Shown here piece after piece: positions 1-32,000 of a stretch of DNA of 32,000 nucleotides. The position numbers were made by a program, and so were the translations under genes. Position 1 is the first letter of the stretch. Each line of letters starts with the position of its first letter. Source of the DNA: Candidatus Nanoarchaeia archaeon (GTDB taxonomy: Archaea > Nanobdellota > Nanobdellia > Woesearchaeales > JANQNC01); assembly GCA_028279745.1 (NCBI GenBank), contig JANQNC010000001.1, positions 1 through 32,000 on the forward strand, in the 5' to 3' direction. The notes below the pieces were generated by a model, which had not been told where the DNA came from, did not search any database, and saw nothing but the letters and a program-made list of their open reading frames with translations.

Positions 1-150
1 ATTGTTGAGTCGAGGAATGCTAAGCTTATCACGATGGGTGCTGGAGAGCAGGCTATCCTTGCATGCATCGTAAACCCAGGAGCAAAACTAGGACTTATAT
101 TGATGAACATGAACAAAGCCATAGACAGTATAGTTCAAGAGGTAAAATGA
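1..150 (+). CDS. C-terminal fragment of a Roadblock/LC7 (MglB-like) domain protein; 5' end lies outside the window
   Basis: Frame 1 is open from base 1 to TGA 148-150. It translates to IVESRNAKLITMGAGEQAILACIVNPGAKLGLILMNMNKAIDSIVQEVK. The hydrophobic strand followed by 'KLGLI..M.KA...I' resembles the C-terminal strand-helix of Roadblock/LC7 domains (recognised from memory, no HMM run). The stop overlaps the next ATG (ATGA at 147-150). Confidence 0.45.
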   Translation: MVESRNAKLITMGAGEQAILACIVNPGAKLGLILMNMNKAIDSIVQEVK

Positions 151-1262
151 ACATACTGAAAAAGTTGTTGTTGGTGATAATATTACTTACGGTAATTCCT
201 ATGTTCTTTTTAGGGCATTTTACATACAATGGTATCAACGAAATAAAATATTCTTCAGAGGCTAACATAATACAGATGAATGATCTTGCAGTTGAGGATA
301 GTATCACAGCATTAAATGAGATGGGCATAACCTGCATAAAAGAGCAGGCAGAACATGTAGCAAGCCGTATAGAATCTTATTTAATCGAAAACCCAGATAT
401 GAATTTGGATGACTTGCGTGAAGATGCACATTTCCAAGATATGGCTATACAATCTGTGGGCGAGACGGGCTATACTTTGGTCGGAGATTATGATAATCTT
501 GTAGTGTTATTCCATAAATACCCTGAATATGTAGATTATGACATACGTGACTTTCAAGAAGTTAATCCTTCATTGTGGGAAATTGCATCAAAGGTTGAAG
601 GAGGCAGAATTTCTCAGGGTTTTCATGAGCTAAAAGATCCTGATGGTTCAATCAGAGAAAAATATGCTTATATGTACCCTGTAGATGTAAGGACTGCAGA
701 TGATGTGGGATTATTTGTAGCATCGACAACATATCTGGATGAGTTTAATAAACCTGCAGAGATGACAGCAAGGAAACTAAACGAAAAATCAGAACAGACT
801 ATAGCGTACATAGAAAGTGCAAGAATAAATATCCAGAATACTATGTTGTCTGCAATGTTTCTTTTTACTATTATCTCGCTAACTGTGGCAATACTGCTGT
901 CCAATGCGATAAGCACACCAATAAAAAAATTAAAAGATTCTGCCAAGCAGGTAGGTAAAGGAAGACTTGATAAGCAGATCAAGGCAGACTCAAACGATGA
1001 GATAGGAGATCTAGCAAGATCTTTTGATAATATGAGAGTGGAACTAAAAGATAGAAGCGATCTTCTAAACTCGCTGCTAAAGACATTTAGAGGAAAATTT
1101 GGGAATCTTGCAACTATATTGGTGAGAAAAGATGTGCAAGAATTAATTAAGCAAAACCCGCGAATAAAGAAGATAGTTCCTAAATTAGCAAGTAACGCGA
1201 TTGTCGATACGGTGGGTGATGAAAAAAATGGGAAAAAAAGAAGCAAAAGAAAAAAAAGATGA
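147..1262 (+). CDS. Membrane sensor: TM, extracellular Cache-like domain, TM, HAMP domain and a ~70-aa basic tail; no recognisable output domain
   Basis: ORF track gives 63..1262. I prefer ATG 147 (MNILKKLLLVIILLTVIPMFFLG...) because it yields an N-terminal TM and an ATGA overlap with the upstream stop. Cache-like motifs: GETGYTLVGDYDNLVVLFHKYP, KDPDGSIREKYAYMYPV, GLFVASTTYLDEF. Second TM: MLSAMFLFTIISLTVAILLSNAI. HAMP-like segment: STPIKKLKDSAKQVGKGRLDKQIKADSNDEIGDLARSFDNMRVEL (~912-1065). I see no HisKA/HATPase, MCP or GGDEF motifs after HAMP. Confidence 0.8.
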   Translation: MNILKKLLLVIILLTVIPMFFLGHFTYNGINEIKYSSEANIIQMNDLAVEDSITALNEMGITCIKEQAEHVASRIESYLIENPDMNLDDLREDAHFQDMAIQSVGETGYTLVGDYDNLVVLFHKYPEYVDYDIRDFQEVNPSLWEIASKVEGGRISQGFHELKDPDGSIREKYAYMYPVDVRTADDVGLFVASTTYLDEFNKPAEMTARKLNEKSEQTIAYIESARINIQNTMLSAMFLFTIISLTVAILLSNAISTPIKKLKDSAKQVGKGRLDKQIKADSNDEIGDLARSFDNMRVELKDRSDLLNSLLKTFRGKFGNLATILVRKDVQELIKQNPRIKKIVPKLASNAIVDTVGDEKNGKKRSKRKKR

Positions 1263-1491
1263 AAAATTGGGGGGCGAAAGACAGGTCTCAGTCAGACGTC
1301 CTAAAGAGAGTGGGCAGACTTTCGTCAGTGCTGAAAAGAAAGTAAAAAGTTTCTTTTCCAGCCAGACTCGTGATCCCCCTAAATCGATAAGGGAAGCTGC
1401 AGGAGACAGATATATGTGTGTAATGAATCCTCAGATTAAAATGATCGAAAATGTTGAAAAGTTCTCTGAGCTTTGGAAGTGTAAAAAATGA
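1219..1491 (+). CDS. Small basic hypothetical protein (~87-90 aa)
   Basis: ORF track gives 1201..1491 with a TTG start. In-frame ATGs lie at 1219 and 1228, and GGTGGGTGA (1211-1219) could act as SD for ATG 1228. The stop forms an ATGA overlap with the next gene (1488-1491), which argues the frame is translated. It overlaps the 3' end of the HAMP gene across poly-A runs. No recognisable domain. Confidence 0.35.
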   Translation: MKKMGKKEAKEKKDEKLGGERQVSVRRPKESGQTFVSAEKKVKSFFSSQTRDPPKSIREAAGDRYMCVMNPQIKMIENVEKFSELWKCKK

Positions 1492-2120
1492 AGATAAGTT
1501 TACCAGGAAAGTCTGCATCTATAATAGTATCTGCCCCTCTTGCAGGGAAGAAAGATTTTATATACAAGCATCTTAGAGAAAGGCTTGAAGAGGGAGAGCC
1601 AGTAATATTTTTGCTGACGGATTCTTCTCCAGAAGATATAAAAAATGAACTTGTGAAGGATAAGTTCTTTTTTGGAAAGTACGTTGAACTATTTAGGTTT
1701 ATAGACTGCTACTCGCAACAGGCAGGAAATCTCATGCAAGACAAACCAGATACGAGAAGAGTTGCAGGTCCTTTGGCCTTGAATGAGATAAGCATAGCAT
1801 TAGCACAACTTGAGGCAGAACTGCATAAAAAAAATGAAAAACACACAGTTATATTTGATTCATTATCTACCTTGTTGATGTATTCAAATCCCCAGATGGT
1901 AGGAAGATTTCTCCAGTGCTTGATAGCAAAAATAAGGGGGGCGGGAGGCTCGGTCATATTTACGCTGGAAGAGGGAATGCATGACCCAAAAGACATGGTG
2001 ACTATAGAACACCTTATGAATGTCATAATAAACGTAAAGAAAGAAGAAGGCAGAGTGATGATCAAGGCAAGCGGATTGGAAGGGTCAAACGACTGGTGCG
2101 AGTTGGATGCAGAGAAGTGA
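1488..2120 (+). CDS. KaiC/RecA-superfamily ATPase-like protein with degenerate Walker A
   Basis: 210-aa ORF. The P-loop position reads SAPLAGKKDF rather than GxxxxGK[ST]. Walker-B-like HTVIFDSLSTLL follows. Overall layout (strand-loop-helix, 'VIFLLTD', 'GGSVIFTLEEG') resembles archaeal single-domain KaiC/RAD55-like proteins. Recognised by eye only. Confidence 0.75.
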   Translation: MKISLPGKSASIIVSAPLAGKKDFIYKHLRERLEEGEPVIFLLTDSSPEDIKNELVKDKFFFGKYVELFRFIDCYSQQAGNLMQDKPDTRRVAGPLALNEISIALAQLEAELHKKNEKHTVIFDSLSTLLMYSNPQMVGRFLQCLIAKIRGAGGSVIFTLEEGMHDPKDMVTIEHLMNVIINVKKEEGRVMIKASGLEGSNDWCELDAEK

Positions 2121-2121
2121 A

Positions 2122-5100
2122 TCAGGTTATTATCCTGATTATGTCTGGGTTTTCAGTGTCTATAAACGTTATGGGTCTAGGCTCATCGTCGTGATCAACT
2201 ACTTTGCCGCTCTTATCGATCTCTTTCTGGTTGAATATCCATTCGATGGTTGCAAGAGGACCTCCAATCTCAACAATAAAGTAACCTGTCTGTGAATCTG
2301 AATTGTTGATATTATCATATACATAAACAGTGTAGGAGATGTTTCCTATATCTGTTGTGGTATAACTGTAGAGGTATATGTCTCCAGCTGAAAGGAAGAG
2401 ATCATAAAGAGTGTCGCTAATGTTAACTTTAACACTGTTTACTTCGATATTATCGGTGACATTTGCAGTAATGTTGATTATCTTGCCTACCACAAGAGGA
2501 TCTGGGGAGGCATCGATCCAGTTGACCGTGGGATCTGTGAAGTCTACGTTGAGGAGCCTTGAGTCGACACCGGTATTGTTTTCATAGTCGGTACACTCAA
2601 CCTTCCATAATAAGTCAACACCTTCAGTTATGTTGGTCACATTAAACATGATCTCAGTACCATCAGTTGGCGCAGCAGTATCGGAAGCTTTTAACACATC
2701 ATCAATATAGAGCTCGCAGCTTATGTTTTCATAAGCCTCGTCATAAACCTCAAACACAAAACTTACATTGCCGTCGTCATCCCAGTAATGATTGGCAGGA
2801 CTCACAAGCTTAACAGAAGGCCTTGTCAAAGTGAAAAATACGATGTTGGATGTAGCATTATTATAGCCTTCATCAGTTGCATTAACAACAAACTTGTAAG
2901 TTGTAAGATTGCCGATCAAATCAAGATGAGATGTAAGAGTGATTTCAGTTTCAATACTGCTGTTTAATGAACCCTCATTCCCTACAGAATGAAGGGTGTC
3001 ATTCACAAAATAAACATAGACGGTATAGTTTAATGTGCTGTAATCTCTAGAATTCCCAAACAGCTTAAGCTTGGGATGAACTGCAGAACCAAAAGTGCCG
3101 TTAAGAGGGGAATTGATGCTAACTGTCAAAGGTAATGCTGTGTCAATAGTGAAACTGATTGAATCCTGTCCAATCTCGCCCTCAGAATTATTTGCATAGA
3201 CAGTTAAATTGTTTAAGCCTTCGACACCTGTGATGTTTGGTTCTGAACTGCAATTAAAGGTAATATTTGAAGCACCATTAAACTCATACCAGCAACTCTC
3301 AGAAACTTCACTTGCATTAACCCTGATGAAGTGGCTTTCGTTATTATACGTAAAACTCTCAAGAGGATTTGTGATAACTACAACAGGAACGGGGATACCA
3401 ATAGTTAAATTGATAGCAGGATCGTAATAAGAAGAATAATTATCTGAGCCGTCAAGATCAATTGCGTTACACTTAATATCTACATCTGCCTGGTCAGGCA
3501 AAGCTGAAATGTTCCATGAGAAAGTAGACCCATTGGTGTGATTTCCTATAACTTTCCACTTTCTGCCATTTATATCAACCCATATAGAAGTATAGTTTAT
3601 CTCATCAATAGTTGAAGCATCAAAATAATCCATCAAACGCCCTCTTACCCTTAAGTCTTGGTTTGAAGATGATTGCCATGCACTAATGACTGAAGGGTTG
3701 GTGGTCGTAAGAGTAAAATTATGGTCAGTGTTGTCTAATGCTGTTCCTGTGTAAGTAGAAGGAAGATCAAAAGAGCCAATACTTGTCCAACCAACACCAT
3801 CATATATCTCTAGTTCAAGATCAGGATCCGAAGTTGTCTGTTGTACGGATGCTTCAGGATTGAAAGAATCAACCTCGACAGTAACTGAGATGTTAGTGAC
3901 GTGGTCAAAATTTCCATCAAGATCATTATAAGTTGTCCAAGAAGAGTCTTGGTCAGATGAAGTTGCGGTGGCAGGTGAGAATGCAGCTGCAACAAGCGCT
4001 TGCCGGTTGTTGTTTGAGTGGGACCAAGAGACAGAAAAAGAACCAGCAGTCGTGTCAATGTCATCGCCTCCTGATCCTGTAGAAGAAGTTGCAGCGCCAT
4101 CAATCTCATATCTCTCTGTGCCTGCACTGTAGGTATAATCGCCAGAATTACCATCTCCAACAGCACTCATGACCCAGCTGTTGTCTTCTGTTGTGGTAAG
4201 TGAACATGATATCGGCTGGCCGGCATTTGAGGTGCAGCTATCAACAAGGCCATCAGCCTGGTCAACATTAGCGTAAGAACTTACACCGACCAAAACATTT
4301 CTTGTGGGTGTTGCAGAAACATCAACTGCAACAGTGTAGGATCCTGAGGGGGGCAAGTCCTCTTCTAGTAAGTAGTATAATGCAGTGTATTGAGAGTAAC
4401 CTGCACCTGCTCGCGCCCAATCTGCTTGTGTTAGGGTCTGACCGTTGTAGGTTACACTGTTAACAACTTTATCGGCTAAAGAATCCTCAAAAGTGATTCC
4501 CACAACTAACAATCTATTATTTCCACCTCCTATCGTGTGAGAAAAACTTCTATCACCACTTCCTTGATCTGTTGTAGTTGCATCATGAGATATTGAACCG
4601 CCAGATCCTGTTACGGAATTACTGACATCTGTTGCATCAGTTTCTGTTGTAGAGTTAAGCAAAGAAGCGTTGATCACATAAGTGATAGTGTCTCCATCAG
4701 GGTCTGTACTTCCAGAACAGTTTAGCTCAACATCATTGAAGAAAGTATCATTACAGTTTCCATCATTGCAGGTTATAGATGTGGGTGTTGTAGGCTGAGT
4801 GTTTTCAACATATGAAACAGTCAAAGGAGCATAGTCTATTGCAAGGAATGCATCTCCGCTTCCATCTTGAGTGAAATCAACTTCATATCTGACTCTTATC
4901 CAGTTTGTTGAGTTAACATAGTTAGCTAAAGTTCCCGTTGCGTTATAACTTTCATGATACATAGCTTCATTTGAGTAAACAGGGATGTTTCCTATGTCGA
5001 CCCAGGAAGTTGTCACCCAGTCATAAACCTCGACATTCTGGTCTCCGTCAACAATCTTTTCGTGAGGGTCATCATTGTCACATAAGTCTTGAGATGCATC

Positions 5101-5940
5101 AGACTCTCCTGAGTGACAGTAATCAATCTCAAACTCAAGATTAGTTATATCAGAAGGATCTATGCTTAAAGAGCTTATATCATAATAGAGAGTGATGTAG
5201 GATAGAGCATTACCTGACCCAGAACCTTCTCCTGCAATAAAGTAATAGTTTGATCCAGGAGTTCCTGTTTGAGGACCATTATAAGTTTGTGTTTGGACAT
5301 AACTGCCTCCTTCTTCATCGTTGCCTTCAACGTCATTGATGTAACCTGCATCAGGAGTGCCTGCGGAGGGGGAGCCTTGAGCAAAACCGGGGTCGTCTGG
5401 AGTCAATATGAAAGTAAATTCTTCACCAGGTGTTAAAGGTTTTAAGAAGATCCAGTCACCAAAACAAGTCTGAGAAGAATAGTTCCAATCTTTACACTTG
5501 TATAATGTTGTGCCTTTGGCAGTAACTGTAACATTTGCGGATTCAAATTCTAATGATGTGGGATCAATTGCAAAAACATCGATGAAAGCGCCTTCAACAT
5601 TTTCTTTAGGGACATCTGAAATTCTTAACTTGATCTCAGAACTATTAACTTCTAATTTGTTAAATTCAATCTTCTCAACAGGTAAATCGTCTAATTCTAG
5701 TTCTATGTCATAAGTTCCTGGTTCAACATTTCCAATCTCGATCTTTTCAATGCTTCGTATCTTAAACTCTTCGCCTGCTGGCTCCAGATCCTCATAACTA
5801 GCAGAGCCAGCACTACTTCCCTCACTAAAGTCGTCCAGTAAAGAAGTGTCAATGTTGTCAAAGTTGATCTCTTCACTTTCAGAACAACCTACAAGAAGGA
5901 AGCACACTATTATAGCTAGTAAAAAGAAAGCATCTCTCAT
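2122..5940 (-). CDS. Large secreted/lipid-anchored surface protein (~1272 aa), sequon-rich, with repeated Ig-like beta-sandwich modules
   Basis: ORF track gives 2122..5970. I prefer ATG 5940 (MRDAFFLLAIIVCFLLVGC/SESEE), which gives a signal peptide with lipobox-like LVGC and an ATGA overlap with the upstream wHTH stop. Many N-x-S/T sequons and a DPDGD motif (GSTDPDGDTITY). The C-terminal half has recurring modules such as VSPANHYWDDDGNVSFVFEVYDEAYENISCELYIDDV...FNVTNITEGVDLLWKVECTDYENNTGVDS. No C-terminal TM. Confidence 0.85.
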   Translation of the reverse strand: MRDAFFLLAIIVCFLLVGCSESEEINFDNIDTSLLDDFSEGSSAGSASYEDLEPAGEEFKIRSIEKIEIGNVEPGTYDIELELDDLPVEKIEFNKLEVNSSEIKLRISDVPKENVEGAFIDVFAIDPTSLEFESANVTVTAKGTTLYKCKDWNYSSQTCFGDWIFLKPLTPGEEFTFILTPDDPGFAQGSPSAGTPDAGYINDVEGNDEEGGSYVQTQTYNGPQTGTPGSNYYFIAGEGSGSGNALSYITLYYDISSLSIDPSDITNLEFEIDYCHSGESDASQDLCDNDDPHEKIVDGDQNVEVYDWVTTSWVDIGNIPVYSNEAMYHESYNATGTLANYVNSTNWIRVRYEVDFTQDGSGDAFLAIDYAPLTVSYVENTQPTTPTSITCNDGNCNDTFFNDVELNCSGSTDPDGDTITYVINASLLNSTTETDATDVSNSVTGSGGSISHDATTTDQGSGDRSFSHTIGGGNNRLLVVGITFEDSLADKVVNSVTYNGQTLTQADWARAGAGYSQYTALYYLLEEDLPPSGSYTVAVDVSATPTRNVLVGVSSYANVDQADGLVDSCTSNAGQPISCSLTTTEDNSWVMSAVGDGNSGDYTYSAGTERYEIDGAATSSTGSGGDDIDTTAGSFSVSWSHSNNNRQALVAAAFSPATATSSDQDSSWTTYNDLDGNFDHVTNISVTVEVDSFNPEASVQQTTSDPDLELEIYDGVGWTSIGSFDLPSTYTGTALDNTDHNFTLTTTNPSVISAWQSSSNQDLRVRGRLMDYFDASTIDEINYTSIWVDINGRKWKVIGNHTNGSTFSWNISALPDQADVDIKCNAIDLDGSDNYSSYYDPAINLTIGIPVPVVVITNPLESFTYNNESHFIRVNASEVSESCWYEFNGASNITFNCSSEPNITGVEGLNNLTVYANNSEGEIGQDSISFTIDTALPLTVSINSPLNGTFGSAVHPKLKLFGNSRDYSTLNYTVYVYFVNDTLHSVGNEGSLNSSIETEITLTSHLDLIGNLTTYKFVVNATDEGYNNATSNIVFFTLTRPSVKLVSPANHYWDDDGNVSFVFEVYDEAYENISCELYIDDVLKASDTAAPTDGTEIMFNVTNITEGVDLLWKVECTDYENNTGVDSRLLNVDFTDPTVNWIDASPDPLVVGKIINITANVTDNIEVNSVKVNISDTLYDLFLSAGDIYLYSYTTTDIGNISYTVYVYDNINNSDSQTGYFIVEIGGPLATIEWIFNQKEIDKSGKVVDHDDEPRPITFIDTENPDIIRIIT

Positions 5941-6161
5941 CTGAAAACACCTGCTCTCCACCATATCCATGCGCCCTTGCCTGAACCAACAGGTTTACCT
6001 TTTATTAAACCTTCGCCTCTTAGGTTGTTCAATCTGTAAAGAACTTTAACTCTGGAAACATTTTTCAGTTTAGTTTCAACCTCTTTAGTCTCAAGAGGTT
6101 CTTCTGCACCAGTAAGGATGTCAATGATCTTTCTGCTAACAGCGTCGTTTATGTACATCAT
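5937..6161 (-). CDS. Small winged-helix-turn-helix DNA-binding protein (74 aa)
   Basis: MMYINDAVSRKIIDILTGAEEPLETKEVETKLKNVSRVKVLYRLNNLRGEGLIKGKPVGSGKGAWIWW fits the helix / recognition helix / beta-wing pattern of MarR/ArsR-like wHTH proteins. A TATA box ends 20 nt upstream of the ATG. The stop is coupled to the downstream giant gene. Confidence 0.7.
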   Translation of the reverse strand: MMYINDAVSRKIIDILTGAEEPLETKEVETKLKNVSRVKVLYRLNNLRGEGLIKGKPVGSGKGAWIWWRAGVFR

Positions 6162-6181
6162 ATAGAAATAATCTGTTCTAG

Positions 6182-6189
6182 TTTATAAA
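6182..6189 (-). promoter_or_regulatory. TATA box for the wHTH / giant surface protein operon (apparently leaderless)
   Basis: TTTATAAA, with 20 nt between the box and ATG 6161. That spacing places the expected start site at or near the start codon. Confidence 0.6.
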
Positions 6190-6277
6190 TATATCGATAA
6201 ATGTACCTATATTGTTATCTATAACGTTATCGGTAAATAAATGTGTCTATTTTGCTTGAATTTTACCAGTATTGAGT

Positions 6278-6297
6278 GGTGTTACCAAAATAACACC
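6278..6297. promoter_or_regulatory. Perfect inverted repeat GGTGTTA-N6-TAACACC immediately upstream of the 6304 TATA box; candidate operator
   Basis: The 7-bp arms are exact reverse complements. The repeat sits in the divergent intergenic region next to a wHTH gene. Confidence 0.4.
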
Positions 6298-6303
6298 GAA
6301 AGC

Positions 6304-6311
6304 TTTATAAA
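6304..6311 (+). promoter_or_regulatory. TATA box (within the perfect 12-nt palindrome GCTTTATAAAGC) with purine-rich BRE-like CGAAA upstream
   Basis: CCGAAAGCTTTATAAAGC at 6296-6313, 62 nt upstream of ATG 6374. Confidence 0.55.
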
Positions 6312-6373
6312 GCTCTTTTGTTAATAAGGTTAACATTGGATTGTGGGGACTCCAATAGTAACTTGGTGTATTG

Positions 6374-6634
6374 ATGACTGACGGAGAGAATAATAAGTTG
6401 AAAGAGAAGATTTTATTTACTTTTTCTACTCAAGAGTTCCTTAAGAAAGACAAAATCAGATTCTATTACGCACTAAAAGGAAGGGATGGAAAGTCAGGAT
6501 TAGTGTCAGCTACAAAATCAGAACATCTAGGAAGCGCTGTGATCCTGGTGGATGCAAAACACGACCAAGAGTGGCAGGACTTCTTTAATTTATGGAAAAT
6601 AAAATTCACAAGAAGGAAGGTGTACGAAGAATGA
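6374..6634 (+). CDS. Small cytoplasmic hypothetical protein (86 aa), first gene of the plus-strand surface-protein operon
   Basis: ORF track gives 6371..6634 (TTG); ATG at 6374. No signal peptide. The alternating strand/helix pattern (ILFTFS / QEFLKKDKIRFYYALKG / AVILVD / QEWQDFFNLW / KIKFTRRKVY) suggests a small alpha/beta fold. The family was not recognised. Confidence 0.6.
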   Translation: MTDGENNKLKEKILFTFSTQEFLKKDKIRFYYALKGRDGKSGLVSATKSEHLGSAVILVDAKHDQEWQDFFNLWKIKFTRRKVYEE

Positions 6635-6679
6635 AACTGCAAAAATTCGAGAAAACGATCAAACTGATGGAAGTTTACT

Positions 6680-7414
6680 ATGAAGAAGATGAGGAGGAAT
6701 ATGAAAATACTGCATCATAAAATGGAACAAAAATTCAAATTCAAAATTGGAAAATTAGGCTCACTCTTCCAAAAGGAAGACCAGGTGCCCCCTGAGATTA
6801 ATTCTCAAAACGCCACCCCCAATCCAGTGGTAGAGGGGGGCACCATCCCTATCAAAAGGAGGACAAGAATGAAAAGAAATACTGCGAACCATAAAAGAGG
6901 TGGTAGATGGATAATAGCAGTAGTGATGACTTTGTTGGTGATGAATGTAGCAATGGCTTTGGAAGTCAAAACTTTTGATGAAAATTTGTTCGAGATAGAT
7001 GCATTCGAAACAGGAGATATGGTTGTGATACTGGTAGATGCGGAAACTCAACCGCTGATCACAATATCGGAATCAGAAGTAGTCGACAAAGAGATGGAGC
7101 TCATAGATGAAGGAAAGTACAGAGGAATGATACAAGTTAGTGAAGAAGGAGAATACGAAATCAAAGTTACAGAAGGAGATAATGTTGATACAACAGAGAT
7201 AGTTGTTGTGAACGACTTAGGGTTTGAATGGGAGGAAGTAGAAGCACAACTTGAAGAAGAAAAAGAAGAAAGAAAACAAATCATAGAGGAAGCAAAAAAA
7301 CAGGCAATCGAAAGATTGAGTGAAGAACAAGAAAAATCATTTTGGCAAAAGATAAGCAACTTCCTGAAAGAGATGTGGGAATGGATGTTCAAAGGAGAAA
7401 AGAATGAAGAGTAA
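6680..7414 (+). CDS. Signal-anchored or secreted small protein: beta-rich N-domain plus acidic coiled-coil C-terminus
   Basis: This is the maximal ORF. Alternative starts are ATG 6722 (directly after a micro-ORF stop) and ATG 6869 (AGGAGG at 6857-6862, 6-nt spacer), which gives MKRNTANHKRGGRWIIAVVMTLLVMNVAMA/LEVK. The hydrophobic segment ends in AxA. The C-terminus is EEVEAQLEEEKEERKQIIEEAKKQAIERLSEEQEKSFWQKISNFLKEMWEWMF. It overlaps the next gene by 11 nt. Confidence 0.7.
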   Translation: MKKMRRNMKILHHKMEQKFKFKIGKLGSLFQKEDQVPPEINSQNATPNPVVEGGTIPIKRRTRMKRNTANHKRGGRWIIAVVMTLLVMNVAMALEVKTFDENLFEIDAFETGDMVVILVDAETQPLITISESEVVDKEMELIDEGKYRGMIQVSEEGEYEIKVTEGDNVDTTEIVVVNDLGFEWEEVEAQLEEEKEERKQIIEEAKKQAIERLSEEQEKSFWQKISNFLKEMWEWMFKGEKNEE

Positions 7415-10400
7415 AACAATAGGCATAATCGGAATAATGATCTTGCTAGTTTCACTATTCGTGATAACCGCAACAGCACTAGAAGTAAAACAAGGAACAT
7501 CTGAAGATCTGACAATATTCTTACAAAACTCAAGTTCGGGAGCACCACTGACAGGAATAACCTGTGTGGCAGATGTATGGAACCCATCAAATACAAAGAT
7601 AGTGGATGATGGGGCGCTAACAGAACTAGATGAAGGATTCTACTACTATCCAACAAACGCGGGCTGGACAGACTTGGGAGATTACAGAGTTATGGTCAAA
7701 TGCACGATCTCAGGAGAGAATGTCTTTAGCGCAATGATGTTCGAGATGGTAGCAACAACAATAGAAGAATACCTAGTGGAAATAAACGAAACAACATCGC
7801 AAACTTACGATTACTTACAAAACACACTTTACCCTGCAGTTGATACTTTGGAAGCAAGTGTTGCTGATATAGATAATAACCAAACACAGATCTGGAATAA
7901 GTTGGTTACAGTCGAGTCAGATATTGCGACAAACTACAACGAAATAATGGATGCTCAGATGATGATCGGAGAGATCAACACATCCACTATGGCAGAGCTG
8001 CAAGACCACAGAAATAGATTGGTTGAGATAAACACAACAACCTGGGAGATGCTGGACAACATAACAGACACAGTAAATCCAAAACTGGACCAGTTACAGA
8101 CTGATATTGACTTGATCAAAGGATACACAGATACAATAGAAACAGAACTAAATTGTGGAGCAGTATCAGCAGGAGACGTATGTTCAAAACTTAACGACAT
8201 AATAAGTTACACCGACACAGTTGAATCAGGAATAACAAGCATACAGTCAAACATTGATGACCTTAACGCAACAGTTGACACAAGATTTGATGCAGTAGAC
8301 ACATCACTATCTAACATATACGCGGATACTCAGTCAATCCTAACCTCGGGAGTGCATCTAAGCAGTGAGGATAATGCAACACTATACAACATACTAGGAC
8401 TAGTTACGGATTCAAACACAACAATCTATGATGTCAAGAATTACATGGAAGGAACAGTAACAACATACCTAGCAGAAATCAACACAACAACACAAGAGAT
8501 AAACGCAACTGTAAATGATATCTACAACTATCTACAAAACACAGTCTATCCAGCAGTTGATACTTTGGAAGCAAGCGTTGCTGACATAGATAATAACCAA
8601 ACACAGATCTGGAATAAGTTAGTTACAGTTGAGTCAGATATTGCGACAAACTACAACGAAATAATGGATGCACAAACATTGATGACTAGTGTGAATGACA
8701 CAGTCATGACTGAATTGATAGACCATAGAAACAGACTGATAGAAATTAACACAACAACCTGGGCATCATTAATCAACATAACACTAGAGGTAGTGCCAAA
8801 GATAGATGCAGTTCAAGCAGATACTGATGACTTACAGACAGAGCTAGCACTAGTCAAGAATTATGTAGACAGTCTAGAAGATGGACAATCTGATCTGTAC
8901 AATAACTTAACAGTAATCCAAGGATACACAGACACACTAGAGACAGGGATAACCGGATTAGAAAATGACATCTCAACACTGAACAACACCGTAAGTGGAA
9001 GGTTAGATACAATTGACACTTCATTATCTGATATCTACACAGATACACAATCAGTCATTAACTCAGGAGTTAAACTAGATGCAATAACAAACGTAACACT
9101 GTATGATGTGTTATCAAAAGTAACTGATACAAATGCAACAATCGCAGAAGTCAAGACCTACTTAGAAGGACCAGTAATGACATTACTGGCTGAGATAAAC
9201 ACAACAACACACGGAACATATGACTATCTGGTTAATACTGTCTACCCAGCAATTGATACGCTAGAAACAAGCATGGCAGAAGTTCAAAACAATAACTCAC
9301 AAATCTGGACAAAAGTAGTAGAGATACAAAATAATGTGACCAATAACTTTGATGAGATATTGGCTGTGCAGAATACACTACAAGAAGTTAACACAACAGT
9401 GATGGTAGAACTAGTTGACCACAGACAAAGACTGATAGAACTGAACACAACAACTTGGGATATCTACATCAACATAACACATGAAGTAGTGCCAAAGATA
9501 GATGCAGTTCAAGCAGATACTGATGATTTACAAACAGAGTTAGCATTAGTGAAAGATTATGTTGATACATTGGAATTGGGTCAGCAGACAATAATCGGAA
9601 ACATCTCTGCAGTGCAAGTAGTTGTCGATGCAATCGATGTAAACACAACAGAACTTGAAGGACTTATATCGGGACTTGATGATATGCTTGACTGTGATGG
9701 AAGTGGAGACGGAACAGTATGTCTATACCTAGAAGCAATCAACACAACAGTTGGAATAATAGATGACAATACAGATAGTCTGGAAGCAGGACAAACAACA
9801 ATAACAAACTATGTAGATACACTTGAAGGTGGACAAACAACAATACAAAACTACGTAGACACATTAGAAGACGAACTAAACTGTGTAAGTCCGGCGGCAA
9901 GCGATGTATGTTCACAACTGAGTACAGTACAATCTTACGTGGACAGTTTAGAATCTGGCCAACAAGCTATAATCGGAAACATCACAGCAAGTGAAACAAC
10001 AATCACCTCACAACTAACAACAATAGAGAACTATGTTGACACAGTGGAAACACAGCTAGTAGGATTATCTTCAGACATAAGCGACTGGGAAGCAAATGCA
10101 ACAAGCAGATTTGATGCAATAGATGCTTCATTAACAAACGTGTATGCAGACACACAACAGATAGTCAACTCGGGAGTGAAACTAGATGCAATTACAAACG
10201 TAACTCTATATGATGTGTTATCAAAAGTAACTGACGCAAACGCAACAATAGCAGACGTAAAAACATACATGGAAGGAAGCTTGACAACACTAATCTTGGA
10301 CGTGAATGCAAGCATAACAGAAACGATAGAGTTTGAGAGTAATTTAACAAGAAACCAGATAATGGATATGATACAAAGTAATGTAACGTCTATATTGTCA

Positions 10401-13400
10401 GCAATAAGCACCAACGGAGCAGACATAAACTCAATATTGACCAAATGGGGAACATACAACGCATCAGGAATAGTAGATGAGATAACTGTAAACAGAAATG
10501 AAATAACAACAATGCAGTCATGGTTGGATGCATTTAATACAACAGAACAGGCAAGACATAATGAAAGCATGGATCTAGGACAAGAGATATTGAACTGGTT
10601 AGGAATCTACAATGGAACAGAGGCACAGAGACACAACATAACACAATCATTACTGAATGAGCTAGTTGCAAACATGACAGACTCAATCAACTTGTCAAAC
10701 GAAATAATCGCACAGTTAGGAATTAATGCGTCAGCAACAACAGTCTACGATGAACTTGTGGCATTAAGCAACCAAAATAACCAGATAATCACTTTGACAA
10801 ATGAGATCAATCTAACAACACACAACATAGACACTAACTTGATAGAGCTAAACACAACAATCTCACTGATCAAGACAGACACGACAGACTTACTAGGTAA
10901 ATGGGGCACATATAACTCATCATCAATAATGGATCAGCTAACATTGATGGACGGTAAACTAGACATAATCTCAACTTCCTCATTAAACAACACTGATGTG
11001 CTTAACGCAGTTGCACAGATGGAATCATTGCTAAATGAAACCCGAGCAGAAATCGGATTTAATGGAACAGGAATAACAGCATACGAGTACTTAGTGAATG
11101 TGGATTCATTCCTGACAGAGATGAATACAACAATAATCAACAAGATAGAATTTGAAGGAAATTTAACAAGAAACTACATCGTTGATGTGATCAACTCAAA
11201 CGTATCAACATTAATTAGCGAAATAAATTCCAATGAAGGAAAACTAGACTCGCTGTTGGCTAAGTGGGGAAGTACCAATGCAAGCTACATACTAGAAAAC
11301 ATTACAGAAAACAGAGACAAGCTGATCACGATAGAAGGATGGCTAGATGCATTTAATGTTACAGAGCAAGCAAGACATAATGAAAGCATGGATCTAGGAC
11401 AAGACATACTGAACTGGTTAGGAATCTACAATGGAACTGAAGCACAGAGACATAACCTAACACAAGGGTTACTGAATGACTTGCTTACAGAGATAGATGC
11501 AAATGAGAACTTGTCTAACATAATCATATCAAGAATCGGCTACAACGGAACTGTGCCAACAACACTGTATGAGGACATACAGACAATCATAACACAAAAT
11601 ACAGATATAACAATCCTCGTCGAAGAAATCAACATAACCTCCCACACTACATTAGAGATAGTGAATGAGACTATGGTGCCTAAATTAGATGCAATGCACA
11701 CAACAACACAAGACATACTAAGCAGATGGGACACTTACAACGCAAGCCAGTTATGGGAGAAGACAGGAGTCACAGAAACAAAAGTAGACACGATGCAGGC
11801 ATGGTTGGATTCATTCAACACATCAGAACAGACTAAGTATGGTAGTGTGATTGCAGAACTAGATGCAGTAGATGCACTAATTGGAGATGTGAGAAATGAT
11901 ATTGGGGTTAATGGATCAGGACTTTCAGTATATGATAATCTAGTTACAATTGACAATAAGATAGTTGATATGAACACAACACTGTACATCAAGATGGAAG
12001 TGGAGAGTAATTTAACAAGACAGGAACTTAAAGACATGATAAACGCGAATGTGACATCATTACTTACCGAGATAAATGAAAATGAAGGAAAACTTGACAC
12101 GCTAAGCACAGACTTAGGAAATGTATCACTAGTTTCATTGATGGCGAACGTAACAGAGGCAAGAAACCAACTAACAGGATTAGAGAATTGGCTAGATGAG
12201 TTCAATGCAACTGAACAAAACAGAACAAATGATGTGATAGACTTCCTGAACAACATAATACTGCCAGAGATAGATATGACTGAAGAATTGACAAATGACT
12301 TGATAACACAAGTAGGATTTAATGGAAGCAATGAAACACTGCTAGACAAACTTTTAGACATAAGACTTCAACAAGATTATGTTGCAAACGCAACACAGGT
12401 ATTGATCACAGTTGGAAACAACTTGACAACACTCTTGTCAGAAAACTCACAAAAGATGGACCTGCTAAAAACATCAGTGGATCTGTCAACAGTATACATC
12501 TCAGCAGTTTACACAAAATGGGGAGCATACAACATGCAAGACATATACAACAAACTTAACCTGATAGAGTTGAAAGTTGACATATTAGACTTTTCAAACA
12601 TATCAACACTGATGAACAGGTTTGACGACATAGAGCTTGCAATAAACCAAACAAGAGCAGAACTAGGATTCAATGGAACAAGCATGTCAGCATTCGAATC
12701 ACTGCTGAATTTACAGACACAGATGAATGCAGTAAATAGTTCGTTACAAGTTGCAATAGAGACACAAGGGAATCTAACAAGAACACAAATTGAAGACAAA
12801 ATCACAAATGCGACAGCGACAATAGTGAATGAAGTTAACGTGAATGAGAACCACTTGTACGACATACTAGACAAATGGGGCAACGTAACAGCAGAAGACA
12901 TAATCACAAACGTAACAGACGTAAGAAATGGCATTACAGCAATAGAAGCATGGTTGATAGCATTCAACACAACAGAACAAGACAGGCATGATAACGAAAC
13001 AGGACTAGTACAATCTGTACTGGATTGGCTAAACGTATTCGGAACAACAGAAGCAGAAAGACACGATGCGATAATGGGCAACATAACAGAAACGATAACT
13101 TTGATCAACACAACACAAGGAATAGCAAATGAGATCATAGCACAGATAGGATACAACATAACAAACAGAACTGTCTATGAGGACATACAACAATTGCTAG
13201 CAAACACCGTAAACATAACAGGCGGAACAGGAAGCATAACCGGAATCAACTATGTCATACTAGAAAACGGAACAAACATGATAGCATTACCGATGCAGCC
13301 AACAAACACCTCAATCGAATCAGTGATGGGTGTGTTGGCAGATAACTATTACAGAGTGGATTGGTACAACGACACAAGCAGTTCATGGCAGACGTACAAT

Positions 13401-13496
13401 CCACAAGATCCATTTGGAAACGACCTATACACGATGGAAACAGGAAAAGCATACAAGATATGGGTACAGGAGGACGACGTACTTTTCATAAGCTAA
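7404..13496 (+). CDS. Giant (2030 aa) secreted protein, predicted alpha-helical/coiled-coil and heavily N-glycosylated; putative fibrous surface protein
   Basis: AAGGAG sits upstream of ATG 7404. Signal peptide: MKSKTIGIIGIMILLVSLFVITATA/LEVK. The protein comprises a ~95-aa beta-rich N-domain and then ~1800 aa with heptad-like hydrophobic spacing. It is built from two families of long internal repeats. My hand count finds roughly 90 N-x-S/T sequons. An ~85-aa beta-rich C-terminal domain follows. Confidence 0.9.
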   Translation: MKSKTIGIIGIMILLVSLFVITATALEVKQGTSEDLTIFLQNSSSGAPLTGITCVADVWNPSNTKIVDDGALTELDEGFYYYPTNAGWTDLGDYRVMVKCTISGENVFSAMMFEMVATTIEEYLVEINETTSQTYDYLQNTLYPAVDTLEASVADIDNNQTQIWNKLVTVESDIATNYNEIMDAQMMIGEINTSTMAELQDHRNRLVEINTTTWEMLDNITDTVNPKLDQLQTDIDLIKGYTDTIETELNCGAVSAGDVCSKLNDIISYTDTVESGITSIQSNIDDLNATVDTRFDAVDTSLSNIYADTQSILTSGVHLSSEDNATLYNILGLVTDSNTTIYDVKNYMEGTVTTYLAEINTTTQEINATVNDIYNYLQNTVYPAVDTLEASVADIDNNQTQIWNKLVTVESDIATNYNEIMDAQTLMTSVNDTVMTELIDHRNRLIEINTTTWASLINITLEVVPKIDAVQADTDDLQTELALVKNYVDSLEDGQSDLYNNLTVIQGYTDTLETGITGLENDISTLNNTVSGRLDTIDTSLSDIYTDTQSVINSGVKLDAITNVTLYDVLSKVTDTNATIAEVKTYLEGPVMTLLAEINTTTHGTYDYLVNTVYPAIDTLETSMAEVQNNNSQIWTKVVEIQNNVTNNFDEILAVQNTLQEVNTTVMVELVDHRQRLIELNTTTWDIYINITHEVVPKIDAVQADTDDLQTELALVKDYVDTLELGQQTIIGNISAVQVVVDAIDVNTTELEGLISGLDDMLDCDGSGDGTVCLYLEAINTTVGIIDDNTDSLEAGQTTITNYVDTLEGGQTTIQNYVDTLEDELNCVSPAASDVCSQLSTVQSYVDSLESGQQAIIGNITASETTITSQLTTIENYVDTVETQLVGLSSDISDWEANATSRFDAIDASLTNVYADTQQIVNSGVKLDAITNVTLYDVLSKVTDANATIADVKTYMEGSLTTLILDVNASITETIEFESNLTRNQIMDMIQSNVTSILSAISTNGADINSILTKWGTYNASGIVDEITVNRNEITTMQSWLDAFNTTEQARHNESMDLGQEILNWLGIYNGTEAQRHNITQSLLNELVANMTDSINLSNEIIAQLGINASATTVYDELVALSNQNNQIITLTNEINLTTHNIDTNLIELNTTISLIKTDTTDLLGKWGTYNSSSIMDQLTLMDGKLDIISTSSLNNTDVLNAVAQMESLLNETRAEIGFNGTGITAYEYLVNVDSFLTEMNTTIINKIEFEGNLTRNYIVDVINSNVSTLISEINSNEGKLDSLLAKWGSTNASYILENITENRDKLITIEGWLDAFNVTEQARHNESMDLGQDILNWLGIYNGTEAQRHNLTQGLLNDLLTEIDANENLSNIIISRIGYNGTVPTTLYEDIQTIITQNTDITILVEEINITSHTTLEIVNETMVPKLDAMHTTTQDILSRWDTYNASQLWEKTGVTETKVDTMQAWLDSFNTSEQTKYGSVIAELDAVDALIGDVRNDIGVNGSGLSVYDNLVTIDNKIVDMNTTLYIKMEVESNLTRQELKDMINANVTSLLTEINENEGKLDTLSTDLGNVSLVSLMANVTEARNQLTGLENWLDEFNATEQNRTNDVIDFLNNIILPEIDMTEELTNDLITQVGFNGSNETLLDKLLDIRLQQDYVANATQVLITVGNNLTTLLSENSQKMDLLKTSVDLSTVYISAVYTKWGAYNMQDIYNKLNLIELKVDILDFSNISTLMNRFDDIELAINQTRAELGFNGTSMSAFESLLNLQTQMNAVNSSLQVAIETQGNLTRTQIEDKITNATATIVNEVNVNENHLYDILDKWGNVTAEDIITNVTDVRNGITAIEAWLIAFNTTEQDRHDNETGLVQSVLDWLNVFGTTEAERHDAIMGNITETITLINTTQGIANEIIAQIGYNITNRTVYEDIQQLLANTVNITGGTGSITGINYVILENGTNMIALPMQPTNTSIESVMGVLADNYYRVDWYNDTSSSWQTYNPQDPFGNDLYTMETGKAYKIWVQEDDVLFIS
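7836..7954 (+). repeat. 119-bp near-identical direct repeat, copy 1 (pairs with 8553..8671)
   Basis: Hand alignment gives 115/119 identical. The four differences (T/C, T/C, G/A, C/T) all fall on third codon positions and are synonymous. Both copies encode AVDTLEASVADIDNNQTQIWNKLVTVESDIATNYNEIMDA. Confidence 0.9.
8553..8671 (+). repeat. 119-bp near-identical direct repeat, copy 2 (pairs with 7836..7954)
   Basis: Same alignment as copy 1. The offset is 717 nt (239 codons), in frame. Confidence 0.9.
10320..13200 (+). repeat. Intragenic tandem repeat family B (four units of ~254-283 aa)
   Basis: The anchor motif (E/Q)(S/G)NLTR recurs at 10341, 11160, 12009 and 12771 (offsets 819, 849 and 762 nt, all in frame). 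The best-conserved block, WLDAFN(T/V)TEQARHNESMDLGQ(E/D)ILNWLGIYNGTEAQRHN, lies at 10521-10660 and 11340-11479. Hand alignment of that block gives about 124/140 nt identical. Units 3 and 4 are more diverged. Confidence 0.85.
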
Positions 13497-13497
13497 G

Positions 13498-15402
13498 ATG
13501 AATAACAAAAAACTAATCTGGATGTTTGTATTCATGGTTTTACTAGTGTCAACTGTAGCATTAGCAAAGCAACCAAATCCAGAAATCTACTGGGGAAGAG
13601 TATACCTAGATGGAAGCTATGCTCCTAACGGAGGAGTACTAACGGTAGAAACAGCATCAGGTGAGCTATTGATAAATGAAACACTGCCAAAATCAGGAGG
13701 ACATCCAGGAAGTTACAGTATAAGCGTACAGTTTGATGACTTGTTAACTAATGCAACAGATGAAGGAGCAGAGAATCTAGAACAGTTAGTCTGGAAACTA
13801 GATGGAATAGAAGTTGTAACTCCATTGAATGACACAGCAGTCATAGGGGAGACAAACAACGAGTTTAATGTAACTGCAGTAACAATACCGCAAGTGACTA
13901 TAGGGAATTTGTTCTACACCTCAATCACAGTAGGACAGGTAATAAATGACACATTATCATTGGATAATACCGGAGCAGGAGATGGAGACGTAACAATAGC
14001 ACTTAACTATAATGCAAGTGCGTATGATGTGACAACAAATCTGCCATTGACACCAACACTTTCCGCAAATAGTTCAACAAATGAAAGAATAGAAATAATA
14101 CCAAACGCATGCGGAAGTTATAACTTAAGCTTACAGACAGATGTCTTGGACACAGCAGGAAGACTAAGAACAACAAAATCACAAGACATAACATTTGATT
14201 ACACAGGACCTAATCTTGTTGTGACTAACATAGATTCAGGAACGTTGACAGTGAATGAAGTAGCACAGCTAAGCGTAAAAGTACAAAATAGTGGGAATGA
14301 AGATATAACAGGATTTAACACAAGCGTAAAGATAGATAATGTAGAGATAGGCAACACTTATGCTAACTACACTTTAACAGAGGATGAGAACTTATCAATA
14401 GGAACACTCTGGACTCCAACATCTGCAGGAACATACAACATAACTGCGGAGATAACAACAACAGAGCTAGAATGCACATCAACAGATAACATATTCAGTA
14501 AAATAGTAACAGTACAAGCAGCAACATCAGGTGGTGGAGGATCTGGTGGATCAGGAGGATCTGGTGGGGGAAGTTCATCAGGAGGAAGCTGCACACCAGA
14601 ATGGGAATGCACAGAATGGGGCGAATGCGGATACTTCAGCGGTGTAAGAACAAGAACCTGTGAAGACAAAAAAGAATGTGGTACACTGTTTAACAAACCA
14701 GAAGAAGAGGAACAGTGTAGAGGGGTTCCTGCATGCACAGATGGAATGCTAAACGGACAAGAGGAAGATATAGACTGTGGAGGATTATGTGAAGCATGCC
14801 CTATACAAACAGCAGAAGAAGAAAACAAACCAAAAACTAACCTGATTACGGGTGATGCAGTTGATCAAGAAGAGAAAGGAATGCAAAGAATACTAGACTT
14901 CCCATCACTACTGCTGGCATTTATGACATTAGTGTTCCTAATGGGATATGTGTTCATCTACAAAAATATGGACGCACAATCATATGAACAATACAGCGTA
15001 AAGATATTAGATGATCCAGGAACAAAGAAACAATATGCATATGTGCCATTTGAGTACATGATGCAGGCAGCAGACATAATAGATAACGTACATAGTTCAA
15101 AGCTGTCACAAAAAGCACTAAAAGAACAATTTGAAAAACAAAAATACAGTCCGGTTGTAGCAAGACTAGCATTGAAAGCAGTCAGATCAACAGGTGTGGT
15201 GATGAAGAATGAGGCAAGAATAAGAAAAGAACTAGCTGCTTTAGAGATAGGTAAAGAAGGATATGACTACATAAGCTATACAACATTATCAAAATCAGTA
15301 AAACTGATGGCAGAACTATTCAAAGTAATAAAAGACGATAAAGAAAGAAAAAAGATAGTGAAATTAGCTGTTGCAGGACTGGGCAGCGTAAAAACAGAAT
15401 AA
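13498..15402 (+). CDS. Type I membrane surface protein: signal peptide, beta-rich and CARDB-like domains, Gly/Ser linker, two Cys-rich modules, one TM and a ~145-aa cytoplasmic tail
   Basis: The start lies 1 nt after the giant gene's stop. Signal peptide: MNNKKLIWMFVFMVLLVSTVALA/KQ. CARDB-like segment: LVVTNIDSGTLTVNEVAQLSVKVQNSGNEDITGFNTSVKIDNVEIG...TSAGTYNITAEI. Linker: SGGGGSGGSGGSGGGSSSGGS. Cys-rich region: CTPEWECTEWGECGYFSGVRTRTCEDKKECG...C, then CTDGMLNGQEEDIDCGGLCEAC. TM: FPSLLLAFMTLVFLMGYVFIY. Confidence 0.9.
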   Translation: MNNKKLIWMFVFMVLLVSTVALAKQPNPEIYWGRVYLDGSYAPNGGVLTVETASGELLINETLPKSGGHPGSYSISVQFDDLLTNATDEGAENLEQLVWKLDGIEVVTPLNDTAVIGETNNEFNVTAVTIPQVTIGNLFYTSITVGQVINDTLSLDNTGAGDGDVTIALNYNASAYDVTTNLPLTPTLSANSSTNERIEIIPNACGSYNLSLQTDVLDTAGRLRTTKSQDITFDYTGPNLVVTNIDSGTLTVNEVAQLSVKVQNSGNEDITGFNTSVKIDNVEIGNTYANYTLTEDENLSIGTLWTPTSAGTYNITAEITTTELECTSTDNIFSKIVTVQAATSGGGGSGGSGGSGGGSSSGGSCTPEWECTEWGECGYFSGVRTRTCEDKKECGTLFNKPEEEEQCRGVPACTDGMLNGQEEDIDCGGLCEACPIQTAEEENKPKTNLITGDAVDQEEKGMQRILDFPSLLLAFMTLVFLMGYVFIYKNMDAQSYEQYSVKILDDPGTKKQYAYVPFEYMMQAADIIDNVHSSKLSQKALKEQFEKQKYSPVVARLALKAVRSTGVVMKNEARIRKELAALEIGKEGYDYISYTTLSKSVKLMAELFKVIKDDKERKKIVKLAVAGLGSVKTE

Positions 15403-15407
15403 GAAAA

Positions 15408-15415
15408 TTTATAAG
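15408..15415 (+). promoter_or_regulatory. Possible internal TATA box for the K/E-rich gene
   Basis: TTTATAAG lies 37 nt upstream of ATG 15453, the same spacing as at 21564/21609. Confidence 0.4.
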
Positions 15416-15452
15416 CAAACAGTTCCAAAAAAACAAAAAAAGAGGTAGATAG

Positions 15453-17912
15453 ATGGCAACCAGACTTAAAGCTAGGACTACAAAAACAGAAGATAAAGAG
15501 ACAAAGCAAATCTTAGCACACGCTAAAAAAAGACTAAAACAAGGGTACAGTGAAGATTCAGTAAAGATCTGGCTGAAAAGAGAAAATTATCCTACCAAAA
15601 AAATAAATTCTGCCCTCAAAGAAGTTCTAAAAGAATCAAAAACAAAAGAAAAGAAACAGAAAAGAGAATCACTTAGTCTACACAGGAAACGAGCTGAACA
15701 ACTAGTCAAACAGGAAGCTCAAAAGAAAGAAAGACAGAAGAGAGCAAAAGAATTACAGAAAAAGATCTTGGCGCAAAAAAAGAAAGATGAAAGAGAGAGG
15801 ATAAAAAGAGCAGCATCGCTTAAAAAACAAGCTGAAGAAAGAAGACAAAAAGCAGCAGAAGCTAAGAAAAAAGCAGAAAAAGAAAAAGCAATACTAGAAC
15901 TGGAGAGAAAGAAGAAAGCAGCAGAAAGAAAAAAACAAGCAGCTAAAAAGAAAAAAGAGCTAGAAGAAATAAAACAAAAAAGACTAGAAAAGCACAGATT
16001 AGTATTGGCTGAAAAAGCAGCAGAAGAAAAACTAAAACAAGGAATAGCAAGAAAAAAAGTCAAAAAAGCAAAACAGATGTGGAAAGAAGAAGAGGTAAAG
16101 AAACAACTCAAGAAAGAATCAAGAAGAAAAGCATTTGCAGCATCAATATCAAAAGAAAAAGCAGCTGAAGAAAAGAAAAAAGCAGATAAAGCGAAAAGAC
16201 TGAAAGAGTTTAAGGCCAGTAAGCAAAAAGCAGAACAAGAAAGAGCAAGAAAAGAATTAATGTTAGAGAAAAGATCCAAAGAGTTAGAGAAACAGAGACT
16301 GGTTGAAGAGAAAAAGAAAAAGCAAGAGTTATTGAAGAAAAGGAGAGAGGAGAAGAAGAGAAAAGAGCAGGAAAAGAAGAAAAAAGCAGCAGAGAAAAAG
16401 AAGTTACTGGCAGAAAAAGCAAAAAAGAAAACAGCAGAGAAAAAGAAAAAAGAGCAAGAGAGAAAAAAGAACGAAGCCGAAAAGAAAAGAGAACTTTCTA
16501 AAAGAGAAAAAGAAGAACAAGCAGCATTGAAAGAAAAGTTGTATAGGATAGAATCAGCAAGAAAGTTGTGGAAAGAGTCTGAAAAAGAGAAAACAGAACT
16601 GAAAACAAAAAGAAAACAAAAATTCTTAGAAACAAAAGCAGTTGAGGAAAAAGAAGAGAAAAAGAAACTAGCTGCTGAGAAGAGAAGAAAAGCAGCAAAG
16701 AAGAAGAGAGATGCTGAAAAGTTAGTAAAGCAAAGAGAAGAAGCAGAAAAAGCAAGAGCAGATCTAGAAAAACAAACCGCAAAAGAGAAACGGGCTAAGA
16801 AAGCAGAACAGAAAAAGATAGAAAAAGAAAGAGAACAAAGGATAGCTGAACAAGAGAAAGAAGATTTTGAAAAAGCAAAGAAAAAAGCGCAAGAGATACA
16901 AAAGAGAGACAGAGAACGAGCAAGAAGAGCTAAAAAAGCACAAAAACAAAGAGAGCAGACTATCAAAGACATCCAGGAAAGATTTACAAAAACTATGGAC
17001 TTAGTCCATAGAAGACTAAAAGCTGCAAAAGAGGAAGCAACAACCAAGAAACAGGAAAAAGCAGTAGATAAAGCACACGAAGAGATAGAGAAACTAGGAA
17101 AAGACTTTGGTAAACTAGAAGAAAAAGTAGAAGAAAAGATAGAGATCATAGAACCAGAAGAAGCTAAAGAGGAGAAGAAAAAAGAGGAAGTTGAAAAAGA
17201 GATCAAAGAAGAACCTCAAGAAACGGTAGTGGAAACAACCGCGGAGGTTGAAGATGAAAAAGAAGAACAAGAAGAACCAGAAGCAGAGTCAATAATCGAA
17301 GCAGTTGCTGACGAAAAACCAGAAGAAGAAAAAGCACCCGAAGAGATGACAAGAGAAGAAGTGCTTGATAAGAAAGAAGAACTAATCGGTCAAATAAAAT
17401 CATTCGAGAAAAAAGTAGTCAGTAGAGAAGAGAAAATAAAAGAAATCCTGAAAGATTCAGCATTAAAAGATCTAGAAAAAGAATTGGAAAAGAAACTACA
17501 AAAAATACAAAAAGGACTAAAAGAAGATATTAAAGAGATAAAAGAAGAAGTCAAAGACACTCAGAAACAATGGGTTTCTGGCGCCACTAAAGGTGGAGAA
17601 AAAGAAGAACAGAAGGAAGAATCAAAGGAAGAGAAAAAACAAGAAATTCCTGCGTCTGAAGAAAAAGAGCTGACAAAAGAAGAAAAACAGAAGGTAGTTG
17701 ATGAAGTGATGCAGAAATCAAAATCTTATTCTGAGAAAGTATGTGAGATAGTGAATAAATTTGAGTTTGTTGAATTAAGCGAGTTGGCAGACTTTATGGA
17801 TGTAGACAAAAAAACACTGCAAGAGTGGGCAGAACAAGAAGCAAAAGAAGGCAAAATAAAAATATTCAACGTCAAGAATGGAACTTACGAACTAAGAAAA
17901 AATCCAAACTAA
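15453..17912 (+). CDS. 819-aa Lys/Glu-rich protein (putative very long charged single alpha-helix) with small structured N- and C-terminal domains
   Basis: TTTATAAG (15408-15415) and GAGGT lie upstream. N-terminus: KKRLKQGYSEDSVKIWLKRENYPTKKINSALKEVL. About 600 aa of K/E/A/R low complexity follow. The C-terminus, VCEIVNKFEFVELSELADFMDVDKKTLQEWAEQEAKEGKIKIFNVKNGTYELRK, looks like a winged helix. No TM or signal peptide. Confidence 0.85.
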   Translation: MATRLKARTTKTEDKETKQILAHAKKRLKQGYSEDSVKIWLKRENYPTKKINSALKEVLKESKTKEKKQKRESLSLHRKRAEQLVKQEAQKKERQKRAKELQKKILAQKKKDERERIKRAASLKKQAEERRQKAAEAKKKAEKEKAILELERKKKAAERKKQAAKKKKELEEIKQKRLEKHRLVLAEKAAEEKLKQGIARKKVKKAKQMWKEEEVKKQLKKESRRKAFAASISKEKAAEEKKKADKAKRLKEFKASKQKAEQERARKELMLEKRSKELEKQRLVEEKKKKQELLKKRREEKKRKEQEKKKKAAEKKKLLAEKAKKKTAEKKKKEQERKKNEAEKKRELSKREKEEQAALKEKLYRIESARKLWKESEKEKTELKTKRKQKFLETKAVEEKEEKKKLAAEKRRKAAKKKRDAEKLVKQREEAEKARADLEKQTAKEKRAKKAEQKKIEKEREQRIAEQEKEDFEKAKKKAQEIQKRDRERARRAKKAQKQREQTIKDIQERFTKTMDLVHRRLKAAKEEATTKKQEKAVDKAHEEIEKLGKDFGKLEEKVEEKIEIIEPEEAKEEKKKEEVEKEIKEEPQETVVETTAEVEDEKEEQEEPEAESIIEAVADEKPEEEKAPEEMTREEVLDKKEELIGQIKSFEKKVVSREEKIKEILKDSALKDLEKELEKKLQKIQKGLKEDIKEIKEEVKDTQKQWVSGATKGGEKEEQKEESKEEKKQEIPASEEKELTKEEKQKVVDEVMQKSKSYSEKVCEIVNKFEFVELSELADFMDVDKKTLQEWAEQEAKEGKIKIFNVKNGTYELRKNPN

Positions 17913-19357
17913 ACAACTTCGCCAGAAACACTTCTAAGCATATGTTTAGTGACTTTAACATCAACAGGTTTTTTTAATTCTATCCTGCCTTTGATGCCGA
18001 CAATCAAAGGATAAGTGCCAAACTGTCTACCAAATGTTGTCTTACCATCATAAATTTCAGGAATGACATTCTTCAAAACAGTTCCTTCTGGAACCAATTT
18101 TTTTAACATAGGCAAATCAATATTCTGTCTAACATCATTTCTCCACTTCCAATAGAACTTTTTATTCTTTTTTAGAAACTTGTTACCTGCAGTTTTTTGT
18201 AAAGGTGTGTTTTCAAAAACAGCAACCTGTCTGATGTTGATCCTTCTCAGTAAAAGATCTTCATCTAAGATTTTACGTAACCAGTTCATGTTTTCCTCAT
18301 GAGTTGTCTTAGATTCAGAGATCAGGCCAAACAAAAGGTTGATGCCGGGTAAAAAGTAAGGCAATCCATTCTCCGAGGTTTTAGATCCATATTCGTTTAT
18401 TATCTTTATTGCTTTGAACGCAACTTCTGGACTGCAGTTCATACAGTTAGCCTTAATCACCTCCTTATCAAAAGACTCAACACCTAAAGCAGCAACATTT
18501 CCAGGGGTGCAATACTTAACAATGGCTTTTGTAATCTCGATACCTCTCGTAGTGATTACATGACCTGGATTTACATTGTCAATATGCAAAGTTTTTAGAT
18601 CGGGGCAAGCTTTTCTGATGTCTTTCAAAATTTCAACAGCGTCAGGATGAGCGTAATAGGAAGATTGTTTTCCCAAACGGAAATGTCTGCATCCTAATTT
18701 GTAAAGTTCTTTAACTTCTCTGACAATGTCGCCCCTAGGTCTGACTTCAAACTTATTCTTTAATGGTTCAGTACAAAAACTGCATTTGCCGGCACTACAA
18801 CCTCTTCCTGTTTCGATCTCAATGATCCTTTCATCAGGAATTTGTTTGATGATGCTTGCACCTAAAAGTGAGAGCTCTTTAATTTCAGGATAAGTAAACT
18901 CAAAATCTTTTAACTCATCAAAAATTTTCATATCGTTCCTTTCAAAGAATCTGCCGCCCTCTAAAGAAGTACCGTATAATGCTGGGCCGGCCAAGACTTT
19001 TTTGCAATTCAACTCTTTAATCATCTTAGAGATTTCTGCTAAAGTTCCAGGCAGTGCTGAAAGATATTTGCCTGGGGCATGAATGCCTGCGATAACAATA
19101 ATCTCGTCTGTTTCGTTAAGAATTTTTTGAACGTCTTTATGATTTTTGGTTAAGTTGTAAACTTTTATGTTTGTTTTTTGGCTTTCTTTTGGTTCTTTTA
19201 TCTTGCCTTTGTAATCAAACCACAATCTAAGATCATCAATAGTTAAGTAAGTGATGTCTTCATACATCCCAGCAATATATCTAGGATAAGTTCCAAGAAA
19301 AGGAGGCACACCTAATCCAGAAGGTTCATCAGTGTAACAGTCTATTATTGTTGGCAT
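17909..19357 (-). CDS. Radical SAM enzyme with a non-canonical CX4CX2C cluster motif and a TRAM/OB-like C-terminal domain
   Basis: GRGCSAGKCSFCTEP with Cys187/192/195 (codons at 18773-18799), followed by a TIM-barrel-like pattern (HFRLGKQSSYY..., HIDNVNP..., LGVESFD). The C-terminus GKTTFGRQFGTYPLIVGIKGRIELKKPVDVKVTKHMLRSVSG resembles TRAM domains. The 3' end overlaps the convergent gene by 4 nt. Confidence 0.85.
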   Translation of the reverse strand: MPTIIDCYTDEPSGLGVPPFLGTYPRYIAGMYEDITYLTIDDLRLWFDYKGKIKEPKESQKTNIKVYNLTKNHKDVQKILNETDEIIVIAGIHAPGKYLSALPGTLAEISKMIKELNCKKVLAGPALYGTSLEGGRFFERNDMKIFDELKDFEFTYPEIKELSLLGASIIKQIPDERIIEIETGRGCSAGKCSFCTEPLKNKFEVRPRGDIVREVKELYKLGCRHFRLGKQSSYYAHPDAVEILKDIRKACPDLKTLHIDNVNPGHVITTRGIEITKAIVKYCTPGNVAALGVESFDKEVIKANCMNCSPEVAFKAIKIINEYGSKTSENGLPYFLPGINLLFGLISESKTTHEENMNWLRKILDEDLLLRRINIRQVAVFENTPLQKTAGNKFLKKNKKFYWKWRNDVRQNIDLPMLKKLVPEGTVLKNVIPEIYDGKTTFGRQFGTYPLIVGIKGRIELKKPVDVKVTKHMLRSVSGEVV

Positions 19358-19379
19358 GTTTACCTTGAAGGTTATTGCC

Positions 19380-19389
19380 TTTTATATAT
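19380..19389 (-). promoter_or_regulatory. TATA-like box for the radical SAM gene (apparently leaderless)
   Basis: The minus strand reads ATATATAAAA, with 22 nt between the box and ATG 19357. Confidence 0.5.
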
Positions 19390-19404
19390 TTATTTAAGGA
19401 AAAG

Positions 19405-19412
19405 TTTAAATA
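19405..19412 (+). promoter_or_regulatory. TATA-like box for the LamG gene (apparently leaderless)
   Basis: TTTAAATA, with 22 nt between the box and ATG 19435. Confidence 0.5.
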
Positions 19413-19434
19413 CTAACTTTCTTGAAATAGTTGT

Positions 19435-20280
19435 ATGATGCGAAAACCCGTTATTTTAGCATTAATCTTGATTGCTTGTTCTATATTCGTAGGTGCAAAC
19501 CCTGAAGATGTTCCTACTAATCTGATCAATCATTGGAAGTTGGATGAAACACCTGCAACACATAATACTGTGATTGATGATGCTCAAAATAATGATGATG
19601 GAATTCTTGACACAGGTAATGATGGCCTACAAAAAGACACTTCAGGAAAAATTGATGGTGCTTTAGATTTTGATGGCACAAACGATCATGTAGATCTCTC
19701 AAGCATAGATGCTACAGATTATTATGATGAATACACTATAAGCGCTTGGGTAAAAGCAGATCAGTTAGCAGGTGATAATTTTAGGACTATTGCAGCAACA
19801 GATGCTAATAGTGCAGGAGGATTTGGGATTAGGGTAGACTCAGGTCATTTTAATGGAGATGATCAGTTTGTCTGTTTTGCAGGAGATGGTCCTAATTCTA
19901 ACGTGCATGTGTTCTCTACAACTGAAATGCAGTTGGATGAATGGTACCATGTAGTCTGCACTTATGATGGGACAGATCTTTCAATCTATGTAAACGGGGT
20001 GGGAGAAGATTCTCAGCCAGCGAGCGTGACTGATTCAGGGATTGATGGATTTCAGATCGGAAGATTAAAACTTGGCAATTTACAATATGATCCTTGGGAT
20101 GGCTTAATAGATGATGTTGCAATCTGGGATAGAGAACTGAGTTCTTCAGAAGTGTTACAGGTTTATTCCCTTTCAGATGGAAATGATATTCCTGAGATAG
20201 GAAATGTGAAGAATGTTTCTTTAGTTGTTATGTTACTAGCTACAATAAGTGTGATTATTGGATTAACAAGAAGTAAATAA
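19435..20280 (+). CDS. LamG / concanavalin-A-like lectin domain surface protein with signal peptide and C-terminal TM anchor
   Basis: Signal peptide: MMRKPVILALILIACSIFVGA. LamG-type motifs: HWKLDE, GALDFDGTNDHVDL, YTISAWVKAD, LDEWYHVVCTYDGTDLSIYVNGV, WDGLIDDVAIWDRELSSSEV. C-terminus: PEIGNVKNVSLVVMLLATISVIIGLTRSK. Confidence 0.9.
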   Translation: MMRKPVILALILIACSIFVGANPEDVPTNLINHWKLDETPATHNTVIDDAQNNDDGILDTGNDGLQKDTSGKIDGALDFDGTNDHVDLSSIDATDYYDEYTISAWVKADQLAGDNFRTIAATDANSAGGFGIRVDSGHFNGDDQFVCFAGDGPNSNVHVFSTTEMQLDEWYHVVCTYDGTDLSIYVNGVGEDSQPASVTDSGIDGFQIGRLKLGNLQYDPWDGLIDDVAIWDRELSSSEVLQVYSLSDGNDIPEIGNVKNVSLVVMLLATISVIIGLTRSK

Positions 20281-20299
20281 CAATAAGGCAATACAAAAC

Positions 20300-20308
20300 T
20301 ATATAAAA
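20300..20308 (+). promoter_or_regulatory. TATA box for the SpoIIM-like / Mth938 operon (apparently leaderless)
   Basis: TATATAAAA, with 22 nt between the box and ATG 20331. Confidence 0.55.
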
Positions 20309-20330
20309 ACAAAATTCTAGAATAAAACTA

Positions 20331-20900
20331 ATGAAACAATTCAAACAAGCAATAGAGCTGATCAAATCAGAAAAGAAACTGATCACAGTTGTAGCAAGTA
20401 TATTTGTTCTGATGTTTATTGTTGGGTTAATGTTTCCATATTTTATCCAATCGATACAAGATCAGATAGTGAAACAGATAGTTGAGAGATTTTCAGACAA
20501 AAACATATTTCAAGTTTTCTTTATGATATTGTCGCAAAATTCATTCGCAACATTGCTGACTTTATTGTTAGGGATAACTTTGATTGTTCCTTTGTTTTCT
20601 TTGTGCTTTAATGCATACTTTGTTGGCGCAATAACGATGCAAAAGACACAAGAGATAGGGATGGAAGCATTTATCAGGTTGATCCCACACGGAATATTTG
20701 AGATACCTGCATTCTTGTTGGCAATAAGTTTTGGATTAAGATTAATGCTGGGATTGTTTAAAGGAAAAAAGTTAGGGCAGTTGTATAAAGATGCATTAAA
20801 GGTTTATGTATTTGTAATATTGCCGTTATTGATAGTGGCTGCACTGATAGAGACGTTAGCAATTGGTTTTGTGGGGTCATCGCTTAAGGCTATTGCGTGA
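20331..20900 (+). CDS. SpoIIM-family (stage II sporulation protein M-like) integral membrane protein
   Basis: Four or five predicted TM segments. The signature-like segment RLIPHGIFEIPAFLLAISFG matches the PHG..E.PA motif I associate with the SpoIIM/DUF95 family. TATATAAAA lies 22 nt upstream of the ATG. Confidence 0.75.
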   Translation: MKQFKQAIELIKSEKKLITVVASIFVLMFIVGLMFPYFIQSIQDQIVKQIVERFSDKNIFQVFFMILSQNSFATLLTLLLGITLIVPLFSLCFNAYFVGAITMQKTQEIGMEAFIRLIPHGIFEIPAFLLAISFGLRLMLGLFKGKKLGQLYKDALKVYVFVILPLLIVAALIETLAIGFVGSSLKAIA

Positions 20901-20912
20901 AGGTTAGTAAAA

Positions 20913-21245
20913 ATGATAGACAATTATGAATTTGGAAAAATAACAATAGATGGAACAAATTATGAGAATGACGTAAGAATCTTCCCAGATGAAGTTAAAG
21001 ACTGGTGGAGAAAAGAAGGACACAACCTTTGCATGGAAGATATGGAAGAAGTGTTAGAAGCAGAACCTGGGTTGATCATTATCGGAAAAGGACATGATGG
21101 TGTGATGCAGGTTCCAGATGATGTGGTGAAGGAGATAGAATCAAAAGGGATAAAAATCATAGTAAAGAATACAACAGACGCAGTTGAAGAGTATAACAAG
21201 TCAGATAAGGAAACAACAGTTGCTTGTCTTCATCTTACCTGTTGA
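20913..21245 (+). CDS. Mth938-domain (DUF498/AAMDC-like) protein
   Basis: FGKITIDGTNYENDVRIFPD..., LIIIGKGHDGVMQVPDDVVKEIESKGIKIIVKNTTDAVEEYN and the C-terminal ACLHLTC parallel the Mth938/AAMDC family pattern, including the terminal H.TC. It lies 12 nt downstream of the SpoIIM-like gene. Confidence 0.8.
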   Translation: MIDNYEFGKITIDGTNYENDVRIFPDEVKDWWRKEGHNLCMEDMEEVLEAEPGLIIIGKGHDGVMQVPDDVVKEIESKGIKIIVKNTTDAVEEYNKSDKETTVACLHLTC

Positions 21246-21393
21246 GGAGACGCGAAAGGATGAGCGTCACTAACATAAGTAGGTGAAGGTTGAATTTGAT
21301 ATGATTGTGAGTGTGATGTAAGATAACAAATTGCATTAGAGGCGGCTCGTGAACTCACCGCTTTCATTGCACTTAACCAAGAGGTGAAATAAA

Positions 21394-21555
21394 ATGGAAT
21401 TAACACAAGATGAAAAGAAAGTGTTGAAACATCTAGTAGAAGTAGAACTGGAAGAAGTAAAAAGAGATGAAAAGATAGTGAGAATGCCAGTCGGGATGTT
21501 TGCAGCAGAAGAAGAATTCAGACGGATATTGACAGATTTAAAGAACAAGTTATAA
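21394..21555 (+). CDS. Candidate small ORF (53 aa), helical and charged; absent from the ORF track, probably because it is short
   Basis: GAGGTGA (21381-21387) lies 6 nt before ATG 21394. Translation: MELTQDEKKVLKHLVEVELEEVKRDEKIVRMPVGMFAAEEEFRRILTDLKNKL, stop 21553-21555. The overlapping antisense track ORF (21336..21548) has low-complexity S/F/T composition. Confidence 0.4.
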   Translation: MELTQDEKKVLKHLVEVELEEVKRDEKIVRMPVGMFAAEEEFRRILTDLKNKL

Positions 21556-21563
21556 ACAAAACC

Positions 21564-21587
21564 TTTATAAAGAAAGTTTGTCAGAAT
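21564..21587 (+). promoter_or_regulatory. Cassette-1 promoter: TTTATAAA-N7-TGTCAGAAT
   Basis: TATA at 21564-21571, a 7-nt spacer, then TGTCAGAAT at 21579-21587. The same architecture occurs at 26481-26504. Confidence 0.6.
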
Positions 21588-21608
21588 GTATAATTAAGGG
21601 GTTATTAG

Positions 21609-22655
21609 ATGAAAAAGGGGCAAGTAACAGCGTTTGTAGTATTAGGGGTTATAATCGTAATTCTTGGAGCAGTATTTTTCTTAGCACAGCCATCAGGAGT
21701 AGATGAAAGAACGATAGAAGAGTCAGTAGCAATAACCTCGGACGGGATAGCAGTATCACAATTTATCAAAGGTTGCATGGACACCACAGCAAAATCAGGA
21801 GTGTTATTGGCAGGATTGCAAGGTGGATATACTGATGTGCCGCCAAACTATTTCCCATCAGCATATTCAGATATACCTTACTATTATGACAGAGGACAAC
21901 AAAGTGTAGTTGAATTAAATGATGTAGAGAGCCAGATTGAAAGATTCATGAACTCAAATGTTAAAGCATGCATAAACAACTTTGAAGACTTCACAGAAAA
22001 AGGAGTTAGTGTTAGTGCAGTCAATTCTCCACTTACGGATGTAACAATAAACCCATTGACTGGGATGAGTGTAGCATTAAACTACGAAGTTACTGTGGGC
22101 AGTGGAGAGATGCAAGAAAGCCTAACCAAGTTTGCAGTAGTATACGATTACAGACTAGGGCTGGTGAGGGATACCGCACAAAAAATAGTAGATGAAGTAG
22201 CAGAAAATCCAAAACTAGTTCCATTATCATATCTTACTGAATTGAATGAACAAACAGGGTTACAGATAGACTCATTCAGCTACGGAGACGATAAGGTAGT
22301 GTACATAATAAAAGACTTAGGAACAATAGTTGAAGGAGACACACCTTTATTATTCATCTTTGCAGTGAAAACAGATATTACAAACAGTCCGCCATTAGTT
22401 GTAATAGATGAATCCCAACTAACTGGAAGTGTGGGAGAAGAGTTTAGCATGCAAGTAATTGCAACAGATGAAGAACTAGATCCATTATACTTTGACATAA
22501 CAAATGATGATCTGGTTACAGATGAGATTGACATAGATGGATTGACAGGAGAGATTAGCTTTACACCAACTGAAGCAAGAACATATGCTGCAACAGTAAC
22601 CGTAACAGACGGAGACAATGTTGTAAGCAAACAAATCACGATCACCATCAACTAA
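21609..22655 (+). CDS. N-terminally anchored extracellular protein (class-III-signal-like N-terminus) with C-terminal cadherin-like/He_PIG-type Ig domain; paralog of 26530..27513
   Basis: The N-terminus MKKG/QVTAFVVLGVIIVILGAVFFL fits the archaeal prepilin-type pattern [KR]-G-[Q..]-hydrophobic. Central motifs conserved with the paralog: GIAVS..IK.C, GLQGGYT.V, YYY..GQ, N.L.GM..ALNY, PL...FAV. The C-terminus PPLVVIDESQLTGSVGEEFSMQVIATDEELDPLYFDI...IDGLTGEISFTPTEARTYAATVTVTDG is typical of putative-Ig/cadherin-like repeats. Confidence 0.85.
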   Translation: MKKGQVTAFVVLGVIIVILGAVFFLAQPSGVDERTIEESVAITSDGIAVSQFIKGCMDTTAKSGVLLAGLQGGYTDVPPNYFPSAYSDIPYYYDRGQQSVVELNDVESQIERFMNSNVKACINNFEDFTEKGVSVSAVNSPLTDVTINPLTGMSVALNYEVTVGSGEMQESLTKFAVVYDYRLGLVRDTAQKIVDEVAENPKLVPLSYLTELNEQTGLQIDSFSYGDDKVVYIIKDLGTIVEGDTPLLFIFAVKTDITNSPPLVVIDESQLTGSVGEEFSMQVIATDEELDPLYFDITNDDLVTDEIDIDGLTGEISFTPTEARTYAATVTVTDGDNVVSKQITITIN

Positions 22656-22665
22656 AAATAAAAAA

Positions 22666-22700
22666 AGAGGCAGGCAGAAATGGAACATTTCTGAGCCTCT
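22666..22700 (+). other. Strong intercistronic stem-loop (6 bp + 8 bp, GAA loop)
   Basis: AGAGGC-agg-CAGAAATG-gaa-CATTTCTG-a-GCCTCT. All pairs are Watson-Crick as read from the sequence. AAAAAAGAGG flanks both sides. Confidence 0.6.
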
Positions 22701-22744
22701 AAAAAAGAGGTTACAAAGAGAAAAAACAAACGAGGTAAGTAACC

Positions 22745-25573
22745 ATGAAAAAAATATTATTTGCATTAACATTCTTGATCTGTGTAGCTATAGCTTTAGC
22801 GCAGGAACCTTTGCCTGAATATGATCCAGAAACATTTGATTATTCAACAGGAGATGTTTATAGTATAGATAACTGGGATCAGCTAACTGCAGAACAGTTC
22901 GATCAGCTTTATGGCAATCCAAAATTTAGCTTATCATCTAATTCACTTGGAAGCTCAGAAGAGTTTGACAGAATAATAAACAATCCAAACTTTGACATAA
23001 CAAGACTAACATATGATAACACAAAAGACTTAGTTTCTGATAGTGATCTAGATAAAGCAAGCTTTGAGAAATTACTAACAAAAGCATCAGATGAAGGAAA
23101 ATTCACACAATCAGAAGGAGTAAAAGCGATGTTTGCAGCATCACAAGGACTAGACCCTGCAAACTTCAAAGTAGACCAGGGCTTGACAGGAGTAAAGATC
23201 GATAAAGCTCAGCTTGGAAGAACATACATGATAGATACAGGCAAAGGGACAAGTTATGACTTTGGAATTGAAACAGTTCCAGGAAGAAAAATACAATCTT
23301 TAGAGATAGATAAAGAAGGAAACATCAAGGTAACATACCAAGGAAAATCAACAACTTTCAAAGCAGGCTCAGGAGATATAACAAGAATTCCTGAATCTGA
23401 TGATAAAGGACAACCGTTCTGGGTTACACCTTCAGGAGATCATGGGCATACGTTTGCTGTGCCTGAAGATGCAGAAGAAGTAGATGTTCAAGTAAAAGAT
23501 AGACTAGATGGAATCTCTTTCCAAGAGGTTAAGATAACTGGGCAAGGAAGAACATACGATGTTGCAGTTGACATGAGGGAGCCTAGGGATTCAATAAAAC
23601 TATTTGAGTGCAGCATGGAAGATGATGGTTCATTAATCATTGATGTAGAAGACTTTGGAAAAGGGGGAAGTGTTGATGATATCACAAGAAGCAGGTTTGT
23701 AGTAAAATCAAAAGATCCAGAAACAAACATACAGCTATTCAACAGACAAGACCAGATAAGAAGAGATGAGCTAGAAGGGGTAGACGATCCGGGAGCATGG
23801 CTTCCAGGAGGGTTTGAACAGTTTGCAAGAGTTAACGGAGGAGCAGTAATAGCTTATGATTCCGTAGGCGATCAAGAAGAGTTAAACCCAGTAAGTGTAG
23901 ATGTAGATGGAAACAATCTAGAACTACAAGGAGCAAGAGGAAGCTATAGAGTTCAGACTAGCAATCTAGACTTTGACTCAGCACACTATGGTCCAGTAAG
24001 AGATGGAAAAACATTTTTGAAAGATGAAAATGGAGACTTCATAATCGAAAGACAGACTGGAGTTGCAACAGTAACGACAACATTCACGCAAGATTCTGCT
24101 CTAAACATAATAACAGAATTCAGCACAGATAAAAGCGGAAGACTTGATGTAGAAACAGCACCTCACGTTGGGGGAATGCGGTTTGATGGAGTAACACAAG
24201 ATTTCAAATTTGATGAAGCTAACGGCGAGTTAATCGAAGGAACACTTGCAAGAGGAGGAAGGTTCACATATGCACAAGCGGGAGTTGAGCATTCAGGAAG
24301 CTTGCCACTACAGTTTGGAGCAGATAGTGGAGTTACATTCCACACAGATGAGTTTGATTTTAATGAGGATGAAAACAGCGCAATACTGATCTCACAAGGA
24401 GGGGCTTTGATAAACGTGCAGCAACCAGGAACAATTAAGTTCGATGAATTCAGAATAGATGAAGGTGAAGTAGATCTATCAGTTCAAGATGAACAGACAG
24501 AACAAGAAATATTTGTGATGCCTGAAGAAGGCGAAACACCTGCAAGGATAGATACATCAGGAACAGAAACAGACTACGTCAAACTAGATTGTGGCGGCTC
24601 AAATGGCGTGACTGGAAGAGCGATAACTGGGATGCAGGTAGCATCTGGGGGTAGTTTATGTTTAGCTCCATCAACAACATACAGAAATGAATTAGGAACT
24701 GGGGGAAATTACGAACAAGGACAAAGATCAGTTGAGCATGCTGTAGATAAATTAACTTCTGGCTTTGAAGAACAATACAAAAGCCAAACAGGAGTCACTT
24801 TAACAACTGAAAGTGGAAGAACACTTTCATTAGAACTTGATAAACAATTTGTAGTTGGAGAAGGAAGAGGAGAGAAATACAACTTATACAAATACACCGA
24901 TAGAGATGGAGGTCATGACTACTCACTTTATGTTGATGAAGCTGAAGCTAAGTTTGTAACGATGTATGTGCTGCAAGATCCTAAAACAGGAAAGTATGTG
25001 GAATTAACACCTCTGAACTACAATAACATAATTAATGGACAGACAAATAATGGGTTAACATATCTTGGAAACAACCAATTAAGCTATGCTATGGCAACAA
25101 TCCCTGAACCAGAAGAATCAGATGTAATATTCACGATGCCTGAAGAACCTGCGACAGAACCTACGATAATCTCTGAAGAGCAGGAACAAGAAAATCTCGA
25201 AAGATCACGACAAGAGTTATTGGATATTTTAGGGGTTACAGAACAAAGGCCAACTGAATTAGAAGAAATACAGGAAAGGGTAAGCAGCGTACAAGAGAGT
25301 GCATGGTCTGCACCTGAGATAAGTGTTGAAGGAACAAGTGTTTTCTATAGTGGAGAAAACTCAATGGGTTTCTTTGAAACAAGTGAACTTCCAGTAAGTG
25401 CTGAAGAGTTTGAGCAGCTTCCTGCATCTGAACAAGCGAGGATAGTTAGTGATGTATATGCTAGACAGATCAGAGATGAAGAAGGCACACAGCGGATCGG
25501 GTACCAGTACTTGCGTGAAGTAGGCGAACCATTTTCTGCACTAGACAAAGCACACTTTGAGATAAGGGAATAA
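22745..25573 (+). CDS. Large secreted hypothetical protein (942 aa), acidic
   Basis: GAGGT lies upstream. Signal peptide: MKKILFALTFLICVAIALA/QEP. No recognisable catalytic motif and no C-terminal TM. Oligo-T tracts follow the gene. Confidence 0.85.
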   Translation: MKKILFALTFLICVAIALAQEPLPEYDPETFDYSTGDVYSIDNWDQLTAEQFDQLYGNPKFSLSSNSLGSSEEFDRIINNPNFDITRLTYDNTKDLVSDSDLDKASFEKLLTKASDEGKFTQSEGVKAMFAASQGLDPANFKVDQGLTGVKIDKAQLGRTYMIDTGKGTSYDFGIETVPGRKIQSLEIDKEGNIKVTYQGKSTTFKAGSGDITRIPESDDKGQPFWVTPSGDHGHTFAVPEDAEEVDVQVKDRLDGISFQEVKITGQGRTYDVAVDMREPRDSIKLFECSMEDDGSLIIDVEDFGKGGSVDDITRSRFVVKSKDPETNIQLFNRQDQIRRDELEGVDDPGAWLPGGFEQFARVNGGAVIAYDSVGDQEELNPVSVDVDGNNLELQGARGSYRVQTSNLDFDSAHYGPVRDGKTFLKDENGDFIIERQTGVATVTTTFTQDSALNIITEFSTDKSGRLDVETAPHVGGMRFDGVTQDFKFDEANGELIEGTLARGGRFTYAQAGVEHSGSLPLQFGADSGVTFHTDEFDFNEDENSAILISQGGALINVQQPGTIKFDEFRIDEGEVDLSVQDEQTEQEIFVMPEEGETPARIDTSGTETDYVKLDCGGSNGVTGRAITGMQVASGGSLCLAPSTTYRNELGTGGNYEQGQRSVEHAVDKLTSGFEEQYKSQTGVTLTTESGRTLSLELDKQFVVGEGRGEKYNLYKYTDRDGGHDYSLYVDEAEAKFVTMYVLQDPKTGKYVELTPLNYNNIINGQTNNGLTYLGNNQLSYAMATIPEPEESDVIFTMPEEPATEPTIISEEQEQENLERSRQELLDILGVTEQRPTELEEIQERVSSVQESAWSAPEISVEGTSVFYSGENSMGFFETSELPVSAEEFEQLPASEQARIVSDVYARQIRDEEGTQRIGYQYLREVGEPFSALDKAHFEIRE

Positions 25574-25579
25574 TTCCCA

Positions 25580-25596
25580 TTTTTCTTTATTTTTTT
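25580..25596 (+). terminator. Oligo-T archaeal-type terminator after the 942-aa gene
   Basis: T5 (25580-25584), T3 and T7 (25590-25596) begin 7 nt after stop 25571-25573. Oligo-T tracts are the established archaeal termination signal. Confidence 0.55.
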
Positions 25597-25626
25597 AGTA
25601 CTTATTAGGGGTGAATTTACGAAAGA

Positions 25627-25634
25627 TTTATAAA
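25627..25634 (+). promoter_or_regulatory. TATA box with CGAAAG BRE-like flank for gene 25686
   Basis: ACGAAAGATTTATAAAGG; 51 nt upstream of the ATG. Confidence 0.55.
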
Positions 25635-25685
25635 GGGCAGTTCATTCTTAGTATATTATGAAGGGGTGGTATCAGAGGAGATACC

Positions 25686-26453
25686 ATGGCATTAGGGGGA
25701 ACAATTAAAGCAATAACTGCAGTTCTACTAGCTTATAGTATATCATTTTCTCAAGATTTGAAAGTAACCCTGCAGAATGTTGGTGAAGTATTCAATTTCA
25801 GAATTGAAAATGGGAAGTTAGCTTATGATAATCCATTAATAACTGATGCTGACCAAATAATCGGGTTGGCTAAACCAGTCTATAAAGCGCTGACAGGACA
25901 AGAAAGATTGCCTGCAATAAAGTTTGTATCTCACCAAGAGATGAAGAAAAGGATAAGCGAACATGAATGTGTAAGAGATGACAGAGGTCATGCAGAATTC
26001 TACTCAAGAAAGAAAGATTCACTTTTCATAAAAAATAATGATCTTAAATATGTAATACATGCGCTATTCCATGGATTAGGGCATTACAGTAAACAAGACT
26101 TATCAAAAGGAAGAGGTCTTGAGGGTATGATGCATGAAGAGCTTGCATCAATAGGTTTGGATAGGGCGGCAGTAGAATTTCTAAAAAACTATATCAGGCT
26201 AGACAACGATCCAAATAAGAAAGGGATAAATCTAGGAAAAATAGCATTCTCTAAAGTTACCTCTCCGTTGCTTTATGTCTCTGATCAAGTTTTGAACAAG
26301 TTGAAAGAAGAAAAAGGGACTTTTTTACAAGCATACAAAATAGCAGCAAAAAAATCAAACTATCATAAGATGGTTAACTATATGAAGCGTGTTCCTGTTT
26401 ATCATAAACTTAAGAACAAAAAAGTGAGATCAAAATCGTATAATAGGTTCTAA
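25686..26453 (+). CDS. Hypothetical protein with N-terminal hydrophobic segment and a degenerate metzincin-like motif HALFHGLGH
   Basis: It has its own TTTATAAA (25627-25634). N-terminus: MALGGTIKAITAVLLAYSISFS. The motif at 26058-26084 is H-A-x-x-H-x-x-G-H. The C-terminus is basic. Confidence 0.75.
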   Translation: MALGGTIKAITAVLLAYSISFSQDLKVTLQNVGEVFNFRIENGKLAYDNPLITDADQIIGLAKPVYKALTGQERLPAIKFVSHQEMKKRISEHECVRDDRGHAEFYSRKKDSLFIKNNDLKYVIHALFHGLGHYSKQDLSKGRGLEGMMHEELASIGLDRAAVEFLKNYIRLDNDPNKKGINLGKIAFSKVTSPLLYVSDQVLNKLKEEKGTFLQAYKIAAKKSNYHKMVNYMKRVPVYHKLKNKKVRSKSYNRF

Positions 26454-26480
26454 ACCATTCTGAATATATTAAACATAACG

Positions 26481-26504
26481 TTTATAAAAGATAACTGCCA
26501 GAAT
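26481..26504 (+). promoter_or_regulatory. Cassette-2 promoter: TTTATAAA-N7-TGCCAGAAT
   Basis: TATA at 26481-26488, a 7-nt spacer, then TGCCAGAAT at 26496-26504. This parallels cassette 1. Confidence 0.6.
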
Positions 26505-26529
26505 CAGCACTAAAAGAGGATGGCAGAGT

Positions 26530-27513
26530 ATGAAAAAACAAGGGATCATATTTAGTGTAATAGGTGTAGTGATTGTCATTGTAGGGGTGATCTATTTCTT
26601 AGGTTTATCTCAGTCAGATTATGAATGGGAAAAATATGATGCAGAAACTCCAGAAGGGATTGCAGTTTCAACTAAGATAAAAGAATGTCTCGATCTGAAA
26701 GTTAGAGATGCGATAATGTTGACTGGGCTACAAGGCGGGTATACTGAAGTAAAATCAAACTATTTGGAGACACAACACTCAAACGTTTCTTACTATTATA
26801 ACGATGGTCAGATAACTGTTCCTTCTATAGATGTTATTGAGAACGAGATGGAAAATTATATTAGTAAAAATGTTGGGGAATGTGTAAAAGATTTTGAATC
26901 CACAAGCACTCCAAAACTAGATGTAAGGATTAATGTACTTTCAGGCATGGTCGCAGCACTTAACTATTCAATAAAGGTAGGGGAAGAGAGTCTAGATGTT
27001 TTTCATGTAAGTTATAGTTATCCTGTTGGCACGATGAGAAATGTGGCAGAGGAAATAATCGGTAAAGTTTCAGAATACCCTCAGATGATACCCCAGTCAG
27101 ACATAGTTACATCGGGCAGAAAATACAAATTGGATGTTAACACATTCAATTACGGCAGTGAGGATGTAGTTTATGTTATAGAGGATACGAAAAATATGGT
27201 GGGAGCAGATGCACCTTTGATGTTACTTTTTGCCGTAAGAAGCACAAAAGGGAACACACCTCCAGAAATATTTTTGATTAATCAGACACAATTGAATGGG
27301 GTCGTGGGGGAGCAGATGCTGATACAGCTTGACTCTTATGATGCAGATAATGACCTTGTAAAGTTTGATGATGATAGCGATATGTTTGATATAAACACAT
27401 ACACTGGAGAGATAGACTTTGTTCCATACGCTGCAGGGGAACATAAAATTATAATAACTGCAACAGATGGAGTTTACACGATAGATAACGAGATTGTGAT
27501 AAGGGTGAAGTAG
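26530..27513 (+). CDS. Paralog of 21609..22655: N-terminally anchored extracellular protein with C-terminal cadherin-like Ig domain
   Basis: N-terminus: MKKQGIIFSVIGVVIVIVGVIYFLG. It shares GIAVS, GLQGGYTEV, YYYNDGQ, NVLSGMVAALNY, PLMLLFAV and TGEIDFVP...TATDG with the paralog, collinear along the full length. Confidence 0.85.
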   Translation: MKKQGIIFSVIGVVIVIVGVIYFLGLSQSDYEWEKYDAETPEGIAVSTKIKECLDLKVRDAIMLTGLQGGYTEVKSNYLETQHSNVSYYYNDGQITVPSIDVIENEMENYISKNVGECVKDFESTSTPKLDVRINVLSGMVAALNYSIKVGEESLDVFHVSYSYPVGTMRNVAEEIIGKVSEYPQMIPQSDIVTSGRKYKLDVNTFNYGSEDVVYVIEDTKNMVGADAPLMLLFAVRSTKGNTPPEIFLINQTQLNGVVGEQMLIQLDSYDADNDLVKFDDDSDMFDINTYTGEIDFVPYAAGEHKIIITATDGVYTIDNEIVIRVK

Positions 27514-27516
27514 AAC

Positions 27517-29526
27517 ATGAAAAAAATATTGGTCGTATTGGTGATGATCTTATCAGTTTTTACAGCGTATGCACAAGTAAATGATGATGAATATAAAGAT
27601 GATTTGATTGAAGGAGGAGATGATGCTCTATTTTACTCTGAACTCAATAGTGTAGAAGGTATGAATGTGCAGCTTAGTGAAGACGGTGTTGAGTTATACA
27701 GTCCAGATAACGGGCATGAAGCAAACCTTACTTTGATGAAAGATTTTCACGGAAGGATCGCAGCTTTTAAACTAGCCAATGAAGGCAGGGCGATCATAAG
27801 ATCAAGCGCAACTCAGGATAGCGGTGTTGAGTACGCGATAGAAGGTGCAAACATTTGGGGAGAGTTGGTGTCAGGAAAATTAGCGAGAATAAAATTTGAC
27901 GCAGGAAGAGTAATCCTAAAAAAATATGGAGTTGTAAGTTATGTTTTTGAAAGTAAAGCAGAACATGAAATAGCAACTTCAACAAATCATCTGAGAAGAG
28001 ATGCATATGGATATCTGGTTCTTAATGAAGCGGGGGTTAGCGAGTTAAGTTCAAGAGACGCGCGTATCAATGGGTATGTTATAAGGGCAAACAAAATATT
28101 CTTACCTTATTACGAAATAGAAACTCAAGATTCACAGACAAGGATAAGGTTTGAGTTTGATGAGTCAATAAGCAATGCAGAATTAGGTTCTACTTACGTT
28201 AGTGGGGCAAAAAATACAAAAAATCTAAATCAGATAAAAAAGATCAAAGGGATGAATATATCTGAAGAATTCAGCATAAAATACAGAACTGATGCATTAA
28301 GAGGGAAAGAAGGTTCTTTGGTTGTAGTTCAAGATCTTGGAGCTTATGTTAATGCAACTGATGAAGGAACAAACAAGACTTTTATCGTAAATAGACTAAC
28401 TGATAGAATATACGCTTACCAAAATTCAACAAGAGGGAATGTTGTATTCTACGATTTTATAACAGATGAAGGTGCGGAAAAATTGGTAGTCAAACCTTCT
28501 GACGAGGTAGGGGGAAGATCAGGAGAGATTTTAGAGACTGTAAAATCGGTCCATAACGATGTCAGGAATCCTGAAAGGCTTACTTTGATGAGCAGTTATT
28601 ATAACACTAAGCAAGCAATCAAAAGTTTAAGAGAGGATATAGGGGGTATAGAGTATAAACTGGATGCGTTACCTGAAGAAATTAAAGAAGCAGAGTCACT
28701 AGAAACATTAAACAAAAGAAAAAGAAGTTATGAACAAAGGCTGGATAGGTATAAGAACACGAATGAAACAGTATTTTTCTCACCAACAGATTTAAGTTTG
28801 CTGTGGGTGGATGGGACTGAGTATGTTAAAGAAGGAAGCTCACCATACCTTTATGTGTCAGATAATAAAAAATACTTTTTGTATAACCCTTTAGATGGGG
28901 ATGCAAAGAAACTAGATAAGAATGGTGCAAGTGCAGAAAGAGGAAGACATGAGACAGAAATAAAAATTGATAGTTATGATGAAGACTCTGTTTTGAGTAA
29001 ACAAGAGTTAGAAAATGAGCTAAGTAACAATAAGAAAAGATTAAGATCGGCAGAAACCCAGTTGGAGTACAAGTATGCGGATCTAGAAAATTATTTTGAA
29101 GCTTGGGCAAAACTGCAGGTTATGGAGATATACGCATCTGAAAATGATTATAATAATTTGCGTCTTGCAGAACGGGCAATACGTAATTCTGGTCTAAGCA
29201 AGGGAGATAAAGAGAAGGCAGTCTATAAGGTGGGTAGAACACACATTAAAAGTAGAGAGTTTTGGAACCTTGCGTGGGCAGGCACATACATACAGAGGCT
29301 ATCGGAGAGAACAGACCCTCTGGGCATAAAAGAGTACAAAGAAACAGTGTTAATCCTGATAAATACAACTTTGAATGGGCGACCAGGCAGATTAAATAAA
29401 TGTTTAGAAGAGTTTAGCCTGATGCTACCTGAAAACGAAGAAGACATCGATAAACCAGGATACTTTGGTCATGACCGAGCATTTCTAGCTGATTATGCAG
29501 TAAGGGTGGTGTGTAAATCTGAATAA
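27517..29526 (+). CDS. Large secreted hypothetical protein (669 aa)
   Basis: The start lies 3 nt after the upstream stop, with GGGTGA as SD. Signal peptide: MKKILVVLVMILSVFTAYA/QV. It occupies the same position in its cassette as the 942-aa gene, but I see no clear sequence similarity beyond the signal peptide. Confidence 0.85.
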   Translation: MKKILVVLVMILSVFTAYAQVNDDEYKDDLIEGGDDALFYSELNSVEGMNVQLSEDGVELYSPDNGHEANLTLMKDFHGRIAAFKLANEGRAIIRSSATQDSGVEYAIEGANIWGELVSGKLARIKFDAGRVILKKYGVVSYVFESKAEHEIATSTNHLRRDAYGYLVLNEAGVSELSSRDARINGYVIRANKIFLPYYEIETQDSQTRIRFEFDESISNAELGSTYVSGAKNTKNLNQIKKIKGMNISEEFSIKYRTDALRGKEGSLVVVQDLGAYVNATDEGTNKTFIVNRLTDRIYAYQNSTRGNVVFYDFITDEGAEKLVVKPSDEVGGRSGEILETVKSVHNDVRNPERLTLMSSYYNTKQAIKSLREDIGGIEYKLDALPEEIKEAESLETLNKRKRSYEQRLDRYKNTNETVFFSPTDLSLLWVDGTEYVKEGSSPYLYVSDNKKYFLYNPLDGDAKKLDKNGASAERGRHETEIKIDSYDEDSVLSKQELENELSNNKKRLRSAETQLEYKYADLENYFEAWAKLQVMEIYASENDYNNLRLAERAIRNSGLSKGDKEKAVYKVGRTHIKSREFWNLAWAGTYIQRLSERTDPLGIKEYKETVLILINTTLNGRPGRLNKCLEEFSLMLPENEEDIDKPGYFGHDRAFLADYAVRVVCKSE

Positions 29527-29546
29527 GATTTACTCTAATAGAAATC

Positions 29547-29554
29547 TTTAAAAG
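29547..29554 (+). promoter_or_regulatory. TATA-like box upstream of the zinc-ribbon / metG operon leader
   Basis: TTTAAAAG; 28 nt upstream of the first ATG (29583) and 133 nt upstream of ATG 29688. Confidence 0.4.
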
Positions 29555-29687
29555 ATAGCAGTCATAATTCTAGTATAATTTTATGGAGGCAACAAAATGG
29601 CACTAGAGGCAGCGGAAATCAAAGATTTCCGGGCTTTTAAAATTTAAGACAAGCGAGGTGATAAAAATTTTAAAAGAACCTAATTCG

Positions 29688-30092
29688 ATGGATGAATGTT
29701 TATATTTTACAAGAAGAACGGAAGGAGATAAAGGCCACATAATGGCATGGGCGTTTAAGAAAAAGTGTCCAAAGTGCGGAGCTTTGATGGGAAAACCCGT
29801 AGAAAAAGGCAAAGTAAAGATCAGAGCAAAAGAGTATGTATGCGGAGAATGTGGGTATACAGAAGAGAAAGCAGAACATGAGGCAAGTCTTACTGTATCA
29901 GTAAAGTATACCTGCCCAAAGTGTGAGCATAAAGGCGAAGAAGAGATACCATTCAAAAGAAAAGCATTCCAAGGAACACAAGCATTTGTGTTTAATTGTT
30001 CAGAATGTGGTGAGAAAATAGGAATCACCAAAAAAATGAAAGCGCCAAAAAGCAAAAAGAAGAAAGCAGAAGTTGATCCGGAGGATATGTAA
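29688..30092 (+). CDS. Tandem zinc-ribbon protein (four CxxC pairs) with Lys-rich tail
   Basis: ORF track gives 29658..30092 (GTG); the first in-frame ATG is at 29688 (MDECLYF...). CPKC...CGEC and CPKC...CSEC form two zinc ribbons. Tail: KKMKAPKSKKKKAE. Confidence 0.7.
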   Translation: MDECLYFTRRTEGDKGHIMAWAFKKKCPKCGALMGKPVEKGKVKIRAKEYVCGECGYTEEKAEHEASLTVSVKYTCPKCEHKGEEEIPFKRKAFQGTQAFVFNCSECGEKIGITKKMKAPKSKKKKAEVDPEDM

Positions 30093-30093
30093 A

Positions 30094-30435
30094 ATGGAAC
30101 CACTTATTGGAGAATCATTGAAAAGATTCTTGTTAAAACTGGGGAAGTTAAGAGGAGCAAAAATAACCATTAATGGCGAAGAAGAAAAAGGAGCATTCCA
30201 TAATGGGGAAGCAGTGTACAGAATTATTGAAGGACAGTATGGCTTGAGAGAGGTGCCAACGAAAGACATAACTGTAGAAAAGAACTTTGGAAAACGTAAT
30301 GACAAGATGAAGATTACTCTTCTGTTTGAGGAAGAGAGGAAAACACATGATGATAAAGGGAATGAAACAGGAAAACAGCAAATACAGCATAAAGTTGAGT
30401 TGGAATTCCATCTGATGGAGGCACTATCATTATGA
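30094..30435 (+). CDS. Small hypothetical protein (113 aa)
   Basis: ORF track gives 30073..30435 (TTG). I prefer ATG 30094, preceded by GGAGGA (30080-30085), 1 nt after the upstream stop. The stop forms an ATGA overlap with metG. Confidence 0.6.
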   Translation: MEPLIGESLKRFLLKLGKLRGAKITINGEEEKGAFHNGEAVYRIIEGQYGLREVPTKDITVEKNFGKRNDKMKITLLFEEERKTHDDKGNETGKQQIQHKVELEFHLMEALSL

Positions 30436-32000
30436 GTCCAAGAATATTGGTAACATCAGCACTGCCATACGTAAATAACGTTCCACACTTAGGAACTATG
30501 GTCTGTATCTTAAGTGCAGACTGTTACTCAAGATTTCTGAGATCAAAAGGAGAAGATGTTGTGTTTACATGCGGGACAGATGAACATGGAACAACAGCAG
30601 AGACAAAAGCTCTTGAGGAAGGATTAACTCCGCAACAATTAACTGATAAATATTTTAAGATACACAAAGAGATCTATGAATGGTTCAACTGTGAGTTTGA
30701 CTGTTTTGGAAGGACTTCATCTGAAGCAAACCATTCAGTTGCTATTGATATTTTTAAGAAGTTACACGCAAACGGATATATTGCAGAAGACACAATCGAA
30801 CAAACATACTGTGAGAAATGTTCTAAATTCTTAGCAGACAGATTTGTAGAAGGAGAGTGCCCTTATTGCGGATATGAAGATGCAAGAGGGGATCAGTGCG
30901 AGAAGTGTGGCAAGTTACTGAATGCGGTAGAGCTTGTTAAGCCAAAATGTAAAGTTTGTGGGAGTTCACCTATCGTGAAAGAGACAAAACACTTATTTGT
31001 GGATTTACCAAAAATAAAACCAGAATTGGAAAAGTGGATGAACCCAGTAAAACAAAAATGGTCAACAAACGCAAGAACCATGACAGATTCATGGATGAAA
31101 GAAGGACTTAAGTTAAGAAGCATTACAAGGGATCTAAAATGGGGAATACCTGTACCTTTAGAAGGCTATGAAGATAAAGTATTTTACTCATGGTTTGATG
31201 CACCAATAGGATATATAGGAATTACAAAAGAAAACAGAGAAGACTGGGGAGAATGGTGGCACTCTTCTGATGTAAGATTAGTACAGTTCATGGGAAAAGA
31301 CAATATTCCATTCCACACAATATTATTCCCAGCATTCTGCATAGGTGCAAAAGATAACTATACATTACTTGACACAATCTCAGTAAATGAATACTTGAAT
31401 TACGAAGGAGGAATGTTCAGTAAGAGCAGAGGTGTTGGAGTATTCGGGGATAATGCAAGAGAGTCAGGAATCCCTGCAGATATGTGGAGATATTATATTT
31501 TGGTTAATAGGCCTGAGAAGACAGATACTGAGTTTAGTTGGGATGACTTCCAACAGAAGATCAATAATGAACTAGTTGCAAATGTTGGAAACTTGTTGAA
31601 TAGGTTAGTCACATTCTTGAACAACAATTATAACGGAGAGATTCCAGGAATAGATCTTGCTGAAGAGGATGAAAAATTCTTAGCATCTGTCAAAGAACAA
31701 GAGAAAGAGATAGAAAGACTGATGGAAGAGATAGAGCTAAAAGAAGCACTAAAGAAAATAATGGTATTATCAAAGAATGCGAATGCTTACTTCCAAGAAC
31801 AAGAGCCATGGCAGAAAATTAAAGATGACAAAGATAGAGCAGGAACTGTTTTGGGTGTGTTGGCTAACGTTATTAAGGATTTGGCAGTGTTATTAGAACC
31901 CTTCATGCCTCAAGTGGCAGAAGATATGTTTAAACAACTTGGCAAAGATAAACTAAAATGGGAAAGTTTAGGTGAACTAACTTTGTTAGTTGGTCACAAA
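30432..32000 (+). CDS. metG: Methionyl-tRNA synthetase, N-terminal ~523 codons; 3' end lies outside the window and the gene is absent from the ORF track
   Basis: My own translation is open from ATG 30432 to the window edge: MSPRILVTSALPYVNNVPHLGTMV... (HIGH-region variant). It has four CxxC zinc knuckles (CEKC, CPYC, CEKC, CKVC), ITRDLKWGIPVPL, the KMSKS-type loop MFSKSRG, and the anticodon-domain pattern NELVANVGNLLNR. Confidence 0.95.
   Translation, partial: MSPRILVTSALPYVNNVPHLGTMVCILSADCYSRFLRSKGEDVVFTCGTDEHGTTAETKALEEGLTPQQLTDKYFKIHKEIYEWFNCEFDCFGRTSSEANHSVAIDIFKKLHANGYIAEDTIEQTYCEKCSKFLADRFVEGECPYCGYEDARGDQCEKCGKLLNAVELVKPKCKVCGSSPIVKETKHLFVDLPKIKPELEKWMNPVKQKWSTNARTMTDSWMKEGLKLRSITRDLKWGIPVPLEGYEDKVFYSWFDAPIGYIGITKENREDWGEWWHSSDVRLVQFMGKDNIPFHTILFPAFCIGAKDNYTLLDTISVNEYLNYEGGMFSKSRGVGVFGDNARESGIPADMWRYYILVNRPEKTDTEFSWDDFQQKINNELVANVGNLLNRLVTFLNNNYNGEIPGIDLAEEDEKFLASVKEQEKEIERLMEEIELKEALKKIMVLSKNANAYFQEQEPWQKIKDDKDRAGTVLGVLANVIKDLAVLLEPFMPQVAEDMFKQLGKDKLKWESLGELTLLVGHK

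Follow-up and report, generated by a model that had tools for sequence, protein, structure and literature searches.

A giant, predicted helical glycoprotein and a candidate membrane anchor are encoded by a conserved gene pair in a narrow clade of Woesearchaeota

Within the window (the whole 32,000-nucleotide stretch of archaeal DNA analysed here) lies a conserved pair of adjacent genes which, in a restricted group of very small DPANN archaea, encodes what is probably a very long, sugar-coated helical fibre (C2030) together with its probable membrane anchor (D634) (Table 1). The interpretation that we prefer, and hold with about even confidence, is that this segment represents an envelope cassette conserved within a narrow clade of Woesearchaeota, with fibre and anchor as its core and with partners in the cytoplasm; SepF-ended anchors in sister lineages hint that the cell surface is connected to the division ring. 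On this interpretation, C2030 would be exported by the Sec pathway and heavily N-glycosylated, capped at both ends by a small beta domain and itself without a membrane anchor, while D634 would be a type I membrane protein with an extracellular N-domain, an Ig/CARDB region, one transmembrane (TM) segment and a modular cytoplasmic tail. The conserved C-terminal beta domain of the fibre would dock on the conserved extracellular N-domain of D634, which would thereby hold the fibre on the cell, and the tail of D634 would link the assembly to cytoplasmic partners. The products of A87, B and the 1282-aa lipobox gene would act as accessory members of the same cluster.

Table 1 Features of the cluster, in window coordinates.
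Feature	Position	Strand	Description
F1282	2122..5970	-	Surface protein, 1282 aa; N-terminal hydrophobic segment ending in lipobox-like LLVGC
74-aa gene	5937..6161	-	Winged-helix-like protein; directly upstream of F1282, overlaps its annotated start
Promoter-like stretch	6283..6328	+	Palindromic AAAGCTTTATAAAGC (TATA/BRE-like), ~65 nt upstream of A87
A87	6371/6374-6634	+	Small cytoplasmic protein, 87 aa; first cluster gene (6374..6634); invariant RFYYALKGRDGxSG motif
B, as annotated	6680-7414	+	244 aa
B, 5' part of ORF	6680..6868	+	Probably untranslated
B, from M64	6869..7414	+	181 aa; signal peptide (AMA|LEVK), ~95-aa beta domain, acidic helix
C2030	7404..13496	+	Giant secreted glycoprotein, 2030 aa; signal peptide residues 1-27; membrane anchor absent; 94 sequons
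C2030 N-terminal beta domain	7482-7757	+	Residues 27-118
C2030 type-1 helical repeats	7758..10283	+	~238 aa, about 3.5 copies, residues 119-960
C2030 type-2 helical repeats	10284..13223	+	~257-285 aa (about 273), about 3.5 copies, residues 961-1940
C2030 C-terminal beta domain	13236-13493	+	Residues 1945-2030
D634	13498..15402	+	Type I membrane protein, 634 aa; signal peptide; candidate anchor
D634 conserved N-domain	13570-13887	+	Residues 25-130; PNPEIYWG...DEGA...W
D634 Ig-like domain plus CARDB	14209-14460	+	Residues 238-321
D634 G/S linker plus Cys-rich module	14521-14772	+	Residues 342-425; 10 Cys
D634 TM	14887-14967	+	Residues 464-490
D634 cytoplasmic tail	14968..15399	+	144 aa; 'YVPFEY...YDYISY' tail domain, then conserved terminal helix VKLMAEL...IVKLAVAGL
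TATA-like TTTATAA plus AGAGGT Shine-Dalgarno	15408..15452	+	Ahead of E819
E819	15453..17912	+	Cytoplasmic protein, 819 aa; small 'GYS' helical N-terminal domain, residues ~17-60

Re-deriving the open reading frames reproduced the five genes and spacings of the original prediction (an 11-nt overlap between B and C2030, a 1-nt gap between C2030 and D634 and a 50-nt gap between D634 and E819) and most of the features that it described, and the organism belongs to the DPANN archaea. The central proposal of that prediction, a fibre or tether unit of five to six genes, stands in part: the cluster is conserved and not a chance arrangement, but the core comprises only the adjacent genes C2030 and D634. 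Gene order in related metagenomic genomes, which had been put forward as a check, is kept for this pair across ten metagenomic lineages, with identity of the giant protein falling from 63% to 31% and with D truncated in some. The two genes adjoin at every locus with either of them (the window, L001/2, L003/L086, L004, L005, L085, L087, L092, L093 and L094); at L087, L092, L093 and L094 the upstream gene is represented on the contig by its 3' end alone, and the L087 fragment was not compared. Most lineages have a 4-nt overlap or 1-nt gap at the junction, and L094 has 244 nt. Of 79 Woesearchaeota loci retrieved by way of the neighbouring radical-SAM gene, only one has D, so the pairing does not reflect general synteny. 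A87 and B accompany the pair at 4-5 of the loci; in L001, L003, L004, L005 and L085 a B orthologue immediately precedes the gene for the giant.

These comparisons make it very improbable that the cluster is no functional unit at all, merely neighbouring surface-protein genes held together by recent common ancestry. Such a view could draw on the abundance of secreted-protein genes throughout the window, the probable promoter of E819 and the inversion of F1282 without apparent harm, but it sits badly with a C-D adjacency that is kept to about 30% identity though the flanks change (L093, L094 and L003 compared with the window), that survives changes in the order of the F gene, that includes overlapping start and stop codons, and in which the presence or absence of a TM in the giants is complementary to the D partner.

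Hydrophobicity analysis of C2030 revealed a single N-terminal segment and no further TM. Its N-x-S/T sequons number 94, against 38.4 +/- 5.3 in shuffled sequences (z = 10.4), an enrichment specific to C2030, F1282 (41 sequons, 20.4 expected) and D634 and absent from the remaining secreted proteins of the window. AlphaFold2 modelling of one type-1 repeat from a 23-sequence repeat alignment, a check that had also been proposed, gave a pLDDT of 89 and helices H2-203 and H210-238; the modelled repeat is thus an unbroken helix of ~200 residues, which agrees with the predicted helical nature of the giant protein and points to an extended helical rod. C-x8-C loops occur within the type-1 repeats (251/260, 764/773 and 827/836). 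As the protein consists almost wholly of very long alpha-helices, it is probably an oligomeric coiled-coil fibre, with a reach, if fully extended, of at most roughly 250-270 nm. No heptad phase runs globally through the rod, so it may instead fold back into bundles and not form one long coiled coil.

Homologues of the giant are few (14 among 5.8 billion clusters). Both repeat number and length (1404 to 2259 aa) differ by lineage. Both end domains (47-85% identity) and the D N-domain are better conserved than the rod (31-63%), the N-terminal domain being the most conserved part of the giant (51-85%). All of the orthologous giants P0001-6 lack a TM and have the C-terminal beta domain in common, while the more distant P0007-11 carry their own C-terminal TM, so that the anchorless form goes with a separate membrane protein. 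Among distant homologues, some bear lectin-like or MG2 head domains (Laminin_G_3, PF01835) and one, P0014, has a C-terminal PRC barrel (32.7 bits against a cut-off of 21.2), a domain with many roles.

Several of these traits would also suit a host-attachment fibre, in which the giant serves as an adhesin or tether of an episymbiont to its host, D anchors it and the cytoplasmic parts only stabilise it. We consider this possible but unlikely. The organism is a DPANN archaeon, the extended rod presents distal beta domains, the repeats evolve fast between conserved ends, the lineage-specific variation in repeat number and length is adhesin-like, and lectin-like or MG2 heads occur in distant homologues; yet nothing in the analysis identified a host ligand, the symbiotic lifestyle of the clade is an assumption, and the presumably distal N-terminal domain is the most conserved, unlike fast-evolving receptor-binding tips. 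The SepF and PRC-barrel tails of relatives point, moreover, to the cell's own division apparatus.

The candidate anchor D634 contains a bona fide CARDB domain (PF07705, 31.6 bits, cut-off 22.7), as do other surface proteins of archaea and bacteria, but CARDB is a generic Ig-like adhesion module that does not define a system. The AlphaFold2 model of D634 was poor (pLDDT 47.8). Searches with D returned 25 hits below 1e-30 among 1.84 billion representatives, and its N-terminal patterns found no match among 185,579 species genomes. No SepF domain was matched in the D634 tail; its tail domain does, however, share homology with the one lying just ahead of SepF in sister lineages (85% probability in hhalign, E 6e-6).

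In at least four sister lineages, the cytoplasmic tail of the anchor orthologue ends in a SepF domain, with scores, against a PF04472 cut-off of 27 bits, of 47.6 (L087), 39.3 (L005), 31.1 (L076), 26.1 (L003) and 24.5 (P0029). A profile of the SepF-like tails matches the archaeal SepF-like structure 3ZIG (E 4e-7). Such ends occur in only about 5-6 of about 22 D family representatives, and the other tails carry different motifs. The division link rests on homology within the D family and not on D634, which lacks SepF. Because the D tail ends in this domain, the cytoplasmic partner in those lineages would probably be FtsZ, and a SepF-FtsZ link would place or coordinate the fibre or envelope layer with the division ring. 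Coupling of envelope and division is accordingly favoured at least as much as host interaction.

MapZ of Streptococcus is a bitopic protein whose extracellular domain binds the wall and whose cytoplasmic domain binds FtsZ. The SepF-tipped D orthologues resemble it, by analogy only, in joining, through one TM, an envelope-binding region outside the cell to a predicted FtsZ-binding module in the cytoplasm; there is no homology, D is archaeal, and its putative partner is a protein fibre, not peptidoglycan. Archaeal SepF itself (PF04472; for example M. smithii SepF and P. furiosus 3ZIG) shares with the D634 orthologues a C-terminal core that passes the Pfam cut-off, and the SepF-tipped orthologues would likewise act as tethers on the cytoplasmic face of the membrane. 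Canonical SepF, the membrane tether of FtsZ, is nonetheless small and fully cytoplasmic, with an N-terminal amphipathic helix (PMC8178401), whereas here the domain ends a type I membrane protein of ~830 aa with an extracellular part of ~540 aa. In Haloferax, SepF is bound by CdpB1, a PRC-barrel protein (bioRxiv 10.1101/2023.03.28.534520).

As the original prediction stated, none of the components has a match among characterised pili, archaella, S-layers or secretion systems. Two archaeal surface assemblies resemble the pair in architecture. Like SlaA and SlaB of Sulfolobales, the pair consists of adjacent genes for a large, anchorless, heavily N-glycosylated exported protein and a partner that spans the membrane once and bears beta domains outside the cell, but the sequences are not similar, the large protein here is a helical rod and the anchor all-beta (SlaB itself carries the coiled coil), D has a structured 144-aa cytoplasmic tail that is SepF-tipped in relatives, and the pair is found in very few lineages. 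In Staphylothermus marinus, tetrabrachion forms a 70-nm glycosylated coiled-coil stalk. C2030 is comparable as a very long N-glycosylated alpha-helical stalk on an archaeal surface; unlike tetrabrachion, which is anchored by its own C-terminal TM, it has no TM, and it is built of 238- and 273-aa repeats with beta domains at both ends. Cluster proteins did not match the tetrabrachion fragments in the PDB.

A two-component S-layer, with the giant and D as canopy or stalk and anchor in the manner of SlaA/SlaB or tetrabrachion and with SepF tails directing mid-cell insertion, strikes us as improbable. The adjoining genes for an anchor and an anchorless glycoprotein, the extreme sequon density, the tetrabrachion-like helical stalk and the lack of any other recognised S-layer candidate within the window all speak for it. 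An essential S-layer protein would, however, be expected across the clade, and this family occurs in few lineages (the search counts given above for giants, D hits and species genomes); no component matches a solved S-layer protein in sequence, and S-layer proteins that form lattices are rich in beta structure, unlike this 1,800-residue alpha-helical rod.

Type-1 repeats recur, with strong matches (E about 1e-77), in proteins of 2,300-2,500 aa on contigs L088-L091, alongside genes for PolB, a primase-like protein, ERCC4 and RHH and among dozens of tiny ORFs. The fibre module might on this evidence be mobile-element or viral cargo, taken up from extrachromosomal elements or exchanged with them, and might serve functions of the element such as contact between cells for transfer or superinfection exclusion. 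That is highly unlikely: integrase, replication and capsid genes are all missing from the window, which has an even composition and ordinary chromosomal genes as neighbours; a search of IMG/VR gave no relatives; and the giants carried by such elements have a TM of their own but neither the C-terminal domain nor a D partner.

Returning to the envelope cassette, E819 had been counted as a member of the unit but falls outside the conserved core. It is restricted to three SepF-less lineages, those nearest to the window. The DNA downstream of D can be read in four lineages without SepF, counting the window, and in three of these E819 follows D; in the fourth, L093, an unrelated gene lies there. E819 probably has its own promoter, judging by the motifs ahead of it; L094 has the same TATA-like/Shine-Dalgarno layout before its homologue, and in L001 a terminator-like hairpin plus T-run precedes the gene. 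Its apparent relationship to D is one of adjacency only, in three related lineages, though in the window's lineage, where SepF is missing, this adjacent, separately promoted protein may be the cytoplasmic partner. The earlier description of E819 as K/E-rich was correct (32% K+R, 24% D+E), and the protein has no hydrophobic segment, but the K/R/E/A region at residues 65-500 is net basic (K+R about 40%, D+E about 20%) and not charge-balanced; an acidic region follows at 550-650. HTH matches to the winged-helix-like C-terminus (750-819) exist at sub-threshold level only. The basic composition would fit nucleic-acid binding and a long cytoplasmic rod equally well.

Leftwards, the cluster reaches further than the original prediction allowed, having missed the divergently transcribed surface protein F1282: beside the two-gene core, A87, B, F1282 and the 74-aa gene are all members. 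A87 is the best-conserved cluster protein (85% identity in L001, 80% in L004, 37% in L003), with no match in Pfam, NCBIfam or PDB. The 46-nt promoter-like stretch ahead of it is identical, compared by eye, to positions 8876-8921 of L001, the 63%-identity relative.

B had been described as signal-anchored, which it probably is not. Translation likely starts at M64, giving a protein of 181 aa: GGAGG lies 6 nt upstream of this ATG, and orthologues in the more distant L003, L004 and L085 have short N-termini. B would then be an accessory secreted subunit with a cleavable signal peptide; its C-terminus is a conserved amphipathic helix, SFWQKhxxFhKNhW. Residues 28-56 of the annotated 244-aa ORF share 69% identity over 29 aa (E 4e-11) with residues 1136-1164 of the F protein of L004, encoded by a neighbouring gene in that relative, where an extracellular Big_7 Ig domain begins. 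The 5' part of the ORF probably derives from a piece of Big_7 coding sequence that stayed behind when F1282 was inverted by rearrangement.

F1282 has a Big_7 Ig domain close to its C-terminus and probably starts at M11 (5940). Its homologues, of 2579 aa in L003 and 1285 aa in L004, are encoded on the cluster's own strand between A87 and B, and by this comparison of gene order F1282 is inverted in the window's lineage. The 74-aa protein resembles a FaeA-like wHTH (E 0.009, below cut-off) and is a candidate local regulator; a 74-aa gene occupies the equivalent position in L001/L002.

The five same-strand open reading frames (ORFs) of the original prediction were recovered at the positions it had given (see table), together with its 11-nt overlap, 1-nt gap and 50-nt gap. 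Its parts list stood in part: the fibre and the anchor were borne out, whereas the cytoplasmic rod, the signal-anchored second protein and the cluster boundaries were not, as the cluster extends further to the left. The source organism is a DPANN archaeon; the convergent radical-SAM gene downstream shares 57–64% identity with genes from many metagenome-assembled genomes of Woesearchaeota and Nanoarchaeota, and scans with Rfam and for tRNA genes found no rRNA or tRNA in the window. No ORF in the window matched the Pfam or NCBIfam models for the PilB/FlaI ATPase or PilC/FlaJ platform of type IV pili and archaella, and none carried a class III (prepilin) signal peptide; signal peptides were of the ordinary Sec type with A-x-A sites.

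Coordinates of the cassette genes and of associated features in the window and within the giant protein
Feature	Position	Strand	Remarks
HAMP-domain membrane protein (399 aa) and KaiC-like/DUF7504 ATPase (210 aa)	63–2120		just left of the 1,282-aa gene
F1282 (1,282-aa Big_7 surface protein)	2122–5970	−
74-aa winged-helix-like gene	5937–6161	−	directly upstream of the 1,282-aa gene, overlaps its annotated start; divergent from A87
Promoter-like 46-nt stretch with palindromic TATA element AAAGCTTTATAAAGC	6283–6328		upstream of A87; identical in L001
A87	6371/6374–6634	+
B (244-aa ORF)	6680–7414	+
Giant (C2030)	7404–13496	+
D634	13498–15402	+
E819	15453–17912	+
Type-1 repeats of the giant	residues 119–960		~3.5 copies of ~238 aa
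Type-2 repeats of the giant	residues 961–1940		~3.5 copies of ~257–285 aa

The giant (2,030 aa) has one hydrophobic segment, at residues 1–30, and no transmembrane (TM) segment elsewhere, its C-terminus included. It carries 94 N-x-S/T sequons, compared with 38.4 ± 5.3 in 2,000 shuffled sequences (z = 10.4), has 18 prolines in its 2,030 residues, is internally repetitive at both the protein and the DNA level, and has a ~90-aa beta-type domain at either end. One type-1 repeat was modelled with AlphaFold2 using 23 aligned repeats drawn from 14 proteins, yielding a single helix over residues 2–203 and a second over 210–238 (mean pLDDT 89), with a low pTM (0.41), as expected of an extended chain. 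The giant is accordingly predicted to form a helical rod of great length, for which an oligomeric coiled coil is the most plausible arrangement; its 1,800 helical residues would, fully extended, reach an upper bound of about 270 nm. No long-range, persistent heptad or hendecad phase was seen along the protein. Foldseek comparison of the repeat model with the PDB returned generic helices only (all E ≥ 0.39), and searches of PDB sequences gave no match at E ≤ 0.1 for the giant and none for a profile of its C-terminal domain. Residues 143–185 and 382–424 are 43-residue copies (YPAVDTLEASVADIDNNQTQIWNKLVTVESDIATNYNEIMDAQ) identical as protein and 89% identical as DNA over 161 nt, while other repeats are 65–81% identical; this near-identity points to recent duplication or gene conversion within the fibre gene.

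D634, the candidate anchor, comprises a signal peptide, a CARDB domain (PF07705, residues 238–321, 31.6 bits against a cut-off of 22.7), a G/S linker, a Cys-rich module, one TM segment (464–490) and a 144-aa tail. Matches to PDB sequences were confined to the CARDB domain and linker, and an AlphaFold2 model from a three-sequence alignment (pLDDT 47.8) was too poor for a fold search. A profile built from D634 and the two proteins closest to it gave 25 matches below 1e-30 in a set of 1.84 billion representative proteins; among the matches listed, about 22 are true family members, with an N-terminal domain (PNPExYWG...DEGA...W), CARDB, one TM segment and a cytoplasmic tail. CARDB was matched by 19 of 25 family members. 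Tails in this family are modular, most containing a ~100-aa 'hPYEYL...[DE]YxYh' domain; the tail domain of D634 is homologous to the version in sister lineages (hhalign probability 85%, E 6e-6) and is followed by a short, strongly conserved C-terminal helix. The tails of P0024, P0027, P0028, P0031 and P0032 have a conserved cytoplasmic C-terminal motif (...KISSKKDIIDKLKEVYE; ...IQKSIKISSKKDIIDKLKEVYE or ...NKQxxLNQLKEVYK). As the same ending also closes two multi-TM giants, P0012 and P0013, this common motif suggests that the anchor subgroup and these giants may bind the same cytoplasmic partner. Two unrelated giant surface proteins, P0064 (2954 aa) and P0105 (2646 aa), have a G-rich linker, Cys-rich module (CxPxWxCxxWxxC...) and TM segment like those of D634; in their C-terminal ~400 aa, the TM segment is followed by three tandem ~50-aa cytoplasmic repeats ('GHGFTxExhKxxLxxKGW'), to which the D tail showed no significant similarity.

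A search of 5.8 billion protein clusters yielded only 14 relatives of the giant. Its six orthologues of full or nearly full length (63–31% identity) all lack a TM segment and have the C-terminal beta domain in common. Conservation of gene order, proposed as a check on the original prediction, was confirmed for the giant and its neighbour: a D-type gene directly follows the giant in every related metagenomic locus with a long enough contig (L001/2, L003 (= L086), L004, L005 and L085), and in L092, L093 and L094 the giant's C-terminal domain can be recognised in the fragment that precedes D. L087, in which an ORF fragment ends at the start of D, was left out of this comparison. Across lineages, the stop and start codons of the two genes mostly overlap or abut. 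A B-type gene lies 5′ of the giant in five lineages and A87 occurs in four; with identities of 85%, 80% and 37%, A87 is the best-conserved protein of the cassette, and its profile had no match among PDB sequences. The promoter-like stretch upstream of A87 is far better conserved in L001, a relative at 63% identity, than the genes that flank it.

In L003 and L004, A87, a large Big_7 surface protein, B, the giant and D follow one another on one strand. That Big_7 protein is a homologue of F1282, the 1,282-aa protein encoded on the minus strand of the window, which has a lipobox-like LLVGC and is sequon-enriched (41 against 20 expected). Judging by gene order, the 1,282-aa gene was evidently inverted in the lineage of the window and L001, together with the 74-aa winged-helix-like gene. 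B is probably not a signal-anchored protein: the 244-aa ORF almost certainly starts at M64 (6869), where GGAGG lies just 5′ of the ATG, and B orthologues in more distant lineages have short N-termini. Within its first 63 codons (6680–6868), residues 28–56 form a 29-residue stretch with 69% identity to the start of a Big_7 Ig domain within the neighbouring protein of L004, and the same N-terminal extension is found in L001. Given this identity to an extracellular protein encoded next door in a relative, the long N-terminus is better read as a rearrangement scar, apparently left by the inversion that flipped the 1,282-aa gene, than as a cytoplasmic extension. B was also considered as a paralogue of the giant's N-terminal domain and rejected (hhalign probability 1.9%).

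A radical-SAM gene follows D in L003, L005, L087 and L076. It was rejected as a member of the cluster, as 78 of the 79 Woesearchaeota loci fetched around its orthologues are without the cassette; the D gene is present in only one, which makes the cassette an insertion specific to the clade rather than part of general synteny. Scanning 185,579 species genomes, the window's own not among them, with the D alignment found no relatives, and querying genomic context with the exact D and giant sequences of the window returned no match.

The unexpected element of the D family lies in its cytoplasmic tails. A SepF domain follows the tail domain in the D orthologues of L087, L005 and L076 (47.6, 39.3 and 31.1 bits; cut-off 27), and just below the same cut-off are the SepF domain of L003 (26.1 bits) and the SepF-like end of P0029, which comes directly after a linker (24.5 bits). 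P0040 has a weak SepF-like end (E 0.11). A profile of the SepF tails matches the Pyrococcus SepF-like structure 3ZIG (E 4e-7) and Bacillus subtilis SepF (3ZIH/3ZII, E ~5e-4). Archaeal SepF, the main known membrane tether of FtsZ, has been described as fully cytoplasmic (PMC8178401), whereas the D family fuses it to a TM protein with a large extracellular part; this membrane-spanning fusion deserves follow-up and makes testable the question of how the archaeal division ring is coupled to the envelope outside the membrane. Neither D634 nor its isolated tail matched SepF even at E ≤ 5, and the window's SepF-less anchor, accompanied by E819, offers a natural comparison with the SepF-tipped lineages.

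More distant giants (P0007–P0014) are 24–34% identical over the type-1 repeats and have their own C-terminal TM segment. The idea that the extracellular part of D is fused to their C-termini, in a Rosetta-stone arrangement, was rejected as no BLAST similarity was found. In P0014 (2186 aa, with type-1 repeats), several TM segments precede a PRC barrel in the last ~80 aa (32.7 bits against a cut-off of 21.2). The archaeal division proteins CdpB and CdvA share this fold. In Haloferax, the PRC-barrel protein CdpB1 binds SepF (10.1101/2023.03.28.534520). P0009 (2328 aa; L088/L089, gene at 8001–14987) and P0010 (2491 aa; L090/L091, 8001–15476) are encoded on contigs of ~57–77 kb. L088/L089 carry genes for PolB, a primase-like protein, ERCC4 and RHH as well as dozens of tiny ORFs, and L090/L091 have more giant ORFs plus small ones; by gene content, all four contigs are likely to be DPANN extrachromosomal elements or viruses. 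Scans of IMG/VR with the giant and with P0009 found no relatives. Both types of element have in common a ~300–400-aa protein with the conserved C-terminus ...NFLxFIxNPE...PLP....

E819, originally cast as the cytoplasmic rod, has a composition of 32% K+R and 24% D+E and no hydrophobic segment. Compared with an ER/K single-alpha-helix rod, in which E and K/R alternate over long stretches in roughly equal amounts, E819 is rich in K, R and E, but its first 500 residues are net basic (about 2:1 over residues 65–500). Its C-terminal winged helix gave sub-threshold wHTH matches only (eWH_GTF3C1, E 0.035; HTH_17, E 0.042), and the region had no match among PDB sequences. A homologue follows D in L001 and another occurs in L094, where D is 49% identical. 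All three lineages have a short, SepF-less D tail; E819 is absent from the SepF-bearing loci and from L093, which is also SepF-less, and a search with its two terminal domains joined found no homologues elsewhere. E819 is preceded by a TATA-like box and a Shine–Dalgarno sequence in the window and L094, and its L001 homologue by a hairpin and T-run. This restricted presence and these signals mark E819 as a lineage-specific, probably separately transcribed neighbour. No SepF match was found in E819, and its lack of similarity to the SepF-bearing tails led us to reject it as a hidden SepF or as the split-off end of an ancestral D. Its N-terminal 'GYS' domain shows a weak, in-register likeness to the 'GHGFT...KGW' repeats of P0064 and P0105 (E 0.0012, probability 19%), which we regard as a lead. 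The homologue in L001, the closest relative (18775–21900), is ~200 aa longer than E819 and is spread over three frames in A-rich tracts, in pieces of 236, 782 and 59 aa; the break may be an artefact of homopolymer assembly, or the gene may be decaying or phase-variable.

Several known systems resemble the cassette in logic. In SlaA/SlaB, too, a glycoprotein lacking an anchor and its membrane-anchored partner are encoded by adjacent, co-oriented genes, but no Pfam or NCBIfam S-layer family was matched. Tetrabrachion would be comparable as a long, continuous coiled-coil stalk, although C2030 is without its own C-terminal TM anchor. Archaeosortase/PGF-CTERM glycoproteins end in a PGF motif, TM segment and basic tail, whereas the C-terminus of the giant is a soluble beta domain (...KIWVQEDDVLFIS). 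By analogy, the SepF-tipped D orthologues would be akin to MapZ. Because the comparisons by sequence were negative and hallmarks such as a TM segment for self-anchoring are missing, the cassette belongs to none of the SlaA/SlaB, tetrabrachion and MapZ families; its only family memberships are CARDB for D634 and SepF for the D orthologues.

The best-supported reading, to which we give an even chance, is that the cassette encodes a fibre-plus-anchor complex. In its favour, the fibre and anchor genes sit side by side in all lineages recovered, including those with altered flanks; giants without an anchor pair with D, whereas those with a TM segment of their own have no C-terminal docking domain; conservation within each of the two proteins is highest in the putative contact domain; and the anchor's cytoplasmic end behaves as an exchangeable adaptor that is, in several lineages, a recognised divisome module. 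The purpose of such an assembly could be a division-coupled envelope architecture, a stalked S-layer or a host-contact fibre.

We also consider, as a bolder and rather doubtful proposal, an undescribed DPANN trans-envelope assembly in which a glycosylated coiled-coil fibre would stand on a bitopic anchor with its cytoplasmic end plugged into the FtsZ divisome. The link to the divisome would be the fused, membrane-integral SepF domain in sister lineages, the PRC barrel in the distant giant and possibly the K/E-rich E819 in the window's lineage. Alternatively, the structure could be a host-contact fibre positioned by means of the division cytoskeleton. If the trans-envelope assembly is real, its SepF would be the first to span the membrane, and the assembly would parallel, in archaea, the MapZ-type 'outside-in' link between envelope and division ring; were the link only structural, a new family of very long glycoprotein fibres would still be present in DPANN chromosomes and extrachromosomal elements. 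To our knowledge, DPANN cell envelopes, division and hold on partners are almost uncharacterised, and the cassette is a concrete, conserved candidate for a DPANN surface fibre plus anchor.

Further secreted or membrane proteins are encoded downstream of the radical-SAM gene (19435–29526): a Laminin_G_3 protein (281 aa), a Big_9-like protein (348 aa) and orphans of 942, 255, 327 and 669 aa. Unlike the cassette proteins, the five of these that were checked showed no sequon enrichment, the 942-aa orphan having 0 sequons against 5 expected.

Follow-up and report, generated by a model that had tools for sequence, protein, structure and literature searches.

A giant, sequon-rich helical protein of a nanoarchaeal gene cassette, probably a glycan-coated fibre or stalk

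The stretch of DNA analysed here (the window, 32,000 nucleotides) carries an ORF with an ATG start (7404-13496, plus strand) whose product of 2030 residues raises the question of what a protein of this size, composed of very long repeats and crowded with N-x-S/T sequons, might do for an archaeal cell. We consider it probable that this giant protein forms an extracellular fibre or stalk with a coat of glycans, comparable by analogy to tetrabrachion and SlaB and belonging to neither family. Such a long sugar-coated surface structure, the most likely assignment, is of a kind already known, and the sequence family is uncharacterised. In composition the protein is strongly acidic (pI about 4) and poor in proline (18 of 2030 residues).

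The architecture proposed from the letters alone, with β domains at both ends of a body of A and B units, was recovered by our analysis, which resolves it into a signal peptide, an Ig-like β domain, the A and B units, four of each, and an 85-residue β C-domain (Table 1). Kyte-Doolittle analysis places the maximum, 2.73, within the first 50 residues and reports no further TM-like segment over the whole length, the best value elsewhere being 1.22. The hydrophobic stretch leads into the motif A-L-E-[VI]-K-[QS]-G in 6/6 orthologues. The N-terminal β domain is supported by AlphaFold, which models eight strands with a block pLDDT mostly of 68-83, lower at both ends, and Foldseek returns weak matches with Ig-like domains (Sap S-layer domains 4-5, FetP, and the BppU N-domain). 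This domain is conserved in the orthologues P0002-P0006, and internal copies occur in P0004, P0006, P0008, and P0011-14. The C-terminal β domain is conserved in P0002-P0006 and P0033; its strands are predicted by AlphaFold with low confidence only. Neither terminal domain returned a Pfam match, and a profile of the C-domain searched against 5.8 billion proteins retrieved only fragments, apparently of the same family. The two families of long repeats are seen at both the protein and the DNA level, with spacings of 696/717 nt (232/239 aa) for A and of 819/849 nt (273/283 aa) for B, plus one further B spacing of 257 aa. The DNA identity between copies is only 65-89% (repeat D5 in A unit 2 is 89% identical to its A unit 1 copy over 161 nt), and assembly collapse is therefore unlikely. 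The fourth A unit combines expanded 14-residue Y-x-D-T/S-L-E-x-G-Q repeats with the C-terminal half of an A unit, and B unit 3 is devoid of the second W-L-x-x-[FY]-N-x-T-E-x-x-R-H motif.

Table 1. Coordinates of the giant protein's segments and of neighbouring genes in the window
Feature	Residues	Position (nt)	Strand	Remarks
Neighbour, secreted β-rich protein	1282 aa	2122-5970	-	Opposite strand to giant ORF
Cassette partner 1	244 aa	6680-7414	+	Overlaps giant ORF start by 11 nt
Signal peptide	1-25	7404-7478	+	MKSK, hydrophobic stretch, ..TATA/LEVK; cleavage site (slash) inferred by inspection
N-terminal β-sandwich (Ig-like) domain	26-118	7479-7757	+	AlphaFold, weak Foldseek matches
A unit 1	119-350	7758-8453	+	Coiled-coil-type helix broken by C-x8-C loop (Cys251/Cys260, nt 8154-8183) and SGVHLS
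A unit 2	351-594	8454-9185	+	Repeat alignment, AlphaFold
A unit 3, truncated	595-791	9186-9776	+	C-x8-C loop Cys764/Cys773, nt 9693-9722
Fourth A unit, degenerate	792-961	9777-10286	+	C-x8-C loop Cys827/Cys836, nt 9882-9911
B unit 1	962-1234	10287-11105	+	17 sequons
B unit 2	1235-1519	11106-11960	+	16 sequons
B unit 3	1520-1776	11961-12731	+	14 sequons
B unit 4, truncated	1777-1945	12732-13238	+	12 sequons
C-terminal β domain (~85 residues) and stop codon	1946-2030	13239-13496	+	Orthologue conservation, low-confidence AlphaFold strands
Cassette partner 2, type-I membrane protein	634 aa	13498-15402	+	Starts 2 nt after giant ORF stop

The sequence-only reading had counted roughly 90 sequons and judged them to exceed composition, and the figures agree. 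The protein contains 94 N-x-S/T sequons with x other than Pro (72 NxT and 22 NxS), one per 21.6 residues, which take up 47% of all Asn. Whole-protein shuffles (n=5000) yield 38.5±5.4 sequons with a maximum of 63 (z=10.3), and shuffling inside 40-aa blocks leaves the result unchanged. The recurring contexts listed earlier were all found (EINTTT four times, FNTTEQ, NGTEAQRHN, and NATxx[DE]VK twice each, LNTTTW once). The helical region holds 90 of the 94. In shuffles of single segments, each B unit exhibits 12-17 sequons against 3.5-7.2 expected, a count reached in 0/2000 shuffles; the excess is smaller in the three complete A units (P=0.0015-0.05, 2000 shuffles), marginal in the partial fourth one (P=0.07, 2000 shuffles), and absent from the N- and C-terminal β domains. 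Two candidate sources of the enrichment were rejected, namely the bacterial D/E-x-N-x-S/T sequon, with D/E at -2 in 29 of the 94 sites, and the N@d 'N-T' motif of trimeric autotransporter adhesins, N-[ST] being near expectation.

The sequons are under selection, and their excess goes far beyond composition. In the orthologue P0002 (63% identical), 81 of the 94 are retained; sequon Asn are kept at 88% versus 64% for other Asn, and the Ser/Thr at +2 at 93% versus 64% for other Ser/Thr, the comparison with P0003 following the same trend. Conserved glycosylation-motif positions, suggested beforehand for the repeats, amount to about 10 columns in the A unit, 13 in the B-unit part of the alignment and 2 more in the C-domain, and among 24 aligned A units the sole invariant column is a sequon Asn (Asn41), Asn10 being nearly invariant. 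It may be asked whether N-x-S/T is instead a structural motif of helices, building polar core layers or N-caps such as N-x-T-E in an unglycosylated coiled coil. The A-half sequon Asn do flank the hydrophobic seam, lying at a mean of 76° from the hydrophobic moment versus 141° for other Asn, and several B-unit sequons, which persist even in the sequon-poor relative P0033, fall within W-L-x-x-F-N-x-T-E-x-x-R-H, whose Glu, Arg, and His are also invariant. However, the exact spacing alone is enriched (N-x-[ST] 95), the control motifs N-[ST] (38), N-x-x-[ST] (37), and [ST]-x-N (22) staying at or below the composition level, and NxT is favoured over NxS. Eight A-unit columns hold a sequon in 44-75% of the units of sequon-rich relatives versus 0-24% in sequon-poor ones (11.1 versus 2.4 sequons per A unit), and the latter still align to the A-unit profile and keep the helical pattern. 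P0033, which has the same architecture of signal peptide, A units, B units, and C-domain, contains 24.6% Asp+Glu and 10 sequons versus 9.1 expected. The fold can thus do without sequons and, as β-rich secreted neighbours are likewise enriched, a purely structural motif is very unlikely. Some A-half sites could nonetheless be partly buried in a higher-order bundle, hence unoccupied or structural.

A hydrophobic 3-4 spacing had been claimed for most of the length. Our analysis confirms it, as a coherent signal, for the A half (residues 119-960), in which the hydrophobic autocorrelation peaks at lags 7, 11, 14, 18, 21, 25, and 28, the spectrum peaks at 3.55 residues (power 2.58 versus a null maximum of about 1.7 for periods 3.5-3.67), and the family-averaged A-unit profile holds the spacing over 222 columns with the same period. 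The A half is thus coiled-coil-like, with a heptad/hendecad mix. The spacing is weak in the B half, where spectrum and autocorrelation return no heptad signal, and the earlier extent was overstated: the glycan-decorated fibre then proposed draws on sequon excess, sequon conservation and predicted helicity, but its coiled-coil periodicity is limited to the A half. The AlphaFold models are helical, as anticipated. Residues 27-600, predicted as a monomer (pLDDT 75.9, pTM 0.32), form helices of 130, 56, 232, and 40 residues, the 232-residue one being a single helix (residues 321-552) located almost entirely in A unit 2. The model of the B units and C-domain is of low confidence (pLDDT 53) and comprises B-unit helices of 16-64 residues; with its conserved Trp/Phe/Tyr core, the B half is probably helical and may form bundles instead of a coiled coil.

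The best PDB matches of the AlphaFold monomer are antiparallel hairpin coiled coils of chemoreceptors, Rad50, and MukB (2ch7, 9a65, 7zr1, 6h2x), a result that a fold-back structure would explain no less well than a parallel oligomer. The protein could then be a shorter and thicker monomeric rod of antiparallel hairpins or bundles, resembling chemoreceptor or SMC arms or spectrin. The helices break at defined loops (C-x8-C, SGVxL) that are possible turns, the broad seam with its paired adjacent hydrophobic columns suggests more than one partner helix, and the short helices and conserved aromatics of the B units look bundle-like. We nevertheless find such a rod rather unlikely. The modelled helices between breaks (130, 56, and 232 residues), and further ones of about 204, 53, and 88 residues deduced from the Cys-loop and SGVxL positions, lack the pairing that hairpins require, A unit 2 being modelled as essentially continuous with no internal turn, and a monomer prediction, whose pTM is moreover low, is blind to intermolecular packing. 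Among the orthologues, A and B units vary in copy number and order, with one to four A units, and are interleaved in P0004 and P0006, which possess an extra Ig-like domain; such gains, losses, and interleaving would break intramolecular pairing, and a parallel oligomer in register would accommodate them most readily.

Homology searches assign the protein to an uncharacterised archaeal family. No Pfam, PDB, or phage family fits it, and strong homology to a non-fibrous family was not detected in these searches. No Pfam family reached its cut-off; the sub-threshold coiled-coil matches (DUF7310, Baculo_PEP_C, DUF1664) fall mostly in the fourth A unit and in the end of A unit 3 next to it. With 25 bits versus a gathering threshold of 40, DUF7310 (PF23991, 'coiled-coil region of unknown function') spans less than 50 residues in the 14-residue repeat region; it also appears as a precomputed or faint match for orthologues and is uninformative on function. 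The family is rare, with 12 loci carrying the core motif among 241 million metagenome records and no member in the species-representative genomes searched. A viral or mobile-element origin, as a tail-fibre-like receptor-binding protein of an integrated element, might be suspected from Foldseek matches to viral models (tail-fibre and BppU-like proteins, with a β domain followed by a coiled coil) and from weak profile similarity to class-I fusion proteins and to reovirus sigma-1. These structural matches are generic for long helices, however; a search of 2.9 million viral contigs yielded no relative, PHROG gave a single, sub-significant match, with a family of unknown function, integrase, capsid, and terminase genes are absent from the window, and the cassette stands beside housekeeping-type genes in several genomes. 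We regard this origin as most improbable.

The giant gene is the second of three. The same order of small, giant, and membrane protein genes, whose stops and starts overlap or adjoin, is seen in five contexts (the window, L001/L002, L003, L017, and L018). Flanking proteins were compared by homology for L001 and L003 and by position for L017 and L018. Partner 1 comprises one TM segment, a small β domain, an acidic helix, and a Trp/Phe-rich amphipathic C-terminal end; it is 51% identical to its L001 counterpart and 22% (E=4e-6) to that of L003, and a short ORF occupies its position in L017 and L018. Partner 2 consists of a signal peptide, β domains including a CARDB domain (Pfam, 31.6 bits versus a cut-off of 22.7), a Gly/Ser linker, a Cys-rich module, a TM segment, and a cytoplasmic tail of ~150 residues. 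It shares 61% identity with its L001 counterpart and 34% with that of L003; L017 has at this position a gene with a cut product devoid of annotation, and L018 a CARDB+SepF gene. From synteny, partner 2 may be the anchor of the giant protein. It contains 12 sequons versus 6.6 expected, and the β-rich protein encoded on the opposite strand contains 41 versus 19.9±3.8 and reports a Big_7 hit below the cut-off (20.4 bits). Upstream of the orthologues, L003 and L017 encode possible equivalents of the latter, with weak or partial Big_7 matches, and L002 has a very large ORF. The cytoplasmic-looking ORFs of the window have 0-3 sequons. Other secreted acidic proteins of the window show no sequon excess, the product of 22745-25573 having none versus 5.3 expected, which indicates that heavy glycosylation would not be general to the organism's secretome. 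The signal sequence, the lack of any other TM segment, and the sequon-enriched secreted neighbours together favour an extracellular location of the giant protein.

From these data we infer how the protein would be glycosylated, oligomerised, oriented, anchored or docked, whether it would form a fibre, and which biological role it would serve. It would be a Sec-secreted acidic structural glycoprotein of the archaeal cell surface that, after signal-peptide cleavage, presents a small Ig-like domain, about 1830 α-helical residues, and a β domain that is likewise small. Its A half, about 840 residues with an unbroken 3-4 seam, would most likely form a parallel, in-register homo-oligomeric coiled-coil rod, about 125 nm long if we assume 0.1485 nm per residue. 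The only interruptions of the rod would be SGVxL kinks and short C-x8-C loops stapled by disulfides. In the B half (about 985 residues), shorter helices with conserved aromatic residues in their core are strung together and would extend this rod as helical bundles or a looser coil, adding up to about 146 nm when fully extended. AglB, the archaeal oligosaccharyltransferase, whose gene is absent from the 32,000-nt window, would glycosylate many of the 94 sequons as the chain leaves the membrane. The finished fibre would then bear a dense, quasi-periodic glycan coat, with a site about every 3 nm along the chain, keeping the rod solvated and protease-resistant and blocking self-sticking. The C-terminal β domain, or else the N-terminal domain, may dock on the proteins made from the neighbouring genes to which the giant gene is translationally coupled, one the small single-TM protein and the other the CARDB-domain membrane protein, and the whole may act in the envelope as a long spacer, as a stalk, or as an adhesion fibre.

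Among known systems, SlaB, the membrane-anchored, trimeric glycosylated coiled-coil stalk of the Sulfolobales S-layer (PDB 8QOX; PMC10903991), is also archaeal and secreted, with N-terminal β-sandwich domains followed by a long polar α-helix bearing sequons (6 of its 14 predicted N-glycosylation sites; PMC10903991). It was the best natural match when the A-unit profile was searched against PDB sequences (8qox_B, E=4e-6, 28.6 bits, bias 15.1), which the large composition bias forbids reading as homology; other weak matches were with coronavirus HR1, trimeric autotransporter stalks, and reovirus sigma-1, all trimeric polar coiled coils, as well as with designed and antiparallel ones. The SlaB helix has only 132 residues, without long repeats, and SlaB comprises three β domains and a C-terminal TM helix, whereas the giant protein has one β domain per end and no anchor. 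That C-terminal TM topology is, however, common among the A-unit relatives: P0007, P0008, P0010, and 22 of 45 further ones exhibit a TM-like hydrophobic segment in their last 60 residues, followed, where the termini were inspected, by a basic tail and accompanied by a signal peptide. In the giant protein's own subfamily, the β domain takes the place of the TM anchor found in about half of the sampled relatives. These anchors, with the topology of SlaB, point to a stalk role for the A module.

Is the protein, then, the stalk or canopy of a regular S-layer, in a lattice of the tetrabrachion or SlaA/SlaB type with the neighbouring β-rich proteins as partners, and not a sparse adhesion fibre? The clustering of sequon-rich secreted β proteins with a membrane-anchored partner, the SlaB-like topology of the relatives, and the weak profile similarity to SlaB would agree, and heavy N-glycosylation is typical of archaeal S-layer proteins (PMC10903991, PMC5744192). 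Yet the family is rare, the free variation in repeat number from one orthologue to the next is not what a geometrically fixed lattice would lead one to expect, and a rod of at least 125 nm would imply an implausibly deep pseudo-periplasm, the tetrabrachion stalk measuring 70 nm (PMC5744192); we deem a lattice stalk unlikely.

Tetrabrachion of Staphylothermus marinus, the analogue named by the sequence-only reading, combines its glycosylated, parallel coiled-coil stalk, a right-handed four-helix undecad coil, with β structure at one end, β-rich arms of about 24 nm, and bound proteases (PMC5744192). Its non-heptad, 11-residue periodicity has a counterpart in the lag-11 signal of the A half, which is, however, a 7/11 mix (mean 3.55) and not a pure undecad; the giant protein also lacks a large β arm, its β domains having about 90 residues, and its body is made of tandem units of 232-283 residues. 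It is devoid, too, of the C-terminal membrane anchor of tetrabrachion. No sequence similarity to the PDB fragment of the tetrabrachion stalk was detected, in line with the analogy, as opposed to homology, originally drawn, and SlaB-type stalks and the C-terminally anchored relatives are the closer analogues. Trimeric autotransporter adhesins are likewise modular fibres with polar Asn/Thr-rich coiled-coil stalks, small β domains, and variable module number, and the SadA/EibD stalk fragments (2WPR, 2WPQ, 2XZR) give weak profile matches (E 3.5e-5 to 5e-4). They are Gram-negative bacterial proteins with a C-terminal β-barrel anchor, are not known to be N-glycosylated, and have N@d 'N-T' core layers as a hallmark, whereas N-[ST] is at chance level here. 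SPEARE proteins of Nanohaloarchaeota/DPANN, thought to mediate cell-cell contact, are very large, acidic (pI about 4), and Sec-secreted, with about 75 Ig-like domains, a TM segment, and a VirB4/TraG-like ATPase (PMC10266531). The giant protein shares with them size, acidity, predicted Sec secretion, a probable surface location, and a small-genome archaeal host, but is almost entirely α-helical, without an enzymatic or TM domain. Regarding the genomic setting, contigs of the relatives carry thermosome, diphthamide synthase, and wyosine (Taw1/Trm5) genes, indicating an archaeal context, and the DUF7504/KaiC-like matches in the window are in line with it.

The ORF at 7404-13496(+) starts with an ATG and encodes a giant protein of 2030 residues, rich in Thr (13.0%), Leu (10.0%), Asn (9.8%), Ile (9.4%), and Asp (8.1%), with 18 Pro, 8 Cys, 4% Lys+Arg, and a pI of ~4. 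On the best-supported reading, this protein is secreted, coated with N-glycans, and forms an elongated helical fibre or stalk in an archaeal envelope; its mechanism is only partly established. Its N-terminal signal sequence runs from MKSK through a hydrophobic stretch to ..TATA/LEVKQG; each of the six orthologues carries an A-L-E-[VI]-K-[QS]-G motif after this stretch. In a hydrophobicity scan of the whole protein, the signal peptide is the sole TM-capable segment. Fragment-against-whole BLAST, phmmer, and DNA repeat analysis concordantly report the module layout tabulated below, and bear out the architecture proposed in the sequence-only reading, namely a β N-domain, A units, B units, and a C-domain, the β assignment of which is of low confidence.

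Module layout of the giant protein (residue numbering; spacings from protein boundaries and from DNA repeats)
Module	Residues or unit starts	Spacing	Remark
N-terminal β domain	26-118		Ig-like
A units	starts 119, 351, 595	232-244 aa (protein boundaries); 232/239 aa = 696/717 nt (DNA repeats)	
Degenerate fourth A unit	792-961		expanded 14-residue Y-x-D-T-L-E-x-G-Q repeats
B units	starts 962, 1235, 1520, 1777	273, 285, 257 aa (protein boundaries); 273/283 aa = 819/849 nt (DNA repeats)	
C-terminal domain	1946-2030		β, low confidence

Because the repeat copies are just 65-89% identical at the DNA level, they are old and do not result from an assembly artefact. A kinship between the A and B units is not demonstrable (hhalign probability 44%). 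In two orthologues, P0004 and P0006, A and B units are interleaved (A..B..A..B) and the N-terminal Ig-like domain recurs in the middle of the helical region (residues ~517-589 and ~520-600, respectively), indicating that the modules are shuffled as cassettes.

AlphaFold2 modelling of residues 27-600 from a 15-row alignment (mean pLDDT 75.9) returns a β sandwich of eight strands and, after it, helices of 130, 56, 232, and 40 residues (pLDDT ~70-88), which break only at SGVxL motifs and one C-x8-C loop. At a pTM of 0.32, the helices have no defined mutual arrangement. The model of the B-unit/C-domain part is also helical, at low confidence (pLDDT 53, helices of 16-64 residues), so that long uninterrupted α-helices are predicted for this Pro-poor protein. 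The sequence-only reading had reported a 3-4 spacing of hydrophobic residues over most of the length, which holds for the A half (residues 119-960) but not for the B half, made up of the four B units. Averaged over the family, the A-unit hydrophobic profile keeps this spacing across 222 columns with a period of 3.55; the A half itself exhibits a spectral peak at 3.55 (power 2.58 vs a null maximum of ~1.7) and autocorrelation peaks at lags 7, 11, 14, 18, 21, 25, and 28 (values 0.20-0.27). Such a mixture of heptads and hendecads is typical of long coiled coils with weak supercoiling. The B half returns no spectral peak, and its lag-7/14/21 values reach merely 0.09-0.11. This absence of periodicity, the short modelled helices, and invariant residues that are mostly Trp, Phe, Tyr, Glu, and Arg, plus Asn, Gly, Ile, Leu, and Thr, suggest bundles rather than a canonical coiled coil.

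If extended, the A half would span ~125 nm at 0.1485 nm per residue. The main rival to such an extended fibre is a monomeric rod folded back on itself, with which the Foldseek matches of the N-terminal model in the PDB, antiparallel hairpin coiled coils, are in keeping. The number and order of the units vary freely among orthologues, which argues instead for in-register parallel oligomers. As a classification of the helical part, the PDB matches, together with the tail-fibre/BppU-like proteins reported from BFVD, were set aside as generic long-helix matches. Six of the eight cysteines belong to three C-x8-C loops, Cys251/260 (8154-8183), Cys764/773 (9693-9722), and Cys827/836 (9882-9911), located at equivalent points of the A units; some units and orthologues possess a plain GQ-containing helix instead, and AlphaFold breaks the helix at this point only where the loop is present. 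These loops are probably disulfide-stapled bulges. In the A-unit alignment A1, Pro108 is conserved in 90% of units or more, and Tyr-Pro is the majority pair at columns 25-26 (e.g., window residues 143-144, 226). These conserved Pro positions fall within helices modelled as continuous, where they could act as kinks or hinges of the rod.

The giant protein contains 94 N-x(not P)-S/T sequons (72 NxT and 22 NxS), one per 21.6 residues overall and one per 17 in the B half. The suspicion that this exceeds what composition alone would give proves correct: shuffled sequences hold 38.5±5.4 sequons with a maximum of 63 (n=5000), the observed number lies at z=10.3 and is non-random, and the result is unchanged when shuffling is confined to 40-residue blocks. 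The control motifs N-x-x-[ST] (37), N-[ST] (38), and [ST]-x-N (22) are at or below composition level. Since the repeats are not independent, the test was also run segment by segment. For every B unit, none of 2000 shuffles matches the observed count; P ranges from 0.0015 to 0.05 across the three complete A units and is 0.07 in the partial fourth one, while per-segment shuffles report no enrichment in the terminal β domains. Comparison among relatives makes selection on the sequons directly visible. P0002, an orthologue with 63% identity, retains 81 of the 94, with 88% of sequon Asn kept vs 64% of other Asn, and 93% of +2 Ser/Thr vs 64% of other Ser/Thr; the comparison with P0003, another orthologue, follows the same trend. 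Among 24 aligned A units from 12 proteins, the sole invariant column is a sequon Asn. Recurrent sequon columns number ~10 in the A unit (at least 40% of copies), 13 in the B-unit part, and two in the C-domain (at least half of copies).

With its signal sequence, its sequons, and no other TM segment, the protein presents N-x-S/T sites on a polypeptide outside the membrane, as expected of a substrate of the oligosaccharyltransferase AglB. Their selective conservation supports occupancy by glycans, though only indirectly. Genes for AglB and the lipid-linked glycan pathway are not found within the 32-kb window. The idea, prompted by 'I-N-T-T' stretches, that the motif represents N@d core layers as in trimeric autotransporter adhesins (TAAs) does not hold, since N-[ST] with the two residues adjacent occurs about as often as expected. 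The extended sequon of bacterial PglB, D/E-x-N-x-S/T, is ruled out as well because Asp or Glu occupies position -2 in just 29 of the 94 sequons. Taken together, they favour real N-glycosylation by a putative archaeal-type oligosaccharyltransferase over a structural motif alone. Within the A half, the sequon Asn usually adjoins a core hydrophobic residue, and its mean angle to the hydrophobic moment is 76°, vs 141° for other Asn, so that some sites may be partly buried.

In the A-unit profile search, P0029-31, P0034, P0036, P0047, and P0033 emerge as relatives that keep the hydrophobic pattern without the sequons. Sequon-poor relatives hold 2.4 sequons per A unit vs 11.1 in the sequon-rich ones, and eight A-unit columns bear a sequon in 44-75% of units of the latter vs 0-24% of the former. 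At the sequence level, the sequons are dispensable for the predicted helical fold. P0033 (1231 aa) displays the same architecture as the giant protein, with signal peptide, A units, B units, and C-domain, and combines 24.6% Asp+Glu with 10 sequons vs 9.1 expected. Acidic residues are found in P0033 at positions of giant-protein sequons, and the pair looks like a glycan-for-charge exchange between lineages. The sequon-poor relatives constitute a natural experiment, in which a common helical scaffold, in one case with the whole architecture but acidic residues, serves as a control; the role of dense N-glycans on archaeal surface proteins can thus be tested by comparison and unit swaps. Adaptation to a halophilic life as the explanation of the acidity of the giant protein is ruled out for this organism, the cytoplasmic-looking ORFs of which have pI values of ~8-10.

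Public data contain six full-length orthologues with 31-63% identity. Searched against 1.84 billion representatives, the A-unit profile has 21 matches with E below 1e-30; their number is 178 at the 1e-10 limit and, with a wide halo, 2385 at 1e-3. The core motif YLQNT[VIL]YP occurs at 12 loci among 241 million metagenome records; together with a second motif, AVD[TI]LE..., it has no match among 2.9 million viral contigs (IMG/VR), and the longer YLQNT[VIL]YPA has none in one genome per GTDB species. The B-unit profile recovers two additional proteins and the C-domain profile just fragments, apparently of the same family, so both modules appear essentially confined to the orthologue group. Pfam, NCBIfam, and PHROG return no hit at threshold for the whole protein or single modules, the sub-threshold matches (SMC, Baculo_PEP_C, DUF1664, DUF7310) being coiled-coil noise. 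Against PDB sequences, the B-unit/C-domain profile has no match, and the A-unit profile has weak ones (E 3e-6 to 1e-3), many of them polar trimeric coiled coils (coronavirus HR1, 8qox_B, TAA stalk fragments, and reovirus sigma-1), along with designed coiled coils and chemoreceptor hairpins. A TM-like segment within the last 60 residues is present in P0007, P0008, and P0010 as well as in 22 of 45 further A-unit relatives, and those with inspected termini also carry a signal peptide and a basic tail. These C-terminal segments indicate that the A module is a stalk module of membrane-anchored surface proteins; the subfamily of the giant protein has its C-terminal β domain at the anchor position of the relatives.

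The giant protein is a member of an uncharacterised family and probably a new form of the known glycosylated coiled-coil surface stalks. It belongs neither with tetrabrachion, SlaB, and the TAAs nor in DUF7310, at least one tested defining feature of each being absent. For the Pfam family DUF7310, scores of 25 bits (whole protein) and 18.5-22.4 bits (single units) fall below the gathering threshold of 40. Tetrabrachion possesses a C-terminal membrane anchor. The giant protein, unlike tetrabrachion, has no hydrophobic segment past its signal peptide, and its N-terminal β domain of only ~92 residues differs from the large N-terminal β-rich arms of tetrabrachion (PMC5744192). As for the continuous undecad register of a right-handed four-helix coil, the lag-11 value of the A half (0.21) is close to the lag-7 value (0.23) and the overall period is 3.55, not 3.67; a peak at 3.67 is found only at the start of each A unit. 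The tetrabrachion likeness put forward in the sequence-only reading is reasonable as an analogy but does not extend to family membership, and SlaB and the C-terminally anchored family members are closer analogues. The A-unit profile hits SlaB of Sulfolobus acidocaldarius (8qox_B) with E=4.3e-6, 28.6 bits, and a bias of 15.1, a single-sequence search being without match. SlaB is composed of β-sandwich domain(s), a coiled-coil helix, and a C-terminal TM helix; the giant protein has such a β domain and helix but terminates in a β domain of 85 residues devoid of a TM segment, which is present in P0007, P0008, P0010, and others. The SlaB stalk is a trimeric coiled coil of 132 residues bearing 6 of 14 predicted N-glycosylation sites (PMC10903991). 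The helical body of the giant protein is more than 10 times as long as the SlaB helix, and its sequons are, by the figures in the same paper, over twice as dense as those of SlaA, itself heavily glycosylated.

Two other assignments were rejected. That of a TAA, a class defined by a C-terminal β-barrel translocator and N@d (N-T) stalk core layers, conflicts with the absence of any anchor-domain match in Pfam, the near-expected N-[ST] count, and the archaeal genomic context, which comprises DUF7504/KaiC-like matches in the window and thermosome, diphthamide-synthase, and wyosine genes on the contigs of relatives. That of a phage or virus tail fibre would rely on a lone PHROG match of unknown function (E=1e-4) and on the generic BFVD matches, with no relatives in IMG/VR. 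Few archaeal envelopes with glycosylated coiled-coil stalks are known (tetrabrachion, SlaB), and the giant-protein family would extend this principle with a longer helical body, interchangeable modules of 232-283 residues, and denser sequons. Its repeat modules could serve as long rigid glycan-display scaffolds.

The gene is embedded in a conserved cassette that provides candidate anchoring partners. Upstream, the gene of a 244-aa single-TM protein (6680-7414) overlaps the start of the giant ORF by 11 nt; downstream, that of a 634-aa CARDB-domain type-I membrane protein (13498-15402) starts 2 nt past its stop. This gene order recurs with orthologues of 63%, 41%, 32%, and 31% identity, and the flanking proteins are homologous, with 22-61% identity, in the two contigs compared (L001 and L003). 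Synteny and translational coupling suggest that the giant protein may dock to these co-encoded membrane proteins. A paralogy between the β domain of the 244-aa protein and the giant N-domain is unsupported (BLASTP E=0.023 over 16 residues). In two more distant cassettes, the orthologues of the CARDB protein downstream of the giant gene (L018:5951-8494 and L003:15811-18309) have a SepF domain as their cytoplasmic end (39.3 and 26.1 bits; cut-off 27). The window protein and its L001 counterpart share the preceding tail region (motif ..DYISY..) and are devoid of the SepF domain. SepF is a membrane anchor of FtsZ. The candidate partner in some lineages therefore carries SepF on its cytoplasmic side. 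It is distinctly improbable that the cassette encodes an undescribed trans-envelope apparatus, in which a 'bottle-brush' fibre, a parallel coiled coil 125 nm or more in length with N-glycans at fixed intervals, would be docked through its C-domain on the co-translated CARDB protein and linked via SepF (L018, L003) to the FtsZ-anchoring division machinery. Were this true, the extracellular glycan-coated fibre could serve to mark sites of division or partner cells, or to tether them. On the same improbable reading, the very acidic sister lineage would appear to have swapped its glycan coat for acidic residues, and the glycans would then act in solvation or against aggregation.

Large ORFs also lie upstream of the giant gene in L002, L003, and L017, two of them with weak or partial Big_7 matches; they encode proteins of 1285-2579 aa in L003 and L017 (Big_7 weak or partial) and a 3304-aa ORF in L002. 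In the window, the 2122-5970(-) ORF encodes a 1282-aa secreted β-rich protein with 41 sequons vs 19.9 expected and sub-threshold Big_7/GH114_assoc hits. Three secreted-looking acidic proteins with signal peptides and pI values of 4.05-4.35 contain 0 sequons vs 5.3 expected (22745-25573), 0 vs 2.4 (21609-22655), and 3 vs 2.3 (26530-27513), which indicates that sequon saturation is specific to the giant-protein cluster and not a trait of the whole secretome. The last two are paralogous to each other (37% identity, E=3e-70), and after each of them comes a large secreted protein. Further upstream, 63-1262 encodes a membrane protein with a HAMP domain, without detected kinase or MCP output domain, and 1488-2120 a KaiC/ArlH-like ATPase (DUF7504, 56.5 bits). 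Scans of the window for tRNA and Rfam families return no match. A radical-SAM gene is located downstream of the cassette in L003 and L018, directly after the membrane protein gene; in the window, the 15453-17912 ORF lies between cassette and radical-SAM gene, and encodes 819 residues with 32.5% Lys+Arg, 23.6% Asp+Glu, a pI of 9.7, no Pfam match, and a coding-strand AT skew of 0.5-0.7. Lastly, 19435-20280 encodes a 281-aa protein comprising a signal peptide, a Laminin_G_3/ConA-like lectin domain (100 bits), and a C-terminal hydrophobic segment; in the distant A-unit relatives P0008 and P0012, a Laminin_G_3 or a 3keto-disac_hyd β domain, the latter of which we take to be ConA-like, is recorded in the same polypeptide.

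Follow-up and report, generated by a model that had tools for sequence, protein, structure and literature searches.

A recurrent gene pair coding for a putative pilin-like anchor and a fast-diverging secreted protein in a DPANN archaeon

Introduction

In the minor-pilin/PilY1 tip complexes of bacterial type IVa pili, pilin-like proteins are encoded beside the large (~1000 aa), Sec-exported, variable non-pilin that they present, and some bacteria carry several such clusters per genome. In archaea, the Epd pilins of Methanococcus maripaludis are processed at KGQV, KGQI or KGQL sites, KGQV being the site listed for EpdB and EpdC, and the peptidase EppA requires a Gln at position +1 (PMC4371748). 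A recent preprint reports Epd-type "system 1" loci from DPANN archaea and mentions a PilY-like adhesin of the archaeal subsystem 4A (bioRxiv 10.64898/2026.04.22.720090). None of the surface proteins of DPANN archaea has been assigned a function, nor has an S-layer protein been determined in this group, whose sequences are notoriously divergent (bioRxiv 10.1101/2023.10.27.564410). The means by which these cells recognize and attach to others are poorly understood, and the gene pair described here is a concrete candidate module for this task. We analyzed a 32-kb stretch of DNA, hereafter the window, from a 1.3-Mb contig of a tiny, symbiotic-type (DPANN/Woesearchaeota-like) archaeon, which carries two neighboring cassettes, each composed of a first gene (A) and a second gene (B).

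Results

The four open reading frames were recovered on the forward strand exactly where the original prediction had placed them: A1 (21609–22655, 348 aa) and B1 (22745–25573, 942 aa) in cassette 1, A2 (26530–27513, 327 aa) and B2 (27517–29526, 669 aa) in cassette 2. An independent Logan assembly matches 19,603 bases of the region without a single mismatch. A2 and B2 are tightly coupled, since B2 starts only 3 nt past the A2 stop codon. The A1-B1 spacer measures 89 nt, and B1 has its own Shine-Dalgarno sequence without a TATA box of its own. This spacer contains a strong predicted RNA hairpin (22666–22700, + strand; dG -23.2 kcal/mol, z -5.55), the only one of its kind within the window, which lies inside a 40-nt insertion made up of a 30-nt unit (22671–22700) and a duplicated AAAAAAGAGG (22661–22670 and 22701–22710) and is missing from the orthologous A-B spacers. 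Oligo-T is the archaeal termination signal, and cassette 1 ends with a terminator-like site (25566–25596, + strand) where a short hairpin, GGGAATAATTCCC, overlaps the B1 stop codon and is followed by the T-runs TTTTTCTTTATTTTTTT. The cassettes are separated by an open reading frame coding for a basic protein of 255 aa (25686–26453, + strand, pI 9.75) and preceded by a separate TATA box (25627–25634); the protein has no homologue at any related locus and its participation in the cassette system is doubtful. Apart from a promoter 9-mer, no DNA similarity is left between the two cassettes. We infer that they are old duplicates and that each is an operon whose two genes specify a complex of the cell surface.

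The promoter of cassette 1 (21564–21587, + strand) is composed of the TATA box TTTATAAA (21564–21571) and the 9-mer TGTCAGAAT (21579–21587), and that of cassette 2 (26481–26504, + strand) of the same TATA box (26481–26488) and the 9-mer TGCCAGAAT (26496–26504). Within the 32 kb, the combined element TTTATAAA-N7-TGYCAGAAT is present at these two sites alone, 22 nt ahead of the A1 start codon and 26 nt ahead of that of A2, for 0.09 occurrences expected by chance, even with two mismatches permitted. Its first half, which also precedes the 255-aa gene (25627) and recurs at positions 6182 and 6304, is a generic TATA box of the window; the 9-mer alone is cassette-specific, common to just the two A promoters of the window. 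With the usual archaeal distance between TATA box and start, the cassette 1 9-mer would fall between the TATA box and the predicted transcription start. It was not found upstream of the A1 orthologues in loci L003 and L005. Hence, the "conserved promoter element" originally proposed is present at both sites, but half of it is generic and the other half would at most be a co-regulatory site particular to this genome, through which the two cassettes may be co-regulated.

A1 and A2 are clear paralogs, as anticipated, with 37% identity over 312 residues (E=3e-70), the same domain layout, and conservation of all the motifs that had been quoted for them. They belong to a small, unannotated and undescribed family, restricted to metagenome assemblies of the Woesearchaeota/Nanoarchaeota type. 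The best-conserved stretch of this family is the N terminus, [KR][GAS]-Q-[VI]-T-x-F followed by a hydrophobic helix: at residues 2–18 a fraction of 0.72 shares the commonest residue, versus 0.28–0.45 elsewhere, and Q5 and G13 are invariant in the family alignment (A2 deviates at Q5 in the 17-member count). The motif [KR][GAS]Q[VIFLM][TS] is present in 16 of 17 members (A1 and 15 others), as is Gln at +1, and in a scan of about 190 kb of loci the N-terminal motif matched A genes exclusively. The N terminus of A1, MKKG↓QVTAFVVLGVIIVILGAVFF (the arrow marks the predicted cleavage), obeys the FlaFind-type class III rule, which calls for a short charged leader ending in [KRDE][GAS] at the extreme N terminus and a cleavage site immediately ahead of a ~20-residue hydrophobic helix. 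The prepilin-type pattern proposed for A1 fits, 15 other members likewise fit an EppA-type class III site, and the caution expressed about A2 was justified: its degenerate site (MKKQG↓IIF, in MKKQG-IIFSVIG) lacks K/R at -2, fits the rule only loosely, and makes A2 the sole exception in the family. Position +5 is occupied by Phe or Tyr (QVTAF, QITVF), not by Glu. No A protein matches pilin or class III signal profiles (Class_IIIsignal, Pilin_N and others) at E≤1 in Pfam or E≤0.1 in NCBIfam.

A Pfam scan of the window open reading frames, together with gene calls, bore out the expected absence of a pilus ATPase, platform protein or prepilin peptidase from the window; none was found either in the 6–10 kb flanks inspected at 18 loci. 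Such missing neighbors are not decisive for class III membership: in many cases, the genes of archaeal pilins and bindosome proteins lie at a distance from those of their machinery (PMC4371748; bioRxiv 10.64898/2026.04.22.720090).

A1 is predicted to comprise a transmembrane helix (residues 3–26), a flexible linker (27–43), a two-lobed α/β core (44–255), and a cadherin-like Ig domain (259–347). The models are confident, with pLDDT values of 86.8 and 92.5, the latter for the core domain. In the model, the helix is followed by the linker of ~17 residues instead of a pilin fold, and no pilin is found among the Foldseek matches. The core, in which the Cys56/Cys121 pair and a GGY motif are invariant in the family alignment, has no structural match in the PDB or BFVD (Foldseek) and, as modeled, is a novel fold. 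Below threshold, Foldseek gave weak, non-significant matches of the core to binding modules of the helix-on-sheet type (SecB-like, LptE, NTF2-like, and cystatin-type). As to the C-terminal domain, part of A in this lineage, the cadherin-like Ig assignment of the original prediction is better supported by structure (in Foldseek, SraP cadherin-like modules matched at E=5e-7, and cadherins also matched), whereas in Pfam it is supported below thresholds only (Big_9, 18.9 bits for a cut-off of 23.6; He_PIG, 15.9 for 24; E about 2e-3).

The B1 protein is acidic (pI 4.3), with a Sec signal peptide (ALA↓QE) and no further hydrophobic segment; B2 has a Sec signal peptide (AYA↓QV), no anchor, and a central coiled-coil-like stretch rich in Lys and Glu. 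According to BLASTP and hhalign, their likeness is restricted to the signal peptide, MKKIL...A-x-A↓Q, in line with the claim that the second genes have no obvious similarity to each other. No homologue of B2 was detected among 1.84 billion representatives. Pfam revealed no PilY1/PilC β-propeller domain in B1, B2 or 13 other B proteins, and an Ig-rich architecture was not detected in B1 or B2. Domain searches recognized no adhesin, enzyme, toxin or defense-system domain in any B, and no toxin, enzyme or defense domain in any A. The C-terminal pattern GHHW...SAC.S is conserved in the B proteins of L001 and L007 and may recall a His/Cys protease dyad. B1 carries no N-glycosylation sequon for 5.1 expected, and sequons are scarcer than expected in most B proteins, whereas the window codes for three further exported proteins with a 2- to 2.5-fold enrichment (94, 41, and 12 sites).

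The A-B pairing recurs in other genomes, as proposed: at 17 of 18 independent loci, the A gene is directly followed, on the same strand, by a B gene coding for a Sec-signal protein without a membrane anchor. The junctions are often overlaps of 4–11 nt or gaps of 0–3 nt. One A gene is solitary (L016, 10739–11461), and in L014 a 265-aa gene lies between A and B. The adjacency is kept across A proteins that are just ~20–25% identical and at least seven B families unrelated in sequence. The pairs are found in core-genome positions, beside SpoIIM/radical SAM or beside MetRS/DUF7560 genes, with at least two different cassettes per genome, and a YkuD L,D-transpeptidase gene adjoins three loci. The identity is 55% for A versus 30% for B in one comparison and 61% versus 28% in another, the 30% identical B1 orthologue lying after the A1 orthologue in L003. 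A evolves at about the rate of its neighbors (55–56%, against 58% for SpoIIM and 68% for radical SAM). Thus, the contrast drawn between a constant first gene and a variable second one holds, B diverging very fast. Module swapping of a variable cargo may lie behind it, but the signal peptides of B1, B2, and the B1 orthologue are very similar, and duplication of the whole cassette, with B then diverging at a runaway pace, is no less likely.

Discussion

With a little less than even confidence, we favor a model in which each cassette codes for a pilin-like anchor or adaptor, A, that presents a variable partner, B, at the cell surface. A would be exported and its N terminus probably cut at Gly↓Gln by an EppA/Epd-type prepilin peptidase, leaving a hydrophobic helix to hold the protein either in the membrane or within a structure akin to a type IV filament. 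The linker would carry the disulfide-braced core and, in this lineage, the cadherin-like Ig domain. With their cleavable Sec signals and without another hydrophobic segment, the B proteins would depend on a partner to remain at the cell, and B may be held there by binding to A. As the exposed and rapidly evolving component, B would most likely mediate contact with a partner or host (as an adhesin or effector), and the pair may be the way in which these cells display variable contact proteins. Several observations weigh against this model: the lack of prepilin peptidase and filament genes nearby and of pilin HMM matches, and the linker in place of a pilin fold. Further points are the non-canonical site of A2, Phe/Tyr at +5, the solitary A, the intervening gene of L014, the non-conserved 9-mer, and the lack of adhesin or enzyme domains in B.

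The same observations give some weight to A being an ordinary uncleaved signal-anchor (bitopic) protein, a dedicated anchor or an extracytoplasmic assembly factor or chaperone for B that involves neither prepilin peptidase nor type IV machinery. Filament genes are absent near all 18 loci, A2 retains the whole ectodomain without a cleavage motif, the helix leads into a flexible linker, and the weak, non-significant echoes of the core are binding modules of the SecB-like, LptE, NTF2-like, and cystatin types. However, [KR][GAS]-Q-[VI]-T-x-F-I-I-I-G is nearly invariant among members ~20% identical elsewhere, which is unexpected of a plain anchor, and the motif corresponds to the experimentally defined EppA site (PMC4371748); we regard this possibility as somewhat unlikely. 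That A and B are independent surface proteins, incidentally co-transcribed and duplicated as a neutral tandem, is very unlikely: the solitary A, the L014 locus, and the 89-nt hairpin-containing spacer of cassette 1 would fit, but adjacency with frequently overlapping stop and start codons, kept across such divergent A proteins and at least seven unrelated B families, is hard to maintain without selection.

B proteins might instead be released effectors or toxins, directed, for example, against hosts or competitors. A would then not display them but assist in their release or activation, or bind them in the manner of an immunity protein. The B proteins are anchorless, very large, hypervariable, and mostly without N-glycosylation sites, two of them share the GHHW...SAC.S pattern, and three loci adjoin a YkuD gene; nevertheless, the domain searches found no toxin, enzyme or defense-system domain in either partner, and the predicted membrane tether and adhesin-type Ig domain of A make such a role quite improbable. 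An S-layer anchor with its canopy, like SlaB and SlaA of Sulfolobales, would likewise associate a small membrane-anchored protein with a large, fast-evolving exported one, in archaea that have no established S-layer protein and notoriously divergent sequences (bioRxiv 10.1101/2023.10.27.564410). Yet SlaA is a heavily N-glycosylated canopy and SlaB a C-terminally anchored stalk, whereas B1 is devoid of sequons, A is anchored at its N terminus, B1 and B2 lack an Ig-rich architecture, and each genome has at least two different cassettes; with the three sequon-rich exported proteins of the window as better S-layer candidates, the chances of this explanation are very slim.

Beyond the display of B by A that we favor, an undescribed, DPANN-specific contact system is conceivable, albeit unlikely, where an Epd-type adaptor with a new fold would carry an unglycosylated, hypervariable, giant B at the surface or filament tip, and B would engage, insert into or be delivered to the envelope of a partner or host. 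Different cassettes in one genome could then provide different partner specificities, and sequons could be avoided because the surface of B has to be free of glycans or because B has to pass along a narrow route. The avoidance itself is unusual for exported archaeal proteins and is recorded here. The A proteins would also be a further family of large proteins with class III signals, distinct from the pilin, archaellin, and solute-binding classes already known. Were the pair just a surface anchor and a variable coat protein, it would still be a useful marker of fast-evolving surface antigens of Woesearchaeales.

Among the described systems, SlaB/SlaA likewise unite in an operon a small anchored protein with a large exported one that diverges rapidly (bioRxiv 10.1101/2023.10.27.564410), but with the anchor at the opposite end, without the glycosylation-site avoidance of B, and without multiple non-homologous cassettes. 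The minor-pilin/PilY1 complexes share the adjacency of pilin-like gene(s) and a large, variable, Sec-exported non-pilin gene; the A-B cassettes differ by having one pilin-like gene instead of four, no PilY1/PilC or β-propeller in B, and no filament genes near. The Epd (system 1) pilins resemble A in their short basic leader ending in K/R-G, the +1 Gln, and the hydrophobic helix, the KGQV of A1 being identical to the EpdB/EpdC site; in contrast, A proteins are 250–760 aa long with a linker and large non-pilin domains, have Phe/Tyr instead of Glu at +5, match no Pfam pilin or Class_IIIsignal profile, have no Epd ATPase or platform genes nearby, and include A2, which lacks the site. Modular type IV pilins (Streptococcus sanguinis PilB) and the class III-signal substrate-binding proteins of the bindosome also have a pilin-type N terminus on a functional globular module and genes located away from the filament machinery, beside functional partners (PMC8179133; bioRxiv 10.64898/2026.04.22.720090). 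Unlike theirs, the module of A is neither a vWA nor a solute-binding domain, its predicted fold being without match in the PDB or BFVD, and the partner gene codes for a giant secreted protein rather than an ABC transporter.

Two cassettes with a shared promoter element

Each cassette comprises a first gene, A, encoding a pilin-like membrane protein, and a second gene, B, encoding a large Sec-exported partner. The six-frame ORF list reproduces the coordinates originally predicted for both: A1 (21609–22655, 348 aa) and B1 (22745–25573, 942 aa) in cassette 1, A2 (26530–27513, 327 aa) and B2 (27517–29526, 669 aa), separated by only 3 nt, in cassette 2. The A1-B1 unit appears to close with a hairpin and T-runs at 25566–25596. 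It is followed by an intervening ORF (25686–26453, +) with its own TATA box (25627–25634), whose 255-aa product is basic (pI 9.75), contains an HALFHGLGH motif and has a weakly hydrophobic segment at its N terminus; homologues are absent from every fetched locus and from the PDB.

The conserved promoter element proposed for both cassettes stands in part. The combination TTTATAAA-N7-TGYCAGAAT, a TATA box followed by a 9-mer, occurs at exactly two sites in the window, 21564–21587 and 26481–26504, against a chance expectation of 0.09 with two mismatches permitted, and the 9-mer is confined there to the two A promoters. The TATA half, however, is generic, being found also upstream of the 255-aa gene and at 6182 and 6304, and the A1 orthologues do not have the 9-mer in their upstream regions. 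In the window the 9-mer is situated between the TATA box and the transcription start predicted from the usual archaeal spacing. Since the cassettes retain 37% protein identity and no DNA similarity, neutral survival is an improbable explanation for the same 9-mer standing equally far from the TATA box in both; the simplest hypothesis, drawn from two instances, is a regulatory site peculiar to this genome through which the two cassettes are coupled.

Compared with its orthologues in loci L003 and L005, the A1-B1 spacer contains an extra 40 nt (within 22661–22710): a 30-nt unit that accounts for most of a strong hairpin (dG −23.2, z −5.55), flanked by a 10-nt direct repeat, AAAAAAGAGG. This has the appearance of a very small insertion that duplicated its target site; the window holds no second copy. 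Scans for Rfam families and tRNAs returned nothing in the window.

An ancient duplication

A1 and A2 are clear paralogs, as predicted, with 37% identity over 312 residues (E = 3e-70), and the expected lack of similarity between the second genes was equally evident, B1 and B2 aligning in their signal peptides only (BLASTP, hhalign). A search for repeats detected no DNA similarity left between the two cassettes, so the duplication is old. The signal peptides of B1, B2, and the B1 orthologue are very alike (MKKIL...A-x-A↓Q), which hints that the cassette was duplicated as a whole and B then diverged at a runaway pace, as opposed to unrelated cargo having been recruited. In an independent assembly, a 19.6-kb contig has exactly the same sequence as the corresponding part of the window.

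The A family

Profile searching recovered 16 relatives of A, restricted to metagenomes and to contigs labeled Candidatus Woesearchaeota, Nanoarchaeota, or unclassified archaeon; no member has a Pfam or NCBIfam family. The N terminus is the best-conserved segment, the commonest residue occurring in 72% of sequences at positions 2–18 and in 28–45% elsewhere, with the consensus x-K-K-G-Q-x-T-x-F-I-I-I-G-I. The 17-sequence alignment, taken as it stands, has Q5, G13, C56, G72, G73, and C121 in every member; on direct inspection A2 (MKKQG-IIFSVIG) lacks the canonical Q position and is the single member to have lost the site. Across the roughly 190 kb of loci retrieved, A genes alone match the motif [KR][GAS]Q[IVLFM][ST]x[FYEL] followed by a hydrophobic stretch. 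The Epd pilins of M. maripaludis are processed at KGQV, KGQI, and KGQL, and cleavage by their peptidase, EppA, depends on a glutamine at +1 (PMC4371748); Epd-type "system 1" loci are reported from DPANN archaea (bioRxiv 10.64898/2026.04.22.720090). The specificity of the motif, the KGQV of A1, which is an Epd site, and the reported presence of system 1 in DPANN thus give the class III interpretation of A1 a sound basis in sequence, and the less strict fit foreseen for A2 is borne out.

The A core (residues 36–259), modeled alone with a pLDDT of 92.5 and a pTM of 0.88, is predicted to form two lobes, each with a helix packed on an antiparallel sheet. The invariant cysteines are placed in two long helices of the model and probably form a disulfide bond. 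Foldseek searches with the core returned nothing significant from the PDB (best E 0.014, TM 0.14–0.22) or BFVD (best E 1.2e-3, TM 0.17–0.28), nor did the A profile match any PDB sequence. With full-length A, only Ig-domain matches were obtained: the C-terminal ~90 residues probably form the cadherin-like Ig domain originally predicted, resembling cadherins and, in the staphylococcal adhesin SraP, the cadherin-like modules (Foldseek E = 5e-7), with sub-threshold Pfam matches to Big_9 and He_PIG. The C-terminal additions vary across the family, from none (~250 aa) through one or two Ig domains to 300–450 extra residues in forms of 550–760 aa.

Pairing of A with B

We compared 18 independent A loci, both window cassettes and those in related archaeal or metagenome sequences (L001, L003, L005, L007, L008, L009/L010, L011, L013, L014, three in L015/L016, L019, L023, L024, and L025). 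At 17 of them A is immediately followed, in the same orientation, by a gene for a protein with a Sec-type signal peptide, usually of 500–1500 aa, and the pairing therefore recurs in other genomes. The B gene often overlaps the A stop codon or begins a few bases past A. Two arrangements depart from the rule: L016 includes a short A gene that stands alone, and in L014 a 265-aa exported protein is encoded between A and an 1117-aa protein.

The long A members (550–760 aa) are encoded in more extensive same-strand clusters, together with other exported or membrane proteins (L014 4629–14762, L016 1263–10735, L013 8001–15345), in the order 270–295-aa TM protein, A, giant of 1100–1527 aa, and then more proteins of 250–800 aa, all without family matches. 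These clusters may represent a larger surface complex, with the two-gene cassette as its minimal version. A convergent gene directly after the A-B pair encodes a YkuD (L,D-transpeptidase) protein with a signal peptide in three of the related archaeal loci (L001 13751–14524(−), L007 5515–6321(−), L008 2941–3744(−); Pfam E = 1.9e-19 in L008), an odd enzyme in organisms that lack peptidoglycan; no counterpart is encoded in the window.

Divergence and sequon content of the B proteins

The B proteins have no recognizable domain and fall by sequence into at least seven unrelated families: profile-profile comparison of the B families, and phmmer --max among 16 partner proteins, revealed no kinship beyond orthologue pairs. 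In such pairs, B has changed much more quickly than A or the neighboring genes, with identities of 55% for A and 30% for B between the window and L003, 61% and 28% between L001 and L007, and 82% and 53% between L009 and L010; the SpoIIM and radical SAM neighbors are 58% and 68% identical between the window and L005. B2 is an orphan, matching itself alone among 1.84 billion (1.84e9) representative proteins, and B1 likewise matched only itself in a word-index search; neither has a family or a match among PDB sequences. Pfam, NCBIfam, PHROGs, and PADLOC gave nothing meaningful for the A core, B1, B2, or the 255-aa protein beyond the sub-threshold Ig matches and an SbcC-like match in B2, rejected as a coiled-coil artifact. 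The orthologous B proteins of L001 (11377–13764) and L007 (3210–5363) share, in their C-terminal third, the pattern GHHW...D...W, ...SAC.S and many cysteines. This recalls, in our own reading, the His/Cys catalytic dyad of a cysteine peptidase; the pattern has no profile match.

Counts of N-glycosylation sequons were compared with the expectation from shuffled sequences. B1 has none where 5.1 are expected (P = 0.003), and L011_B (9184–12339), L025_B (5724–8717), and the L001 and L007 proteins also have none, giving five sequon-free B proteins of 717–1051 aa. L010_B (1825–4638) has 1 against 15.2 expected, L013_B 3 against 9.7, and L003_B 2 against 8.9. Across 13 B proteins the combined P is ~2e-11; the depletion is not seen in B2 or in the L014 and L016 partners. 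Three other exported proteins of the window (7404–13496, 2122–5970(−), and 13498–15402) are instead enriched 2–2.5-fold, with 94 sequons against 38 expected, 41 against 20, and 12 against 6.6. Sequon avoidance argues against B as an S-layer protein, a role we reject on these counts; the first of the three, a 2030-aa protein, is a better candidate for an S-layer or surface coat.

Genomic neighborhood

The cassettes lie in a syntenic, core-genome neighborhood, and nothing suggests a viral origin. Radical SAM and SpoIIM genes precede cassette 1, as in L005, and a DUF7560-like zinc-ribbon protein and methionyl-tRNA synthetase follow cassette 2, as in L011, L015, and L024. The multi-CxxC zinc-ribbon protein (window 29658–30092 (+), L011 13578–14021, L015 2190–2615) is 45–53% identical and syntenic with A-family and synthetase genes in three lineages.

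Other exported proteins abound in the window, among them the 1282-aa, 2030-aa, CARDB, and LamG proteins. The 2030-aa protein (+ strand) has long internal repeats and a weak DUF7310 coiled-coil match; the CARDB protein (13498–15402) comes after it and the 1282-aa protein (2122–5970(−)) before it on the opposite strand. An 819-aa protein (15453–17912, +) without a family match is mostly a Lys/Glu-rich low-complexity helix (33% K+R, 24% D+E), which causes the extreme AT and GC skew at 15–18 kb. A HAMP-domain membrane protein adjoins a KaiC-like/DUF7504 ATPase (63–1262 and 1488–2120, +), unrelated to type IV filament ATPases, and the two may form a small signaling pair.

A model for the A-B pair and comparison with known systems

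The function of the pair can only be inferred. The best-supported joint model, which we favor tentatively at somewhat below an even chance, combines a pilin-like anchor, a surface-held variable partner, and an ancient cassette duplication. A would be an anchor or adaptor with an EppA-type class III signal, whose novel ectodomain would keep B, which has no second hydrophobic segment and hence no anchor of its own, attached to the surface or to a filament; B would be an exposed, rapidly evolving contact protein, and the two cassettes would be versions derived from the ancient duplication. A classical pilin is disfavored: A has no pilin HMM or pilin structural match, residue +5 is Phe/Tyr, and in the AlphaFold model (pLDDT 86.8) a low-confidence linker (residues 27–43) separates the N-terminal helix from the globular part. 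As originally noted, pilus ATPase, platform protein, and prepilin peptidase are all missing from the window, which contains no type IV filament genes, and none lie near any A locus examined.

The main rival, in which A anchors B without cleavage or filament machinery, shares the anchoring role of A with the joint model; we consider it less likely. Lesser alternatives are that B is a released effector with A as an accessory, or that A and B have no coupling at all, to be set beside their adjacency at 17 loci. A fourth possibility, also minor, is an S-layer pair, against which the sequon counts of B speak.

This is a real, non-trivial, and recurrent gene pair in an understudied archaeal lineage, and we found no description of the A family or of the A-B pairing in the literature; the A core fold, the conserved pairing with hypervariable giants, and the sequon avoidance of B are new. 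Membership in the Epd, modular pilin/bindosome, or PilY1 families is not established, several of their defining features having been tested and found absent. These are the closest known systems: A has the same N-terminal site as the Epd pilins processed by EppA and the same design principle as modular pilins and bindosome proteins, and minor-pilin/PilY1 tip complexes likewise place a pilin-like gene beside one for a large, variable Sec protein.
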